Positions 1 through 64,000 of a stretch of DNA of 64,000 nucleotides are shown here, piece by piece. The translations under genes were made by a program, and so were the position numbers. The DNA lies in the NCBI GenBank assembly GCA_963750995.1, contig CAVVST010000005.1:347988-411987 (forward strand), given 5' to 3'. The first letter of the stretch is position 1, and each line of letters begins with the position of its first letter. The stretch is from an uncultured Acidobacteriota bacterium (lineage in GTDB: Bacteria > Acidobacteriota > Vicinamibacteria > Vicinamibacterales > UBA2999). The notes under the pieces are model-generated. The model had not been told where the DNA came from. It searched no databases and saw only the letters and a program-made list of their open reading frames with translations.

Positions 1-428
1 ACTGGCAGGTCTCGGCGATCGTCGCCGCGCGTTCCGGCGGTCATTTCAACGTGACGACGGGCGTGGACAATGCGCTGAACGGGCAGGGCAATCAGCGGCC
101 GAACCTGGTGCTCGACGACCCTTACCTGAAGGACGGGCTGCGGTGGCTGAACCCCGCGGCGTTCCGGGCGCCCGCCAACGGCGAGTTCGGCGATCTGAAG
201 AACAACAGCCTGATCGGACCGTCGCGGTTCAACATCGACATGGGCATCACGCGGTCGTTCCCGGTCGGCGGACAACAGCAACTGCAGTTCCGCGCCGAGG
301 CGTTCAACGTGCTCAACCGCGTGCAACTGAACAACCCGGTGTCGGTGTTGAACAACGGCACCTTCGGCATGATTACCTCAGCGGCGGACGCCCGCGTGAT
401 TCAGCTGGCGTTGAAGTACACGTTCTGA
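1..428 (+). CDS. TonB-dependent receptor, C-terminal fragment (5' end off-window)
   Basis: Frame open to the window edge. Barrel C-terminus ...[11 protein letters not shown]...[10 protein letters not shown] with terminal Phe parallels the C-terminus of the complete receptor at 12481..15777 (...LEAFNLFNT...ILQFGIKYGF*). Confidence 0.8.
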
Positions 429-562
429 CGCTGCCGGGTCCGCTCCGCGGAACCCGGCCTACGTACCGCCTCTCATCCGTACGTCAGGGCGGGTTCCGCG
501 CAGCGGACCCGCCCCCGTTGAGGCACCCGGATTTGCACGTCCGAGATCCGAGGTACCTCACC

Positions 563-1897
563 ATGCACACACTCAACCTCGTCCGGTCGTTCGCGCTCGT
601 TCTGCTGGCGACGCTGAGCGTCGCATGCGGTGCAACGGCACGGCTGGCCGTTGAACACGGCGTCGGCCCGAACCCGTCGCTGCCGCCGCCCGAGAACTCC
701 CTCATCCCGACGGTCAACGTCGTAGAAGCCGTGGGATGGGGAGATGGACAGACCCCGGTTGCCGCCCCTGGAACGCGCGTCACCGCATTCGCGCGCGGAT
801 TGGATCACCCGCGGTGGCTCCACGTCCTGCCGAACGGCGACGTGCTCGTTGCCGAAACCAACGCGCCCCCGCGGCCCGAGGACGGCAAGGGGATCAAGGG
901 ATGGTTCTTCAAGCGGTACCAGAAGAAGGCGGGCGGCGCCGTGCCGAGCGCCAACCGCATCACGCTCCTGCGCGACGCCGACGGTGATGGTGTCGCCGAG
1001 ACGCGCACGGTCTTCGCGGCCAACCTCAATTCGCCGTTCGGCATGGCGCTCGTCGGCGACACGCTTTACGTCGCCAACACCGACGCCCTGGTCCGGCTTC
1101 CGTACAAGGACGGCGTCACCGAGGCGTTGGGGCCCGCCGTGAAGGTTGCCGATCTTCCAGGCGGTGCGCTGAATCACCACTGGACGAAGAGCCTGATCGC
1201 CAGCCAGGACGGGTCGAAGCTGTACGTCGGCGTCGGCTCCAACAGCAACGTCGCCGAAAACGGCATCGAGCAGGAGGAAGGACGCGCCGCCGTGTGGGAG
1301 ATCGATCTGCGCACCGGCGCACACCGGTTGTTCGCGTCGGGCCTGCGAAACCCGGTTGGCATGGCCTGGGTGGAGGAAACCGGCGCGCTCTGGGTCTCGG
1401 TCAACGAGCGCGATGAACTGGGTGGCGACCTCGTCCCCGATTACATGACGAGCGTCCGCGACGGCGGGTTCTATGGCTGGCCCTACAGCTACTACGGTAC
1501 CAACCTGGACATGCGCGTCGAGCCGCAGCGGCCGGATCTCGTCGCGACCGCGATCGAGCCCGATTACGCCCTCGGCTCGCACACCGCGTCGCTCGGCCTG
1601 GCGTATGCGGCCGATGCCACGCTGCCGGCGCCATTCGGCCGCGGCATGTTCATCGGCCAGCACGGTTCGTGGAACCGCGTGCCGCGCTCGGGATACAAAG
1701 TGATCTTCGTGCCGTTCAAGGAAGGGAAACCGTCAGGAATGCCGATCGACGTGCTCACCGGCTTCGTCACCGAAGATGGCGACGCCATGGGCCGGCCGGT
1801 GGGTGTCGCGCTCGATGCACACGGAGCGCTGCTGGTCGCCGACGACGTCGGCAACGCGGTCTGGCGGGTCGCTGCAGCCGATGACGAAGATCGGTAG
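563..1897 (+). CDS. PQQ-dependent sugar dehydrogenase (soluble glucose/sorbosone dehydrogenase family), secreted
   Basis: ATG at 563 gives signal peptide [23 protein letters not shown]. Motifs [37 protein letters not shown] and GGFYGWPY are typical of this six-bladed propeller family. The longer ORF from 143 has a non-protein-like N-terminus. Confidence 0.85.
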
Positions 1898-1900
1898 CCG

Positions 1901-3683
1901 CTACGGTACGAATCCTTCCGGCAGGAGTTCAACCGCTACTGCGGTGCCTTCGCTCGCGGTGCTCGCGTTCGGCGCAACCCTCCAGGTCAGAAAGACCTCC
2001 GCCGGGCGCGCCAGCTCACCGCAGCCGACTGACGAAGGGGCGGTCGGTCGATAGCTGATGAAATGTACCTCAGACAGGTTCCTCGTGCGCGCCCGTAGAA
2101 CCCCGTTGGAGGTTCGCACGAGGAGGACCGCCTCCGCGCCCGTACACACGACCGCCTCGAAGATGCCGTAGATGCGCTGTTCGCCAGGCTCGACACTGCG
2201 GAATACCGGGGTGTTGCTTCTGGTGGTTGATTCAGCCGATCCGCCGAGGAGCTGTCGGGCGCGATCCCGCTCGACCTCGCTGGTGGAGCGCGCGAGGACG
2301 GGGCCGAGCAACTCGCGCGCGGCGGCAGTTTCGTTCAGCCGCAGGAGTGCCTCGGCGAGGTAGAGGGCCGCGACGTGATTGGTCGGCTCGGCGCGAACCA
2401 CGGGCGTCAACAGGTCTCGCGCCGCGACGTAGTTGCCCGTCGCCAGGTGCGTATAGGCAAGCTGGATCCTCGCCTCCCTGTATCCCGGCCTCAATTCGAT
2501 CGCACGCTCGAGCGCCTGTGCGACCTGTGCCATGGTTTCGTCGTCGCGATTGCCGCTCGCGATCAGCGCGTTCGCGTACGCGAACTGGACTCGTTCGTTC
2601 CGCGGTCCGGATTTCACGGCGCGGTAAAGATGGTCCAGGCCTTCGGCCGTCCGGCCCTGGCGCATGTGCAACGTTCCCAGAACGGCGAGGGCGAGCTCGG
2701 AATCCGGCTTTCCTGCCAGCGCGGCCTGTGCGCGCGTAGCGGCTTCGTCGGAACGGCCCATGACGCTGAGCAGATCGGCGAACCAGGCGTCCGCTTCCGC
2801 GTCGGAGATTTTCGTCGGCTCGGCGTTGATGCGCGTCACAACCCGGTCCGACAGCTCGTACAGGCCGAACGCGTAGGCCTGCCTGGCGACATAGAGCTGA
2901 ATCTCACGCTCCAGTTCACGGGCAGTAACGCCGTACGCCTCGCGGAAGCTCATTTCCGTCGCGCCTCCGTTCGCCACTTTGCCGACGAAGGCCAGCAGCT
3001 GCTCTCGTCGGCCAGGCGGGCCGTGGAAGGCGTGATGGACAATCGCCCACGCCTGCGCGTACAGAACCTCGCGGTCGATCACGTCCGAGGTGTAGGCGCG
3101 GGAGCTCCGATCAATCGCAAACAATTCCGAGAACGGAAGCCGTCGTTCGCGGAGCAGCGTGACATGGCGGGCGATCGCCTTCCCGATGGTGGCCCGGCGG
3201 CCGCCGTTGATCACCTCGACGGTGCTGTAGGTACTCGGCCAGGCCTTCGTTGAACCACACGGGCGCGTCCGCGAAGACGCCGCGAAGCAGTAGATGGGCG
3301 TATTCGTGGAAGACGACGTGGAACGCTCCCTGCCCCGCCTGCACGTTGAGCGTGATGTAGTTGACGTCCTGTCCTGACTGGAAGAATCCGCCGGCTCGAA
3401 CCACCTGCCCGTTGTTCCTTGGCATGAACGGCTCGTAGGTTCTCGCGTCGCGAAACACCAGTACGACGACCGGGGGAGCGCTCTCTTCGCGAAGGACGGC
3501 TGGATTCAACTGCCCGACGACTTCGCGAAACTGCTCGAGCCTGACTGCCACGTCGCGGAGTCGGCCTGCGGTGGTATTGCCGATGACCTGGAAGTGATCC
3601 GACCGTAGCGACAACCAGTCCGCGGCGGCCGTGCCGTGCGTCAGGAGAAGCGCGGTCAATACCAGCACCGGCAGGTATCGCAT
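1901..3683 (-). CDS. HExxH metallopeptidase-like protein with C-terminal TPR repeats (one apparent frameshift near 3226)
   Basis: ORFs 3111..3683 and 1901..3214 join into one protein. It has signal peptide MRYLPVLVLTALLLTHGTAAA and an HEYAH motif, and reads ...NEGLAEY / YSTVEVINGG... across a 1-nt shift. The C-terminal half has TPR-like helical repeats. Confidence 0.7.
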
Positions 3684-3754
3684 CTTCGTCCTCGAGTCAG
3701 AAAACCGGGCGAGATCGGCTAAGTTAACACGAGTAACCCGCAGGAGAACTGCAC

Positions 3755-4198
3755 ATGCGAACAGCCTTCGTGATCGCCGCCGTTGGTCTTGCGCTTTCGT
3801 CAGCCGCGTCGACGCAAGCGCGGTTCGGGACGCCTGCTGATGAAGCGGCGATCCTCAAGAACCGTGATGCACAGAACGCGGCGTATAACCGCCACGACGG
3901 GAAAGCCTATGCCGTCCTGTTGGCCGCCGATGCGGATCGCGTGGATGCCTCGGGTACGCTGACTGGACGGGCGCAGATCGAGAAGTACTATTCGGATTCG
4001 TTCGCCGCTGATATGACCCGCGTGGTCAAGGACGAAACCAGGAAGGTCCGCTTCGTCACCAACGACACGGCCTTGCTCGATGTGGATAACCTGGTCAACA
4101 CCCGCAACGGCACTGTCCGGAACCACGCCACGTGGGTCTATGTGAAGCGTGACGGCCAGTGGATATCGGTGGCACAACGAGTCATTTCAAAACCGTGA
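3755..4198 (+). CDS. SnoaL-like / DUF4440-type NTF2-fold protein, secreted
   Basis: 147-aa ORF with AGGAGA 8 nt upstream, a signal peptide, and an NTF2-like pattern (...AYNRHDGKAY...HATWVYVKRDGQWISV). Confidence 0.7.
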   Translation: MRTAFVIAAVGLALSSAASTQARFGTPADEAAILKNRDAQNAAYNRHDGKAYAVLLAADADRVDASGTLTGRAQIEKYYSDSFAADMTRVVKDETRKVRFVTNDTALLDVDNLVNTRNGTVRNHATWVYVKRDGQWISVAQRVISKP

Positions 4199-5194
4199 TC
4201 ATCGGCGCCGGCTCCACAGCCGCGCCGACAAGGGCAACGCGATCAGTCTGAACACCGTGTCGCAGGCGTTCGCGAACGAGGCGGCGCGGGCACGGGCGGC
4301 GTCGGCGGCGAGGCGCTGAATCGCCGAGGCGCGGATCGGTTCGGCGAGACCCACAAGGAATGCCAGCACGAGCACCATCGCGGTGCTCGCGCCTGGCTGC
4401 ACCACCGACACCCCGAAACAGGCTGCGCCGAGCGCGCATAGTCCCGCCAGCCCGCGGACTCCGGTTCCCGGCAGCCGTGCCGCCACCAACGATCCAGCGG
4501 CTTCGGCCACGGTAAAGGCCGCGACCAGCAGGGTCAGTTCCTCGGCGTCACGTATGCCGCTGGTTTGCGCCAGGAAGGCTGCCGCCGAACCGGCGGCTGC
4601 GAGAAGTCCGGTCGGCAGGATGAGGAGCCCGATCCCGACTGCCGGACTGCTCGAAGACGACGTGACACCACTCGCCTCTTCGGGTTCCTCAGCCGCCGGC
4701 GGTTCGACCATCGCAACCGCGATCGCCAGGCCCACCGCGCACAAGGCGGTCTCGGCGATCCATCCCGCCGCAAAGCCCCAGGTCGTGACGATCGCGCCGC
4801 CGGCCAGGACGAGCGCGACCAGCGCGCCGAGTTCCACCGCATTCGCGCGTGCCTCGATCGCCTGAAACCTCTCGGCGCGGTCGAGCGCATGGCAGGTTCG
4901 ATAAACGAGCGCCGCGTCCGCGCCCGATCGGAAGGCGTCGCCGAGCGCGACCAGGACGGTCGCGGTGACCAGCCCGCCGATACCTTCGCCCAGCCAGCAC
5001 CAGATCATGCCGACGACCTGGACGGCCGAGCCGGCGATCAAGCTGGCGCGGTGGCCGACACGATCGGCGAACCAGCCGGTCGGGAGTTCAAAACAGAGGA
5101 GTGCGAGCTCACCCGCCGCGAGAATGGCGGCCACCGTGGCGGGGGGCACCTGCTTCTCCTCGACCCACCAGAGGAGATACAGGCCGTGCATCAC
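4199..5194 (-). CDS. MFS transporter
   Basis: About ten hydrophobic helices and the MFS loop motif ELPTGWFADRVGHR after TM2. GTG/ATG start at 5194/5191. The frame stays open about 20 codons upstream without a canonical start. Confidence 0.7.
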   Translation of the reverse strand: MMHGLYLLWWVEEKQVPPATVAAILAAGELALLCFELPTGWFADRVGHRASLIAGSAVQVVGMIWCWLGEGIGGLVTATVLVALGDAFRSGADAALVYRTCHALDRAERFQAIEARANAVELGALVALVLAGGAIVTTWGFAAGWIAETALCAVGLAIAVAMVEPPAAEEPEEASGVTSSSSSPAVGIGLLILPTGLLAAAGSAAAFLAQTSGIRDAEELTLLVAAFTVAEAAGSLVAARLPGTGVRGLAGLCALGAACFGVSVVQPGASTAMVLVLAFLVGLAEPIRASAIQRLAADAARARAASFANACDTVFRLIALPLSARLWSRRR

Positions 5195-5297
5195 GCCCTC
5201 GACCGCGGCGATCCGGTACGGCAGGTAAAGAAAGAGGTTTCGCCGGAGGCGGGATCAATTCGGAGGCATTTCGAGCTCAGTCTACACCGTTCCCGCC

Positions 5298-5303
5298 TAT
5301 AAT
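5298..5303 (+). promoter_or_regulatory. candidate -10 element (TATAAT) upstream of 5328 gene
   Basis: Perfect TATAAT hexamer 25 nt upstream of the ATG in an otherwise GC-rich intergenic region. No convincing -35 at 17 nt spacing. Confidence 0.25.
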
Positions 5304-5327
5304 CTCGCGCTATCGAGGGAGCGTCCT

Positions 5328-6524
5328 ATGAATACACATAAGTCACTGACCGTGGTCGTTGGTCTGGTTGTCGCGCTGGTTGCGGGGATGGTGGGGCGTG
5401 CGCAGGTCGTCACGGGACAGGCAGTCGATGAAAGCGGCGCGCCGCAGTTCCGCGTCGATCCGTTGTGGCCGAAGCCTCTGCCCAACCGGTGGAGCATGCA
5501 GCAGGTGACCGGGATCAGCGTCGATCCGATGGACAACGTCTGGTTCCTGAACCGTCCAAGCGCACCCGAGCCCGACGAGCTCGACGCCGGCACCGATCAG
5601 CAGCTGCGGCTCTGCTGCGTTCGCGGGCCTGAGCTGATCGGACTTGACCAGATGGGCAACGTGGTGCACGCGTGGGGAGGCCGCGACCACCCGAAGTGGC
5701 CGACGAACTCCCAGACGGTGATCGCCGACTCCAAAGGCAATGTCTGGATCAGCGGGACCGCCGCGCAGGACAGCATCATCAAGTACTCGCGCGACGGCAA
5801 GGTTCTCTGGGACTTCGAGCATCGTCCGACGGCGGAAGCCGCGAAGATGCCCGAGAACAACCAGGAGACCAGCTTCCTGATCAACAAGGGCCGTTTCCAG
5901 CTCGACGAAGTCGCCAACGAGCTCTACATCATTCAGCAGAAGCGAGTGGTCATTTACGACGCGTCAACCGGCGCCTATAAGCGCGGCTGGGGCGGGCACG
6001 GCATGCCGCTCAGCGAAATCTCGAACGAGCCGATTCCGGGATACAAGTGGACCGGGGGCCCGCCGCCCGACGAGAAGAACTTTGTCCCCGACCTGCATTT
6101 CGTCGAGATCTCCCGCGACCGGCGGGTCTACATCGGCGAGCGCGGCGCCAACCGCATCCAGGTCTTCACCACCGAAGGCAAGTGGCTGCAGGACATCATG
6201 GTGTCGCCGAACACACCCGCGCGCGGCTGCGGGGGCGTGATGAAGGAAGCGGGGCCCTGCGGCACCACCTATAAGCTGGCGATTTCCAGGGACCCGCAGC
6301 AGAAGTACCTGTTCGTCGCCGACGGGCACAACTTCGTGATCTGGATGCTCGATCGCCAGAGCGGCAAGACACTCGGTTACTTCGGCGGCAACGGCCGGCT
6401 CGCCGGCCAGCTGCACTTCCCCAACGCAGTCGCCGCCGACTCGCGAGGAAATATCTATACCGGCGAGGTCGACACCGGCAAGCGGATCCAGAAGTTCACA
6501 CCGGTGATGGCGGCGAGGAAGTGA
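5328..6524 (+). CDS. NHL-repeat six-bladed beta-propeller protein, membrane-anchored or secreted
   Basis: 398-aa ORF with an N-terminal hydrophobic anchor and repeated 'G..(V/I)..D..GN(V/I)(W/Y)(I/V)' blades (MGNVVHAW, KGNVWISG, RGNIYTGEV). Confidence 0.7.
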   Translation: MNTHKSLTVVVGLVVALVAGMVGRAQVVTGQAVDESGAPQFRVDPLWPKPLPNRWSMQQVTGISVDPMDNVWFLNRPSAPEPDELDAGTDQQLRLCCVRGPELIGLDQMGNVVHAWGGRDHPKWPTNSQTVIADSKGNVWISGTAAQDSIIKYSRDGKVLWDFEHRPTAEAAKMPENNQETSFLINKGRFQLDEVANELYIIQQKRVVIYDASTGAYKRGWGGHGMPLSEISNEPIPGYKWTGGPPPDEKNFVPDLHFVEISRDRRVYIGERGANRIQVFTTEGKWLQDIMVSPNTPARGCGGVMKEAGPCGTTYKLAISRDPQQKYLFVADGHNFVIWMLDRQSGKTLGYFGGNGRLAGQLHFPNAVAADSRGNIYTGEVDTGKRIQKFTPVMAARK

Positions 6525-7002
6525 CCCGGCGCTGATCGAAGAAGTGCTTCCAGAAGAAGCCGTTCTGAAAGGCGACGAGATAGACCATCAGTTTCGCGCG
6601 CTCGAAGATGTCGCCGGTGGAGCTGACCTCCCCGGCGATGCTGACCAGCGGGATGAAGACGATCGGCGACGCGAGAATCGGCATCAGGAACGGTAACCAC
6701 TCGATGGTGAGCCTCGTGTCGCCGCGCTCGGCTTTCGCGTAGACGTAATGCGCCATCATGCCGAGCACCATCGACACGTAGCTGATGATGAGCGCCGCGG
6801 TCTCGCCGCTCCCGCGGCTGCGGCCGACGGGAGGAAACGTCGCGACGTAGATCCACAAGAGCACGGCTGCGAGCACTACTGCGCCAGTCAGGGCGCGCGC
6901 GGGCCGGCTGGCGCGGAAGCCGGACACGATGACCAGCGCGGCCAGCGCGACGCACGACCCGGCCAGCGCCAGTCGAAGAGGTTCGAGGGCGATGCCGGGC
7001 AT
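6496..7002 (-). CDS. small integral membrane protein (about 4 TM), last gene of caspase operon
   Basis: ATG at 7002 (MPGIALEPLRLALAGSCVALAALVIV...) lies 2 nt after the stop of the caspase gene. The longer track ORF to 7242 would overlap that gene. Four hydrophobic segments. Confidence 0.65.
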   Translation of the reverse strand: MPGIALEPLRLALAGSCVALAALVIVSGFRASRPARALTGAVVLAAVLLWIYVATFPPVGRSRGSGETAALIISYVSMVLGMMAHYVYAKAERGDTRLTIEWLPFLMPILASPIVFIPLVSIAGEVSSTGDIFERAKLMVYLVAFQNGFFWKHFFDQRRVTSSPPSPV

Positions 7003-7004
7003 GG

Positions 7005-8420
7005 CTACGAACTGCCGACGAACACGAACTCGCCGCGGCTCAATTCCGGCGGGTTCCTGCCGTCGCCTCCGTAGCCAAGGTCTCGAATCCGGGGCATCTG
7101 CGCCGTGAGCCCGTTTTTCTGCACCTCCTCGACGACGTAGTTTTTGACGCGGCTGTAGAGGTCGTAGGTCGTCACGATGCCGCCTCCCTTCGGCGGATGC
7201 AGCGCCCGCAGCACCGCGCTCGTGAAGAGTCCCCCGCCCCACTTCTGGAGGTCTTCATGCGCCACCTGGTTGGCATCGCCGGCGGTGATGACGAATCGGC
7301 TCCCCTCCCGGGCGAGCGCGAACACCTTCTCCCGCGTCCGGCGATCGAGCGGAGCCAGCACGTCACGCACGCCGGTGATCACCGTTCCGCTGTAGCAGGC
7401 GTCCAGCAGTACAAGGAGATGTTTCACTTTGACGCCGCGAATCCACGACATGAAACGCTCCATCGGCACGCGCGCACCTGACGACAGTACCAGGTCGGCG
7501 TCGCCGGTCTTCGACTGCTGTCCATGGCCGGCGTAGTAGATCAGCAGCCGATCCTCGGGGCCGATCTGGTTGTTGAAATGTGCCTGTACCTGGCGGAGTG
7601 CACTTTCGGTCACGGCGCGATCCGAAAGCACGACCACGCGGTCGAAGCCCTGCGCGGTGAGGTACGCCTTCATCCGCTCCACATCCTGGGCGGCGCCCGG
7701 CAGGTTCCTGCCGGCGTCGTCGTAGGTAGAGATCCCGAAGAGCAACGCGTAGCTGTTCTCGAACGGGCGGCCGTAAACGACGTTCGGCAGGTTGGACATG
7801 CCGGGCAGCGTGCTGGCGGTCTTCACGAACCGCTCGACGAGCCCCGGCGCGCTCGATCGCGTTCGGGCGGCCGTCCGGATCACCTCGTTCGGAAGAATTT
7901 CCGCGGGGTGCACCGTCGTCGAGACGGTCATGAAGCCGTTGAACTGGAAGCCGGCCGGCCGGAGGAAGAACACGTAGCCGCTGCGTGATTGGGCCGGTCG
8001 CAGCTCGAGGCTGGTGAGCCCCCGTTCGAACGGATCGGGCGCCCAGTCGGACTGCGTCAGCCTCTTCAGGATTTCGTGAAGTCTCACATCCTCGGAAAGG
8101 CGCTGCTTCGCTTCCCTGGCCTCGATCGGACGAACCTGCACCGTCGGTCCGCCGGCACTCCCCAGCGTCAGGCGGAGATCCTGGGTACCAAGCGCGATTG
8201 GCGATTCAGAAATGTTCCGCGCCGTGATCCACACCGGGAACACGAGCGTCCCCTGCAGGCGCGCGAAGATGGCAACAGGGTCCTCGTAGCTGATGTCGAG
8301 CTGAAGCGCCGGCGGCGTTCCGAGGACGACGCTCGTGCGCACGTCCTGTGCGGCGGCACTGCGCGCAAAGCACAGGGCCGCCAGCACAACGGCCGCGCCG
8401 GCGAGTCGGCTTGTCACCAT
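7005..8420 (-). CDS. secreted caspase-family (peptidase C14) protein with an uncharacterised N-terminal domain of about 200 aa
   Basis: Signal peptide MVTSRLAGAAVVLAALCFARSAAAQ. Catalytic dyad contexts LLIYYAGHGQ (His) and LVLLDACYSG (Cys). Confidence 0.85.
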   Translation of the reverse strand: MVTSRLAGAAVVLAALCFARSAAAQDVRTSVVLGTPPALQLDISYEDPVAIFARLQGTLVFPVWITARNISESPIALGTQDLRLTLGSAGGPTVQVRPIEAREAKQRLSEDVRLHEILKRLTQSDWAPDPFERGLTSLELRPAQSRSGYVFFLRPAGFQFNGFMTVSTTVHPAEILPNEVIRTAARTRSSAPGLVERFVKTASTLPGMSNLPNVVYGRPFENSYALLFGISTYDDAGRNLPGAAQDVERMKAYLTAQGFDRVVVLSDRAVTESALRQVQAHFNNQIGPEDRLLIYYAGHGQQSKTGDADLVLSSGARVPMERFMSWIRGVKVKHLLVLLDACYSGTVITGVRDVLAPLDRRTREKVFALAREGSRFVITAGDANQVAHEDLQKWGGGLFTSAVLRALHPPKGGGIVTTYDLYSRVKNYVVEEVQKNGLTAQMPRIRDLGYGGDGRNPPELSRGEFVFVGSS

Positions 8421-9613
8421 CCGAAGTTTCCCTGGAAGAACAACGATTGGCCGAGCATGTCGCCGAACGACGTCACCTTGTAGCCGGCGTCGATCGACGC
8501 GCCTGGCGCAAGCGCATACATCACGCCGCCGAGCACCATGTGCATCGCCGGCCGATCGATCGAAGACTCGAGCGCATAGGTTTCCGCCACCCGGCCGATC
8601 ACGGACAGCGTGGTGGTTGCGTCGAACCGAACCGTTCCGCCCACCGTGAGGTCGTACGCGATCCCCCGGTCATTGAGCGCATCCGCAATCGCGGCACGGA
8701 AGGTTCCTTCTTCGCCGGGTGGGACGTAACTCTTGGTGCCCTGCAACAGGCCACCACCCCCGACCGTCACGCGCGCGAACCGGCGCCGCGCCGACGCCCA
8801 GCCGCCGCCGGCGACGTCGAGCGAGCCGAAGCGGATCGGATCGATTTGAGGCGATGTTGCCGCGAGGCTCCGCGAGCTCGAGTAGAGGAAGCCCGCGCGC
8901 GCGGTACCGCCGATCCGGAATATCGTGGTATCGCCGCGCTCGATGAACGGATGGTAGTCAACGGCCGCGCTCGTCGCCGAGGTGCGGAGCCCGTCCTCCT
9001 GGCGGCCGAAGCGCCCCTGGACAGACAGCGTCCGGCTGAACCCGAACACCCCCTGCGCGCCCCACGCAGAATCGCCGGATGCGCGGTTGTCGCGGTGCAG
9101 CCATTCGGTCTCGAACAGCCCACCCGCACCCAGGCGGCTTCGCGACTGCGTCTCGTTGGCGTCGAGAACCGTCGTCAGCAGCAGCTGCTGCGAGTACAGC
9201 CCCGCCATGTCGCGTCCCGCGGCCGCGGCAGACAAGCCTCCCGGAAAGAGGACCGTCAGCAACGGCCCGGCATTATCGCGGGCCCACTGCTCGAACTCCG
9301 CGCGCGTGCCGACAAAGGGCGTCGTGAACCCGGTGCCGGCGGGAGGCGTCGTGCCATCACGTGGAACGACCCGAAAGGAGATGATGTCGGCGCCTTCGAA
9401 GTCGCCCAGCTCTCCTGTCTGGTTGGTAACTGTGGCGTCGACCAGGCCGGAGAAGAGCCGCGCCCGGTCGAACAGCAGACCGGTGGGCAGCGCCTGCGAC
9501 GGCAGGGACAGAATCGCCTGTGAGAACTCCGTACTCTGCGCCCCGGCCAGGGACGCTGCGCCGAGATTCACCGCAAGGACCGCACACCAGCCCTTCACTA
9601 GATATCGCGTCAT
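8414..9613 (-). CDS. predicted outer-membrane beta-barrel protein
   Basis: Signal peptide ending AGAQ, alternating hydrophobic/Gly-rich strands, and C-terminal ...LFFQGNFGW* (aromatic terminal residue). The stop overlaps the caspase start (ATGGTGA). Confidence 0.6.
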   Translation of the reverse strand: MTRYLVKGWCAVLAVNLGAASLAGAQSTEFSQAILSLPSQALPTGLLFDRARLFSGLVDATVTNQTGELGDFEGADIISFRVVPRDGTTPPAGTGFTTPFVGTRAEFEQWARDNAGPLLTVLFPGGLSAAAAGRDMAGLYSQQLLLTTVLDANETQSRSRLGAGGLFETEWLHRDNRASGDSAWGAQGVFGFSRTLSVQGRFGRQEDGLRTSATSAAVDYHPFIERGDTTIFRIGGTARAGFLYSSSRSLAATSPQIDPIRFGSLDVAGGGWASARRRFARVTVGGGGLLQGTKSYVPPGEEGTFRAAIADALNDRGIAYDLTVGGTVRFDATTTLSVIGRVAETYALESSIDRPAMHMVLGGVMYALAPGASIDAGYKVTSFGDMLGQSLFFQGNFGW

Positions 9614-9691
9614 AGGACCTCCAATCCGGGAACTATCCTGATTAACGCCGCCGGCACGGCGTTGGAACAGGCGGATGGAGGCGTCGAGCCG

Positions 9692-10789
9692 CTAGCGGAC
9701 TTTGTGTCCGTCTATGCGCGTCGCGGTGGACGGATCGTTCCGGTCGCGGCGCCAGGTGGGATGGTTGAAGTGAATGACCGAGTCTCCGTTATGGGAGATG
9801 ACGGCATTGTCGAAGATCAGCGAGCCGATGCGGCGCCAGTTCGTGAACGTGCGGCGCTCCTTCGCGGCGGAGCCGGTTGTGCGCCCCTCGTCCGTGACTT
9901 CGATCAGGAACGTCAATGTCCGCCTCGGTCGTGGGTCACCCTTGTCGAACAGGTGCGCCATGACTTCGTCGCGGAAATCCAGGTCGGCGCCGGCAATTCT
10001 CGGCTGGTGCGGCGCGACCAGGAGCCGCATGAACTCGGGGGCGCGCGTCGGCTGGCCGGCGGGCTTGCCCAGCTCGGCAATGGGGTACAGCTGCCGGATG
10101 GTGGGCTCGGCGTCGACACGGCGGAACACCAACCCGATGACGAACAGCAGCCCTGCCCCGGCGCCCCGGTTGGCCAGCGTCGTGTCCGGCGCGTTCCGCA
10201 GCTCGACATCGTTGATGAACTCGGTCATCGATCCGCCGAGATCGTCCTGGGTGATGAAATTCGCTGTCGGCAGCGGCTCGACGTGATTGGCGTCCACGGT
10301 TGGAAACAGCTTGCCGACCAGGGACAGCGATCTCATCTGGCCGCGGCGGGTCTCGGTGCAGCAGGTGGAGTACCGCGCAATCACGCGGGCGGTACTGCCG
10401 CCGCGGAAATAGCCGGTGTATTCGGTGTTCTGATCGATCGACCAGATGCCGGTCAGGCAGATGCCGTTCGGGTGCACGAGCCGGCGGAAGCCCTTGCCAT
10501 CGGCGCCCCATCGGAGGTCGGCGCGCGAATCGAGCGCCCGCTCGCTGTCGCGTTGAAATTGACGTGGTATGCCGAAGGTGGCCAGCCCGCCGACGACGGT
10601 GCGGAAGGAGACTTCGGAAACCGGCAGCGGCGGTTCCCCCGGCGCGCCCCATATCTGCTGGTAAGGGTTCGCGAACACCGCGGCCACGACATCCGAGAAC
10701 CGCGACCCCGCATATCGCCCGCCTTCGTCAACGCTCGTCGAGCCACCCTGAGTTTCTGCGATCCCGGCCATGGCGCCACCCTCACGCAT
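9692..10789 (-). CDS. catalase-related (haem catalase core-like) protein, function unknown
   Basis: FRRLVHPNGICLTGIW aligns with the catalase distal-His motif R-V-V-H-x-x-G-x-x-x-x-G-x-F. ARYSTCCTETRRGQMRSLSLVGKLFPT aligns with RFST...RD.RGFA.KFYT. No recognisable proximal-Tyr motif. Confidence 0.45.
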   Translation of the reverse strand: MREGGAMAGIAETQGGSTSVDEGGRYAGSRFSDVVAAVFANPYQQIWGAPGEPPLPVSEVSFRTVVGGLATFGIPRQFQRDSERALDSRADLRWGADGKGFRRLVHPNGICLTGIWSIDQNTEYTGYFRGGSTARVIARYSTCCTETRRGQMRSLSLVGKLFPTVDANHVEPLPTANFITQDDLGGSMTEFINDVELRNAPDTTLANRGAGAGLLFVIGLVFRRVDAEPTIRQLYPIAELGKPAGQPTRAPEFMRLLVAPHQPRIAGADLDFRDEVMAHLFDKGDPRPRRTLTFLIEVTDEGRTTGSAAKERRTFTNWRRIGSLIFDNAVISHNGDSVIHFNHPTWRRDRNDPSTATRIDGHKVR

Positions 10790-10911
10790 GTGCGCAGAAA
10801 TGCATCAAACGCCGGAGGGGGCGGCACACTCTACCACGCCCCACGGTTGTTCGGTTTGAGGCCGGTGCGGCGTTGGATCACAAAACGCGCTAAGATGCGT
10901 CCGCCAAAACC

Positions 10912-12309
10912 ATGACCGCGACCCTCCCGAAGGCGTTCATCAGCTATCGCCGGAGCGACTCGCTCTCGGCGACAGGGCGGTTATACGACCGGTTGAACGT
11001 GGCCTACCCGGGCATGTTCTTCCGCGACGTCAGCGGCATTGGCGTCGGCGTCGATTTCACCAAGGAGATCGAGCGCGCCGTCGCGTCGAGCCTGCTCCTG
11101 ATCGCGGTGATTGGTCCGGAATGGACCACTGAATCGGCCGACGGCAAGCGGCGCCTCGACGATCCGGACGACTTCGTCCGCCTCGAGGTCTCGAGCGCGC
11201 TGAAGAGAAACATCCGCATCATCCCGGTCCTCGTCGGCGGCGCTTCCATGCCGGAGGAACACGAGCTGCCGGCGGAGCTGCACCCTCTGCGCAAGTGGAA
11301 CGCCATCCAGCTGGTCGAGGAGTACTACGAGGAGGGACTCGAGCGCCTGATCGACGCGCTCACCCCGCAGCTGGGCGAGCCGCGCACCCGCGAGCGGGCC
11401 AACCACGACCGCGCCGACGCGGAGCGCAAGCTGACGGAGCTGCGCGGCCAGGCCGAATCCGCCCTCGCCGTGGAAGACTGGTTCGCCGGCATCCAGGCGC
11501 TGCAGGCGGCCGTCTCGCTCGATCCCAACAACACCAGCGTCGCCGCCCGTCTCCGCTGGGCCCACGATCAGCGCAAGGTTTCCAGCCTGTTCGCCGAGGG
11601 CCAGGAACTGTACGAGCAGGGAAAGAAGAGCCTGGCGCTGGCGCGATTCCGCCAGGTCCGCGTCAGCGGCGGCAGCTACAAGAACGTCACCGAGCTGATT
11701 GAACAGCTCGAACGTGAGCTGGCGTCCGACAACAGGCGGTCCACGGTCCGCAACTGGACCGCCAGCGCCGTGGCCGCCGTCTGCCTCGCGATTGTCGCCG
11801 CGGGAGGGCTGGTGGTGTGGGTGGTCCGTTCGGAGTTCGCCGCCGCCACATCGTCAGATGATGAATCGTCTGACGCGACCGATGTCGAGCCCACCGAGCC
11901 GGACGCCGATCAGCCTGCACCGCCGTCTCGAGCGGCAGTGGATCCGGTTCGGGCGCCTGCTGACGAGCCCGAACCCGAGTCCGAAGCGGAGCCGGCCGAG
12001 CAAAGCGATGGTCCCGGGTTCCCCGGCGTCGGCCGCTGGCGGATGACGGCGCAGCAGAACGAAGCGATGTCCATCTTGTTGAATCTCGAAGACGACGGCT
12101 CGTTCCAGGTATCGATGCCCGCCGGCGTCCTCAATCTCCCGCTCAGCGGCGGTCGCTACGCGTACAACGACGCGACCGGGATGCTCCAGATCACGGGCAT
12201 GAACAACCTGAACGCCTACTTCAACGAGATCATCCAGATCATCGAGCGCGAGGACGATCACTTCCACGCCAGCTACCTGGGCTCGATCTGGGAGCTGGAG
12301 TCCGAGTAG
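10912..12309 (+). CDS. TIR-domain protein with coiled-coil/TPR-like linker, one TM helix, acidic linker and small C-terminal domain
   Basis: N-terminus FISYRRSDS...LLLIAVIGPEW...DDFVRLEVSSAL...IIPVLVGG is a TIR_2-type fold. TM helix is VRNWTASAVAAVCLAIVAAGGLVVWVV. A D/E/P-rich stretch is followed by a beta-rich domain of about 95 aa. Confidence 0.8.
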   Translation: MTATLPKAFISYRRSDSLSATGRLYDRLNVAYPGMFFRDVSGIGVGVDFTKEIERAVASSLLLIAVIGPEWTTESADGKRRLDDPDDFVRLEVSSALKRNIRIIPVLVGGASMPEEHELPAELHPLRKWNAIQLVEEYYEEGLERLIDALTPQLGEPRTRERANHDRADAERKLTELRGQAESALAVEDWFAGIQALQAAVSLDPNNTSVAARLRWAHDQRKVSSLFAEGQELYEQGKKSLALARFRQVRVSGGSYKNVTELIEQLERELASDNRRSTVRNWTASAVAAVCLAIVAAGGLVVWVVRSEFAAATSSDDESSDATDVEPTEPDADQPAPPSRAAVDPVRAPADEPEPESEAEPAEQSDGPGFPGVGRWRMTAQQNEAMSILLNLEDDGSFQVSMPAGVLNLPLSGGRYAYNDATGMLQITGMNNLNAYFNEIIQIIEREDDHFHASYLGSIWELESE

Positions 12310-12480
12310 TTCATCAGATTACTCGCTCGAGGTCGACGCGTGGAGCATCTCCATACTCCTCGCGCGCTTTCACTTGCGCCTTCGGCGAGCCAATCTAGTG
12401 GCTTGACAGCCCCCCACCGCGGTGACAGCATCCGCCTTCTATCGGGCCAGTCAAGGCTCGCAAAACGAGGAGGCGGAAGG

Positions 12481-15400
12481 ATGTCGACGCTGCGCATTCT
12501 GCGGAACGTTTCCCTCGGCGTGCTGATCCTTCTTGCGACAACCCCGGTCGCGTGGGCACAAGCCTCTGCCCAGCTCGCCGGTTCGGTGAGAGACGAGAGC
12601 GGCGCGGTGTTACCTGGCGTCACCGTGACCGTCACGCAAACTGACACTGGTTTCACGCGAACCGCTGTGACGGACGAGAGCGGCAATTATGTGATGCCGA
12701 ACCTGCCAACTGGTCCGTACCGGTTGGAGGTGTCACTCCAGGGATTCCGTACCTACGTCCAGACCGGCATCGTGTTGCAAGTCGCGGCGACGCCGACCAT
12801 CAACACGGTGCTGGCGGTAGGCGACCTCGCCGAGACGGTCACGGTTGAAGGGTCCGCACCGCTGGTCGACGTACGGAGCGCCGGCATCAGCGAAGTGGTC
12901 GAGCAGGAGCGGATTCTCGAGCTTCCGCTCCAGGGGCGTCAGGTCACCGATCTGATCGTCCTCGCTGGAGCGGCGGTGCAGACCGGAGCCCCGGGGAACC
13001 GCCATTTTCAGGGAGGAGCGAACATCTCCGTCGCCGGCGGACAGTCCTTCGGCGTCGCCTACCTGCTCGACGGAGCCATGCACAACGACCCGCAGAATAA
13101 CGCGAGCCTGCCGCTCCCCTTCCCGGATGCACTGCAGGAGTTCCGAGTGGCGACGAGTGGACTGTCTGCGGAAAACGGGATGCACTCCGGGGCATCGGTG
13201 AATGCCGTGACGAAGTCGGGCGCGAACCGGTTCTCCGGCAACGTCTTTGAGTTCGTCCGGCACCACCGGTTCAACGCGACCAATCGGTTTGCCGCCCTGG
13301 GACCGGATGGCACGCGGGTGGACGATGGACTGAGGCGCAACCAGTTCGGCGGGACTCTGGGCGGCCCGATTGTCAGGGACAGGCTCTTTTTCTTCGGCGC
13401 GTATCAGGGCACCGCGGTCCGTCAAAGGCCGGCAGCGAACCTGGCCTACGTTCCCACCACCTCCATGCTGGCCGGCGACTATACCGGCTTCGCTTCTCCG
13501 GCGTGTAACAGCGGCCGACAGATCACGTTGCGCGCGCCGTACGTCAACAACCGGGTCAGTCCCTCGCTCTTCAGTCCCGCTGCGGTGAAGCTGGCCGGTA
13601 TGCTTCCAAAGACTGACAATCCATGTGGCGAAATCAGGTTCACAACGTCGGCTGATGAGAACCAGGGACAGGTGGTGGCCAAGATCGACTATCAGAGGAA
13701 CGCCGACCATTCACTCTTCGGCCGATACATGGCCACGATTCACAAGGTCGATCCGGCGGCGTTGAGCCAGCCCGGCAACATCCTCGCTGCGGCAAGCTCA
13801 GGCCTGGACAACATGGCCACGTCCATTGCGCTTGGCGATACGCGCGTGCTCAATTCGAGCACCGTCAACTCGTTTCGCCTGACCTACAACAACACAACCG
13901 TCGATCGTTACAACGTACACGTCGTCGATGGGCCCGATCTGGGTGCAAAGGTTTTCAGCTACGAGCCGGGTCACATGCGCGTGAACGTGGACGGTGGATT
14001 CAGTCTCGGGCAGGACTCAGGCTACGGCCTTGCCGACAACGATGCCTACCAGGTGAGCAATGACCTGTCGCTCGTTCGAGGTGACCACCAGATGTCGGTC
14101 GGCGCCAACGTGGCGTACTGGCACTCCAAACAGTACACGTGCGCGCGATGCGGTGGCGACTGGCAGTTCAACGGCCAGACCACCGGCTTGGGACTGGCTG
14201 ACTTTCTCCTGGGGCAGGCGTCGGTCATGGAGCATGGCGGGCCCGGTGGTCTCATCTTCGACCAGTGGTACCTGGGGGTGTTTGCACAAGACACGTGGCG
14301 AGCCTCGGGGCGTGTGACGCTGAACAGCGGTCTGCGGTGGGAGCCGTTCTTCGGACAGAACATTCTGAACGGCGCCGTCACCAACTTCAGCCTCGAGAAT
14401 TTTCGAAGCGGAGTCAAGAGCACTCAGTTCGTCAACGCGCCGGCCGGCCTGCTCTTCCCCGGCGATTCCGGTTTCCCGCCAGGCAAAACAGGCATGAACA
14501 GGCAGTGGTGGAATCTGTCGCCGCGCGTCGGAGTCGCGTGGGACGTGGCGGGGAATGGCCGCACGGCGGTGCGCGCCTCCTACGGAATCGCCTATGACAT
14601 GCCGGCCGGGGATTACCAGTTCCTGCAGGCCTCTGCACCACCGTTCGGAAACCGTCTGTTGATTCCCAGTCCAGCCGGTGGTTTCGACGATCCCTACAGA
14701 GACCTCGGCGGAGATCCACACCCGATCGTGACGAGTCGAAATACCGAGTTTCCGCAGTTTGGAGCGTTCGGCTCGATCGAGCCCGACATCAACTCGCCGC
14801 GCGTGCAGTCGTGGAACGCGACCGTCGAACGCCAGATTGGGACTGACTGGCAGGCGGCGGCGAGCTATCTGGGTAACTACACGGACCGGCTGTGGGACAT
14901 GGTCGGAATCAATCCGGCGGTCTTCATGGGGACGGGCCCCTGCACGATTCACGGGGCGTTCTACTCCACGTGCAGCACGACGGCCAATATCAACAATCGC
15001 CGTATCTTGTTCCTGGAAAATCCAAGGGAGGGGGCGCTCATCGGCGCTGTGGATCTATACGCCGATCGCGGGAGTCAGACCTACCGCGGTTTGAAGCTGT
15101 CGGTTCAACGGCGCGCCGCCACCGGCGTGAGCGTCAGTGGGAACTACACCTGGTCGTACTGCTTCGGCAATCTGATGGGCGGCGGACTCAACCAGATAAG
15201 TAGCGGCTCGATCAATCCAGACGACCCGGACCTCGATCGCGGTAACTGTGATCAGAACCGGACCCATATCGCCAACCTGACCCTCGGATATCAAACGCCG
15301 CAGTTTGCCAGTTCCATAATGCGTGCGCTCGCATCGGGGTGGAGAGTGTCAGGAATTCTCAACGCTCGATCTGGCGCGTGGCTCACCGTGACAACGGGCC

Positions 15401-15777
15401 GGGACACTTCCCTCAACGGCCAGCGCTCGCAGCAGCAGCGCGTGAATCAGGTGAACGATGAAATGTATGGTGACAAGACCCTACTGAACTACCTGAACCG
15501 GGCCGCCTTCGCCTTGCCCGCTCTTGGCACATTCGGCAACCACGTCCGCAACAGCCTCCAGGGCCCAGGGTTCTGGAAGGCCGATATGGCCGTGTCCCGA
15601 CTCGTGTCGTTCGCGAGCACCCAGAACCTGGAAATCCGTCTGGAGGCCTTCAACCTCTTCAACACCTTCAACTGGGGGATTCCCAATACGAACTTCAGTT
15701 CCGGTTCCTTCGGCCGGATCACGTCTATTGCAGGAGATCCACGCATCCTGCAATTCGGGATCAAGTACGGGTTCTAG
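12481..15777 (+). CDS. TonB-dependent receptor with carboxypeptidase-regulatory-like N-terminal domain (intact)
   Basis: ATG at 12481 preceded by GAGGAGG. Signal peptide is followed by GSVRDESGAVLPGVTVTVTQTDTGF...TGPYRLEVSLQGF, a plug region, and a barrel ending ILQFGIKYGF*. Confidence 0.9.
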   Translation: MSTLRILRNVSLGVLILLATTPVAWAQASAQLAGSVRDESGAVLPGVTVTVTQTDTGFTRTAVTDESGNYVMPNLPTGPYRLEVSLQGFRTYVQTGIVLQVAATPTINTVLAVGDLAETVTVEGSAPLVDVRSAGISEVVEQERILELPLQGRQVTDLIVLAGAAVQTGAPGNRHFQGGANISVAGGQSFGVAYLLDGAMHNDPQNNASLPLPFPDALQEFRVATSGLSAENGMHSGASVNAVTKSGANRFSGNVFEFVRHHRFNATNRFAALGPDGTRVDDGLRRNQFGGTLGGPIVRDRLFFFGAYQGTAVRQRPAANLAYVPTTSMLAGDYTGFASPACNSGRQITLRAPYVNNRVSPSLFSPAAVKLAGMLPKTDNPCGEIRFTTSADENQGQVVAKIDYQRNADHSLFGRYMATIHKVDPAALSQPGNILAAASSGLDNMATSIALGDTRVLNSSTVNSFRLTYNNTTVDRYNVHVVDGPDLGAKVFSYEPGHMRVNVDGGFSLGQDSGYGLADNDAYQVSNDLSLVRGDHQMSVGANVAYWHSKQYTCARCGGDWQFNGQTTGLGLADFLLGQASVMEHGGPGGLIFDQWYLGVFAQDTWRASGRVTLNSGLRWEPFFGQNILNGAVTNFSLENFRSGVKSTQFVNAPAGLLFPGDSGFPPGKTGMNRQWWNLSPRVGVAWDVAGNGRTAVRASYGIAYDMPAGDYQFLQASAPPFGNRLLIPSPAGGFDDPYRDLGGDPHPIVTSRNTEFPQFGAFGSIEPDINSPRVQSWNATVERQIGTDWQAAASYLGNYTDRLWDMVGINPAVFMGTGPCTIHGAFYSTCSTTANINNRRILFLENPREGALIGAVDLYADRGSQTYRGLKLSVQRRAATGVSVSGNYTWSYCFGNLMGGGLNQISSGSINPDDPDLDRGNCDQNRTHIANLTLGYQTPQFASSIMRALASGWRVSGILNARSGAWLTVTTGRDTSLNGQRSQQQRVNQVNDEMYGDKTLLNYLNRAAFALPALGTFGNHVRNSLQGPGFWKADMAVSRLVSFASTQNLEIRLEAFNLFNTFNWGIPNTNFSSGSFGRITSIAGDPRILQFGIKYGF

Positions 15778-15808
15778 TGAGCGTTTTCGATAGTAGTTCG
15801 ATAGTAGT

Positions 15809-15895
15809 GTCCGGCTTTAGCCGGACTCGCCGGGTCCGCCTGCCCTTCGACTTCGCTCAGGGCACCCCGAGCAACGTCGAGGGGTGAAGGCGGAC
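15809..15895. terminator. two stem-loops between convergent genes (possible bidirectional terminator or REP-like element)
   Basis: GTCCGGC-TTTA-GCCGGAC (15809..15826), then a long imperfect hairpin GTCCGCCTGCCCTTCGAC...GTCGAGGGGTGAAGGCGGAC (15834..15895). Preceded by a direct repeat TCGATAGTAGT x2. Confidence 0.35.
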
Positions 15896-15935
15896 GCTAG
15901 TACTTGCGAAACGCGGTATCGCGGAGCGGGGCCGA

Positions 15936-16811
15936 TCACTGCGCGCGTCGGAAGTGCTCCGTGGTGGTGCGAGGAGCGACCTTCATCGTCTTCATCTTCT
16001 TGATGTATTCGGGATACAGGGTTTCCGCGCCGCCCAGGGCGGATTCGAGCGGTATCCCGTATTCGGTCGCGAACTCGCTCAGCACTTCATTTTTGCCGGG
16101 GAGAAAGCTTGGCACTTTGCCGGCCGGTACGATCGTGCCATCAGGACTCATCTCGCACGGGTACGGCGGGATGACCTGGTTCGGATCGGCGATCCAGCTG
16201 GATTCGCGAATGTAGGGCTGGGTCAGGTATGCCGGATCGTCGATGATGAACACGATCGTCAGGAGGTTGCCGTAGCGGTGAACGCGTGTCGTGACGGTCG
16301 CCTTGGGGCTCTTGGGCACGCCGGTGCGTGTGAGATAGGCCTCCTTGAGGTGCGTGGTCGTGTAGACCAGGGTGTTGCGCTCCCACCGCCCGGTCGAAAA
16401 TCCCGACCACTTGTGAGGCGCGTTTGCCGACGGGTGCGGGCGTCCATCCGTGTAGATCACCTGTTGCGGCTCCTGCCACGCCACGTGCAAGCGCAAGCCG
16501 ACTGGCCGCCGTGTGTCGGCGTCCAGCTCCGGCGTGATACGCAACTGCGACACCGAGACGCGCAACCCGTGGTCAATCGGATGCGGCCGGCACAGGTTTT
16601 CCGGAAGATCGAGTTGGTCAGGATGCCAGGCCTGCGCTCGCAGGCGCCCCTCTTCATTGAGCGGGATGCCCGTGTAGTCGCCCATGTCCATGTGGGTGTT
16701 GTAGACCCTCGGCGACCACTCCCCCGCGAGATCGACCTGGGCGTTCGCCGGCCTGCTCGCCAGCACCAGCGCCACGAACAGCAACACTGTGGATCGCATC
16801 TGCAGCCTCAT
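15936..16811 (-). CDS. family-B secreted protein (B1), uncharacterised
   Basis: Start MRLQMRSTVLLFVALVLASRPANAQ at 16811 overlaps the upstream stop (TAATG). Motifs LAGEWSPR, VIYTDGRPHP and WSGFSTGRWERNTLVYTT are shared with the other B copies. Confidence 0.75.
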   Translation of the reverse strand: MRLQMRSTVLLFVALVLASRPANAQVDLAGEWSPRVYNTHMDMGDYTGIPLNEEGRLRAQAWHPDQLDLPENLCRPHPIDHGLRVSVSQLRITPELDADTRRPVGLRLHVAWQEPQQVIYTDGRPHPSANAPHKWSGFSTGRWERNTLVYTTTHLKEAYLTRTGVPKSPKATVTTRVHRYGNLLTIVFIIDDPAYLTQPYIRESSWIADPNQVIPPYPCEMSPDGTIVPAGKVPSFLPGKNEVLSEFATEYGIPLESALGGAETLYPEYIKKMKTMKVAPRTTTEHFRRAQ

Positions 16812-17638
16812 TAGCGTGGTTCGTCGGCGCGGCACGGTGTGGGGTCCCACCCGGACGCGTCCGGAAGCTTCTTGAAATGCGCGTGCATGATCAGAGGTTC
16901 GATCAGGTACCGCGGATCGGTGACCATCGTCGTCACCACGAGCCAGGTGTTCTTGGTGTACGGGTCCGAGAAGATATCGAAGTACTCCTCAAGCAGCGCG
17001 TCGCCGCTGTACGGCACACCGTTCTTCTGCAGATAGCCCGGGCGCATCCGGGTGGTCACGACCTTGAGATAGTCAGGTTCCTTCCGCTGGTCCCTGCCGA
17101 CGACCAGCTTGCCTTCCGCATCCTGGATTGGTCCGCCCTGGCCGTCGCGCCGGTCCCGCGGTTCGGCCCCGCCCCACATCGCCACCGAGTGTCCCTGCCA
17201 CGACGGCGTGGCGCCCGGCGGCGGTGTCGTGCCGAAGCGGAAGAGGCGTGTCTGCGTACCGGAATCGGTGTCGAGACGAAGCGTGCTGTCGTCCTGCCAG
17301 GAGATATTCAGTCGCCCCGGAACCTGCAGGAGCGAGGCCGCGCCGTACGATCTGCAGGCCTCGCCGCTCGCCTGATCCCGGGCCGGATCCCAGGCGTTTG
17401 CGACCTTGCGTCCTTCGGGGTTGAGCGGAACCTGCACGTAGTCGCCTTTGTCCGGCACGATCATGCGGTAGCGCCACTTCTCGGTGACCTCTGATACCCA
17501 ATACCCAGTCACGTCGTACGGGGCGGCCGCGCGCGCGGTTCCCGGCGCTCCGGCCGGCGCAGCCCCTTGCGCGGCGACATGAGCCGGCAGCGGCAGCGAC
17601 AACGCGGCGACGAGCAGGACGAGTACACGTGATTCCAT
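16811..17638 (-). CDS. family-B secreted protein (B2), uncharacterised
   Basis: Signal peptide MESRVLVLLVAALSLPLPAHVAAQ. VTGYWVSEV, PLNPEGRKVANAWDP and SWQGHSVAMWGG...LKVVTT are paralogous to B1. Confidence 0.75.
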   Translation of the reverse strand: MESRVLVLLVAALSLPLPAHVAAQGAAPAGAPGTARAAAPYDVTGYWVSEVTEKWRYRMIVPDKGDYVQVPLNPEGRKVANAWDPARDQASGEACRSYGAASLLQVPGRLNISWQDDSTLRLDTDSGTQTRLFRFGTTPPPGATPSWQGHSVAMWGGAEPRDRRDGQGGPIQDAEGKLVVGRDQRKEPDYLKVVTTRMRPGYLQKNGVPYSGDALLEEYFDIFSDPYTKNTWLVVTTMVTDPRYLIEPLIMHAHFKKLPDASGWDPTPCRADEPR

Positions 17639-17664
17639 GTTCGTGCCTCACTCACCGCAACGGG

Positions 17665-18070
17665 TCATTGCGGATTGTTGGGACCCTCCCACTTGAAACC
17701 GTCCGACGGCCGCTCGATGGTGTGCAGCAGCAGCTTGTGGTCCTCCGCAATCCGCCCGGGGCGCCCGGTCACGACGACCTGATCGCCGGGACGAAGGGTG
17801 GTGGCCGACAAGCCGGATTCGGTCAGTTGCTGCGGGGCGGCGCCTTCGATAATCCAGATGTGCTTCTCCCCTTTGTCATCCGGAGCCTCCACCCTCATGA
17901 ACGAGTGCGGATTGCGCCAGATGAACTCCTTCAACGTCCCTTCGATCCGGACGGACTTGCCGGTGATGTACGTGGCCGACACCGAATGGTGCGCGAAGGT
18001 CAGGCCGGCGCCGGCTGTCAGAAGGATGAGCGCACTCGACGGTGACAAAGACGAGCAGTCTTATCTTCAT
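17665..18070 (-). CDS. family-A small secreted protein (A1; DUF6152-like)
   Basis: ...LLTAGAGLTFA|HHSVSATY...EFIWRNPHSF...LRPGDQVVV. ATG at 18070 overlaps the MBL gene stop (ATGA) but is 1 nt out of frame with the body. Either a frameshift in the signal peptide or a TTG start at 18048. Confidence 0.7.
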
Positions 18071-19038
18071 GACGATGCTCCGCTGCTGAGACTCCTGTAG
18101 GCGGCCTCGACGAACATGTCGGTCGTCCACGTGCCGGTCGTGCTGCCGTAGATCGGGTCGTAGTCGCGCGTCGGCCGTGCCGCCTTCACCTGCTCGAGCG
18201 TCATGCCGCGCTTGATCATGTCCTGCAGGCGGTCGCGGACGATCGTGACCATCTGGTGGTAGATCGCCAGATCCGCCATGTCGCAGAGCCGTCCGTGGCC
18301 GGGGACGATCATCGTGCCCCCTTCCACGTGGTCGGCGGGAATCGCCCTCTGCCTCAGGCGGTTCAGCCCCTCGAGCACGCCCTGGAGACTCCCTCCGTTC
18401 TTCACGTCGATGACGGGATACTGCGTGGGACTGAAAATATCGCCGGTACTGATGACGTCGGAGCGCCGAAACACCACGATGCTGTCGCCGTCGGTACTCG
18501 CCGGCTGATGCAGGATCTCGATGCCTTCGCCGTTGAAATACAGGTTCTTCTGCGGCCCCGAATACGTGTCGTTTGGCCAGGCCCGTTCCGGGATGGACGG
18601 CGTGGCCTTGCGATCGCTCATCCGGTCGAGGATCGTGCTGAAGGCGACGATGAACACGCTCGCCTGCGCCGCCCGGTTGATTGCCAGCGGCCGGCCGGTC
18701 CGGGCGAAGGTCTCGTTGCCGCCGGTGTGATCGCTTCGGTCGCTGGTATTGACGATGTAAGTGACCTGGCCCCTCGATACGGTCCGGATGGCTTCCAGGA
18801 CCTTGTCGCTCATGGCCGCCGCACCGGAGTCGACCAGGAAGACGCCGTCCTTGCCGGCCTGCACCGTGATGTTGCCGCCCGCCCCCGCCAGCATGCTGAT
18901 GTTGCCCTGGACGGGCACCAGCTCGAGTTCCCCGGGGTTCTGACCGCGGTTTTGCGCCTGCTGCGGAAAGACGAGGTCGGCCGGGCCGACCAGGGAAGCA
19001 AAGAGAAAAGCCGACGCGATCCACATCTTCTGCGTCAC
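18067..19038 (-). CDS. MBL-fold protein with degenerate metal-binding motifs, secreted
   Basis: Signal peptide. Overall metallo-beta-lactamase-fold pattern, but HxHxDH reads SDRSDH (IVNTSDRSDHTGGN) and the third His motif reads ASTDGDS. The late PGHG motif is kept. Confidence 0.75.
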   Translation of the reverse strand: MTQKMWIASAFLFASLVGPADLVFPQQAQNRGQNPGELELVPVQGNISMLAGAGGNITVQAGKDGVFLVDSGAAAMSDKVLEAIRTVSRGQVTYIVNTSDRSDHTGGNETFARTGRPLAINRAAQASVFIVAFSTILDRMSDRKATPSIPERAWPNDTYSGPQKNLYFNGEGIEILHQPASTDGDSIVVFRRSDVISTGDIFSPTQYPVIDVKNGGSLQGVLEGLNRLRQRAIPADHVEGGTMIVPGHGRLCDMADLAIYHQMVTIVRDRLQDMIKRGMTLEQVKAARPTRDYDPIYGSTTGTWTTDMFVEAAYRSLSSGASS

Positions 19039-19081
19039 GGCGCAGATTGTAACGCCGAACCCTAGAGCTGCGCGATACGTA

Positions 19082-19609
19082 TCACGACCTCGTCAATGAA
19101 AACATGACGGCATCGTGGGACACGCCGTGGAGGAGCAAACGGCGGCGCAAGACGCCCTCCCGAACCCCGCCCACCTTTTCGGCGACACGTTGGCTGGGCA
19201 AATTGCCGATGGCGACAAGAATCTCGAGCCTGACCAACTCGGTGTGCGCGAACGCCCACTCACACACGAGACCGACGGCGGATGTCGCGACCCCACGACC
19301 GGCGGCCGTGGACCGGACCCAGTAGCCGACGTTAGCGCGAAGATTGGCGTTGTCGAGCTGATTGATCCCGCTCACGCCCATAACGGCGCCGCCGGATGTA
19401 ATCGCGAATTCGAAGCCCGTGCGTTTCACGAACCCGTCCATTGTTGTCTGAATGAAAGTGGAGGCGTCCGAGACGGCGTAGCCCGCATGACACCACGGCA
19501 TCCACGGCCTGAGTTCGACCATGGACTCTCTGACTGCCCGTACGAGAGCAGGAGCATCGTCCGGTGTGAACGGACGAATGGCGACACTGTCGACGCTTTC
19601 ATCCCGCAT
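19082..19609 (-). CDS. GNAT family N-acetyltransferase (RimJ/RimL-like)
   Basis: IRPFTPDDAPAL..., VGYWVRSTAAGRGVATSAV and RLEILVAIGNLPSQRVAEKVG are typical acetyl-CoA binding core motifs. Confidence 0.8.
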   Translation of the reverse strand: MRDESVDSVAIRPFTPDDAPALVRAVRESMVELRPWMPWCHAGYAVSDASTFIQTTMDGFVKRTGFEFAITSGGAVMGVSGINQLDNANLRANVGYWVRSTAAGRGVATSAVGLVCEWAFAHTELVRLEILVAIGNLPSQRVAEKVGGVREGVLRRRLLLHGVSHDAVMFSLTRS

Positions 19610-19775
19610 GCGACTGGCGAAGAAGGTGGAGTGTATCTCAGCGGACGTTTCAAGTAGTTATGGCCGAGCCCGCCGCGGCCGCATCGTACCGATTCGACCT
19701 AGCGCCAGGGCGATTTTGACCGCAGACTCACTAAGGAATGGAGGACGCAAGCTAACGCGCACGGAGGTCGCCAAC

Positions 19776-20207
19776 ATGAAACCCTGTCCCTATTGCGGCG
19801 AAGAAATCCACAAGGAAGCGATCGTCTGCCGGTTCTGCGACCAGGATCTGCGCCGCCGCGGCCGCACCGCCTTCACCCTCGTGCTTGCCCTTGCGGCGGG
19901 CTTCGCCGTAGTCGGTTTCCCGTATTACATCGGCAGCGCCTACAGCGTGGACATCGACGATGCACGCCGCGCCGTGGGCTCGATGGAGCGGGATCGGGTT
20001 CTCCTGAGCCGGCAGTGTGGACCGAACCAGGCCACGATGTCGGTGAAAGCCTGGGAGGCTCTGCCCTCGGAGCATTCCCGCACGAACGTGCTCCGTGCGC
20101 TGGCGCGCCTCTGCCTCGAGCTCGATCGCGGCGATCAGATGGAACTGCTCAACGAGGCAGGTCAGCGCCTGGCTGTGTTCGACGGCGCGCGAATGTTCGA
20201 ATGGTGA
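19776..20207 (+). CDS. zinc-ribbon domain membrane protein
   Basis: MKPCPYCGEEIHKEAIVCRFCDQDL (CxxC...CxxC) followed by one TM helix. Start chosen at the ATG within the longer track ORF. Confidence 0.6.
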   Translation: MKPCPYCGEEIHKEAIVCRFCDQDLRRRGRTAFTLVLALAAGFAVVGFPYYIGSAYSVDIDDARRAVGSMERDRVLLSRQCGPNQATMSVKAWEALPSEHSRTNVLRALARLCLELDRGDQMELLNEAGQRLAVFDGARMFEW

Positions 20208-20339
20208 ACCTGTGCGCGTCTCGACATCCCGTGACGGCGATCGTCCGCGGCCGCGACGACACCCGTGTGTCTGCGCGGATACGCGGCGATCGGAGCGCGG
20301 GGCGGGAAACTTCTACTGCACCTTGAGCCGGGGCGTCTC

Positions 20340-20519
20340 ATGACAGACGCAGACGCGCTCATCGCCTCCCACCTCTCACGCTACGACGCGCTGCAGCGGA
20401 TCTCGAAGACCCTTGCCGGCCACCGGACGATGGCCGAGCTCATTCACGTGCTCGCCGGCAACCTTCAAACGCTCGTCCCGTTCGACTACATGGCTCTCCG
20501 CGTCAGTCGTGCGCCTTGA
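20340..20519 (+). pseudogene. truncated N-terminal remnant of a GAF-domain regulator
   Basis: MTDADALIASHLSRYDALQRISKTLAGHRTMAELIHVLAGNLQTLVPFDYMAL resembles the start of GAF sensor domains but ends after 59 codons. The end overlaps the convergent gene 20503..20790. Confidence 0.35.
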
Positions 20520-20790
20520 TCGGTCCCTCGATGATCTCAGGCTTCTCCTTCAGGAGTTTCGCCATCTTTGTCCGTACAGAGTCGGCCGCGAGCCGCACCG
20601 ATTCGTCGGCGCCGGCCTTGTCCTGGAAGACGCCGAACGACGCGCCCTCGCCAGCCCCTGTATCCAGCCAGGAGTAACCGACGAAACCCTGGGCCTTGCG
20701 GATGATCGGCACGAACTCGTTCTGGATGAGCTGATCGATCTCGACGCTGTCCCTCTTGTCGAAATGGTAGTGACGGATGACACCAAACAT
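20503..20790 (-). CDS. small ABM/ferredoxin-like-fold protein
   Basis: ATG at 20790 (MFGVIRHYHFDK...) with AGGAGG 6 nt upstream. 95 aa with an alpha+beta pattern (GFVGYSWLDTG...ASFGVFQDK). The longer ORF to 20889 lacks an RBS. Confidence 0.6.
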   Translation of the reverse strand: MFGVIRHYHFDKRDSVEIDQLIQNEFVPIIRKAQGFVGYSWLDTGAGEGASFGVFQDKAGADESVRLAADSVRTKMAKLLKEKPEIIEGPIKAHD

Positions 20791-20967
20791 GGGCCCTCCT
20801 ATAGCGAGTAAATCACAATAAACCCAAATTGCCTGTGCGTCGAGCGGATACCGTGACTGGGCTGGGTCTTCTGGGTTAATAAACCCCACGGCGGGTGACT
20901 GCCTGCCGCCACCCCCGCAGGGTTCGTGTGCTTGAGGCGCAACGCGTTTGTGCGCGTGCCAGTGTAA

Positions 20968-21549
20968 CTACATTGACAGCAATCGATGAAAGAACGATCG
21001 GTAGCGTGTGAGCGCGATCCGCAGGTCTTCAGTGGAAACGTTGTCGCCCTTTGTCCACTGTCCTTCCAGCATCGAGCGTTCACGCGTAAACACCTCTGTC
21101 AACCGAGTCACCACCTGGGACACCAGCGCATCGGCCTGTTCAACCGCGGCACGCGGTTGATCGACGAAGCCCGTTTGGATCGACTCCCACTGCGTGCGAT
21201 ATCCGACGAGTTCCTCCTTCGGAAATAGTTCCATCTGGCGGGTGTCGTCGGTCAATGCCGTGCTTGTTGTCACACCGCGCGCAATGTCTGACGGATGATC
21301 CCTGACGCCAGGCCGGTCGCCCGGCCCGTCATTGATACCAGGGCGATCGACGATGCCAGGACGGTCGACAGCGCCGCGGTCGCTCGCCACGGCTCGCTCG
21401 ACTGGTCGCTCGATCGCATTCGGCACGAGAGGGTTGTCGTGCATGACAGCCCGATCAGCCGCCCGCTCGATAGGTCGCTCCACCACGTTGGGCACGACAG
21501 GGTTATCGCGATCCTGATCTGGACGATCCGGTTTGAATGGATTCTTCAT
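20968..21549 (-). CDS. hypothetical protein with repeat-rich N-terminus and conserved C-terminal helical domain
   Basis: N-terminal repeats (NPxVPNxxERPxERA x2, DRPG x4). The C-terminal W..IQ.GFVD.P..AV..AD.LV..V motif is shared with the upstream gene. Confidence 0.6.
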   Translation of the reverse strand: MKNPFKPDRPDQDRDNPVVPNVVERPIERAADRAVMHDNPLVPNAIERPVERAVASDRGAVDRPGIVDRPGINDGPGDRPGVRDHPSDIARGVTTSTALTDDTRQMELFPKEELVGYRTQWESIQTGFVDQPRAAVEQADALVSQVVTRLTEVFTRERSMLEGQWTKGDNVSTEDLRIALTRYRSFFHRLLSM

Positions 21550-22106
21550 GAGGCCCTCCGATGCGCACCACGCGTATCGACTTCCAGGAGTTCGTCAAAA
21601 AGCGCGCGATAGTTGACCACTGCCTGACGCATTTCTTCCGTGCCGGCTTCACCCCGCTGCCGTCGCAGCGCGAATGCGCGAGCGGTGCGGTAATTCTGAA
21701 CGACCACCGGATGGTCAACAGACAAGTCGTCGGCACGCCGATCGAAGTCTTCAAGGGGGTAGCCACGCGCCGTCATCACCTGGGTGACGAGCTGATCGGC
21801 TTCGCCCACGGCGCCCTCAGGGTTGTCCACAAAGCGCGCTTGAATGCGCCGCCATTCGCGGGCAAACGCATCGGCTTGCTCTTGAGTGAGCTTGCGCAGG
21901 TTGAAACGGCTGACGCGTACGGCGCGCTCCCGCAGAACGGAGTCAGCACGTGCGGGGCCGACAGCCTCAACGGTTCGTTCGTACTCCGGTCCAAAACGTT
22001 CGCGCAGGCTCACGCGCCGGCGCCGGGTCGTGTATGCCCAGGCCGCAAGCCCGAGCAACAGCAGAACGAGACCGATACCGACGAGCATAAGGGTTTGTGA
22101 ATCCAC
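21546..22106 (-). CDS. membrane-anchored paralog of 20968..21549
   Basis: N-terminal TM helix LMLVGIGLVLLLLGLAAWAY, then WRRIQARFVDNPEGAVGEADQLVTQV. ATGA overlap with the downstream gene. Confidence 0.6.
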   Translation of the reverse strand: MDSQTLMLVGIGLVLLLLGLAAWAYTTRRRRVSLRERFGPEYERTVEAVGPARADSVLRERAVRVSRFNLRKLTQEQADAFAREWRRIQARFVDNPEGAVGEADQLVTQVMTARGYPLEDFDRRADDLSVDHPVVVQNYRTARAFALRRQRGEAGTEEMRQAVVNYRALFDELLEVDTRGAHRRAS

Positions 22107-22318
22107 AGTTGGCCCTCCCGAGGTATAGAACTCGCAAGCGTCATTCCACGCTCGAAGTTGTTGAGTGATTCACAAGGCGTAATCGGCGCACCCTGAAATC
22201 AGGACCTGGTGTTGGGTTCGGTGAGACCAAGGCTTGCATCAGCGATTCTTGAGCCGCGACAGAGACAGAGCGAGGACGTGGCCACGTCGCTTCGTTAATC
22301 TGAAAGGTTGGGATCGTC

Positions 22319-22507
22319 ATGACAATCTCGATAACCGACGCCGACGCTGCCATCATCAGAGAGGTTCTCGAAGCGAAGCTCATCGATATGCGCCGCGAGA
22401 TCTCTCACACGGACTCCCCGCGTTTCCGGGGCACACTGTACGAGGTTGAAAGCGCGTTACAGCGCCTGCTCTCGCAGCTCCCAGCCGAGGTCGTCGCGCG
22501 ACCTTGA
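22319..22507 (+). CDS. small hypothetical protein (62 aa)
   Basis: ORF with plausible helical composition and GGTTGGGA upstream. No recognisable family. Confidence 0.35.
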   Translation: MTISITDADAAIIREVLEAKLIDMRREISHTDSPRFRGTLYEVESALQRLLSQLPAEVVARP

Positions 22508-22553
22508 TCAGGGGCATACACGCTACTCGAATCGGGAGATCCAGGAGATCCAG

Positions 22554-22766
22554 ATGCATGACCTCGTACTGAGCCCTCGACAGTTTGGATTTGTCATCGG
22601 CACTCGTGCGGCCGGTGCATTCGGGCTCGGCTTACTGTTGGCGAGCCGGATTTCGGAGCATCGGCGTAGAAGAATAGGGCTGACGCTGCTGGCCATCGGT
22701 CTGGTGACCACGGTTCCCGCGGCTCACCTGGTTTTTGGAAAGCGCGCCTCAGCAATAGCGGCTTAG
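22554..22766 (+). CDS. small membrane protein (70 aa, 2 TM)
   Basis: ATG at 22554 preceded by GGAGAT. Two hydrophobic helices flank RISEHRRRR. Confidence 0.4.
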   Translation: MHDLVLSPRQFGFVIGTRAAGAFGLGLLLASRISEHRRRRIGLTLLAIGLVTTVPAAHLVFGKRASAIAA

Positions 22767-22804
22767 CCGAGCGACGTCGCGGGGCACCAGCGTCACGACT
22801 GGAT

Positions 22805-22823
22805 GTCTTCTCGATCAGAAGAC
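22805..22823 (+). terminator. short stem-loop downstream of 22554..22766
   Basis: GTCTTCT-CGATC-AGAAGAC, a perfect 7-bp stem. No U-tract. Confidence 0.2.
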
Positions 22824-22888
22824 GTGTACCTTCGAGGTTTCGTCGGACCTCCAACTACCTTGGTCTGTGTTAGATTCGCACCGGCACG

Positions 22889-23815
22889 ATGACCAACCTG
22901 AACCGCGCGAGTGCGCTCTGCGCCGGCGTCGCGATCTGTGCCGCCGGTTTCTGGTTCGCGCTGCGGGAACCCTCCGCACCGACCGGTGACGCGCCGGCGG
23001 CAGGCGAGCGCATCCCGAACTTCGCGCCGAACGATCGGACCTCCTGGTATCCGGACCGCGTGGATGGCGACAACTGGCTGCCGCCGGAAGACGGCGGGCC
23101 CGGCCCGATCATGTCGAGGCCGGATTATCCGTACGTGCCGAACGATACGTCCGATCAACCGACCTATCGCGTCGGCGATCTGAGCAATCCGATTCTGCAG
23201 CCGTGGGTGCGCGCGCAGATGGAGCGCGACAACAACGAGGTGCTGGCCGGCAAGATCCCGTACGTGGCGCGGGAGCGATGCTATCCGCCGGGGCCGGTGG
23301 CATGGAACGTCTTTCGTCGCGTGACGCCGCCGATGGTGTTCTTCGTGCAGCAGCCGGCGTTCGTGCTGCTGGTCTACCGCGGCGACAACCAGTTCCGGCA
23401 CGTCTACCTGAACGTGCCGCATTCGTCGAACCCGAAGCCGTCCTGGAGCGGGGAATCAGTCGGCCACTACGAGAACGGCGACACGCTCGTCGTCGACACC
23501 ATCGGAGTCCTCGCGCATCCGCTCAGTTTCGTCGACAATTACCGCACGCCGCACAGCGACCAGCTTCACGTCATCGAACGGTATCGCCTCAGCGCCGACG
23601 GCAAGACCATCGACGTGACCGTGCGCGTCGAGGATCCGGGCGCGTTCACCATGCCGTGGACCGCACGGCAGCACTACGCCGCGTCGGAGGAAGGGCCGGT
23701 TGAGGAGGCGATCTGCGCTGAAGGCGCGGGACGGGGCACGGACATCTTCAACTGGGGCCTCAGCCACGCCAAGGACCTCGTGCCCATGCCTCAGGACGAC
23801 ACCCCTGACTTCTGA
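22889..23815 (+). CDS. family-B protein (B3), N-terminal membrane anchor
   Basis: Anchor ALCAGVAICAAGFWFAL. Motifs RHVYLNVPHSSNPKPSWSGESVGHYENGDTLVVDTIGV and HVIERYRLSADGKTIDVTV. Confidence 0.75.
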   Translation: MTNLNRASALCAGVAICAAGFWFALREPSAPTGDAPAAGERIPNFAPNDRTSWYPDRVDGDNWLPPEDGGPGPIMSRPDYPYVPNDTSDQPTYRVGDLSNPILQPWVRAQMERDNNEVLAGKIPYVARERCYPPGPVAWNVFRRVTPPMVFFVQQPAFVLLVYRGDNQFRHVYLNVPHSSNPKPSWSGESVGHYENGDTLVVDTIGVLAHPLSFVDNYRTPHSDQLHVIERYRLSADGKTIDVTVRVEDPGAFTMPWTARQHYAASEEGPVEEAICAEGAGRGTDIFNWGLSHAKDLVPMPQDDTPDF

Positions 23816-23825
23816 GCCGCGACCC

Positions 23826-24212
23826 TCAGTCCATCTTCATCACTTTCCCGTCGGGAAGCTTCAGCATCAGGCCGTTCCCGGTTCCGCCGGGGCTGCCGTC
23901 TTTCAGCGGATGCATCTCGATCGAGATATCCATGCCGGGCCTGAGCGTCTTCGGGGTAAAACCCATGCGCGCCAAGGTTCTCGGTGATGACAGCTCGATC
24001 GCCCACTGCTTGGGCTCTCCTTTAGGCACCGGCGTCGTCATCACGATCCAGACGTGCGGAGAAATCCACTGGAATTCCTTGACCGTGCCGTTCAGGGTCA
24101 CCGTCTTCTTGACGTCGAACATGGCGAATGAATGATGCGCCCATGCCGGCGCTGCCAAGAGCGCAAGCGCCATACCCACGAGGCCAGGTGTGGTGAATGC
24201 TTTGAGTCTCAT
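23826..24212 (-). CDS. family-A small secreted protein (A2; DUF6152-like)
   Basis: ATG at 24212: MRLKAFTTPGLVGMALALLAAPAWA|HHSFAMFD...EFQWISPHVW...LRPGMDI. Confidence 0.8.
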   Translation of the reverse strand: MRLKAFTTPGLVGMALALLAAPAWAHHSFAMFDVKKTVTLNGTVKEFQWISPHVWIVMTTPVPKGEPKQWAIELSSPRTLARMGFTPKTLRPGMDISIEMHPLKDGSPGGTGNGLMLKLPDGKVMKMD

Positions 24213-24240
24213 CTCGCCGGTAGTGTACCTTAGCTGCCGC

Positions 24241-24969
24241 ATGACTACGCGCGCGTCGGCTCGGGTATGGCTCGCGTTCTCCCTGACAGCGGCCGCCGCA
24301 ATCGCCGGGTGCGCGGCGCCGGACCTGCCCCCCGGTCTTTCCGGCATCTACTGGGCGACCGAGTACCACCCAAATATTCAAGTGGTCGGTGGAGGGGAGC
24401 TGCCACTCACCGAGGCGGGCCGGACGGCGCATGCCAGAAACATGGCCGGGCTCAAGGACGGATCGATCGAGGACCGAGCCCGGAAGTACTGCACGCCCGA
24501 CGGCGTCCCGCGTTCGCTCGCGACCCCCTACCCGTTCGAGATCATCGAGGCGCCAGCCGGCCAGATCCTCATCGTCTACGAGATGAATCACATGATCCGC
24601 CGGATCGCCATGGACACGCCGCTGCCACCGTACGAAGAGCTGTTCATCGAGCCGTTTTACAACGGGCATTCGGTCGGTCGTTTCGAAGGCGACACGCTGG
24701 TCGTGCAATCGGGTGGCTTCAAGGACGAGACGTTTCTCGATGCCACCGGCGCACCGCACACGGACATGCTCGAGACGACGGAGCGGATTCGCCGCATCAG
24801 CCCGACCGAGCTCGAGGACGTGGTCACCATCCACGATCCCGAATACTATTCCCGCGACTGGCAGGCGCGTTTCGTCTACACGCTGCGAACGGATGTCCGC
24901 ATCGAGGATTACATCTGCGGCTTCGAACACCGGGACATTTCATCGGTGGCCGGCGTCGATCGTCCTTAG
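24241..24969 (+). CDS. family-B lipoprotein (B4)
   Basis: Lipobox AAIAGC. Motifs LSGIYWATEY, FYNGHSVGRFEGDTLVVQSGGF and TERIRRISPTELEDVVTIHDP. Confidence 0.75.
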   Translation: MTTRASARVWLAFSLTAAAAIAGCAAPDLPPGLSGIYWATEYHPNIQVVGGGELPLTEAGRTAHARNMAGLKDGSIEDRARKYCTPDGVPRSLATPYPFEIIEAPAGQILIVYEMNHMIRRIAMDTPLPPYEELFIEPFYNGHSVGRFEGDTLVVQSGGFKDETFLDATGAPHTDMLETTERIRRISPTELEDVVTIHDPEYYSRDWQARFVYTLRTDVRIEDYICGFEHRDISSVAGVDRP

Positions 24970-25526
24970 TTCTCCGCGCTGAACGCGTTGCACGACACCG
25001 TTGTGTGCCAGTTCGAGAAGGCGCCCGCGGGGTTGTCCTTCCACGCCCAGACATGCAGCGTGTAGAAGTCTGGTAATCCGAAACGGTTCGGGCTCTCGAA
25101 GAGATGCAGAAGCTGCCCCATCAGTTGCGGCGTCGCCGCGTTGTTGGCGTGCCAATCATCGGCGAATACGAGAAAGTCTGCGCCGATCAGTCGCGGACGC
25201 CCGTTCGGCTGCGGCTCGTAAATCACGATTTCCGGTCGCGCCGGATCCAGCACACCATCGGTGACCAGCGAGAGATTCACGTAGTGCAGTCCCATCGCGC
25301 CCCAGTCCGGTCCGCTCACGCAGCCGAACATCAGCGAGTAGCCTTCTGCCTCGGCGACCGACACGTCCTTGAAGCGCTCTGTCACATCGCGCACGACCTT
25401 GACGAGATCGCCGGCGGCAGCCTTCTCTTCGCGTGGTGATTGATGATGCTGTGTGCCCTGGGCGCGAATAGGTGTCGGCCACGAGGCCGTGAGAACGAGA
25501 ACACCGATCAGAAGATGCTTGCTCAT
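24966..25526 (-). CDS. secreted hypothetical protein
   Basis: ATG at 25526 with AGGAGGA upstream. Signal peptide MSKHLLIGVLVLTASWPTPIRAQ. No family recognised. Confidence 0.6.
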   Translation of the reverse strand: MSKHLLIGVLVLTASWPTPIRAQGTQHHQSPREEKAAAGDLVKVVRDVTERFKDVSVAEAEGYSLMFGCVSGPDWGAMGLHYVNLSLVTDGVLDPARPEIVIYEPQPNGRPRLIGADFLVFADDWHANNAATPQLMGQLLHLFESPNRFGLPDFYTLHVWAWKDNPAGAFSNWHTTVSCNAFSAEN

Positions 25527-25666
25527 GCCGTTCCTCCTCTTTCGACAAGGAGGATGCCGCACCGCGTGGCGCGTGCCCATGGGCGTTTTGTCCCGGTTCG
25601 ACCGAAACCGCGCGTCCGGACGTGGGACAAACGTCCTACTCCAGATCCGCGAACACCTAACGTCGC

Positions 25667-26911
25667 TTAACCGACGTTGGCAGAGGTTTCTTGCGGCCTG
25701 CCGGCAAGATCTTGGTGCGACCGCTCTCTCGACCGAAAAAACAGCGCGAAGAGCATCAGGACCACCAACGCTCCGGCGGCCGGAACCAGCCAGATGCGGT
25801 CCCACGCATGGGCGGGCGGCTCTGCCGTGATCACAAACGCATCGACCACGCGCCCCGAGATGAGCGACCCGATGAACATGCCGACACCGAGCGTGACGAA
25901 GGCGATCAGCCCTTGCGCGGCCGATCGCACGTCGGCGGGGGCGCGTTGGTCGACGTAGATCTGCCCGGTCACGAAGAAGAAGTCGTAGCAGATCCCGTGG
26001 AGCAAGATGCCGGAATAGAGCGCCCAGACCATGGCGCCGTCATCGCCAGCGGCGAAGAGCAGATAACGGCCTGCCCACGCGGCCATCCCGACCAGTAGCA
26101 TGTACTTCACGCCAAGCCTGCGGAAAAACCATGGCATGACCAGCATGAAGCCGATCTCCGACATCTGCCCGAGCGTCATCTTGCCGGCCGCGTTGCTGAC
26201 GCCGAGCTCGTTCAAGAAGGGATTCGCGAACGTGTAATAGAACTGGAGCGGGATGCAGATCAGAAACGATCCGAGCACGAACACGGCGAACGATGAGTCG
26301 CGCAGTAATCGCAGCGCGTCGAGCCCGAGAACGTCACGAACGGTGACACGCAGCGCCACCTTCGCCGGCGGCGTATGGGGAAGCGCCAGACAGAACAATC
26401 CGAGCCCAAGCGATCCGGCTGCGGCGATGCGCATCGGAATTGCGGTCGCTTCGAGACCCAGGGTGCCGATGAACAGGCCCGCAACAATCCACCCGATCGT
26501 GCCGAGGACGCGAATCGGCGGGAACTCACGCGATGGATCACGCATCTGTCGGAATGAGATGGCATTGCTCAGGGCGAGTGTGGGCATGTAGCACAGTGCG
26601 TACGCCATCAGAACCGCGTAGAACGGGCCGAAGACGTTCTGCGTGGAGGCCCAGAACAGAATGCCTGCGCCAACGATGTGCAGCCCGGCGAGCAGCTTTT
26701 CCGTTGAAAAGAATCGATCCGCGATCATGCCGACGAAAAATGGCGACAACATTGCGGCGATCGCCGTGGTGCCGTAGGAGAGCCCGATCTGCTGGCCGCT
26801 GAATCCGAGCGTCGCGCCGAGCCAGGTGCCCATCGTGACCGACCAGGCGCCCCACACGAAGTACTGCAGGAACATCAATATGGAGAGCTTCAGGCGCGTA
26901 CCAGGAAACAT
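25667..26911 (-). CDS. MFS transporter, nucleoside:H+ symporter (NupG/XapB)-like
   Basis: N-terminus LKLSILMFLQYFVWGAWSVTMGTWL...MLSPFFVGMIADRFF is characteristic of the NHS family. 12 TM. Confidence 0.8.
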   Translation of the reverse strand: MFPGTRLKLSILMFLQYFVWGAWSVTMGTWLGATLGFSGQQIGLSYGTTAIAAMLSPFFVGMIADRFFSTEKLLAGLHIVGAGILFWASTQNVFGPFYAVLMAYALCYMPTLALSNAISFRQMRDPSREFPPIRVLGTIGWIVAGLFIGTLGLEATAIPMRIAAAGSLGLGLFCLALPHTPPAKVALRVTVRDVLGLDALRLLRDSSFAVFVLGSFLICIPLQFYYTFANPFLNELGVSNAAGKMTLGQMSEIGFMLVMPWFFRRLGVKYMLLVGMAAWAGRYLLFAAGDDGAMVWALYSGILLHGICYDFFFVTGQIYVDQRAPADVRSAAQGLIAFVTLGVGMFIGSLISGRVVDAFVITAEPPAHAWDRIWLVPAAGALVVLMLFALFFRSRERSHQDLAGRPQETSANVG

Positions 26912-26914
26912 GCT

Positions 26915-27883
26915 CTAGGTCCACCAGGGATCTGCCGGCGGCTCGGTCATAACGATGCGGCTCAGGAGATCCACGGCCGCGCGTAATCCCTCGTCCACCG
27001 AGATCAGCGCGTCCTCATGCTCGATGCTGATGACGTGGTCGTAGCCGACGAGGCGGAGCGCCGTGACCATCTGCTTCCAGACCAGCGCATCGTGGCCCCA
27101 ACCGACGGTGCGGAATAGCCAGGAGCGCTCGCCCATCCTGCGGTAGCTCTTGACGTCCAACACGCCGTTGACCGCGACGTTGTGACGGTCGAAGGCGAGG
27201 TCCTTCGCGTGAACATGGAAAATGCAGTCGCCCAATGCGCGGATGGCTGCGGGGATATCCACACCCTGCCAAAACAAGTGACTCGGATCGAAATTGATGC
27301 CGATGGCCGGGCCGGTGGCGCCGCGCAGCTTCAGCATCGTGTCGACGTTGTAGACCAGGAACCCGGGATGGGCTTCGATCGCAATGGTCACGCCGTGATC
27401 GGACGCAAACGCCGCGGCGTCGGTCCAATAGGGAATCGCCTTCTCATTCCATTGCCATTCGAGCACCTCGAGGAACTCCGATGGCCACGGTGTCGTGATC
27501 CAGTTGGGATGCTTGGCGCCATCCGAATCACCGGGACATCCGGAGAACGTCACCACCGTCGGTACCTGTAGTTTTTCGGCGAGGCGCACCGTCTGCCGGA
27601 ACAGCGCGTCAGCATCCCGGGCAACGACCGGATCAGGGTGCAGCGGATTGCCATGGCACGAGAGGGCGCTGATGGTCAGACCGGCGTCGGTCAGCAGCTG
27701 CCGATAGGTGGTGGCGCGGCAGTGACCTTCGATCATGTCCGTGAGGTCATCGAGGTGAGAACGCCCCGGCCATCCGCCCGTCCCCAATTCGACCGCTTCC
27801 ACGTGCCGCAGTGACTTCACCTTCGCGATCATCTCGGGAGTCGAGAGGTGAGCGAACACCGGTGTGAATACGCCCAGTTTCAT
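26915..27883 (-). CDS. xylose-isomerase-like TIM-barrel protein (sugar phosphate isomerase/epimerase family), cytoplasmic
   Basis: ATG at 27883 (MKLGVFTPVF...) overlaps the upstream stop (ATGA). Family motifs ...HVHAKD..., ISIEHED. Confidence 0.8.
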   Translation of the reverse strand: MKLGVFTPVFAHLSTPEMIAKVKSLRHVEAVELGTGGWPGRSHLDDLTDMIEGHCRATTYRQLLTDAGLTISALSCHGNPLHPDPVVARDADALFRQTVRLAEKLQVPTVVTFSGCPGDSDGAKHPNWITTPWPSEFLEVLEWQWNEKAIPYWTDAAAFASDHGVTIAIEAHPGFLVYNVDTMLKLRGATGPAIGINFDPSHLFWQGVDIPAAIRALGDCIFHVHAKDLAFDRHNVAVNGVLDVKSYRRMGERSWLFRTVGWGHDALVWKQMVTALRLVGYDHVISIEHEDALISVDEGLRAAVDLLSRIVMTEPPADPWWT

Positions 27884-29070
27884 CGACCGCTCCCCACCAG
27901 CTCCGCGGCCTGCACCGCCGTCCACACCCCGCCGCGGCGATGGCTCGCCAGCACCGCATCAACCAGGCAAGCTGCGTGATACCCGTCCTCGAACGTGGCG
28001 AATGCTGTCGGCCGTGGTTCGAGGGGGTGACGTGCGATCGCGGTATACACATCCCGAAGCACATTGAAGAAGGCGTCGGCCCATCCCTCCTGATGCCCCC
28101 CGGGCAGGTTCGCGTAGGCGCGCGCGTCAGGTGTGAGCAGAGTCGGATCCTTCGCCAATACCAGGTTGGCCTCGTCGCGACGCCCGATCCAGAGCTCGTT
28201 CTGCCGTTCCTGGCGCCAACGCAGCGACGACCTCGCTCCGTTCACCTCGAGCCACAAGTCGTTCTTGTGCCCGGCGCAGACCTGCCCCACGGACACCGCG
28301 CCCCTGGCGCCGCCTTCGAATCGCATCAGGAACGTGGCGAGATCTTCACTGCGGATCTGAACCGGCTCACCGCGTTCTTCAGTGGCGGCGCCCGGAAACG
28401 CCTCCCGAGCCGTGCGCGGACGATAGCGCGTGGGGACCACGGTCGACAGCTCAGCGAGCACGGATACAACCCGGCTGCCGGTGACGTGTTGCGCCAGATC
28501 GCACCAGTGGGACCCGATGTCCGCCACCGCCGAACTGTCGCCACCCTTGTCCGGTTCGAGACGCCAGGAAAAGTCGGTCGGCTTGAGAAGCCAGTCCTGG
28601 AGGTAGCCGCCATGGACGTAGGTCGTGGAGCCGATATCCCCGGCGGCGATCATCGCGCGGGCCTGCTGAACCATCGGGTTACCGCGGTAATTGAACGTCA
28701 CGGCATGGACCACGCCCGCCTCGCGCGCCGCGAGCCACAGCCCATACGCTTCCTCAGCCGAGGCGGCGAGCGGTTTTTCCGAAACGATATGCTTGCCGTG
28801 CGCCAGCGCTGCGCGAATGATCGGGCCATGCAGGAAGTTCGGGGCGGTGTTGTGCACAACCTGCACCTCGGGATCGGCTGCGAGGGCCTCGAAGCTGCCG
28901 TATGCTTTCGGGACGCCGAGAGCGTCGGCTTTGGCGCGCGTGCGGCGATCGTCAGAACCCGCTATCGCCACGACGTCGACGAAACCAAGCCGACGCACCG
29001 CGTCGATGTGATGTCTCCCGACGAAACCGGGACCGACCAGCCCCATGCCAATCCTGCGTGGTGTTACCAA
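27880..29070 (-). CDS. Gfo/Idh/MocA family oxidoreductase
   Basis: Rossmann N-terminus RIGMGLVGPGFVGRHH, EKPLA motif. TTG at 29070 has GGAGGA 7 nt upstream (alternative ATG at 29046). The longer track ORF would run over the operator and the divergent gene. Confidence 0.8.
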   Translation of the reverse strand: MVTPRRIGMGLVGPGFVGRHHIDAVRRLGFVDVVAIAGSDDRRTRAKADALGVPKAYGSFEALAADPEVQVVHNTAPNFLHGPIIRAALAHGKHIVSEKPLAASAEEAYGLWLAAREAGVVHAVTFNYRGNPMVQQARAMIAAGDIGSTTYVHGGYLQDWLLKPTDFSWRLEPDKGGDSSAVADIGSHWCDLAQHVTGSRVVSVLAELSTVVPTRYRPRTAREAFPGAATEERGEPVQIRSEDLATFLMRFEGGARGAVSVGQVCAGHKNDLWLEVNGARSSLRWRQERQNELWIGRRDEANLVLAKDPTLLTPDARAYANLPGGHQEGWADAFFNVLRDVYTAIARHPLEPRPTAFATFEDGYHAACLVDAVLASHRRGGVWTAVQAAELVGSGR

Positions 29071-29148
29071 CGAATGATCCTCCGACTGAGCAGCGTGCAG
29101 ACGTAGCGGGATAGTACCGTTTGCGGCATTGAAAGCTACGGCCTCAGA

Positions 29149-29162
29149 TGTAACCGGTTGCA
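29149..29162. promoter_or_regulatory. predicted LacI-family operator TGTAACCGGTTGCA
   Basis: 14-bp palindrome fitting the LacI/CcpA-type pattern TGnnAnCGnTnnCA. It lies midway between divergent starts 29070 and 29267. Confidence 0.6.
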
Positions 29163-29266
29163 CATGCGAACTGGATTCGGCCGGGACCGGCAACGTTCCG
29201 ACCGGAGCCAGCCCTCCTCCGCCGTGAGTGAATCGCGACCGGGTAGAATTGGAATCCCCGCACGAG

Positions 29267-30322
29267 ATGTCCACTATCTACGAAGTCGCCAAGCGCGCCG
29301 GCGTCTCCACGGCCACCGTCTCGCGCGTCCTCAGCCGCCCGGATGTGGTTGCGCCCGAAACGCGCAAGAAAGTCCTGCAGGAAGTCGAGCGTCTCGGCTT
29401 CACCCCCAATTTCGTGGCGGCGAACCTCCGTTCGTTTCGCACCTGGAAGCTCGTCGTCACCGTTCCTGATATCTCCAATCCGTTTTTTTCCCAAATCCTT
29501 CAGGGGATCGAAGACGCGGCACAGCGCCGCGGCTATGCGGTGCTCCTTGGAGACACGCAGCACGATACCAAGCGGGAAGAGCGCTACGCGTTGATGTTGA
29601 AGCGCAAGGAGGCGGACGGCCTGATCTTTCTGGGCCACCGGCTTCCCAAGGAAGCGGCCGCGCTGATCAAGGCCGCCGCGCCGCGTTGCGCGCCGATCGT
29701 CAATGGCTGCGAGTTCAGCCCGCGCCTGGGCGTGCCGAGCGTCCACATCGACAACGCGAAGGCCGCAGCCGAGGCGATGGCTCACCTTTATCGTCTCGGT
29801 CATCGGCGGATCGGTGTGATTACCGGTCCGCTGGTGAGTCCGCTCAGCCGCGACCGGCTGCGAGGCGCCAAGGCGCAGGCGGCCTCTGAGGGAGCGGCCG
29901 CCGAACTCCTGTTCGCGCAGGGTGACTTCTCCATCGGCTCCGGTGCCGCTATGGGCGACTACTTGCTGGGGCAAACCAAGCCCCCCACCGCCATCTTCTG
30001 CTTCAACGACGGCATGGCCGTTGGCGTGATCCAGGCGGCCAAGCGACGCGGACGCCGGGTGCCGAACGATCTGTCCGTCATCGGGTTCGATGACATTCAG
30101 TTCGCAGGCTACACCGATCCGCCGCTCACAACCGTGGCGCAACCGATGCGTGAGATCGGCGAAGGCACGGTTCGGCTCCTGCTGGAGATCCTCGAAGGGA
30201 AGACGGACGTGACGCCGGTCTCGATTACGCTGCCGCATACCCTGATGATCCGTGGCAGCACGGCGCCGGTGCAGGCGCAAGCGCAGGGGGCCCGTTACCG
30301 CGGCAGCGCCAAAGCGACGTAA
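29267..30322 (+). CDS. LacI family transcriptional regulator
   Basis: HTH MSTIYEVAKRAGVSTATVSRVLS followed by a periplasmic-binding-protein-like sugar-binding core. Confidence 0.9.
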   Translation: MSTIYEVAKRAGVSTATVSRVLSRPDVVAPETRKKVLQEVERLGFTPNFVAANLRSFRTWKLVVTVPDISNPFFSQILQGIEDAAQRRGYAVLLGDTQHDTKREERYALMLKRKEADGLIFLGHRLPKEAAALIKAAAPRCAPIVNGCEFSPRLGVPSVHIDNAKAAAEAMAHLYRLGHRRIGVITGPLVSPLSRDRLRGAKAQAASEGAAAELLFAQGDFSIGSGAAMGDYLLGQTKPPTAIFCFNDGMAVGVIQAAKRRGRRVPNDLSVIGFDDIQFAGYTDPPLTTVAQPMREIGEGTVRLLLEILEGKTDVTPVSITLPHTLMIRGSTAPVQAQAQGARYRGSAKAT

Positions 30323-30370
30323 TCCGTTTCACCTGCGCATCCGGACGCAGCGCGACCAGACACGCCGGCA

Positions 30371-31337
30371 TCATGTCTCCAGCAGCGCCTTCAGATAGTT
30401 CAACTGCCAGCGCGTCTGCTCGACCGCCGTGCCGGGTGCATCGCGATACTCGCGCTCGAGCAAGAGCATGATCGGCCACTTGTTGTCGCGGATCAGCGTG
30501 GCGCACTCTTTGATCGGCGTGTCGCCGGTGCCGAGCTGCACGTTGGGACCGCCGTCCCGCTTGCGATCCTTGACGTGCAGGTGGGTGATGCGGTCGTGGT
30601 GCTCGCGCAGGAACGCCACCGCGTCGTTGTTGCCGGCGGTGTAGTGCCCGATGTCGAGGTTGACGACAAACGCCTTCGACATGCCGAGCAGCTTCTCCAT
30701 ACTCGCCGGCGTCGCCACTTCGTTCGGATCGTCCACCTGCGCGTGCGGATGCCAGGCCGCCTTGATGCCGTATTTCTCCGCGAACGGCGCCACGCGCGGG
30801 CCCATCCCGACGCGCGTCTGGTTGGTCGTGAACATCGGCACCTTCAGCGCCTGCATCTGCCGGAACATGGCGTCGATCTCGCCGTCGGTCATGTCGTCGT
30901 CGATGGTCTGGACGTAGGAGAAAAGATTGAGCCCCGCCTTGTCGAATTTCGCCCGCACCTCGCGGAAACGATCCAGCGGCTGCGCAATCCGCCACTCTCG
31001 CAGCGCCTGGCGGGACCTGGTGTATTCAGGCGTTTTTTGCGCGGGCGGCTGGCCGAACCGCCCGCCGTTGATCACCTGAGGGGTTCCCTGCGGAAAGACC
31101 GTCACCAGTTCGACATTACCCAGACCTAACGCAAGGCACTGCTCGATGATGACGTCGATGGGATCGCGACCGGTGTTCTCCGGTAGCGGATTCAGCGACC
31201 CCGTGATCAGACCGATCCTGACGCCGCGGACGGTTGACTCGATCGCTGCGGCGCGTACCGGTCAGACCCGGCAGGGCCGACAGTGCCAGCCCCGACAGCG
31301 CGGCAGTGGTGAATTCGCGGCGGGAGTAGGAGCCCAT
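30371..31337 (-). CDS. Tat-exported xylose-isomerase-like TIM-barrel protein T1 (one apparent frameshift near 31260)
   Basis: Tat signal MGSYSRREFTTAALSGLALSALPGL in one frame. The body (...RGVRIGLITGSL... HLHVKDRKRDGGPNVQLGTGDTPIKE...WPIMLLLEREY) is in the next frame. Confidence 0.7.
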
Positions 31338-31345
31338 GGCGACGG

Positions 31346-31765
31346 CTACTGCGCCGCCTCGCCCTTCGGGCGTGCGATGTCGTGATACATGCGCTTGCCG
31401 TCCGGCCTGATCATGTAGAAAAGCGAGATGCCCTTGGAGCCGTCCCTCATCGGGTGCCCGACCAGCGTGATCGGGTCTCCCGGCTTCAGCGTGGCCCGCG
31501 TCCAGCCCTGGCGCGTCATGATGTTGGTGGACCCGCCTTCGACGTCCCACCTCCCCACCGTCGCCTGGTCGACGCCCGGCCCTGGCTTGATGTCAATCGT
31601 GAAATGCACGTGCGGGTTGTTCCACATGTACTCGACCACGACCCCTTTATAGGTCACGTTCTTGTCCATTTCGAACATGCTGAACGAGTGGTGCGCGAAG
31701 AGCGGCCCGCCCGTGCAGGCGATCAGCAGCAGCACCGCTGCAAACACGGCATGGCGAACATTCAT
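31346..31765 (-). CDS. family-A small secreted protein (A3; DUF6152-like)
   Basis: MNVRHAVFAAVLLLIACTGGPLFA|HHSFSMFEMD...EYMWNNPHVHF...LKPGDPITL. RBS GGAGAT. Confidence 0.8.
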   Translation of the reverse strand: MNVRHAVFAAVLLLIACTGGPLFAHHSFSMFEMDKNVTYKGVVVEYMWNNPHVHFTIDIKPGPGVDQATVGRWDVEGGSTNIMTRQGWTRATLKPGDPITLVGHPMRDGSKGISLFYMIRPDGKRMYHDIARPKGEAAQ

Positions 31766-31840
31766 GACATATCTCCACACATCGTCAACGAGCGGCTTGC
31801 GACCCCGATCACAGGCCCAGAAACTGCATTATACTAGGCT

Positions 31841-31854
31841 TGTAACCGGTTACA
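31841..31854. promoter_or_regulatory. predicted LacI-family operator TGTAACCGGTTACA
   Basis: Centre of a 22-bp perfect palindrome GGCTTGTAACCGGTTACAAGCC (31837..31858), about 75 nt upstream of the A3 start. Confidence 0.6.
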
Positions 31855-31887
31855 AGCCCATCCTCGTGCGGGACGATATCGGCGATC

Positions 31888-33579
31888 TCACTGCGGCAGC
31901 GCGTACGCGTAGAGGGTGTCGTCGGACGCAAACAACAGAAACTGCCGCCCATCCAGCATGTAGGTGATCGGCGGGTTCGTCACGTTGTTCAGCACGGGAT
32001 TTCCCTTATCGGGCAGCATTGCACGCCACAGTATCTGTCCGGTGGACGCCTCATAGGCCACCATATAGCCGCCGGGGTTCCCGGCAAACACCACCCCTCC
32101 GGCGGTGCTGAGGAGACCGCCAACCCGATGCGGGCGCGGCGGGTTCCACTCACTGCCTGCGTAGCGGTGAATCCACTTGGCTTTTCCGGTCTTGACGTCA
32201 ATCGCGCGGAGAGACATGTCATAGCCACCGACGCCCTGGGACTGATGTCCCAACTCGCCCGTGACCGGGTCCGGATCCCCATAGGTGTAATGGATGTCGA
32301 ACCCCTGCATCACATTGAAATACAGCAGCCCGGTCTCGGGCATGTAGGTGGGCGGCACCCAATTTTGAATGCCACCATTGCTCGGCGAGAGCAACGCGCC
32401 GCCCCGCTGATACATCTTGGCGGGATTTCGAATCGGCTTCCCCTGCGCGTTGAATCCCAGCGACCAATTGACCGACTCGGCCAGCAGCGCCGACACAAGG
32501 TGTTCGCCGGTCGCCCGATCGAAGAGATAGTAGGTGCCGTTACGGTTCGCCTGGGCGACCACCTTCCTGGGCCGTCCGTCCATGGTCGTGTCAATCAGGA
32601 CTGGTACCTGGTTCGAGTCGAAATCCCAGGCCTCATTCGGTGAAGTCTGGAAGTACCACACCATTTTTCCTGTATCGGGATTGAGCGCAACCAGAGAGCA
32701 GCTATAGAGATTGTCGCCCTTTCGCAGTTCAGGATGGTACATGGGCGTGGGGTTTCCTGTCGGGACGTAGATCAGGTTGAGGTCAGGATCGTACGTGACC
32801 GGCTGCCAGGTCATCCCTCCGCCATGCTCGCGGGCGAAGTCATTCGGCCACGTTTCCGATCCGGGCTCACCCCGGCCCGGCGTCGTGAACCATTTCCACT
32901 CGAGCTCCCCGCTGTCAGGATTCCGCGACTCAATCCAGGCTGGCACATCAAGGGCATCGCCGCTCAACCCGACGAGGAGATGGTCCTTGACGACAACCGG
33001 CGCGGCCGACACGTAGTAGTTGCTCTTGACGCTGCCGATTTCCTTGTGCCAGCGTTCCTTGCCCGTCCTGGCGTCGAGCGACACCAGGTGGCCATCCGGT
33101 GTCCCGAAGTAAAGCCAGTTCTTGTACATGGCCATACCTCGATTACCCGTGTACTCACCACCGCTGCTGCGCCAGAAGTAATGCCAGATTTCGCGCCCCG
33201 TCCTCGCGTCGACAGCCCACGCATGGTCCGGCGCCGTGAAGTAGAGGACGCCGTTGACGAGGAGCGGCGTCGCCATCAGGAAGCCTCTCATTGCCTGTCC
33301 TGAAAACTGGAGGACGGCCTTCTCCACCGTGCCGCCCGTCATCGCTCCGTCCTGGGACAGGTTCGCGCGATACTGCCACTCCAGCCGCAGCTTAGTGACG
33401 CTTGATCTGTCAATCTGCTTCAACGTGCTGTAGTGCTTGCCCGAGTAATCACCGTGATACGTCGGCCACGCGTCGGTAGGAGGCTTTTTCAAAAGCCCGG
33501 GGTCCAGTTTCGCCTGCGCGGACAGCGCCCCCACGAGGACCGCGAGAACGACTGGAACGAGAACGAGTCTGTTCTTCAC
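31888..33579 (-). CDS. PQQ-dependent dehydrogenase (quinoprotein beta-propeller), periplasmic
   Basis: Signal peptide, WPTYHGDYSGKHYS start, and repeated W-containing propeller blades typical of quinoprotein alcohol/glucose dehydrogenases. GTG start overlaps the cytochrome gene stop. Confidence 0.8.
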   Translation of the reverse strand: MKNRLVLVPVVLAVLVGALSAQAKLDPGLLKKPPTDAWPTYHGDYSGKHYSTLKQIDRSSVTKLRLEWQYRANLSQDGAMTGGTVEKAVLQFSGQAMRGFLMATPLLVNGVLYFTAPDHAWAVDARTGREIWHYFWRSSGGEYTGNRGMAMYKNWLYFGTPDGHLVSLDARTGKERWHKEIGSVKSNYYVSAAPVVVKDHLLVGLSGDALDVPAWIESRNPDSGELEWKWFTTPGRGEPGSETWPNDFAREHGGGMTWQPVTYDPDLNLIYVPTGNPTPMYHPELRKGDNLYSCSLVALNPDTGKMVWYFQTSPNEAWDFDSNQVPVLIDTTMDGRPRKVVAQANRNGTYYLFDRATGEHLVSALLAESVNWSLGFNAQGKPIRNPAKMYQRGGALLSPSNGGIQNWVPPTYMPETGLLYFNVMQGFDIHYTYGDPDPVTGELGHQSQGVGGYDMSLRAIDVKTGKAKWIHRYAGSEWNPPRPHRVGGLLSTAGGVVFAGNPGGYMVAYEASTGQILWRAMLPDKGNPVLNNVTNPPITYMLDGRQFLLFASDDTLYAYALPQ

Positions 33580-34436
33580 TTGAGCGTCACCAGGTAAGCG
33601 ACGAGATTGTGCATGGTCTCGTCGGTGTACTTCAGCATCAACTGCCGATGCGCCTCGAGTGGATCATTGATCTCGACCTTTGGTATATCGCTGCCGATGG
33701 GTCGCTCGATGGTGCGTCGATCGCCCGCGCCGTCGATGAGAGTGACGAAGAAATCATCGACCGACACCAGCGTGCCGGAAATGACCTGGCCACGCGCCAG
33801 CGTCACCTTGACCTGAACAGGAACAGATCGAGGAGGAGGGGCGCCCCGCCGGCCCCCTGTCACGACGCGCGGATTGACCATGCGGCCCTGCAGGATGACC
33901 GGCGTGTACTTGCCGCCGACGCCCTTGAGATCTCCGAGCGGCGAATGACACGTGCGGCAGCCGCCGGCGCCGTTGAAGTACGCCTCTCCGGCAACGGGAT
34001 CGCCGACGACGATACTCGCCGGATTCATCGCCGGCCGACCGCTTCCTTCCGCCGCCCGCACCCTGAGGAAAGCAGCGAGGTCCGAAAGCTGCGCCGCGGG
34101 TAGTCCCGGGAAGGGCGGCATGCCAGTCTCAGGCCGACCGACCTTCAGGAAGTCGCCGAGGACCTTGCCGTCTTCGTCGTTCAGCACATACAGCGAACGA
34201 GTCAGGTCCGGCCCCTGTGCCCCTCGCGCGTCCCCGCCATGGCAGAACCCACACGAGGACGCATAAGTTGTCGAGCCCCGCTCTACGCTCGCCGCCTCGG
34301 CTGCCGGCCTCACGCCCAACCGGGTCGCGGCGGTTGCCGCTCCGGCTCCGCCCGGTGGCCCCTCCTGGGCATGCAACAAGGCGAAGACCGCGAAGACGAC
34401 AACCGCGACCGGAGCAAGTCCGCGTACGACGACCAT
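33576..34436 (-). CDS. dihaem c-type cytochrome
   Basis: Signal peptide and two CxxCH motifs (SCGFCHG, GCRTCHS). Confidence 0.8.
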   Translation of the reverse strand: MVVVRGLAPVAVVVFAVFALLHAQEGPPGGAGAATAATRLGVRPAAEAASVERGSTTYASSCGFCHGGDARGAQGPDLTRSLYVLNDEDGKVLGDFLKVGRPETGMPPFPGLPAAQLSDLAAFLRVRAAEGSGRPAMNPASIVVGDPVAGEAYFNGAGGCRTCHSPLGDLKGVGGKYTPVILQGRMVNPRVVTGGRRGAPPPRSVPVQVKVTLARGQVISGTLVSVDDFFVTLIDGAGDRRTIERPIGSDIPKVEINDPLEAHRQLMLKYTDETMHNLVAYLVTLK

Positions 34437-34447
34437 GTCTGATTACT

Positions 34448-37400
34448 TCAGAACAGCAACTTCGCGGCGAACTGCATCTGCCGCGGGATGGCGTTGCCGG
34501 TGCTCGAAATAGTGCCGAACTGGGCGTTGCCGAGCGCCGTGCTCGGGTTGGCGAAGTTCGCGGTGTTCGTCACGTTGTAAACCTCGTAGCGCAACTGCAG
34601 TCTGGAACTGCCACGCAGGTAGATGTCCTTGAACAGCGACAGGTCAAGCCGGCGTTGAGACGGGCCCCAGCCGACGGTGGCTGGCGCATTGCCGAGCGTG
34701 AACTGCGGCTGTGCTTCGAACGCTGCGGTATTGAACCACCGCTGCACGGTCCGCTCGCCCTTCGGGAGGATTGGATCGCCCACCATGTTCGGCCGATCGC
34801 CACCGCTCGTGTTCGCGCGCTCGGTGGAATTCGACACGCTCCATGGACGGCCCGACTGCCAGAAGGTGGAGACGTTCACCTGCCAGCCGGCGAGCAGCGA
34901 CCTGACGCCCGTCAGGTTCCGACCGAACGGCAGCGCGTAGTTGATCTGCCCGACCCATGCATGTGGCACATCGTTGGCCGAGTACCGACCATTCTTCCGT
35001 GAACTCGAACGTCACGGGATCGACCACGGCCCACGCTTGCGGTCCACTGCTCTTCGCCACCGACCGCGTGTAGTGCGTGGTCAGCGCCAGTCCGTCGCGG
35101 AACCGGCGCTGGAAGATGAGCTGCAGCGCGTGGTAGGACGACTCGTGTCGTGTCGTGTAGTAGTTGATGGTGTTCAGGCGCGGTAGCGTTGGCCCGAAGA
35201 TGCGGCGCGCCTGGACCGCTCCGGGGCCGATTGGCGCCAGGTTGAGGTTCTGGTTGTTGCCGCTCGACACGAAGTCGCCGATGTTGCCGACATATCCGAT
35301 CGTCGCGACGTTGCCGGCGAATTCCTTCTCGACATTCAGGTTGAACTGCTGGTAGCGCGTCGACTTCAGGTTCACATCGACCGCCCGGAACGTCCCGGCG
35401 AGATCACGCGCGGCCGAGATGTTCGGTTTCTGCATTTCGGGCAGACCCTGCCTGAGCAGCAGATCCGGCACGCCGCCGAGCGCGTCGCCCAGGCTCGTAA
35501 CCGGACCGTAGAGGGAGAACAGCGGTTCGTTCTTCATCACCGAGAACGACGTCTGGTTCGACGGGACGAACGACAACCCGAATCCGCCGCGGACAACCGT
35601 GCTGTACGGCAACGTGGCGGCGAAGCCGATGCGCGGCTGGACGTTCGAGTAGTCGGTCTTCACGCCGGCCGTTTCCGACGCGCCGTTCTGGCCGGCCACG
35701 TAGAGGGTCCCGGTGAACGGATCCATGTTGGACATCTGATTGTTTTCCTCGGTATACGGCGGGTACACGTCGTAGCGGACGCCGAGGTTGATGGTCAGCC
35801 AGCCGGTCGCGCGCCAGTCGTCCTGCACGAACAGCGAGGGTTCGTTGGTGCGGTACTCGGCTCGAAGGGCGTGTGGTTCCGGAGCACGGTGGATGGCAGG
35901 CCTAACAGGAATGACGCCACCGAGTGGCCGCCCTGGCCGGTTGCGCTGCGAGTCAGGTTCGGGCCGAACGTGAAGATGCCGTTCGGTGACGAGCTCTGGA
36001 TGCTCGCGAATTCGCGCATGACGACGCCACCGCCGAACTTGAAGCTGTGCGCACCCGCGGTCTGCGTCAGCACGGCGCTGAACTGCTTCGTGAGGTTCCT
36101 GATGATGAGCGGCAGGTTCTGCGTGTCGCCCAGAATCGCGAAGCCGTTCATGTTCATCAGCGCCAGTGACGACGCCACGTCGTCGACGTTGACGCCCGGC
36201 AGGCCAAGCGCCGCGCTGGCGTTGGTGCGGAAGTTCGACCGGGTAGGACGCGATGTCGAGATCGAGCAGGCCGCCCTTGAATTCGCCGACGAGGGTTGGG
36301 CTGAACACGCGCACGTAGTTGCCCTGATAGCCTGACGCGGTGGTCTTGTTCGGGCCCGGGAAGCCGGCGTTCGTACCGCGTCAGACAGCCGGGGTAGAGC
36401 CCCGTGGCCTCATTCACAGGACAGCCGCTCGGGGCGTAGTTGTCGAGGTTGTTGTACGACCAGCGGCCCCAGATCGTGTTGCCCGGGTTGAGCCGGTGAT
36501 CGATGCGCACGTCCGCCGTGTGGCTGCGCTGAAATCCTCCGTCGTGCTCTGGTAGTTGTTGGCCAGTCCGCCGGTCGTGGGGGCCGGGAAGAGCGCCAGG
36601 TACCGCGCCGCGATCGGGTCGATGCGGTTGGCCGGAATGATGTTGCCCGGGAATGGCGTACGCGGCGTGGTGACGGGTCGGAGATCGGTGCCGTCGATCT
36701 CCGAGAAGTCGCCTTGGCGCATCTTCATCGTCGGAATGGTCAGGTTGTTGACCTGTCCCTGCTCCGAGTCGAACCCTCGTAGTCGCCAAAGAAGAACGTG
36801 CGGTTCGAGACGACGGGACCGCCGAGGCTGCCGCCGAATTGGTGCTGGTTCAGCATCGGGTCCACCGTCGCAAAGTAGTCGCGCTCGTCGAAGCGATCGT
36901 TGCGGTAGAACTCGTACGCCGAGCCATGGAACTCGTTGGTGCCCGACTTGGTGAGGATGTTGATCATGCCGCCGCCCGTGCGTCCGGTCTCGGCCGAATA
37001 CAGGTTGGTCTGGACGCGGACTTCCGTGAATCGCGTCCATCGACGGCTTGACGCCGATCGTGCCGATGTAGCGCTCGTTGTTGTCCATGCCGTCGATCAT
37101 CTGGTTGTTCTGGGTGTCGGCGGCGCCGTTGATCGAGACCGCCGAGGTCTGCCGGCGATCGTCAGGACGCGTGCCGCTTGCGACTGAGTTGTCGCGCCGT
37201 CGTTCGCGCCCGGCACCAGCTGCACGAGGCTGATGAAGTTGCGTCCGTTGACCGGCAGGTCCTGGACGGCCTTTTCCGTGACCAGTGTGCTGAGTGTCGA
37301 CGCGTCGGTCTGCAGCAGCGGCGACTCAGCCGTGACCTGCACGGTCTCGCTGATGCGTGCCGACGTTCAATGCGCCATCAACGCGGGTGCGGTCGCCGCT

Positions 37401-37685
37401 GGTGAGCGACCGTGCGCGGGTCTGCGCCGAGAAGCCCTGCAGCTCGATCCGCACCGATGTAGGTGCCGATCGGCAGCAGCGTGAACACATAGTCGCCGGT
37501 GTCGCTGACGTCACGGTGGTACGAACGTCCTTGGTACCGATGTTTTCGACCGTGACGGTGGCGCCGGGGAGTACGCCGCCGCTGTTATCCGTCACGCGAC
37601 CGACGATGTCGGCGGTCTGTGCGGAGGCGAGGGAGGGAAGAGCGACAACGAGCAACGCGCAGACGAACCACTTAACGGGATGCAT
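34448..37685 (-). pseudogene. TonB-dependent receptor TBDR1 (carboxypeptidase-regulatory type), at least seven frameshifts as read
   Basis: N-terminus MHPVKWFVCALLVVALPSLASAQTADIVGRVTDNSGGVLPGATVTVENIG. Fragments are in all three frames (track ORFs 37097.., 36414.., 35795.., 34644.., 34448..). C-terminus RQMQFAAKLLF*. Confidence 0.75.
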
Positions 37686-37731
37686 TTCCTTGGATTCCTC
37701 TCTCGGACGAATCCGAGCCAAGCGATGACCG

Positions 37732-37745
37732 TGCAACCGGTTACA
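37732..37745. promoter_or_regulatory. predicted LacI-family operator TGCAACCGGTTACA
   Basis: Same palindrome family, about 45 nt upstream of the TBDR1 start codon. Confidence 0.55.
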
Positions 37746-37800
37746 TTCGAGGGCAGATACTAAGCTAGCCACGGTCTCGAATGCAAGCCGCGGCGGAGTT

Positions 37801-38503
37801 CTACTGCGGCTGCTCGAAGAAGGCGGTGCGTTCCGGGTCGAACGGGTCGCAGAGCTGGTACGGCCGCGCCTCGTACTCTTTTTCAGCGCGCTGATAGCGG
37901 AACTCGTACGAGTGCGGACGTCTGAAACACGGACGGATCCGTCCAGGTGAACCTCACCGAGAGCACGGCTCCGTCTTTCAGCAGACGATAGCGCTCGACC
38001 AGCTGTGAGTTCGCCGTCCTGAATCCGCCGCCGGGAATGGCGGTGATGCCATGCGTCGGCTCGAAGCCCGTCGTATCCACCACGAGCGTGTCCCCTTCCC
38101 AATGCGCGATCGAATCGCCGCTGGTCGTCGGATCGAAGATTTCCTTGTCGATGTGCGTCTTGCGGTTGAGATAGAGATGGCGCACCGGCGTCACCGGTGA
38201 CTCCGCCACGATCACGATCTCCCGGGCTCCCTGACGGATGTTGAGCGGACGCCCCACATCCATCGTCGTCGGCATGCCCACCCAGTTGCACCACCGGATG
38301 GCCTTCGCCGTCTTGCGGGCCTCGGCCTCGATCATCGCCGGCGTGACACGTGGAGACAGACGCGCGGATGGGACGAGACGCCCGTCGATCGGAAGCTCCC
38401 AATACCCGCTGATATCGGGCGGAGCACCCGCTTGAGCGGTGAGCGGCGCGGCACCCGCGAGGATGGCGGCGACTGGCAGCGACGACAGCGGCGAACGTCT
38501 TCA
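37801..38503 (-). pseudogene. family-B secreted protein (B5), at least two frameshifts as read
   Basis: GTG start 1 nt after the B6 stop. Core ...RHLYLNRKTHIDKEIFDPTTSGDSIAHWEGDTLVVDTTGFEP... is in frame. The signal peptide and the C-terminus (...PHSYEFRYQRAEKEYEARPYQLCDPFDPERTAFFEQPQ*) are in other frames. Confidence 0.7.
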
Positions 38504-38504
38504 C

Positions 38505-39295
38505 GCTACTGCACCTGTTTCGGCGGAACGATGGACTGACGCTGCAGGGGATCGCTCGAATCACACCACGTCTCCAGTGCATAGCTGTCCTCGGGAAGCC
38601 GCTCGAAGACGTACTGATAGGTGTGGGGGCGAACGTAGAGCACCGGATCGTCCCACGTGTAGGTGATCGTGAGACGCTTGCCGTCGGGCGCAAGTTCGAA
38701 CCGCTCGGTGAGGCGTGTTTCGGGCCGGCGCTTTCCCCCTCCCTGGCACGTTGCCTTCCGACAGTCCGATCGTCTCGACGATCAGGGCGTTTCCCTCATA
38801 ACGACCGGTCGAGTGGCCGTACATGCTCGGCGTGAACCTCGCCAGGTCTGGATGCGGGCGGCCATCCATGTAGAAGCGCCGGCCGCCGGGGCCCTCGCGA
38901 ACCATCAGGACTTCGTCCTTTGACTGCAGGAGGAATATGGCGGTCGAATTCGGGTTGATCGCGCTGCCGCCCGTGCCTTCGGGCGTGCACGCGCCGTTGT
39001 TGACGATGTACGCCTGGCCGGCCTGATTCGCCGGGCCGCTGCCGGCGCCCGCCGGAATCACATTCCGGCCGTCGCCGCGCACCACCATCGCCTGGCCGGC
39101 GGCCGTCAGCGCTGCCGGCGGATGCTTCTGCGCGGTCCCGTCGAAGCTCCCCGACCCGCTGTCGAGCCGAAGCCAGCCGCCGGACATATCGGGGACGACG
39201 GCTGGCGCCGGCTGCTGCCCCGCGGCTGTTCCGCCGGAACCGATGAACGCGGCCAGCAGCAGCACCGCGGCAACCGCGACACGGCAAGCATTCAT
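38505..39295 (-). pseudogene. family-B secreted protein (B6), one frameshift near 38745 as read
   Basis: MNACRVAVAAVLLLAAFIGSGG... RRFYMDGRPHPDLARFTPSMYGHSTGRYEGNALIVETIGL, then the frame changes to ...RLTERFELAPDGKRLTITYTWDDPVLYVRPHTYQYVFERLPEDSYALETWCDSSDPLQRQSIVPPKQVQ*. Confidence 0.7.
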
Positions 39296-39375
39296 GACAT
39301 ATCTCCATACAAGGGCGTGAAACGACGGCGCACGCGGCCGCTGACCGCGAGGCGTCGAATATATATACCGCCACT

Positions 39376-39389
39376 TGTAACCGGTGGCA
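39376..39389. promoter_or_regulatory. predicted LacI-family operator (one mismatch) TGTAACCGGTGGCA
   Basis: About 80 nt upstream of the B6 start, in the divergent region with the propeller gene. Confidence 0.45.
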
Positions 39390-39417
39390 ATCCACGTCAT
39401 GCGCGTTACACTACGCC

Positions 39418-39431
39418 TGCAACCGGTTACA
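39418..39431. promoter_or_regulatory. predicted LacI-family operator TGCAACCGGTTACA
   Basis: About 30 nt upstream of the propeller lipoprotein start at 39462. Confidence 0.55.
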
Positions 39432-39461
39432 GGCAACCTTCAACCGATTGAGGTGCCTCAC

Positions 39462-40654
39462 GTGCGTATCACGTCAACTCTCGCCACGCCTCGATTGCCA
39501 CGGCGCTCGTCACCGGCTGCGGAGATAGTCAGCCGCGCACGGCGGTCCCGGCCGCTGCGCCAACCCTGCAGGGCCCCTACGGCGTGTACGTGACGAATGA
39601 GATCTCCGGCGATCTCAGTGTCATCGACCCGGCGACGAACACCGCCGTCGCCACGCTGCCGCTTGGGAAACGTCCCCGCGGCATCCGGGTGGCGCCAGGT
39701 GGCACCGATCTGTACGTCGCCCTGAGCGGTTCGCCGATCTCTCCGCCGGGAACCGACGAGTCGGAGCTGCCCCCGGCCGATCGCGCGGCCGACGGCATTG
39801 GCATCGTCGACACCAAGGCGCTGACGTTGCGGACGATTCTGCGGGGACCGCAGGATCCTGAGCAGACGTCCGTCAGCCGCGATGGCGCGCGCCTCTACAT
39901 CGCCAACGAAGACAAGGGGACCGCCAGCGTCCTCGAGGTCGCGGGTGGCAAGACGATCGCTGAATTTGACGTCGGCGGCGAGCCCGAGGGTGTCACCACC
40001 AGCCCTGATGGACGCTTCGTCTACGTGACGTCCGAACAGGACAATCAGGTATCAGTCATCGATACGGCCGCCAGCCGGGTTCTCAAGCAGATCGCTGTCG
40101 GGCCACGGCCTCGCGACACCGCGTTCACGCCGGACAGCAGCCGGGCCTACGTCACGTCGGAGAACAGCGCGAGCATCTCGGTGGTCGACACAACGACGCA
40201 CACCGTCGTTCACACGAGATCAAACTCAGTGGGGAGCTCGTGAGACCGATGGGTGCCATCGCATGTCCCCCGATGGAAAGCGTCTTTACGTGTCAACCGG
40301 TCGTGGCGGCACCGTCGTGGCGGTGGACATCGCTACGACACGCAGGTCGGTTCCGTGGCTGTCGGCGCGCGACCCTGGGGGATCGCGCTCAGTCCGGATG
40401 GCGCGCGCCTCTACACCGCTAACGGCCCATCGAACGACGTCTCCGTCGTCGATACCGCGACGATGTCCCTCGTCACCAAGATTCCCGTCGGTCAATCGCC
40501 GTGGGGAGTGGCGGTGTCGAGCGTTAGCCGAAGGAGTGCTCTACTTCGGCGGCTCGAAGAAGGCGGTGCGTTCCGGATCGAATGGATCGCAGCGCTCGTA
40601 CGGCCGCGGCTCGTACTCCTTTTCCGCGCGCCGATAGCGGAACTCGTAGAGTGA
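39462..40654 (+). pseudogene. YVTN-type beta-propeller lipoprotein, at least four frameshifts as read
   Basis: Lipobox LVTGC is reachable only after a shift near 39488. Repeats are YVTNEISGDLSVID, LYVALSG, LYIANEDKGTASV, VYVTSEQDNQVSVID, AYVTSENSASISVVD, LYVSTGRGGTVVAVD and LYTANGPSNDVSVVD. The last ~40 codons overlap the convergent gene and look non-native, so the real stop may be near 40527. Confidence 0.65.
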
Positions 40655-41241
40655 GGGCGTCTGAAACACGGACGGATCCGTCCAGGTGAACCGCACGGAG
40701 AGCAGGGTGCCGCCTTTCAGCAGACGATAGCGTTCGACCAGGTGTGAGTTCGCCGTCCGGAATCCGCCGCCGGGAATTTCGGTAATGCCCCTTGTTCGGA
40801 TCGAAGCCCGTCGTGTCCACCACCAGCGTGTCGCCTTCCCAGTGCGCGATCGAATCGCCGCTGGTCGTCGGGTCGAACGTGTCCTTGTCGATGTGCGTCT
40901 TGCGATTGAGATAGAGGTGGCGCACCGGTGTCACCGGCGACTCCGCGACGATCACGATTTCGCGCGCTCCCTCACGGATATTGAGCGGCCGCCCCACATC
41001 CATCGTCGTCGGCATGCCCACCCAGTTGCACCAGCGGATGGCCTTCGCCGTTTTGCGTGCCTCGGCCTCGAGCATCGCCGGCGTGACACTTGGGTGACAG
41101 GACGCGCGGGGGGGACAAAGCGGCCGTCAACCGACAACTCCCAGTAGCCGCTGATATCGGGCGCAGCGCCACCTGGCGGTGAGCGTCGCGGCCCCCGCGA
41201 GGAGAGCAGCGGCCGACAGCGACCGCCGCGAGCGTCTTCAC
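40541..41241 (-). pseudogene. family-B secreted protein (B7), paralog of B5, several frameshifts
   Basis: Core RHLYLNRKTHIDKDTFDPTTSGDSIAHWEGDTLVVDTTGFDP. Nucleotide alignment to 37801..38503 holds along the whole length (roughly 85 percent by eye) with indels, including a G7 run at 41108..41114. Confidence 0.65.
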
Positions 41242-41242
41242 G

Positions 41243-42028
41243 CTACTGTATCTGCTTCGGCGGGACGATGGACTAATTCTGAAGGGGATCGCTCGAATCA
41301 CACCAGGTCTCGAATGCATAGCTGTCCTCGGGAAGCCGCTCGAAAACGTACTGATAGCTATGGGGGCGAACATAGAGCACCGGATCTGTCCCACGTGTAG
41401 GTGAGCGTGAGACGCTTGCCGTCGGGCTCAAGTCGAACCGCTCGATGAGGCGTGTTTCCGGCCGCCGCCTTCCTCCGCCCTGTACGGGCCCTTCCGTCAG
41501 GCCGACCGTCTCGACGATAAGGCGTTGCCCTCATAGCGACCGGTCGAGTGGCCGTACATGCTCGGCGTGAACCGCGCCAGGTCTGGATGCGGGCGACCAT
41601 CCATATGGAAGCGCCGGCTGCCGGGGCCTTCACGAACCATCAGCACTTCGTCCTTCGACTGCAGGATGAACTGCGCCGTCGAATTCGGTTGATGGAGCTG
41701 CCCCCCGTGCCTTCAGCCGTGCACCCGCCGTTGATCACGATATAGGCTTCACCGGCCTTGTTGGCCGGGCCGGTCCCGGCGCCTGCGGAATGACGTTCCG
41801 GCCGTCGCCCTGGACTCTCATGGCCTGGCCAGCGGCGGTCAGCGCTGCCGGCGGAATCTTCTTCAGTGGTGCCGTCGAAGCTTCCCGAGCCGCTGTCTAC
41901 GCGAAGCCAGCCGCCAGAAAGATCGGGGACGTCCGCTGCCGCAGCTTGCTGCGCCGTCGCTGATCCGCCGGCGCCGATGAAGCGGCCAGCAGCAACACGA
42001 CGGCAACCACGACACGGCGAGGATCCAT
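41243..42028 (-). pseudogene. family-B secreted protein (B8), paralog of B6, many frameshifts
   Basis: MDPRRVVVAVVLLLAA..., DLSGGWLRVDSGSGSFDG, and FHMDGRPHPDLARFTPSMYGHSTGRYEGNA in shifting frames. An in-frame TAG (41273..41275) lies where B6 has CAG. Confidence 0.6.
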
Positions 42029-42067
42029 GACGATTTTCTCCAGGCAAGGGCGCAGACATGGCGATGG

Positions 42068-42489
42068 CTATTGCGCCCCCTCGGCCTTCGGGCGCGCGAT
42101 GTCGCGATACATGCGCGTGCCATCCGGCTTGATCAGGTAGAGAATGTGGATACCCTTGGAGCCGTCCCTCATCGGATTCCCGACCAGCGTAATGGGGTCG
42201 CCGGGCTTCAGCGTGGCGCGCGTCCCATCCCTGGCGCGCCATGATGTTGGTGGATGCGGATTCGACATCCCATCGCCCGACGGTCGCCGGGTCGACCCCA
42301 GGCCCAGGGCTTGATGTCCACGGTGAAGTGCACGTGCGGGTTGCTCCACATGTACTCGACTACGACGCCCTTGTAGGTCAGTTCCTTGTCCATGTCGAAC
42401 ATCGTGAACGCGTGGTGCGCACTGAGCGGACCGCCCGAGCCGGCCATCATCAGCAGCACTGCGGCAAACACGACACGGCGAGCATTCAT
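42068..42489 (-). pseudogene. family-A small secreted protein (A4; DUF6152-like), two frameshifts as read
   Basis: MNARRVVFAAVLLMMAGSGGPLSA|HHAFTMFDMDKELTYKGVVVEYMWSNPHVHFTVDIKP, then shifted ...TRATLKPGDPITLVGNPMRDGSKGIHILYLIKPDGTRMYRDIARPKAEGAQ*. Close paralog of A3. Confidence 0.7.
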
Positions 42490-42544
42490 GACATATCTCC
42501 TCTGGAGGTTGCGGGCGCCGGTTCGCGCGACCCTGTCCGACTGT

Positions 42545-45500
42545 TTAGAACAGTACTTCGCGGCAAACTGCATCTGCCACGGGATGCCGCTCGTGCTCGA
42601 GATGCGGCCGAAATTGGAGTTGCCGAGCGCCGTGTTCGGGGCGGCGAAGTTCGCGGTGTTGATCACGTTGTAGACCTCGTAGCGCAGCTGCAGTCTGTTA
42701 TCGCCACTGAGAGTGATGTCCTTGAACAGCGAGAGGTCGACCCGGCGTTGGGACGGACCCAGCCGACGGTCGGCGGCGCATTGCCGACCGTGAACAGGGG
42801 CTGCGCTTCGAATGCCGCGGTATTGAACCAGCGATCCAGCGTCCGCTCGCTCCCAGGCAGGATCGGATCGCCGACGAGGTTGGGCCGATCGTTGCCATTC
42901 GTCGGTCCCACGTTCGCGCGATCGGTGGAGTTCGTCACGCCCCACGGGCTGCCCGACATCCAGAAGGTCGAGACGTTGACCTGCCAGCCGGCGACCAGGT
43001 TACCCGTGACGCCGCCCAGATCCCGGCCCCAGGGCAGCGCGTAGTTGGCCTGCGCGACCCACTTGTGTGGCCGGTCGCCGGCCAGGTACGTCCACTCCCT
43101 GGTGTCGTCGGTGAACTCGAGCGTCACCGGATCAAGAATGGCCCACGGGAGCGGCTGACTGTTTTTCGACACCGACCGCGTGTAGTGCGTGCTCACCGAC
43201 AGCCCCTCGCGGAACCGGCGCTGCAAAACGAGCTGCAGCGCGTGGTAGGACGACTCGTAGCGCGTCGTGAAGTAGTTGATCGTGGTCAGGCCTGGCAGCG
43301 TCGCGTTGAAAATACGGCGCGGCTGCAGAGCGCCCGGTCCGACCGGTGCCATATCGAGGTTCTGGTTGTTGCCACCCGGCTCGAAGTCGCCGAGACTTCC
43401 GACGTACCCGACCGCCGCGACGTTGCCGGCAAACTCCTTCTCGAGGTTCACGTTGAACTGCTGGTACCGCGTCGACCTCGCATTCACGTCGACCGCCCGG
43501 AACGAGCCATCCAGCGCACGCGGCGAGGGCACCGTCGACGGCAGGTCGACGGGGCAGCCCGTTGCGAAGCAGCAGATCCGGAATGCCGCCGAGGTTGTTG
43601 CCCAGGCTCGTTGGTGCGTAGGCGACAGCCAGCGGGAAGTTCTTCATGGTTGCGAACGAGCTGCGGTTCGCCGGGATGAAGGACCACCCGTAGCCGCCGC
43701 GAACGACAATCTGGTGCGGCAACGTGGCCGCCAGGCCGAAGCGCGGCTGGATGTTCGTGTAGTCGGTCTTCACGCCGGCGGTTCTCGAGGCGCCGTCCCG
43801 GCCGGCCACGTAGAGCGTCCCCTCGACGGATCGAGGTTGGAGAGCAGATCGTTTTCCTCGGTAAACGGCGTCGCCACGTCATAGCGGAGGCCGAGGTTGA
43901 TGGTCAACCGGTCGGTCGCGCGCCAGTCGTCCTGGACGAAGGCGTAGGGTTCGTTGCTGTGGTAGAAGGGCGTGAACGGCGCGTGGTTTCGCGTGATGGT
44001 GGTCGGCACACCCAGAAGCAAGGACGCGACCGAATGGCCACCCGTGCCCGTGGCGCTGCGCGTCAGGTTCGCGTTGAACGCGAAGATGCCGTTCGGCGAG
44101 GAACTCTGGGCGTTCGTGACCTCGCGCAAGATGACGCCGCCGCCGACCTTGAAGCTATGCGCCCCCGCGGTCTTCGTGAGCACGCCGTTAAACTGCTTCG
44201 TGGCGTTCTTGATGGAGTTCGGGAGGTTCTGCGAGTCGCCCAGCACGGCGAAGCCGGTCATGTTCATGAGTGCCAGCCCGGTCGCGATGTCGTCGACGTT
44301 GACCCCTGGCAGGCCGAACGACGCACTGAGGTTCGGCTGGTCGACGTTCGCCGCGAAGGACTCGAGGGCGAGGTTCATCAGGCCGCCCTTGAACTCGGCG
44401 ACGAGCGTGGGGCTGAACATCCGCACGTAGTTGGCCTGATAGCCGGACGCGGTGGTGCGGTGTGGCCCCACGGCGTTATTCGTGCCGGCGGTGCAGCCAG
44501 GGCTGATCCCGGTGGCCGGATCCACCGGGCACCCGGCTGGATTGTAGTTGTCGAGATCGTTGTACCGACCAGCGGCCCCAGATCGTGTTGCTTGCGTCGA
44601 TCCGGTGGTCGAGGCGGACGTCCGCCGTATTGGTGCGGTGAATGCCCTCCGTCGTGCTCTGGTAGTTGTTGGCCAGCCCGCTCGTGGTCGGAGCCGGGTA
44701 GAGGGCCAGATAGCGCGCGGCGATCGGGTCGATCCGGTTGGCCGGGATCTGGTTGTTCGGGAACGCCACGCGCGGCGAGGTGAACGGGTCGAAGATCTGC
44801 CCGCTGACCTCCGAGAAGTCGCCCTGCCGCATCTTCAGCGTCGGAATCGTCAGGTTGTTGACCTGGCCACTGGTCGAGTTGAGCCGTTCGTAGTCGGCGA
44901 AGAAGAACGTGCGGTTCGCGACGACGGGACCGCCGATGCTGCCGCCGAATTGGTGCTGGTCCAGCATCGGATCGATGGTCGCAAAGTAGTCGCGCTCGTC
45001 GAAACGATCGTTCCGGAAGAATTCGTACGCCGAGCCATGGAAGCGTTCGTGCCCGACTTGGTGAGGATGTTGATGACACCGCCCCCGGTGCGGCCGGATT
45101 CGGCCGAATACAGGTTGGTCTGCGACCCGGATTTCCTGAATGGCGTCCATCGACGGCTTGACGCCGATCGTGCCGATGTAACGCTCGTTGTTGTCCATGC
45201 CGTCGATCAGGTGGTTGTTCCCGGTGCCGTCGCCGCCGTTGATCGACACGGACGAGGTCTGCCGGCGATCGTTGTTATTTCCCCTGGAGCCCCGTTCGTC
45301 GGCGTCGCCCCTGGCACCATCGACACCAGGTTGACGAAGTTGCGGCCGGAGATCGGCAGGTCCTGGACCGCTTTTTCGGTGACCAGCGATCTAGCGTCGA
45401 GGCATCCGTCTGGAGGAGCGGGGCCTCCGCCGTCACCTCCACCGTCTCGGTGACAGTGCCGACGTTCAACTTCCCATCGACGCGAAGGCGGTCGCCGCTC

Positions 45501-45790
45501 GTCAGGACCGCGCGCGAGCTGTAAGCCGAAAAACCCTGGAGCTCGATCTTCACCGTATAGGTGCCGATCGGCAGGAGCGTAAACACATAGTCGCCGGTGT
45601 CTGACGCCACGGCGGTGCGAACATCCCTGGTGCCAATGTTTTCGACCGTGACGGTCGCGCCGGGCAGGACCCCACCGGTGTTATCCGTCACGCGACCGAC
45701 GATGTCGGCCGTCTGTGCGGATGCGAGGGACGGAAGAGCAAGCGATGCGACCACGAGAAACGTGGCGACGAACCACTTAGCGGGATGCAT
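42545..45790 (-). pseudogene. TonB-dependent receptor TBDR2 (paralog of TBDR1), at least six frameshifts as read
   Basis: N-terminus MHPAKWFVATFLVVASLALPSLASAQTADIVGRVTDNTGGVLPGATVTVENIG. Identical 28-nt leader to TBDR1. The C-terminal ...MQFAAK(LLF*) is lost by a 1-nt deletion, which makes the track ORF read through into A4. Confidence 0.75.
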
Positions 45791-45936
45791 TTCCTTGGAT
45801 TCCTCTCTCTGACGAAGCAGGTGCTCGAGCTCTTACCTGGCGTTCAAAACTAAAACAAATGGCCGCGTCGATTTAGCGATGACTCTCCGAAGCAGTGCCA
45901 TGGCCTTCTGCCCCTCTGCTAAGCCAGAGATTATGG

Positions 45937-46922
45937 CTAGGCCTGGAGCGCTTCCCGGCAATACTGGACGGTCTTCGCCAACTCAGTCATCAGATCGGAC
46001 GCCGCTGGAACGGGATACTCAAACTCGATCGTCGCCTGGATATTCCACTTGTTGTCGCGGATGAGTTGGAGGACTTCTTTAATCGGCGTGTCGCCCTGAC
46101 CGAAGGGCATGTTCGGCCCTTCGTGCATCTTGCGATCCTTGATATGCAGATGGGTAATCCGGTCGTGGTGCTGCGTAATGAGCGGAACCGGCGAGATATT
46201 CTGGCCGGCAACGAAATGGCCGATGTCGACGTTCGCGCCGATGTACTTCCCGTAAGTAAACAGCTGCCCGTAGAGGGCTGGCGACACTTCTGCGTGACCA
46301 TGGAACCCCACGAGCATTCTGGCCTTCTCCGCAAACGGCGCAATGCGTTTCGCTTCGTTAACGGCATACTCGCAGGAGATCGCCCGGGCACCCAGCGTGC
46401 GGGCGAGCGTGAACGCATACTCGAATTCCTCCAGTGAGTACGTTGGCACGTCGTCGAATTTGACGATCTCGATCATGACACCCGCATCTTCGTACACTTG
46501 CTAATCGCTCGAGCGCCTTCCATGGAAGCCGCCAACCGCCACGCGCGAAGCTGGGCCAGGCGCGCCTTTGCCGCCGCTTGCTGCTCCGCGGTCGGTGGAG
46601 GCGGCGGCGCCGCCCCGGCGCCGCGGCCGAGTCCTCCGCCAACCTGTCCGGCCGCGGGTTGCAGGTGCAGAGGCAGTCCAAGAGTCGCCTCGACCGGACG
46701 TGCGCGCAACTCAAGCGCGCTGAGACCCAGCTTGAGGGAGCGGTCGAGAATGGCCTCGGTCGTGGTGGCGGTATTCTTGAAGTTGTAGGGTACGTTCATG
46801 CCGATCTTCACGCCGGAAACGATCGACCCCTCGGCCGCGGCGGCGACCGCGGACCGCGATGTGAGCGCGGCCGCCGAAGCCGACAGCGCCAGCTTTCCAA
46901 GTTCACGTCTCGTGTACATCAT
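45937..46922 (-). CDS. Tat-exported xylose-isomerase-like TIM-barrel protein T2 (one apparent frameshift near 46500)
   Basis: MMYTRRELGKLALSASAAAL (twin-Arg). Two ORFs (46473..46922, 45937..46497) align end to end with the intact paralog at 55558..56493. Confidence 0.75.
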
Positions 46923-47050
46923 GGCGGCCTCCTCGCGCCGCGGTGTTGTCCCATTCCCGACGCACGTCTGTCAACACCGCGGCAATCTCGTCGTTGCTCA
47001 TCACCATCCGGACCGAGTGCATCAACCCGGCCGGACCCTCCATCCCGAAA

Positions 47051-50000
47051 CTAGAACCCGAAGCGCAGCTGCAGCTGCACCGAGCGCGGCGTCTGATACA
47101 GATTCGCCACGCCAAACCCGGCGCCATTGGGCCGTGCCCTGGCGTCAATGACGTTACCAGCGGCATCGAACGGAAGGTTCGTCGCATTGACCGGATCACT
47201 TGGACTGGAAAGGTTCATCGTCGTGTTGCGACCTGTCACGCGAGCTTCGTTGAACAGATTGAAGACGTCGAAGCGGACCTGGACGTTTTTGGCGCCCCCG
47301 ACACGGATCATCCGCGACAGCGACATATCGACAGCGCTCTGAAAGCAGCCCTTCAAGTAGCCGGTGCCGGATTCCAGACCGTCGCTGCCAGCCAGAGGAC
47401 CGGCAAAGGCTGCGGTGTTGAACTGACGTAACGGATCGTCGCTGCAGCCCGAGCCTGGATCGCCGAGGATGCGGATGCGCGCCGCGTAGTCAGGCGAACC
47501 AGTGAGGTTGATCGCCGCACCGCCAGCCGCGTAGGTGAAGCCCGCGACGTAGTCTTGTCCGGTCTGTGCCGTCCACACACCGGCGAGCTTCCAGTCGTTG
47601 AGCACCAGACCCAGTGCGCGCGTGGTCCTGACGTTGCCGCTCAGGCGCGGAAGATCCCACACGAAGTTGCCCTTGATGATGTGCGTGACCGGCCGCTGAT
47701 CGAGCAACAGGTCGTCGGAGCGTCCCTGGTCTTCGCGGAGGACGTAGGTGCCGTCGGGATTGTGGTTGTACCGGAACGGGGCTTTATACGTGCAGTTGCT
47801 CGCGCTCACGCCGGCCTCGCAGCGTCCTTTGTCGGAGAGGCTGATGGTGTCGTTGAAGCCGAACTGCAACCCGCGGCTGAATCGCCGGTTGATGGAAAGC
47901 TGAAGCGCATGATACGTGCGCCAGCCCTGGTATGGGTCATGTTCACGCCGTTGTAGCCGCGGAAGGGTGACAGCAGCTGCGGCACGATCGCGCTGGCGCC
48001 CGCCACGGTGCTCGCCGCCACCGTCGGGTCCTGGTTTTCCGGGCGAACGCGGCGCCGATGTCGACGGCGCCGATGTTGGTGTTGATCACCTCGTTCCAGC
48101 CGTGATGACCTACGTAGGCGAGGTCGATCGCCGTCGAGAACGGGAGCATGACCTGCACACCGGTGTTCCACTGCGCGTCTGTTGGATATCCCGCGTCGTA
48201 TTGCTTCGCGACAAGGGAAGGACCCGCGACCGGCAGGTTCGACAATCCTTCTGGCCCAATGCTCTGCAGGGTCGACGCGCGCACCGTCACGTCCAGTGTG
48301 GCCGGAGGATTCGCGACCAGGTTTTGCTCGAAGCCGCGGCCGTAGAACAGGCCGAATCCGCCTCTGACAACCAATGACTGCCTGCCGCTGACGTCGTACG
48401 CCAGACCGAAGCGCGGCCCGACGCGGAGGGCCGGCCAGTCTAGGCCGCGCGTGTTGATGCCGTCACCAGGCGCGACGAGACCGTTGAGGCGATTGCCGGT
48501 GCCGGGAACGCCGGCGCCGATGTTGACCGCGGAGCCAGGTCCCAGGAACACGCTAGCAGATCCATCGCCTGACGGTTGTTGCCGGTGCACGGCGCGACGC
48601 CGTTGGCGCATCCGGCCACATACAGCCGCGGCGCGCTTGCCAGCAGCCACTCCTCCGGAGGAACGCCCACCCCTGCTCGAGGTCGTCGGCCTGCGCCTGC
48701 TGATGCACGAACCGCATCCCGTAGTCGAGCGTCAGGCGATCACTCATGCGCCAGGTATCCTGGATGTACGCCTCGATGTTCCTGAAGCTGTTCGCGCCTT
48801 CGGCCCAGGCGGACGCCTGCTGATAGGTGCTGAAAATGCCCAGCGCGGCGTTCGAAAAACCGAACGTCGAATCGAGCGGGTTGTTGTTGTCGTTCCCGAA
48901 GTTGATCGCGCCCCGCGCGAGCCCCGGCGTGCCGCCGCTGCCCGATGCCGCCGCCTGGTACTTGACGGCGTGGGCATGGTAGAAGCCGGTCTTGATGCTA
49001 TGGCGGCCGGTGAGCTTCGTGAGGCTCGCGACCAAGTCATCACTGTACGTCAGGGTCAGACCGCCGGTGGCGGAAATGACGTATTGGGTGGGGCGGTGGC
49101 CGCCGCGACACGATTGCCCCACGCGAAGGTCGGCGCAATCAGCACACGCCCGTTCCGGAAGACCGGCGTGTTCAGCATCTGCAACTCGCGCGTCGCGTAG
49201 GACCGGGGATCCAACACCGCCGACTCCGGGAAGAGCAGCGGAAGCGCGCCCAGCCCGGCATTGGCGGGAACCGCGATGTCGTTCACCGCGGTGCCGTTGG
49301 TGCAGATGATCGGCGCCGTGCCCTGTGTCGCCAGCGGACATCCGGTCTGTGGCTGGCGCATCCGGCCATACGTCGCCTCGACGAACGTCGTTGAATTGAT
49401 CGAGTAGTTGGCGGTCGCCGCCCACGTGTCGACCTTCGGTTTCGGCATGATCGAGTCGTTGAAACCCGGCAGCGTACCGAGGACGCTCTTTTCACGCTGC
49501 ATCCACGCGGAGTACTTGAAGCTGCCGCGCAGCGCCTGCGTCACGTTGTAGTCGGTGCGAAAGGCCGGCTGCCACGCCAGATGATTCTGGATCGGCCACG
49601 TGATCTCGTAGTTGTACACCGGCGCTGGGTCAGTTGACGTTCGGCAGCGGATAGAGATTCAGGATGTTCAGACCGGTCTGGTACAGGCGATTGCCCGGGA
49701 TGCGCCCGACGACGCCGCCATCCTCGAAGCCTGACCGCGCGTGTCCGCCGCCGGTCCGGGGAGACCCGTCGAGGCATCGCGAATCAGGCGGTAGACCACG
49801 CCATTCTGATCGATCGACTGCGAGAAGTCGCCGCTGCGCTCGGCCGCGGTCGGGACACGGAAGCGCCTGACGTCGCCGCCGACTTCGCGTGGGGCATATT
49901 CCTGAGCAAGGAAGAAGAAGAGCTTGTTGCTGCCGCCCGGCTTGCCGACCGGCCCTCCAAGCGAGAAGCCCCACTCTCGTTCCCTCAATGTCGCTTTCGG

Positions 50001-50825
50001 GTCGCGGGTGCGGATGTTGACCTTGCTGTTGGAGTTCCAGTCCGAACTGCGCTCGACGTCGTAGAGCGAGCCGCGGAACTGGTTGGTGCCGCTCTTGGTT
50101 ATCGCGATGACGTGCACGCCGCTCGAACGGCCGAACTCCGCCTGATAGGTCGACGACAAGACCTTGACCTCGCCGATCGACTCGACGTTCATCTGCAACG
50201 CCGGCCTGTTGCTGGCGACGTCCATCGTCGAGATGCCGTCCATGAGAATGTTCGGCGCGCCGCCACCGCCGATGCGATTCGGCTGGATGCCCGCGTTCAC
50301 GTTGCCGCCAATCGCCGCCGTGACGCCGGGCGCCAATGCGGCGAGGCTGGTGAAGCTTCGATTGGCAATCGGTAGACTCTCGACCGTGTTCGTCGTCACC
50401 GTGAAGGAACGCTCGCCGCTCTGCGACTGCACGAGAGCGGCCTCGGCCGTGACGGTGACGGATTCGGCGAGCCCTCCCACTTCAAGCGTGATTCCACCGA
50501 GGCTCGACCGGTCGCCACCCGAGATCGCGATGCCGGTCCGGCGGACCGTCTGAAATCCTTCGAGGCTGACTTCAAGTGCGTACGTGTCAGGCGCGAGGTT
50601 TGGAAAGAAGAACTCACCGACCGTGTCGGTGACCACCGCCGGCACGGTGATGCCGCGGGTTTCGCTGGTCAGTACCACCGTGGCGCCCGGGATGGCGCCA
50701 CCCTGAGAATCCCGCACCGTGCCCGACAACGTCGCCGTAGTCAGCTGCGCGCTGGCATCGGCGACGGTCGTGACCAACAATGCGAGCGCAGTGACCAGAA
50801 CACTCATCCGGCGTGTCGCGTTCAT
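47051..50825 (-). pseudogene. TonB-dependent receptor TBDR3 (carboxypeptidase-regulatory type), at least five frameshifts as read
   Basis: MNATRRMSVLVTALALLVTTVADASAQ...GTVRDSQGGAIPGATVVLTSETRG. Fragments 49668.., 49056.., 48553.., 47943.., 47051... C-terminus SVQLQLRFGF*. Confidence 0.75.
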
Positions 50826-50937
50826 TTGGACTCTCCTCTCCGGGGTGTTCGGTCCGACATCGTAGGTGGCAATGGACGTTCTGCCGAGGATGGTCGCGGA
50901 AGCCGACGCGAGGGCCACGAGGCCGCGTCGGAACAGC

Positions 50938-51702
50938 TCATCGTTCCCAGTATTTGTCCGTCAGGAACTCGCGGTTGGGCGGAGCATCCGGCGGATCGAC
51001 GACAGCCGGCGCAACATACCGCCCCAACTTGAAGCTGTAGGTATGCGGCTTGAGAAATACCGCCGGGTCCATCCAGGTGAACGTGATCTCTATCGTGTTG
51101 CGGTCGAGCAACTCGAAGCGCTCCACGAGCCGCGTCGTCTCGATCGCCACACCGCCTCCGGGCACACGGCTGGTCGTCCAGCGGACGTCACACATGCGGC
51201 CCCAGCCCGGAAACCCATACGTGTCGACCACCAAGGCACGCCCATCCCACTTGCCTACAGAATGTCCGAGTGCCGTCGGCTTATAGTCGGAGCTCTTGGT
51301 ATCTGGATGCGGACGCCCATCCGTGTAGATCACGCGACCCGCCAACATCACCGCCGCAGGGCCGACCTCGAGCGTCTTCGGATTTGATTGCGCCATGAAC
51401 ATCGACAAACTGGTTCCCTGTACGCAGTCTGTGCGATCGCGGTTGGCATTGGTGTTCACGACGTTACCGGCGCGCACGTTTTCCTGCACCGCGCGCTGGT
51501 ACTCCTTCACTTTCTCCGGGACTTCCGCCTGTGGGAAGTACTTCCCCTCCATGAAGGCCGTCCAGGTACCGGAACCCGAATCCTGAACGATCCATTCGCC
51601 GTTGAGATCCTCTAAGGTCAGTGGCGCGGCCGGCTGCTGGGCCTGGACCGTCGCGGCAGCTGCTGAAAGCGCGAACGCCGTGGCAAGGCGCAAGATCGAC
51701 AT
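50938..51702 (-). CDS. family-B secreted protein (B9), intact
   Basis: Signal peptide MSILRLATAFALSAAAATVQAQ. LNGEWIVQDSGSG, VIYTDGRPHPD, TALGHSVGKWDGRALVVDTYGF and LVERFELLDRNTIEITFTWMDP. Confidence 0.8.
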   Translation of the reverse strand: MSILRLATAFALSAAAATVQAQQPAAPLTLEDLNGEWIVQDSGSGTWTAFMEGKYFPQAEVPEKVKEYQRAVQENVRAGNVVNTNANRDRTDCVQGTSLSMFMAQSNPKTLEVGPAAVMLAGRVIYTDGRPHPDTKSSDYKPTALGHSVGKWDGRALVVDTYGFPGWGRMCDVRWTTSRVPGGGVAIETTRLVERFELLDRNTIEITFTWMDPAVFLKPHTYSFKLGRYVAPAVVDPPDAPPNREFLTDKYWER

Positions 51703-51721
51703 GATGATCTGCCTCCCTCTG

Positions 51722-52138
51722 CTATTCGATGCCCGGCACCGGCCGAGCGATGTCGCGATAGAGCCGGTTGCCGTTGGCGAGCGTCACGTAAAAGAGCGAT
51801 GCGCCCTTCTCCCCGTTACGAAGCGGATTCGCCCTCAACTCGATCGAATCGCCGGGCTTCAAGGCCGCCCGCGTCCAGCCTTGTGCAGCCATGGTCACCA
51901 CGCTGGCGCTCTCGATGTCCCACTCGCCAACCCACGTGGATTCGACACCGGGCCCCGCGGCCACCTGCAAAATGATGTGCGCGTGAGGATTGATCCAGTG
52001 GAACTCGGTCACCGTCCCCTTCAAGGTGATGAAGCGGTCCAGGTCGAACATCGCAAACGAATGATGCGCCCTAACGGGCACCACCGTGGCGCAGACAGCT
52101 AGCACGGCTAAACTCCATCGAATCACGTCCCGTCTCAT
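51722..52138 (-). CDS. family-A small secreted protein (A5; DUF6152-like), intact
   Basis: MRRDVIRWSLAVLAVCATVVPVRA|HHSFAMFDLD...EFHWINPHAHI...LKPGDSIEL. Confidence 0.8.
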   Translation of the reverse strand: MRRDVIRWSLAVLAVCATVVPVRAHHSFAMFDLDRFITLKGTVTEFHWINPHAHIILQVAAGPGVESTWVGEWDIESASVVTMAAQGWTRAALKPGDSIELRANPLRNGEKGASLFYVTLANGNRLYRDIARPVPGIE

Positions 52139-52305
52139 CGTTGTGCTCCCCTCTGTCTTTCGCGCCGCGGCCTTCCACCAGGGGCCCACGCGTCGTCCTC
52201 AAAAAACCTTGCTCGTGCCCGCGAAGCACCTGCATTCTGCGGCGTCAGCCGCAACGTGTCCGACCGGAGGCTTGGACCGATCTATCGCTGATCACAATCA
52301 GGCAG

Positions 52306-52322
52306 TGATAATACCAATATGG
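52306..52322. promoter_or_regulatory. candidate operator TGATAATACCAATATGG (copy 1 of a 17-nt direct repeat)
   Basis: Shares TG(A/G)TA..ACCAATAT with 52450..52466. Lies in the AT-richer 400-nt region between the divergent A5 and manD-like genes. Confidence 0.3.
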
Positions 52323-52449
52323 CGACCGGAACATAGTCGATTCGAGGCGGTGGTGTCAATTGCGCGCAGGACATGCTAGAAAATGAGAAACCCATCGCCA
52401 AATCGTGCTGGAGCCGTTCTTGACGGCCGCAGTGGCGTCAGGTAGCGTG

Positions 52450-52466
52450 TGGTATCACCAATATCC
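52450..52466. promoter_or_regulatory. candidate operator TGGTATCACCAATATCC (copy 2; core TGGTATCACCA fits the FadR-type GntR pattern TnGTnnnACnA)
   Basis: About 80 nt upstream of the manD-like start at 52547. Confidence 0.35.
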
Positions 52467-52546
52467 ATAGAAGGCTTGTTGGGATACGTTCTCTTCTGCT
52501 ACCGTATCGCCGGACTCACTGCTTGGCACCCCTCTGGAGAGCACCC

Positions 52547-53814
52547 ATGAGTGATCGCGGCGCCGTCGCGGCTGCAGCCGAGGCTCTGCAGCTTGGTACA
52601 ACTTCCAGCCTGAAAATCACCGATGCACAGGTGTTCGTTTGCTCTCCAGGGCGGAACTTCGTCACCCTGAAGATCTACACGGACGGCGGCATCTACGGCC
52701 TCGGTGACGCGACGCTCAACGGACGCGAGCTGGCGGTCGCCAGTTACCTCACCGATCACGTGATTCCCTGCCTGATCGGGCGCGATCCGTTTCAGACCGA
52801 AGACATCTGGCACTACCTCTACCGCGGCGCTTACTGGCGCAAGGGGCCGGTGACGATGGGCGACTTCAGCGCCGTCGACGTCGCGCTCTGGGACATCAAG
52901 GCCAAGGCGCTCAACACGCCGCTTTACAATCTGCTCGGCGGCAAGGTCGCGCACCGGGGTGATGGTGTACGGGCACGCCAACGGCGGCGTCGATCGCGGA
53001 GACCTCGAGGAGGTGCGCGGCGACGTCGAACAGGGAGTATCTCGCGGTGCGCGCGCAATGCGGGATGCCCGGCGTGCCGGCACCTACGGGGTCTCGAAGG
53101 GGAAGCCGTCTACGAGCCGGCGAAGCGAGCAGCCGGACGAAAACCCTTGGTCATCGGAGGGGTATATGCGCCACGTGCCGAAGTTGTTCGAGCGCCGCCG
53201 GACGCAGCTCGGCGAGGACCTGCACCTCCTCCACGACGGTCACCATCGCCTGACGCCGATCGAGGCCGCGACGGGTCGGCAAGGACCTGGAGCCATATCG
53301 GCTGTTCTGGCTGGAGGACGCCGGCACGGCCGAGTTGCAGGAGGGATTCCGGACCGTCCGCCAGCACACGACCACGCCGCTCGCGGTCGGCGAGATGTTC
53401 GATCGGTCTGGGACGCGAGGCAGCTCATCACGGAGCAGCTGATCGACTATCTGCGGATGTCGGTCCGCGCCGGTGGCATTACGGAGCGATGAAGATCGCC
53501 GCGTTGGCCGATCTCTACCACGTGCAGATCGGCTCGCACGGCGCCACCGACTTGTCGCCGGTGATGATGGGCGCGGCACTGCGCTTCGACATATCCACGG
53601 AGCAACGTCGCCATCCAGGAGTTCATGCGCCACACGCCGGAGACGCTCGACGTCTTCCCGCGCGCCCTCTCGTATGCCGACGGCTACATGCAGCCAGGCG
53701 ACGCGCCGGGCCACGGCGTCGACTTCGACGAGGGAGCTCGCGGCACGCTACCCGTACAAGCGTGCCTACCTTCCGGTGAACCGGAAGCTCGATGGCACGC
53801 TCTGGAACTGGTAG
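52547..53814 (+). pseudogene. manD: D-mannonate dehydratase of the enolase superfamily (ManD-type), several frameshifts as read
   Basis: [83 protein letters not shown]... is the hallmark ManD N-terminus. Later fragments ([52 protein letters not shown]) are in other frames. Confidence 0.75.
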
Positions 53815-54469
53815 CGGCACGCGGACCAGACAAACCGCTGCCATCCGCGGCCTGGGTGTCGTCGCGGTGGTGCGCGTCACCGGCCGACCGCACGCGCCTG
53901 CGCCCGGCGCTCGACGCGATTGGCGAGGGGGGCGTCTCGGGCGATCGAGATCACCACGACGGTGCCCAACGCGATCGAGCGTGATTCGCGAGCTGGCGCG
54001 CACGCTGCCTGCCGCGGGGCTGCTTGGCGCCGGCACCGTGGCTCGACGTGGCAACCGCGCGGGCGCCGCGATCGATGCCGGCGCGCGGTTCGTCGTCAGC
54101 CCGGGGTTCCGTCGCGCGCTGATCGAGGAAGCCACGAGCGCCCGATGCGCCGATGATGCCCGGATGTTTCTCCCCAACCGAGATCGTGACGGCCTGGGAG
54201 GCGGGCGCCGACATCGTCAAGGTGTTCCCCGCCACGCGCTCGGGCCCGGGGCTACATCGAACTTGCGCGGACCGTTTCCGGCAATCAAGGTGATGCCGAC
54301 CGGCGGCGTGTCCCCCGAGAACGCCGGCGACTGGATTCGTGCCGGCGCGAGGCGGTCGGTGCCGGCGCGGCGCTGGTCGACGAAGGCGGCGATGTGGGCG
54401 GCGGCGAGCGCGAGTGCGCGAGAACGCCGACGAATGCGCGGGGAGTGCGCGCCGCCCGAGGGGACGTGA
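53792..54469 (+). pseudogene. eda: 2-dehydro-3-deoxyphosphogluconate (KDPG) aldolase, multiple compensating frameshifts as read
   Basis: Fragments GVVAVVRV, AIEITTTVPNAIE, LLGAGTV, AIDAGARFVVSPG, GADIVKVFPA, LRGPFPAIKVMPTGGV and WIRAGA appear in the canonical Eda order but alternate between frames. Confidence 0.65.
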
Positions 54470-55519
54470 TGAGCGCATCCGTCGTGACGTTCGGCGAGAT
54501 CATGCTGCGCTTCAGCCCGCGTGGCTTCGAACGATTACTGCAGTCGCCGGGGGCCTTCTCGGCCACCTTCGGCGGCGGGGGAAGCAAACGTCGCGGTCAG
54601 CCTCGCGCAGTTCGGGCTGCGGCAGCCGCTTCGTGAGCTGCCTGCCTGCGAATCCGATCGGCGACGCCGCCATTCGCAGAGCGCTGCGTGCCGAGGGGAT
54701 CGACGTCGGCAGCATCCACACGTTCCGGATCGAGGGGGTCGGGATCTATTTCGCGGAAAACGGCGCCAGTCAGCACCCTCGACCGTGGTGTACAGCCGGG
54801 CCCGCTCCGCGATCGGCGAGATGACCCGGCGGACGCGATCGACTGGCCCGCCGCCCTGGACGGCGCGGCCTGGTTCCACTTCACCGGCATTACGCCGGCG
54901 CTCGGAGCGCCAACAGCCGCATCGGCCACCGCCGCCGCCCTCGCCGCGGCCCGCGCAGCGGGAGCGCGCGTCAGCGTCGACCTGAACTTCCGGCGTAAGC
55001 TGTGGACGGAGGCGCGCGCGCGAGAGGTGATGATCCCGCTGGTGCGCAATGTCGACCTGGTGATTGCCAACGAGGAGGACCTGCAATCGGTCCTCGCCAT
55101 CGAGGTACAGAGAGGGACGTGACGGCCGGGGAGCTCGACGTCCGCGCATTCGAGGGCGCCGCCCGGCAGGTCGCGCGTGACTTCTTTGCGTCGGACGCGT
55201 GGCCGTCACGCTTGCGCGAGAGCCGTTCGGCGAGCGACAACGGATGGAGTGCCGTGCTCTGGGACGGTGCATACGGGAGCGCTGGTCCGCAGCCAGGCGT
55301 TACGAGGTTCGCCTGGTCGATCGGATCGGCGGGGGCGACAGTTTTGCGGCGGGGTTGATCTATGGGCTGGTGACGGGGCGATCTCCGGACGACGCGTTGC
55401 GGTTTGCGGTGGCTGCGAGCGCGCTCAAGCACACCGTTCCGGGGGACTTCAACCGCGTGACGGTAGATGAGGTCGATCGGCTGGCGGTCGGAGACGGGTG
55501 CGGACGCGTGCAGCGATAG
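54469..55519 (+). pseudogene. kdgK: 2-dehydro-3-deoxygluconokinase (PfkB family), several frameshifts as read
   Basis: VVTFGEIMLRFSP, GGGEANVAVSLAQFG, GIYFAENGASQ, WFHFTGITPAL, VSVDLNFRRKLW, NVDLVIANEED and [16 protein letters not shown] in the canonical order across frames. Confidence 0.7.
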
Positions 55520-55557
55520 CCCAGCTATCATCTTCATCTCCTGAAGGAGTGACAGTC

Positions 55558-56493
55558 ATGCCATACACAAGACGTGAGCTCGGACGAATGGCGCTCGCCG
55601 CGATCCCGGCGGCGCGGATCGTCGGCGCGCCGGCCGTGTTCGCCCGCCAGGCGAAGCCGGACTCGAAGGTCCGCGGTGTCACGATCGGCATGAACGTTCC
55701 CTACAACTTCGGCCCGGGCCCGAACACACCGCCTCGTGGAGCCGCTTGGGGCAACGGCCGCAACGCCCCGGTCGACGAGATCATCCAGAACTGCGTTACG
55801 CTCGGCATCAGCGGACTCGAGTTGCGGACGCAGCCGGTCGAGTCGTTCCTCGGCGCCCCGGCGCAGCCGGCTGCCGCGGAACTGCAGAAGTGGCGGCTGT
55901 CGGCGTCGATGGCCCCGGTTCGTGCGCTCCGGAAGCGCTTCGAGGATGCCGGCGTCCTGATCGAGATCGTCAAAGTGGACGACATCTTCGACATGCCCGA
56001 CGCCGTCGTCGACTACCAGTTCGAGCTCGCGAAGAATCTCGGCGCGCGCGCCATCTCCACCGAGATTGCGGAAGAGGGTCCGCGCCGCCTCGGCCAGTTC
56101 GCTGATAAGCACAAGATCATGGTTGGCTACCACGGCCATGCCGAGACCTCCATGGCCGACTTCGAGAAACTCTTCGGCTACGCGGCGCACAACGGCGCGA
56201 ACCTCGACATCGGGCACTTCGTCGCGGGGCAGAACATGTCCCCGCTGCCGTTCATGCAGCGGCACCATGCCCGCATCACCCACATCCACGTCAAGGATCG
56301 CAAGCGCAATGGCGGACCGAACATGCCGTTCGGCCAGGGTGACACGCCGATCACGGAGGTGCTGCAGGCGATCAGGGATAATCGCTGGAATATCCAGGCG
56401 ACGATCGAGTTCGAATATCCGGTACCTCCAGGCTCCGATCGGATGACTGAGCTCAAGCGGTGCGTGGACTACTGCCGTGCCGCGCTGGCATGA
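55558..56493 (+). CDS. Tat-exported xylose-isomerase-like TIM-barrel protein T3 (intact)
   Basis: AAGGAG RBS. MPYTRRELGRMALAAIPAARIVGAPAVFA (twin-Arg). HIHVKDRKRNGGPNMPFGQGDTPITEVLQAIRDNRWNIQATIEFEY. Confidence 0.85.
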   Translation: MPYTRRELGRMALAAIPAARIVGAPAVFARQAKPDSKVRGVTIGMNVPYNFGPGPNTPPRGAAWGNGRNAPVDEIIQNCVTLGISGLELRTQPVESFLGAPAQPAAAELQKWRLSASMAPVRALRKRFEDAGVLIEIVKVDDIFDMPDAVVDYQFELAKNLGARAISTEIAEEGPRRLGQFADKHKIMVGYHGHAETSMADFEKLFGYAAHNGANLDIGHFVAGQNMSPLPFMQRHHARITHIHVKDRKRNGGPNMPFGQGDTPITEVLQAIRDNRWNIQATIEFEYPVPPGSDRMTELKRCVDYCRAALA

Positions 56494-57368
56494 GCTCGTC
56501 GCCTGCCGCGCCGCGCCTCGCGGCCATCACCGACGAGTTCTCGCACGACCTCGACGTCGCGCTGGACGCGATGGCGGACGTCGGCATGACCGGCGCCGAG
56601 CTCCGGATCATCGGTGGCCGTAACATCATCGAGCTGGACGACGACGAGATCGCGCGCGTGCGTTCCGCGGTGGAGCGGCGCGGCATGGCCGTGGTCGCAA
56701 TCGCGTCGCCGGTGCTCAAGTGCGTCCTGCCGGATGGTCCGCCGCTCGATCCGCGCGTCCAGCAGGATGTGTTCGGCTCGCGCTACGTGTTCGAGGATCA
56801 GCCACGCCTGGCGGGGCGGGCCTTCGAGATTGCCGAACAGACCGGCGCGGCCATCGTCCGCGTCTTCTCCTACTGGCGCACCAACGCGCCGGCCCGGTGC
56901 CACGACCGCATCGTCGAGGCGCTGTCACACCTTGCCGACGAAGCGCGGGAGCGCGGGCTCACCATCGGCCTCGAGAACGAGCACGGTTGCAACGTCGGCA
57001 CCGGCGCCGAGACCGCCCAGATTCTCAAGTCGCTCGACCATCCCGCGCTTGGCGTGATATGGGATCCGGCCAACGCATACGTGCTGGGCGAAACGCCGTA
57101 TCCCGACGGCTACGCGGCGCTGTTACCTCGCTGGATCGTTCATGTGCACGCGAAGGACTGTCACGCGCGCAACTACGTACCGACCTGGGGCCCGATAGGC
57201 ACGATGGCGATCGACTGGATGGGCCAGCTCGCCGCGCTGGCCCGGGATGGCTATACGGGCTGGATCAGCTTGGAGACACATTGGCGGGGCGACGATGGCC
57301 TCGAGGCGAGTCGAATCTGCGGCCGTACGCTGCACGCCATGATGTCGGGTGCGGGACCTTCACGCTGA
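56490..57368 (+). CDS. xylose-isomerase-like TIM-barrel protein (sugar phosphate isomerase/epimerase family), cytoplasmic
   Basis: ATGA overlap with the upstream stop. LENEHG, WDPANA, HVHAKD and SLETHW motifs. Confidence 0.8.
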   Translation: MSSSPAAPRLAAITDEFSHDLDVALDAMADVGMTGAELRIIGGRNIIELDDDEIARVRSAVERRGMAVVAIASPVLKCVLPDGPPLDPRVQQDVFGSRYVFEDQPRLAGRAFEIAEQTGAAIVRVFSYWRTNAPARCHDRIVEALSHLADEARERGLTIGLENEHGCNVGTGAETAQILKSLDHPALGVIWDPANAYVLGETPYPDGYAALLPRWIVHVHAKDCHARNYVPTWGPIGTMAIDWMGQLAALARDGYTGWISLETHWRGDDGLEASRICGRTLHAMMSGAGPSR

Positions 57369-58379
57369 GAGCGACACCCGTTCCCCGCTCCTGCACGAGC
57401 GGTAGATCGCGTCGACCAACTCGAGCGCCGCGTAGCCCTCGTCGCCGCCAACTAGAGGACGTTCCCCGGATTCAATCGACCGGGCAAAGTCGCGGAACTG
57501 CCGCTCAAACGGGTCCAGCGAGATCGCCATCGGATCGGACGCGCCCGAGGCGACGTCGCTCGCGAGCGGCGGAGCCTCACCCTCGTCATCGCGCACATCC
57601 CAGCGCGTCAGCCGATCGCCCGTCACCACGGCGGTGCCCTTCGTGCCATGGACCTCGATGCGCTCCGGATAGCCGGGCCAGAAGGCGGTGGAGGCCTGGA
57701 GCACGCCCGTGGCCCCCTGCTCGAAGCGAATCACGGCTGTGAGCACATCCTCCGACTCGATGCTGTGCGCGGCGCCGAGCTGCCACGCGCCGAACACCTC
57801 GCGTACCGGGCCCGCAAACCAGCGAAGCAGATCCACCTGGTGGATCGCCTGGTTGATCAGCGCGCCTCCTCCCTCGACCGCCCACGTCCCCTTGATCGGA
57901 CGCGCATAGTATTCGGGTGAGCGATACCACTTCACATAGGCATCGACCTGGAGGAGCCGGCCGAGCCGCCCTGCCGCCAGCGCCGTGGCGAGGAATTGAC
58001 TGGATTCGTCGAAGCGATGCTGGCTGACGACGCCGAGCACGATGCCCGCCCGCCTGGCGGTGTCGACAATCATCCGGCGCGCCGTCTCGAGCGTTGTCGC
58101 GATCGGCTTCTGCACCTGGACGTGCCGTCCGTGCGCGGCGCACGCCTCGACCGCCTGCAGGCGGAAGTCGGGCAGCGTGAGGACGTCGACGAAGTCGAGG
58201 CCCGGATGCGCACACACCTGTGTGTAGTCGCCGACCACGGTCAGCCCGTGGCGCGCGGCGAAACGCTCGGCCGCGTCGCGATTGACGTCCGTGCAGACGC
58301 GCAGCTCGAAGCCGAGGCGCTGGTAGACCTGTGCGTGCAGGCTGGCGATGGCGCCGGTCCCGATGATACCGACTCTCAC
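57360..58379 (-). CDS. Gfo/Idh/MocA family oxidoreductase
   Basis: MRVGIIGTGAIASLHA Rossmann start and a QKPIA motif. 339 aa, intact. Confidence 0.85.
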   Translation of the reverse strand: MRVGIIGTGAIASLHAQVYQRLGFELRVCTDVNRDAAERFAARHGLTVVGDYTQVCAHPGLDFVDVLTLPDFRLQAVEACAAHGRHVQVQKPIATTLETARRMIVDTARRAGIVLGVVSQHRFDESSQFLATALAAGRLGRLLQVDAYVKWYRSPEYYARPIKGTWAVEGGGALINQAIHQVDLLRWFAGPVREVFGAWQLGAAHSIESEDVLTAVIRFEQGATGVLQASTAFWPGYPERIEVHGTKGTAVVTGDRLTRWDVRDDEGEAPPLASDVASGASDPMAISLDPFERQFRDFARSIESGERPLVGGDEGYAALELVDAIYRSCRSGERVSLSA

Positions 58380-58389
58380 TGTTGATCTC

Positions 58390-60265
58390 CTATGAACGGC
58401 GCAGGTGCGTGGCCGCGCCGCGGAAGAACTCGCCGGCCGCCGCCAGACTGGCGTCGCTGAGGTCCTTGAGAAGGATCGCCACGACGGGCCGCTTCCGGCG
58501 CGCGAGCGCGATCCGGGTCGCGAGGAACTGGGCGGCGTGATACGCCGCGTCGCAGCCGATCGCCTTGATCTCCTCGTGGGCGCGCGACATCAGGATGGTC
58601 GAAGAGCAGCGCCCGTGGCCGATGACCATCTCGTGGTACGAATGATTCATGGCGGGGCCTTCGTAGACGTCGGCCGGCATCGACAGGGCGCGCCGGAATA
58701 CACCGGGCGGCGCCTTCGAGCACCGTCCGCATCCTGCGGCCTGCAGGACGGTACCTGGAGATCGCCGAAGAAGGTGAGCTCGCCGTAGATCCACGCGCCG
58801 CTCAGCGGCGAGCGCGCGCAGCAGCTGCGCATATATCCGCGGGGCGGTGTTCGAGCGGCAGTCCACGGGAACGTCGGAGGGCCTCGAAATACAGCGTCAG
58901 GCGCCCGCGCCACGCGGCCTGGCGCGGCGAAGCGCTCATCGCGCGCCAGGCGCTGGTTCGCGTGATGCCTCCGGCGCGCTCCGCCTCAGCGTGGATCTCC
59001 GCCGCGATGCTCTTGTACAGCTCGACCCCCGGCTGGGTAACAAAGTTCATGTCGCGCAGATACGCGAGGGCGAACACCATGTGATGAACGGTCTGCATGT
59101 ACCCGGAGAGCGGCGTTCGCGATGGCATCTGCAGTGACGCAACCGGATATCCCGCTCGCCTCAATACGGCAGCACCATCGCCGGCATCGCCCGGCGATCG
59201 AATCACGAGGAAGCGCGATCCTGCGCCGGATCGGCAGCGGCTCGATAACGTGCGGCGCCAGGCTTCTCGTCGATGACGATCTTGATGCCGAGCGCCTCGC
59301 TCTTGCCGAGGCTCTCTTCCACGGCTTGCTTGGTCCAGAGCGCCGCGCCGCGCCACGGGCGGCGCAGCAGCAGCGTGACCTTGTCGCGGCCGGCGAGCCC
59401 GGCGGCGTGCAGGAACGAGGCCAGCCGCCACGCGGTCATCACCTCGTCGTCGGTGAGCGACGTCGCGCGGATGCCCACCGCGCGCAGGTCGACGCCGGCA
59501 AGCGCCAGCGGCAACAGCAATCCGCGCGTCAGCGGCGAGCTGTGCCGCCCGGACGTCGTGTGACGGCCGTCGAGTTGCAGCGGCACGCGCCGATACGCGC
59601 GCGGCGCGGCGAACTGGTCGAGGATCGAGCCAGGCAGATCGGTCCAGAAAGTTCGTGCGGCTGTCGATCCCGTAACGCTCGAACAACCGGGTGAGCCGCT
59701 CCAGATTCACCACCGGTTCGTAGGACGTCATGCCGAGCGCCATCCCCACGACGAGCGTCGAACGGAGCGCCTCGCGAAGCGGCCGCCGCGAGCGCCCCTC
59801 GATGTCATCGAGAATCGCGCGCAGTTTACCCGGATCGGTGGAATCGAGGGCGTAGAAGCGGATCCGGCGCCGCAGTAGCCCGGCGGCGGCGTAGGCGCTC
59901 TTGTCCTCCACCGAGCCGCCCATGCCCGCCCAGATCCAGTGGTAGCGCAGCGGGACGCCCTGCGCCGCCTTCAGCTGGCTGCGGATCTCGGCGACCTCCG
60001 ACACCACCTGGTCCGGCCACTCCGGACGCACGGCGGCCTGCCACGCCAGGTCGAACACGCCGTAGCCGTTGCGCACGACCCGTCCGCCACCGTCGAGCTC
60101 CATGCCGAGCGCGATGAGTGGTTCGTCGGCCGCGCGCAGCGACTCGAGCCCGTGGCGCTGCGCGCGCACGGTGAGCGCGCGCAGCCGCCGCAGGACGCGC
60201 TCCTCCCGGAACCGCGCGAAGTGCCGTTCGCCGCCGGCGGCCTCGTTGAACAGCGCGAGGCGCAT
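58390..60265 (-). pseudogene. SIS / phosphoglucose-isomerase-like protein, several frameshifts as read
   Basis: WIWAGMGGSVEDKS and TLVVGMALGMTSYEP resemble the PGI GxGGS and SKSGxTxE blocks. Fragments in track ORFs 58802.., 59203.., 58647.. and 58390.. are collinear. Confidence 0.4.
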
Positions 60266-61023
60266 CTAGCTATTCACGCCCGAGGCGAGAAAGCCTCCGT
60301 CCACGACGAAGCATTGGCCGGTGATGAAGCTGGCGGCATCGGAAGAGAGCAGCACCGCCGCGCCGACGACTTCGCCGGCGTCCCGAAACGCCGCATCGGC
60401 GCCCGCATCAGCAGCTCGCGCCCGCGGTCGGTCTCGTCGAGCAGACCCGGTTCAGCGGTCCGGAACACGCCGGGGGCAATCGCGTTGACATTGACACTGA
60501 GGTCGCCCATTCGACGGCAAGGCTGCGGTGAGCGCCATCACGCGGCTTTCGAAGCCGCGTAGCCGTCACTTCCTGAAGCTCACGAACGAATTGAACGAGG
60601 CGATGTTGATGATCCGTCCGCGGCCGTGTCGGCGAGCGCCGGGAAAACATCTGGCATGCGAGCAGCGTGGCGGTAGCGTTCAGGTCGAGCATGTCCTGCC
60701 ATTCGGGTTCGGACATCTCGAGGGTCGGTTTCCTCAGATCGTTCCGGCGGCGTTGACGAGCACGTCGACGCGTCCGAGCCCGCCGACGGCGCGATCCTGC
60801 AGGCCGTCGAGCGTGCGCCGTCCGGGCATCGACGGTGCACGCAATAGTCTGCCGCCCAGCTTGTCTCCTGCTCGCAGGCCGCGTCGACCAGCGCCTCCCG
60901 CCGCCCGGTGGGGACGACGTCCGCGCCCGCTTGGGCGAGCCCGAGCGCGATCGCTCGACCGATCCCAGAGGTGCCGCCGATGACGACGGCGACGCGGCCG
61001 GCCAGATCGAGAGAAGGCAGCAT
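60266..61023 (-). pseudogene. SDR family oxidoreductase, several frameshifts as read
   Basis: LAGRVAVVIGGTSGIGRAIALGLAQAGADVV (TGxxxGIG), NAIAPGVF, and C-terminal ITGQCFVVDGGFLASGVNS* in shifting frames. The stop abuts the downstream ATG. Confidence 0.7.
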
Positions 61024-61048
61024 GCTGGTGTGGGTGCGTCAGGCACGG

Positions 61049-62397
61049 CTACTCCGGCAGCGGCGCCCTTGGTTTCCGGGGCAAACGGCAGCGTCGCGAG
61101 TCCGATGAGAAACACTGCGCACATGGTGACACCGGCGTATCGCATCGGTTCGTCATACCCGGCGTAGACCCGGCTGGTGAGCAGGCCGAGCGTGAGCGGC
61201 CGATCGCGGCGACGAAGCGGCCCACGTTGTAGCAGAACGAGGTGCCCGTGCTGCGCAGTCGCGTCGGGAAGAGTTCCGGCAGATAGATCGCATAGCCGCC
61301 GAACAGCGCAAGCTGGCAGAAGCCCATCAGCGGAATCATCCAGAAGATATCCGTGAAGTCGTCGAGGTTCCAGAACGTGAAGGCAGTGGCCGGCATCGGC
61401 AGCGACGAACGAGATCGCGAAAGCGGGCCGGCGGCCGGTCCGTGCTGTCAGGTGAGTGAACCCGTAGATGCCGAGAAAGGCGCCGGCATTCTGCAGCAGC
61501 GACGTCATGCCCGTCCAGAAGGTCTTCTGGCCCGCGTTCATGTCGGTCTTGTCGAGGACCGAGCGGAGCAGGTCGAAGCTGAAGAAGCCGATGCCCCACA
61601 GGCCGACGACGCCAGAGAAAGCAAGCAGCATTCCGACGATTGCATTCTTCCTCCATCTCGGCTCGTGGAACAGATCGAACATGCTGCCGAGGGGCTTCCC
61701 GCCGCCTCCTTCTTTGCCTTCACAGCCACGCTCGGGCTCTTTCAGCTTGCGGAAGATCGGGATGCAGAGGAATGCGGGGAGCACGCCGACCACAAACATC
61801 ATGCGCCATGCACTGTCAATCGCACCGGACTCCTCCAGTCGTCCGAGTCCGATGCCGATCAGCGCGGCCATCATGTTGCCCACGGCTGACAGGGCCTGCA
61901 GCCACCCGAGGGCGTAAGGCCGGGCACGGTGGGAACCGTTTCGGCTACAAGCGCCACGCCGACGGAGAATTGTCCGCCGACGCCGAGACCCGTCAGGAAA
62001 CGGTAGATCGAGAAATCCCAAACGTTGGTGGAAAGCACGCTGAGACCGGTGAAAAGCGAATAGAGCAGGATAGTGAAGATCATGGTCTTCGCCCGCCCAA
62101 TGCGGTCACCGAGAATTCCGAAGAAGACTCCGCCGGATGCCCAGCCGAGCATGAAGATCATCGTGGCGTAGCCCGCGTATTCAGCGATCGCGCCGCTGGC
62201 GGCCGGTCGCCGAACAACCAGCAGTTCGGCGATCGCAGGCCGTCTCGCGAGATTGAAGAGCTGCTGGTCCATCGTGTCGAACAGCCAGCCCAGCGAGCAA
62301 ACGATGAAGACGAACCAGTGCTCGCGCGTCAGCTCGCGGTACCACGGCGCCGCTGGAGCGGCGGCATCGCGGCGCGGGCGACCGTGGAGTGTTCCAT
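61049..62397 (-). pseudogene. MFS transporter, several frameshifts as read
   Basis: WFVFIVCSLGWLFDTMDQQLFNLAR, GILGDRIGRAKTM, RFLTGLGVGGQFSVGVALVAETVP and LPELFPTRLRSTGTSFCYNVGRF in different frames. ATG lies 2 nt after the upstream stop. Confidence 0.65.
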
Positions 62398-62399
62398 GA

Positions 62400-64000
62400 T
62401 CAGCGTTGATCCGCCGCGACGGCTGACGGCTCCGCCTCGGTCCACGGCCGGTTCCGACCAGCCGTCTGCGCGCGCACGCCGCTGACTGCCGCGGCATCCA
62501 CCGGTGATGCCGTGTTGTCCCAGGCCCTGCGGATGTAGGTCAGGACCGAGGCCACCTGCTCGTCGGTCATGGTGAGGCCCGCCGGCGGCATGAGGCCGAC
62601 AGCGCCTTCCTTGCCGTGCAGCATGACGCGGGTGACCCTTCCCGCCCGGGCCGAGCACCGCGGCCGAGCCAGCGAGGGCCGGCCCGAGGACATCCGGCTG
62701 GCCGCGGCCGTTGTCCTGATGACATCCCTGGCACCGCGCCAGGTACAGGGTCTCTCCCGCCGTGAACCGCTGCTGCTCGGCAGCGCTCAGCGGCGCGAGC
62801 GCGGCGGCGGGGGCGCCCGGCTTGCCGGCCCATGCCACGCGAGCGAGCACTTTTGCCGCACGCTGTCCAAGCTCGCCGCCATTGCTCTGCGCGAGCCGCG
62901 CCAGCGCCGGCTCGCGCGCGAGCGTGATCGGCGGACCCTGGGGCCGCTGGTTGGCGGGATTGACGCCACGATTGGGATTGAACGCCATCGCTCCCCCAGA
63001 CCCGCGCGCGCCCGGGCACGTCGGGCACGGCTCGGCGCCGGCGACCGGTCCAGCGCCGCCGCGGCCGCGCCCGCCAGGCGTGTCCGGCGTGGGCGCTCCG
63101 AGTAAAGCGACCTCCGCGCCGAGCATCAGCGCGCCGCGCTGCCAGGCCGCGCGGGTATCCTCGGCCATCAGATCGAAAAGCCGCTGGATCGCGGGCTCCT
63201 GGCCGCCGCCGAGAATCGACGCCGACAGCATCACAATCGCGGACGTTCGCTGTGGCGATGCCGCGGGCGCCAACAGCAGCCGGTCGAGAACCGCGGTCTC
63301 GCTGCCGGCGACGCTGCTGACGGCGGCATCGACGGCTACCGGATCGTCACCATGCCGCTCGAGGAGGGTGGCGATCGCGGCGTGCCTGTCGGCCTGCCGT
63401 AACTCGCCGAGCGTGGCTGCGAGCTGGCGCCGCACGTTCCAGTCGGCGTCGTCGAGCCGCTTCAGGACGGCGGCCACGACCGGGCTGTCAGGATTCGAGA
63501 GCCACCGTTCCGCGAGGCGCAGCGCGGAAGTGCGCACATCCCGCGAGGCATCGTCCAGCGCGCCCACCACGGTCGCCTGGTCGATCGCGTCGATGCCGTC
63601 GAGCGTCCAGAGCGCGTGCAGCTTCGCGCGCGACGACCCTCGCTCGGCGAGCTGCTTCAGCGCCGGCACGGCGGACATGTCGGCGCGCTGCACGAGCAGC
63701 TGCTGCGCCATGTCGCGCCGCCAGCCGTTGGGGTGCGAGAGCGCGGCCACCAGCTGCGCGACCGTTGCGCGCGCCAGCGCCGGCCTCGAATCGCGCCGCG
63801 TCGTTTGGTGAACGACGCGGTAAATGCGGCCGAAGCCGACGCCCTTCTGCAGGTTGTTCTTCACAATCCAATCGCGAAGGTACTCGGTAATGAAGTCCTT
63901 GTGCTGGATGACGCCGCGATACATATCCACGACGTACAGCGTGCCGTCTGGAGCGTTCGCGAGCCACACCGGGCGGAAGCGCTCGTCGGTAGAGGCGAGG
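62400..64000 (-). CDS. PVC-type haem-binding CxxCH / HEAT-repeat protein, partial (N-terminus off-window; one frameshift near 62650)
   Basis: ...YVVDMYRGVIQHKDFITEYLR..., HEAT-like repeats (HPNGWRRDMAQQLL, DASRDVRTSALRLA, DADWNVRRQLAATLG), and a C-terminal cytochrome c module ARCQGCHQ...LMPPAG...DEQVASVLTYIRRAW. Confidence 0.7.

Follow-up and report, generated by a model that had tools for sequence, protein, structure and literature searches.

Five palindromes as probable operators of a LacI-family repressor and a putative glycoside-oxidation regulon in a Vicinamibacterales acidobacterium

Our analysis of a 64-kb stretch of DNA (the window) from a soil acidobacterium of the order Vicinamibacterales revealed five 14-bp palindromes that are best explained, with good confidence, as operators of a LacI-family repressor (gene at 29267-30322), which on sequence comparison would co-regulate a three-layer glycoside-oxidation regulon. 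The sites, their rarity, position and conservation, and the families of the regulator and of the genes concerned were established by computation.

Five intergenic palindromes and the genes beside them

An earlier note on this DNA had reported five palindromes, and all five were found exactly where it had placed them (Table 1). When a symmetrised position weight matrix (PWM) trained on the five window sites was run over the whole 64-kb window, the sites scored 21.5-26.7 bits versus 9.1 bits for the next best match; therefore, the window holds exactly five. The scan detected no weak extra sites in the window near the other TonB receptors, TIM-barrel genes or DUF6152 copies, so that the motif is indeed confined there to one of the duplicated modules, as had been proposed. 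The degenerate pattern occurred 0 times in 100 dinucleotide-preserving shuffles, and sites with ≤3 mismatches to the consensus numbered 5 against 0.65 expected from shuffles (largest count, 3).

Table 1. Putative operators, regulator and putative target genes in the window
Feature	Coordinates	Strand	Description
Putative operator 1	29149..29162	.	TGTAACCGGTTGCA; between divergent Gfo-TIM1-MFS operon and regulator gene; 102 nt from Gfo start (29046, minus strand), 104 nt from regulator start (29267)
Putative operator 2	31841..31854	.	TGTAACCGGTTACA; centre of 22-bp palindrome; 75 nt from DUF6152 start (31765)
Putative operator 3	37732..37745	.	TGCAACCGGTTACA; 46 nt 5' of TBDR1 (start 37685)
Putative operator 4	39376..39389	.	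TGTAACCGGTGGCA, one arm imperfect; 80 nt 5' of B6 (start 39295)
Putative operator 5	39418..39431	.	TGCAACCGGTTACA, same 14-mer as operator 3; 122 nt from B6 start, ~31 nt from probable propeller start (GTG 39463)
LacI-family regulator	29267..30322	+	HTH_LacI and periplasmic-binding-protein-like sensor domain; full-length
Cytoplasmic operon	25667..29046	-	Gfo/Idh/MocA oxidoreductase 27880-29046; TIM1 26915-27883; MFS 25667-26911
DUF6152 protein A3 and Tat-signal TIM barrel T1	30371..31765	-	A3 31346-31765; T1 30371 to ~31335
Envelope operon	31888..37685	-	TBDR1 34451-37685; cytochrome c 33576-34436; quinoprotein-like 31888-33579
B6 and B5	37801..39295	-	B6 38561-39295; B5 ~37801/37883-38500
Beta-propeller lipoprotein	39463..40654	+	YNCE/lactonase-like; frame-broken

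If spurious ORF extensions at the 5' ends are set aside, all five sites fall between genes, and start codons lie 46-122 nt downstream of them, the propeller start beside site 5 being closer. The promoter-proximal placement claimed earlier was thereby borne out, including its distances of ~75 nt to A3 and ~45 nt to TBDR1, as was the perfect 22-bp palindrome around site 2 (31837-31858, GGCTTGTAACCGGTTACAAGCC). As described for LacI-family operators (PMC4052901), the sites are even palindromes with a central CG placed upstream of genes, within 30-140 nt 5' of start codons.

Promoter-like hexamers, which are consensus matches (the promoter scan passed the site-2 promoter only), accompany operators 1 to 4. 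On the minus strand, operator 1 begins 1 nt after a -10-like TCGCAT (29164-29169) that has a -35-like TTGCCG (29188-29193) 18 nt upstream, and this Gfo layout recurs in orthologue loci L024 and L001. Operator 2 overlaps the -35 TTGTAA (31855-31850) of a promoter, TTGTAA-16-TATAAT, serving DUF6152 (A3) and T1, an arrangement kept in L024, L001, L002 and L057. Operator 3 is located 11 nt downstream of a -10-like TAGTAT (37757-37762; -35-like TTGCAT, 37781-37786), and one arm of operator 4 forms a -35-like TTGCCA 17 nt from a -10-like TATATA (39362-39367, minus strand). This geometry is conserved across loci despite diverged flanks, and such conserved placement, overlapping the -35 or abutting the -10, indicates repression. 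For the regulator gene itself, the -10-like element that fits best lies ~85 nt downstream of site 1, so autoregulation is not evident in this genome. Operator 5, 42 bp from operator 4 centre-to-centre, would either serve B6-B5 as an auxiliary site or control the propeller gene.

Within the envelope operon, the genes overlap or abut. Its quinoprotein-like 8-bladed propeller is a TIGR04528 ('acido-empty-quinoprotein') protein without canonical PQQ/Ca-site motifs, having neither the Cys-Cys pair nor the GAEFGVRG motif found in canonical PQQ alcohol dehydrogenases; its cofactor is therefore uncertain, and the former label of 'PQQ dehydrogenase' had to be dropped. B5 and B6 are paralogous secreted proteins that match no Pfam family and whose predicted fold is weakly calycin-like. 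Frame breaks occur in this sequence in TBDR1 (a TonB-dependent receptor; at least 4 breaks), T1 (within the signal peptide), B5, B6 and the propeller gene. The window contains no GMC homologue, and no window ORF scanned matched Pfam DUF1080.

Conservation of the motif at orthologous loci

Conservation in related genomes, a check that the earlier note had suggested, was assessed in 80 loci from two phyla that encode orthologues of the regulator (±10 kb each). The core TGnAAnCGnTTnCA occurs 84 times in these loci, versus a mean of 0.37 (maximum 3) for 59 control palindromes of the same composition. In 42 of the 80 loci a site precedes the regulator gene by ≤400 nt, and sites likewise precede genes for TBDR (10), Gfo (6), T1-like proteins (5), MFS (5), DUF6152 (4), cytochrome c (4) and B5/B6 (2; L057 and L001); quinoprotein genes are also found, with cytochrome c, downstream of conserved core sites. 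In L003, L006, L009 and L014, a co-directional TBDR-cytc-quinoprotein-TIM-Gfo-TIM1-MFS series is divergent from the regulator with a site in between. A one-operon arrangement divergent from the regulator is seen in several Vicinamibacterales genomes. The motif variant follows the lineage of the regulator: TGTAA[C/T]CG.. in Acidobacteriota, TGTAATCGATTACA in Phenylobacterium and TGCAATCGATTGCA in Xanthomonadales. This comparative evidence supports the proposal that the sites would be operators of the adjacent LacI-family gene and belong to one regulon. That proposal had also put the propeller lipoprotein gene under site 5, for which conservation offers no support (a propeller gene follows a site in 0 other loci of the 80), and its membership in the regulon is uncertain.

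The window encodes no second LacI-family paralogue. Hinge Leu54 of the regulator is invariant among its orthologues, alongside the invariant central CG of the site, and we take the two to be tied, as structural knowledge of PurR and LacI would have it. The protein resembles those in the PurR/LacI/CcpA complexes (1rzr, 2pua, 1efa) in domain architecture, recognition-helix sequence (VSTATVSRV), Leu54 and central CG, but differs in being a local regulator whose motif variant is its own. From its length of 351 residues and its full-length match to dimeric relatives, we judge that it lacks the C-terminal tetramerisation segment; any cooperativity would depend on tandem sites that lie in phase, 21-22 or 42 bp from each other.

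Rival readings of the sites and of their substrates

That the sites are instead read by a LacI-family protein encoded outside the window, such as a global CcpA/cre-type catabolite regulator, with the neighbour incidental, is in our view very unlikely. The 14-mer does agree with the generic LacI/cre consensus, CcpA is the neighbour's best match among solved structures, and the scan was confined to 64 kb of this genome; against this, the motif precedes the orthologous regulator gene across two phyla, its variant positions track the regulator's phylogeny, and it is restricted to one functional gene set rather than to many operons. The neighbour scores 231 bits against the ccpA model (cutoff 442). 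CcpA and HPr-Ser-P together form a system known from Firmicutes. The original description 'LacI/cre-type' is not to be taken to mean CcpA control; the regulator in question would be a local one, of the RegPrecise CC1627 orthologous group. We find it hardly credible that the palindromes are RNA or DNA hairpins (terminators, attenuators) or short repeat copies. The perfect palindrome at site 2, located 33 nt after the quinoprotein stop codon, can fold into an 11-bp stem, but it has no U-tract, was not called by the terminator scan, has a fold z-score of -0.8 and does not extend past 14 bp in L024, L001, L002 or L057; the 14-bp palindrome itself would give a mere 5-bp stem, and placement tracks the -35/-10 hexamers rather than gene ends. 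No similarity was found among the flanks of the five sites, so these are not copies of a repeat element.

The sites might also be true operators of the neighbour that govern the use of other substrates, namely nucleosides, as with CytR, or inositol-type cyclitols. This seems unlikely to us, even though the transporter falls in the NupG nucleoside:H+ symporter family, CytR is the regulator's best NCBIfam model and JGI names its relatives CytR or deo/udp/cdd/nupG repressors, because the CytR score of 325 bits does not reach the equivalog cutoff of 436 bits, the transporter score (412) is below 446, and no site-bearing unit of the window contains a nucleoside phosphorylase, deaminase or deoxyribose gene. 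E. coli CytR shares the LacI family and the association with a NupG-type transporter; in contrast, the window's target genes are not nucleoside catabolic, and its putative operator, located near promoter hexamers, is a standard palindrome centred on CG, while the CytR arrangement is CRP-dependent. The weak IolG and IolE matches of Gfo and the TIM barrels (87 and 32 bits, respectively) fall far short of the cutoffs. Moreover, the orthologous Caulobacter cluster shows phenotypes on lactose, raffinose and salicin (PMC9007349).

Relation to glycoside 3-dehydrogenase systems and proposed mechanism

Our preferred reading, a local glycoside regulon, draws on the RegPrecise regulog 'CC1627' (LacI family, Caulobacterales; Ravcheev et al. 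2014, PMC4052901 supplement), annotated 'Sugar utilization' with no named effector. The regulators are orthologous (62% full-length identity to PHZ_c2158 of the CC1627 group), 14-bp palindromes of this kind, centred on CG, occur in Phenylobacterium loci, and both systems have a divergent operon of NupG-like MFS, TIM barrel and Gfo. Unlike CC1627, the window is from Acidobacteriota (Vicinamibacterales) and spreads its putative regulon over four or five promoters. In place of the GMC/FAD lacABC dehydrogenase, that regulon would include a TonB receptor, a cytochrome c with a quinoprotein-like partner, DUF6152 and a secreted family that matches nothing in Pfam. In Caulobacter, the CC1627-group regulator adjoins a lactose/glycoside 3-dehydrogenase cluster (L079: regulator <> NupG-MFS-TIM-Gfo-TIM-...-GMC dehydrogenase-small subunit), which corresponds to the lac cluster, in which genes for the transporter, the epimerase and the reductase are important for growth on lactose (PMC9007349).

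The window would follow the same scheme as Caulobacter crescentus lacABC and the Agrobacterium GlycDH-OGE-HYD-Gfo 3-keto-glycoside pathway (biochemistry in PMC10628242): oxidation in the periplasm, enzymes of TIM-barrel type, a reductase of the Gfo family and a transporter of its own, all beside the same regulator family. The best characterised relatives of Gfo and TIM1 come from this enzyme set: Gfo is closest to levoglucosan-dehydrogenase-type C3 oxidoreductases, and TIM1, a xylose-isomerase-like TIM barrel, matches A. tumefaciens 2-hydroxy-3-keto-glucal hydratase (8RO4), although the TIM barrels show low sequence similarity (25% identity; E = 1e-8 to 6e-6) and match characterised eliminase/hydratase enzymes only weakly (E = 6e-6 at best). 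The difference lies in the candidate oxidising enzyme, here a quinoprotein homologue of TIGR04528, with cytochrome c as a separate protein. Of the proteobacterial loci, 31-32 of 40 have a GMC dehydrogenase close to the regulator, versus 5 of 40 acidobacterial loci, and quinoprotein plus cytochrome c are found in 12/40 acidobacterial versus 1/40 proteobacterial loci; the pair appears to take the place of the FAD/GMC dehydrogenase.

For binding, repression, inducer and pathway chemistry, we infer the following. Without inducer, a repressor dimer would occupy each site and block RNA polymerase, the operator covering the -35 and spacer of the DUF6152-T1 and B6-B5 promoters, abutting the -10 of the Gfo-TIM1-MFS promoter, and lying past the -10 of the TBDR1-cytochrome c-quinoprotein promoter. 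Three layers would come under the repressor: an importer in the outer membrane; an oxidising module in the periplasm, comprising the quinoprotein-like propeller, cytochrome c, the Tat-exported TIM barrel and two secreted families that are uncharacterised; and a cytoplasmic module of transporter, TIM barrel and Gfo oxidoreductase. The inducer would probably be a glycoside-derived sugar, possibly a 3-keto one. By homology and conserved context, the system would be the Vicinamibacterales counterpart of the proteobacterial CC1627/lacABC (glycoside 3-dehydrogenase) regulon, by which glycosides are cleaved through oxidation, elimination, hydration and reduction. The regulatory device itself is ordinary; its value is the functional context that it may give to some uncharacterised protein families.

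Probable operators and their promoters

Judging from sequence, placement and conservation, the five palindromes are very probably operators of the neighboring LacI-family regulator and make up one conserved local regulon. All five 14-mers reported in the earlier note were re-found exactly at their positions. In the window, five matches with at most three mismatches to TGTAACCGGTTACA were observed versus 0.65 expected, and the degenerate site pattern did not occur in any of 100 dinucleotide-preserving shuffles. A symmetrized position weight matrix (PWM) built from the sites scored them at 21.5 to 26.7 bits, and the next best of the 64,000 positions reached only 9.1 bits, so that the window holds exactly five sites. 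No weaker PWM copies were detected by the other TonB receptor, TIM-barrel or DUF6152 genes of the window, bearing out the view that only one of the duplicated modules carries the motif.

The sites are even-length, CG-centered palindromes with a TGnAAnCGnTTnCA skeleton, as required of a LacI/GalR-family operator; a cognate regulator and conservation of the site, likewise required, were also found. An even palindrome centered on CG is the hallmark of the LacI family, and the interval of 30 to 140 nt from the start codon holds >75% of its sites, according to PMC4052901. The claim that all five fit the LacI operator pattern held for sites 1, 2, 3, and 5, which match all 10 fixed positions, but site 4 misses one. 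As had been proposed, the sites are intergenic and promoter-proximal, at 46 to 122 nt, i.e., inside the LacI-family range. The distance between sites 4 and 5 is 42 bp, and site 5 may be just an auxiliary operator of the B6-B5 genes (a secreted family without a Pfam model); the propeller gene was not found near the regulator in any of 80 loci encoding regulator orthologs (L001 to L080).

On the gene strand, the promoter of the DUF6152 gene reads cTTGTAA-CCGGTTACAAGCCTAG-TATAAT (10/12 consensus matches), its -35 hexamer being supplied by an operator arm; this arrangement is repeated before DUF6152 orthologs in L024, L001, L002, and L057, and the B6 promoter in the window (TTGCCA-17-TATATA) is arranged in the same way. 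At the gene for the Gfo/Idh/MocA oxidoreductase (Gfo), the promoter is TTGCCG-18-TCGCAT-g-operator, with the operator beginning 1 nt past the -10-like hexamer. This second geometry also precedes Gfo in L024 and L001, as well as the TonB receptor in most of ten receptor loci (clear in L005, L009, L010, L014, L015, L020, and L074), where promoters read TTGACA/TTGCC-17/18-TAGCAT/TAGGAT-c-operator; at TBDR1, one of the TonB-dependent receptor genes in the window, 11 nt separate TAGTAT from the operator downstream of it. Hexamers kept amid diverged intergenic DNA, together with operators overlapping the polymerase footprint, indicate that the operators would mediate repression. Because the regulator gene has its best -10-like element a long way from site 1, autoregulation is not evident in this genome.

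Positions of probable operators and genes in the window, with distances to start codons or family assignments
Feature	Position	Strand	Distance or assignment
Site 1	29149-29162		Intergenic; 102 nt from Gfo, 104 nt from regulator
Site 2	31841-31854		Intergenic; 75 nt from A3
Site 3	37732-37745		Intergenic; 46 nt from TBDR1
Site 4	39376-39389		Intergenic; 80 nt from B6
Site 5	39418-39431		Intergenic; 122 nt from B6, ~31 nt from propeller gene
NupG-like MFS transporter	25667-26911	-	Pfam/NCBIfam
TIM1, xylose-isomerase-like TIM barrel	26915-27883	-	Pfam/NCBIfam
Gfo/Idh/MocA oxidoreductase	27880-29046	-	Pfam/NCBIfam
LacI-family regulator	29267-30322	+	Pfam LacI, Peripla_BP_1, Peripla_BP_3
T1, Tat-signal TIM barrel	30371 to ~31335	-	Pfam/NCBIfam
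A3, DUF6152 protein	~31346-31765	-	Pfam/NCBIfam
Quinoprotein-like propeller	31888-33579	-	Pfam/NCBIfam
Cytochrome c	33576-34436	-	Pfam/NCBIfam
TBDR1, TonB-dependent receptor	34451-37685	-	Pfam/NCBIfam
B5, secreted, paralog of B6	~37801-38500	-	No Pfam family
B6, secreted, paralog of B5	~38561-39295	-	No Pfam family
Propeller lipoprotein	39463-40654	+	
Second paralogous module	40626-46500	-	
B5'	40626-41158	-	B family
B6'	41301-41930	-	B family
A4	42071-42489	-	DUF6152
TBDR3	42556-45790	-	TonB-dependent receptor
T2	45937-46500	-	TIM barrel
Further DUF6152 copies	17707-18039, 23829-24137, 51740-52117		DUF6152
Further B-family copies	23396-23647, 24373-24756, 51055-51615		B family
Caspase-like protein	7005-8669	-	Peptidase_C14
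TIR-domain protein	10894-12309	+	
TBDR2	12310-15777		TonB-dependent receptor
Two TIM-barrel genes	55471-56493, 56451-57368		
Second Gfo/Idh/MocA gene	57360-58589		

Conservation across regulator orthologs

We aligned the regulator with 24 relatives and retrieved 80 loci (1.37 Mb) from species-representative genomes, which form an unbroken identity series from 98% to 55%; the locus closest to the window is L024 (89% nucleotide identity). Core TGnAAnCGnTTnCA occurred 84 times in the 80 loci, versus a mean of 0.37 and a maximum of 3 for 59 palindromic controls of the same composition, and none of the sites lay within genes to which proteins of the window gave matches, so the expected conservation of site plus gene context was borne out. 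Counting sites within 400 nt 5' of a gene, we found one upstream of the regulator in 42 loci, the TonB receptor in 10, Gfo in 6, the T1-like TIM barrel and the MFS transporter in 5 each, DUF6152 and cytochrome c in 4 each, and TIM1 and B5/B6 in 2 each. More specifically, L003, L006, L009, and L014 carry TBDR-cytochrome c-quinoprotein-TIM-Gfo-TIM1-MFS as one co-directional cluster, divergent from the regulator and with the site in between. Thus, genes split over four promoters in the window form one operon elsewhere; no other evidence speaks as strongly for a single functional unit defined by the five sites.

Across the ortholog loci, variable motif positions track the regulator lineage. In the alignment with the 24 relatives, neither the hinge leucine (L54) nor the recognition helix VSTATVSRV varies, which would fit the constant central CG if PurR/LacI complexes are a guide. 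Between the regulator and TBDR genes, a second, weaker operator is often present; it lies 21 to 22 bp from the main one, upstream of the regulator, in nine loci (L003, L005, L009, L014, L030, L032, L033, L037, and L074). Spacings of 21 to 22 bp and 42 bp correspond to integral numbers of helical turns, suggesting that two dimers bind cooperatively.

The same motif accompanies this regulator across phyla, and both the CcpA equivalog model (TIGR01481 ccpA, 231 bits versus a cutoff of 442) and the CytR equivalog model (NF008269, 325 versus 436) score well under their cutoffs, making it unlikely that another, distant global regulator of LacI/CcpA type recognizes the sites; 'cre-type' in the sense of CcpA catabolite control has to be dropped. 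It is also unlikely that the 22-bp palindrome around site 2 acts as a hairpin or terminator. The flanks of sites 1 to 5 are mutually dissimilar, arguing for independent sites rather than copies of a mobile repeat; no terminator was called, the fold z-score was -0.8, and related loci do not share the extension of the palindrome. For the substrate only, a nucleoside or inositol regulon is a less probable alternative; no nucleoside catabolic enzyme was found in the site-bearing units of the window.

Operators of the local regulator, the preferred reading, also connect the window to a known group. RegPrecise lists a 'CC1627' group (regulog 5233, Caulobacterales, 'Sugar utilization', no effector) with 4 genomes and 14 sites, as given in Ravcheev et al. 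2014 (PMC4052901). Across its full length, the regulator is 62% identical to the Phenylobacterium member PHZ_c2158 (E = 3e-144), as expected of an ortholog. Phenylobacterium loci combine MFS-TIM-Gfo neighbors with a TGTAATCGATTACA site, and of the site, Caulobacter loci retain only a conserved TGTAATCGAAATCA. In L079, from Caulobacter sp. Root343, a series NupG-like MFS-TIM-Gfo-TIM-(unknown)-GMC oxidoreductase-gluconate-2-dehydrogenase-type small subunit runs divergently from the regulator, which is flanked on its other side by a TonB receptor; this gene order matches the C. crescentus lacABC locus in Price et al. 2022 (PMC9007349). The window regulon would extend this proteobacterial group, reconstructed in silico, to a new phylum with expanded content. 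Literature searches for CC1627/CCNA locus tags, DUF6152, and TIGR04528/'empty quinoprotein' returned no match.

Among the proteobacterial loci, ten from Stenotrophomonas and Pseudoxanthomonas (L052, L056, L058, L063, L064, L068, L071, L075, L076, and L080) carry a second perfect site, TGCAATCGATTGCA, at ~1100-1270, 8.7 kb from the regulator. This site stands directly before a TIM-barrel gene and the GMC oxidoreductase gene behind it in L063, and a second site precedes such a TIM-barrel and GMC pair in Stenotrophomonas. The proteobacterial regulon thus covers two loci as well. Caulobacter and some Phenylobacterium loci (L079, L046, L047, L041, L045, L051, and L053; ~9885-9910) are without a perfect palindrome; between their MFS and regulator genes lies a strictly conserved ATGTAATCGAAATCATCGATAAC, in which the first half-site is good and the other degenerate.

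Gene content and repeated modules

Families were assigned with Pfam and NCBIfam in the window (65% G+C), and Rfam and tRNA scans of it gave no matches. Its nearest relatives identify the source of the window as an acidobacterium of the Vicinamibacterales. Single-base frame breaks in otherwise conserved genes are numerous at 30371-46500, affecting TBDR1 (split over at least 4 frames), T1 (in the Tat signal, ~31250), B5 and B6 (~37919 and ~38745), the propeller gene (within 39463-40654), and A4 and TBDR3 (within 42071-45790), with all of the paralogous module (40.6-46.5 kb) frame-broken; TBDR2, the quinoprotein, the regulator, Gfo, and MFS genes are intact. Contigs from four rhizosphere metagenomes, whose public reads derive from related strains only and share at most 14% of words with the window, have one base fewer at 37457 and 37918-21 (4/4 runs), 38483, and 38745, which hints at 1-nt insertions in the window as the cause of the breaks. 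Since the nearest genomes are long-read metagenome-assembled genomes, assembly indels are likelier than pseudogenes.

In the A3 alignment, DUF6152 shows an invariant Ala|His-His at the predicted signal-peptide cleavage site, besides W48, Pro-His (P51-H52), W73, and E76; this His-His at the N-terminus may bind a metal or a ligand. Its AlphaFold model (pLDDT 82) shows DUF6152 as a small barrel, OB/Mop-like, for which PDB matches were weak (E > 0.006). B-family proteins (~255 aa, with signal peptide) gave 325 matches at E <= 1e-5, the matches listed coming from metagenome assemblies, and no Pfam match at E <= 5 and no NCBIfam model; in their AlphaFold model (pLDDT 74), a barrel at the C-terminus weakly matches calycins (lipocalin/FABP/avidin; E > 0.006).

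DUF6152 and B-family genes stand beside TonB receptors with a CarboxypepD_reg N-terminus in modules at 31-39, 40-46, and 49-52 kb, and a fourth pair lies at 23-25 kb; the set looks like a recurrent Vicinamibacterales uptake module. In the second module, no operator was found, and its A4 is 75 to 82% identical to A3. Beside B5, at 37816-37908, is a 93-nt copy of the propeller gene 3' end (77% amino-acid identity), which, together with the paralogous module, points to an old segmental duplication. Two further TIM-barrel genes and a Gfo/Idh/MocA gene, the latter with an N-terminal extension and 26% identical to the regulated Gfo, form a set without operator, suggesting several parallel sugar-oxidation modules in this genome. 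Elsewhere, the caspase-like and TIR-domain proteins have weak PADLOC matches to caspase, SAVED_TIR, and ThsB, and may have a defense-related role; the TIR gene immediately precedes TBDR2.

A possible glycoside pathway and its meaning

Bitter et al. 2023 (PMC10628242) showed that in Agrobacterium a glucoside is turned into aglycone and glucose by four enzymes: a GMC glycoside 3-dehydrogenase, two TIM-barrel enzymes (a beta-eliminase and a hydratase), and a Gfo reductase. The window encodes no GMC homolog, hence no GMC/FAD 3-dehydrogenase with Tat small subunit, and the place of that enzyme is taken by the quinoprotein-like protein and cytochrome c, whose genes are translationally coupled. Of 40 proteobacterial loci, 31-32 have a GMC dehydrogenase no more than 10 kb from the regulator, versus 5 of 40 acidobacterial loci, and the quinoprotein and cytochrome c pair occurs near the regulator in 12 of 40 acidobacterial versus 1 of 40 proteobacterial loci. 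This opposite distribution supports non-orthologous replacement of the oxidizing enzyme.

The quinoprotein homolog passes TIGR04528, 'acido-empty-quinoprotein group A' (660 bits versus a cutoff of 650), a model presumably named for acidobacteria lacking PQQ synthesis. Aligned with 1YIQ, a quinohemoprotein alcohol dehydrogenase, it is gapped where the vicinal Cys-Cys stands, and GDALDVPA replaces the PQQ/Ca2+ site GAEFGVRG; the canonical PQQ alcohol dehydrogenase site is lacking, and 'PQQ dehydrogenase', as the gene had been called, is not sustained. Gfo is closest to the levoglucosan-dehydrogenase-type structure 6A3F (E = 1e-38), its best NCBIfam model, LevoglcsnDh, scoring 170 versus a cutoff of 650, and the sole characterized PDB relative of TIM1 is Agrobacterium hydratase 8RO4 (AtHYD), a weak match (E = 6e-6).

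In the pathway that we infer, TBDR1 would carry a glycoside across the outer membrane, the quinoprotein-like enzyme would oxidize it in the periplasm and pass electrons to cytochrome c, and Tat-exported T1 would then process the oxidized glycoside, perhaps helped by DUF6152 and B-family proteins. The NupG-like MFS transporter would then import the sugar-derived product, which TIM1 and Gfo would convert. Glycoside oxidation by this gene set is a tentative assignment. We regard as doubtful the fuller proposal of an Acidobacteriota-specific periplasmic oxidation-elimination pathway, in which TIGR04528 quinoprotein and cytochrome c would have displaced the FAD/GMC dehydrogenase, with DUF6152 and the calycin-like family as new accessories to the TonB receptor.

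Vicinamibacterales are abundant in soil and rarely cultured, and their gene regulation is, to our knowledge, almost without experimental grounding. Non-hydrolytic glycoside cleavage via 3-keto intermediates occurs in Agrobacterium, Caulobacter, and gut Bacteroidota. The regulatory mechanism itself is ordinary and textbook; the value of the finding lies in the functional link to TIGR04528, DUF6152, and the B family. One putative repressor and its five sites offer a handle on the diet of Vicinamibacterales and on the roles of the 'empty quinoprotein', DUF6152, and B families, and the operator set offers one on whether soil Acidobacteriota use 3-keto glycoside cleavage with another oxidizing enzyme. 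If true, the pathway reading would provide the first functional context for three uncharacterized families abundant in soil metagenomes.
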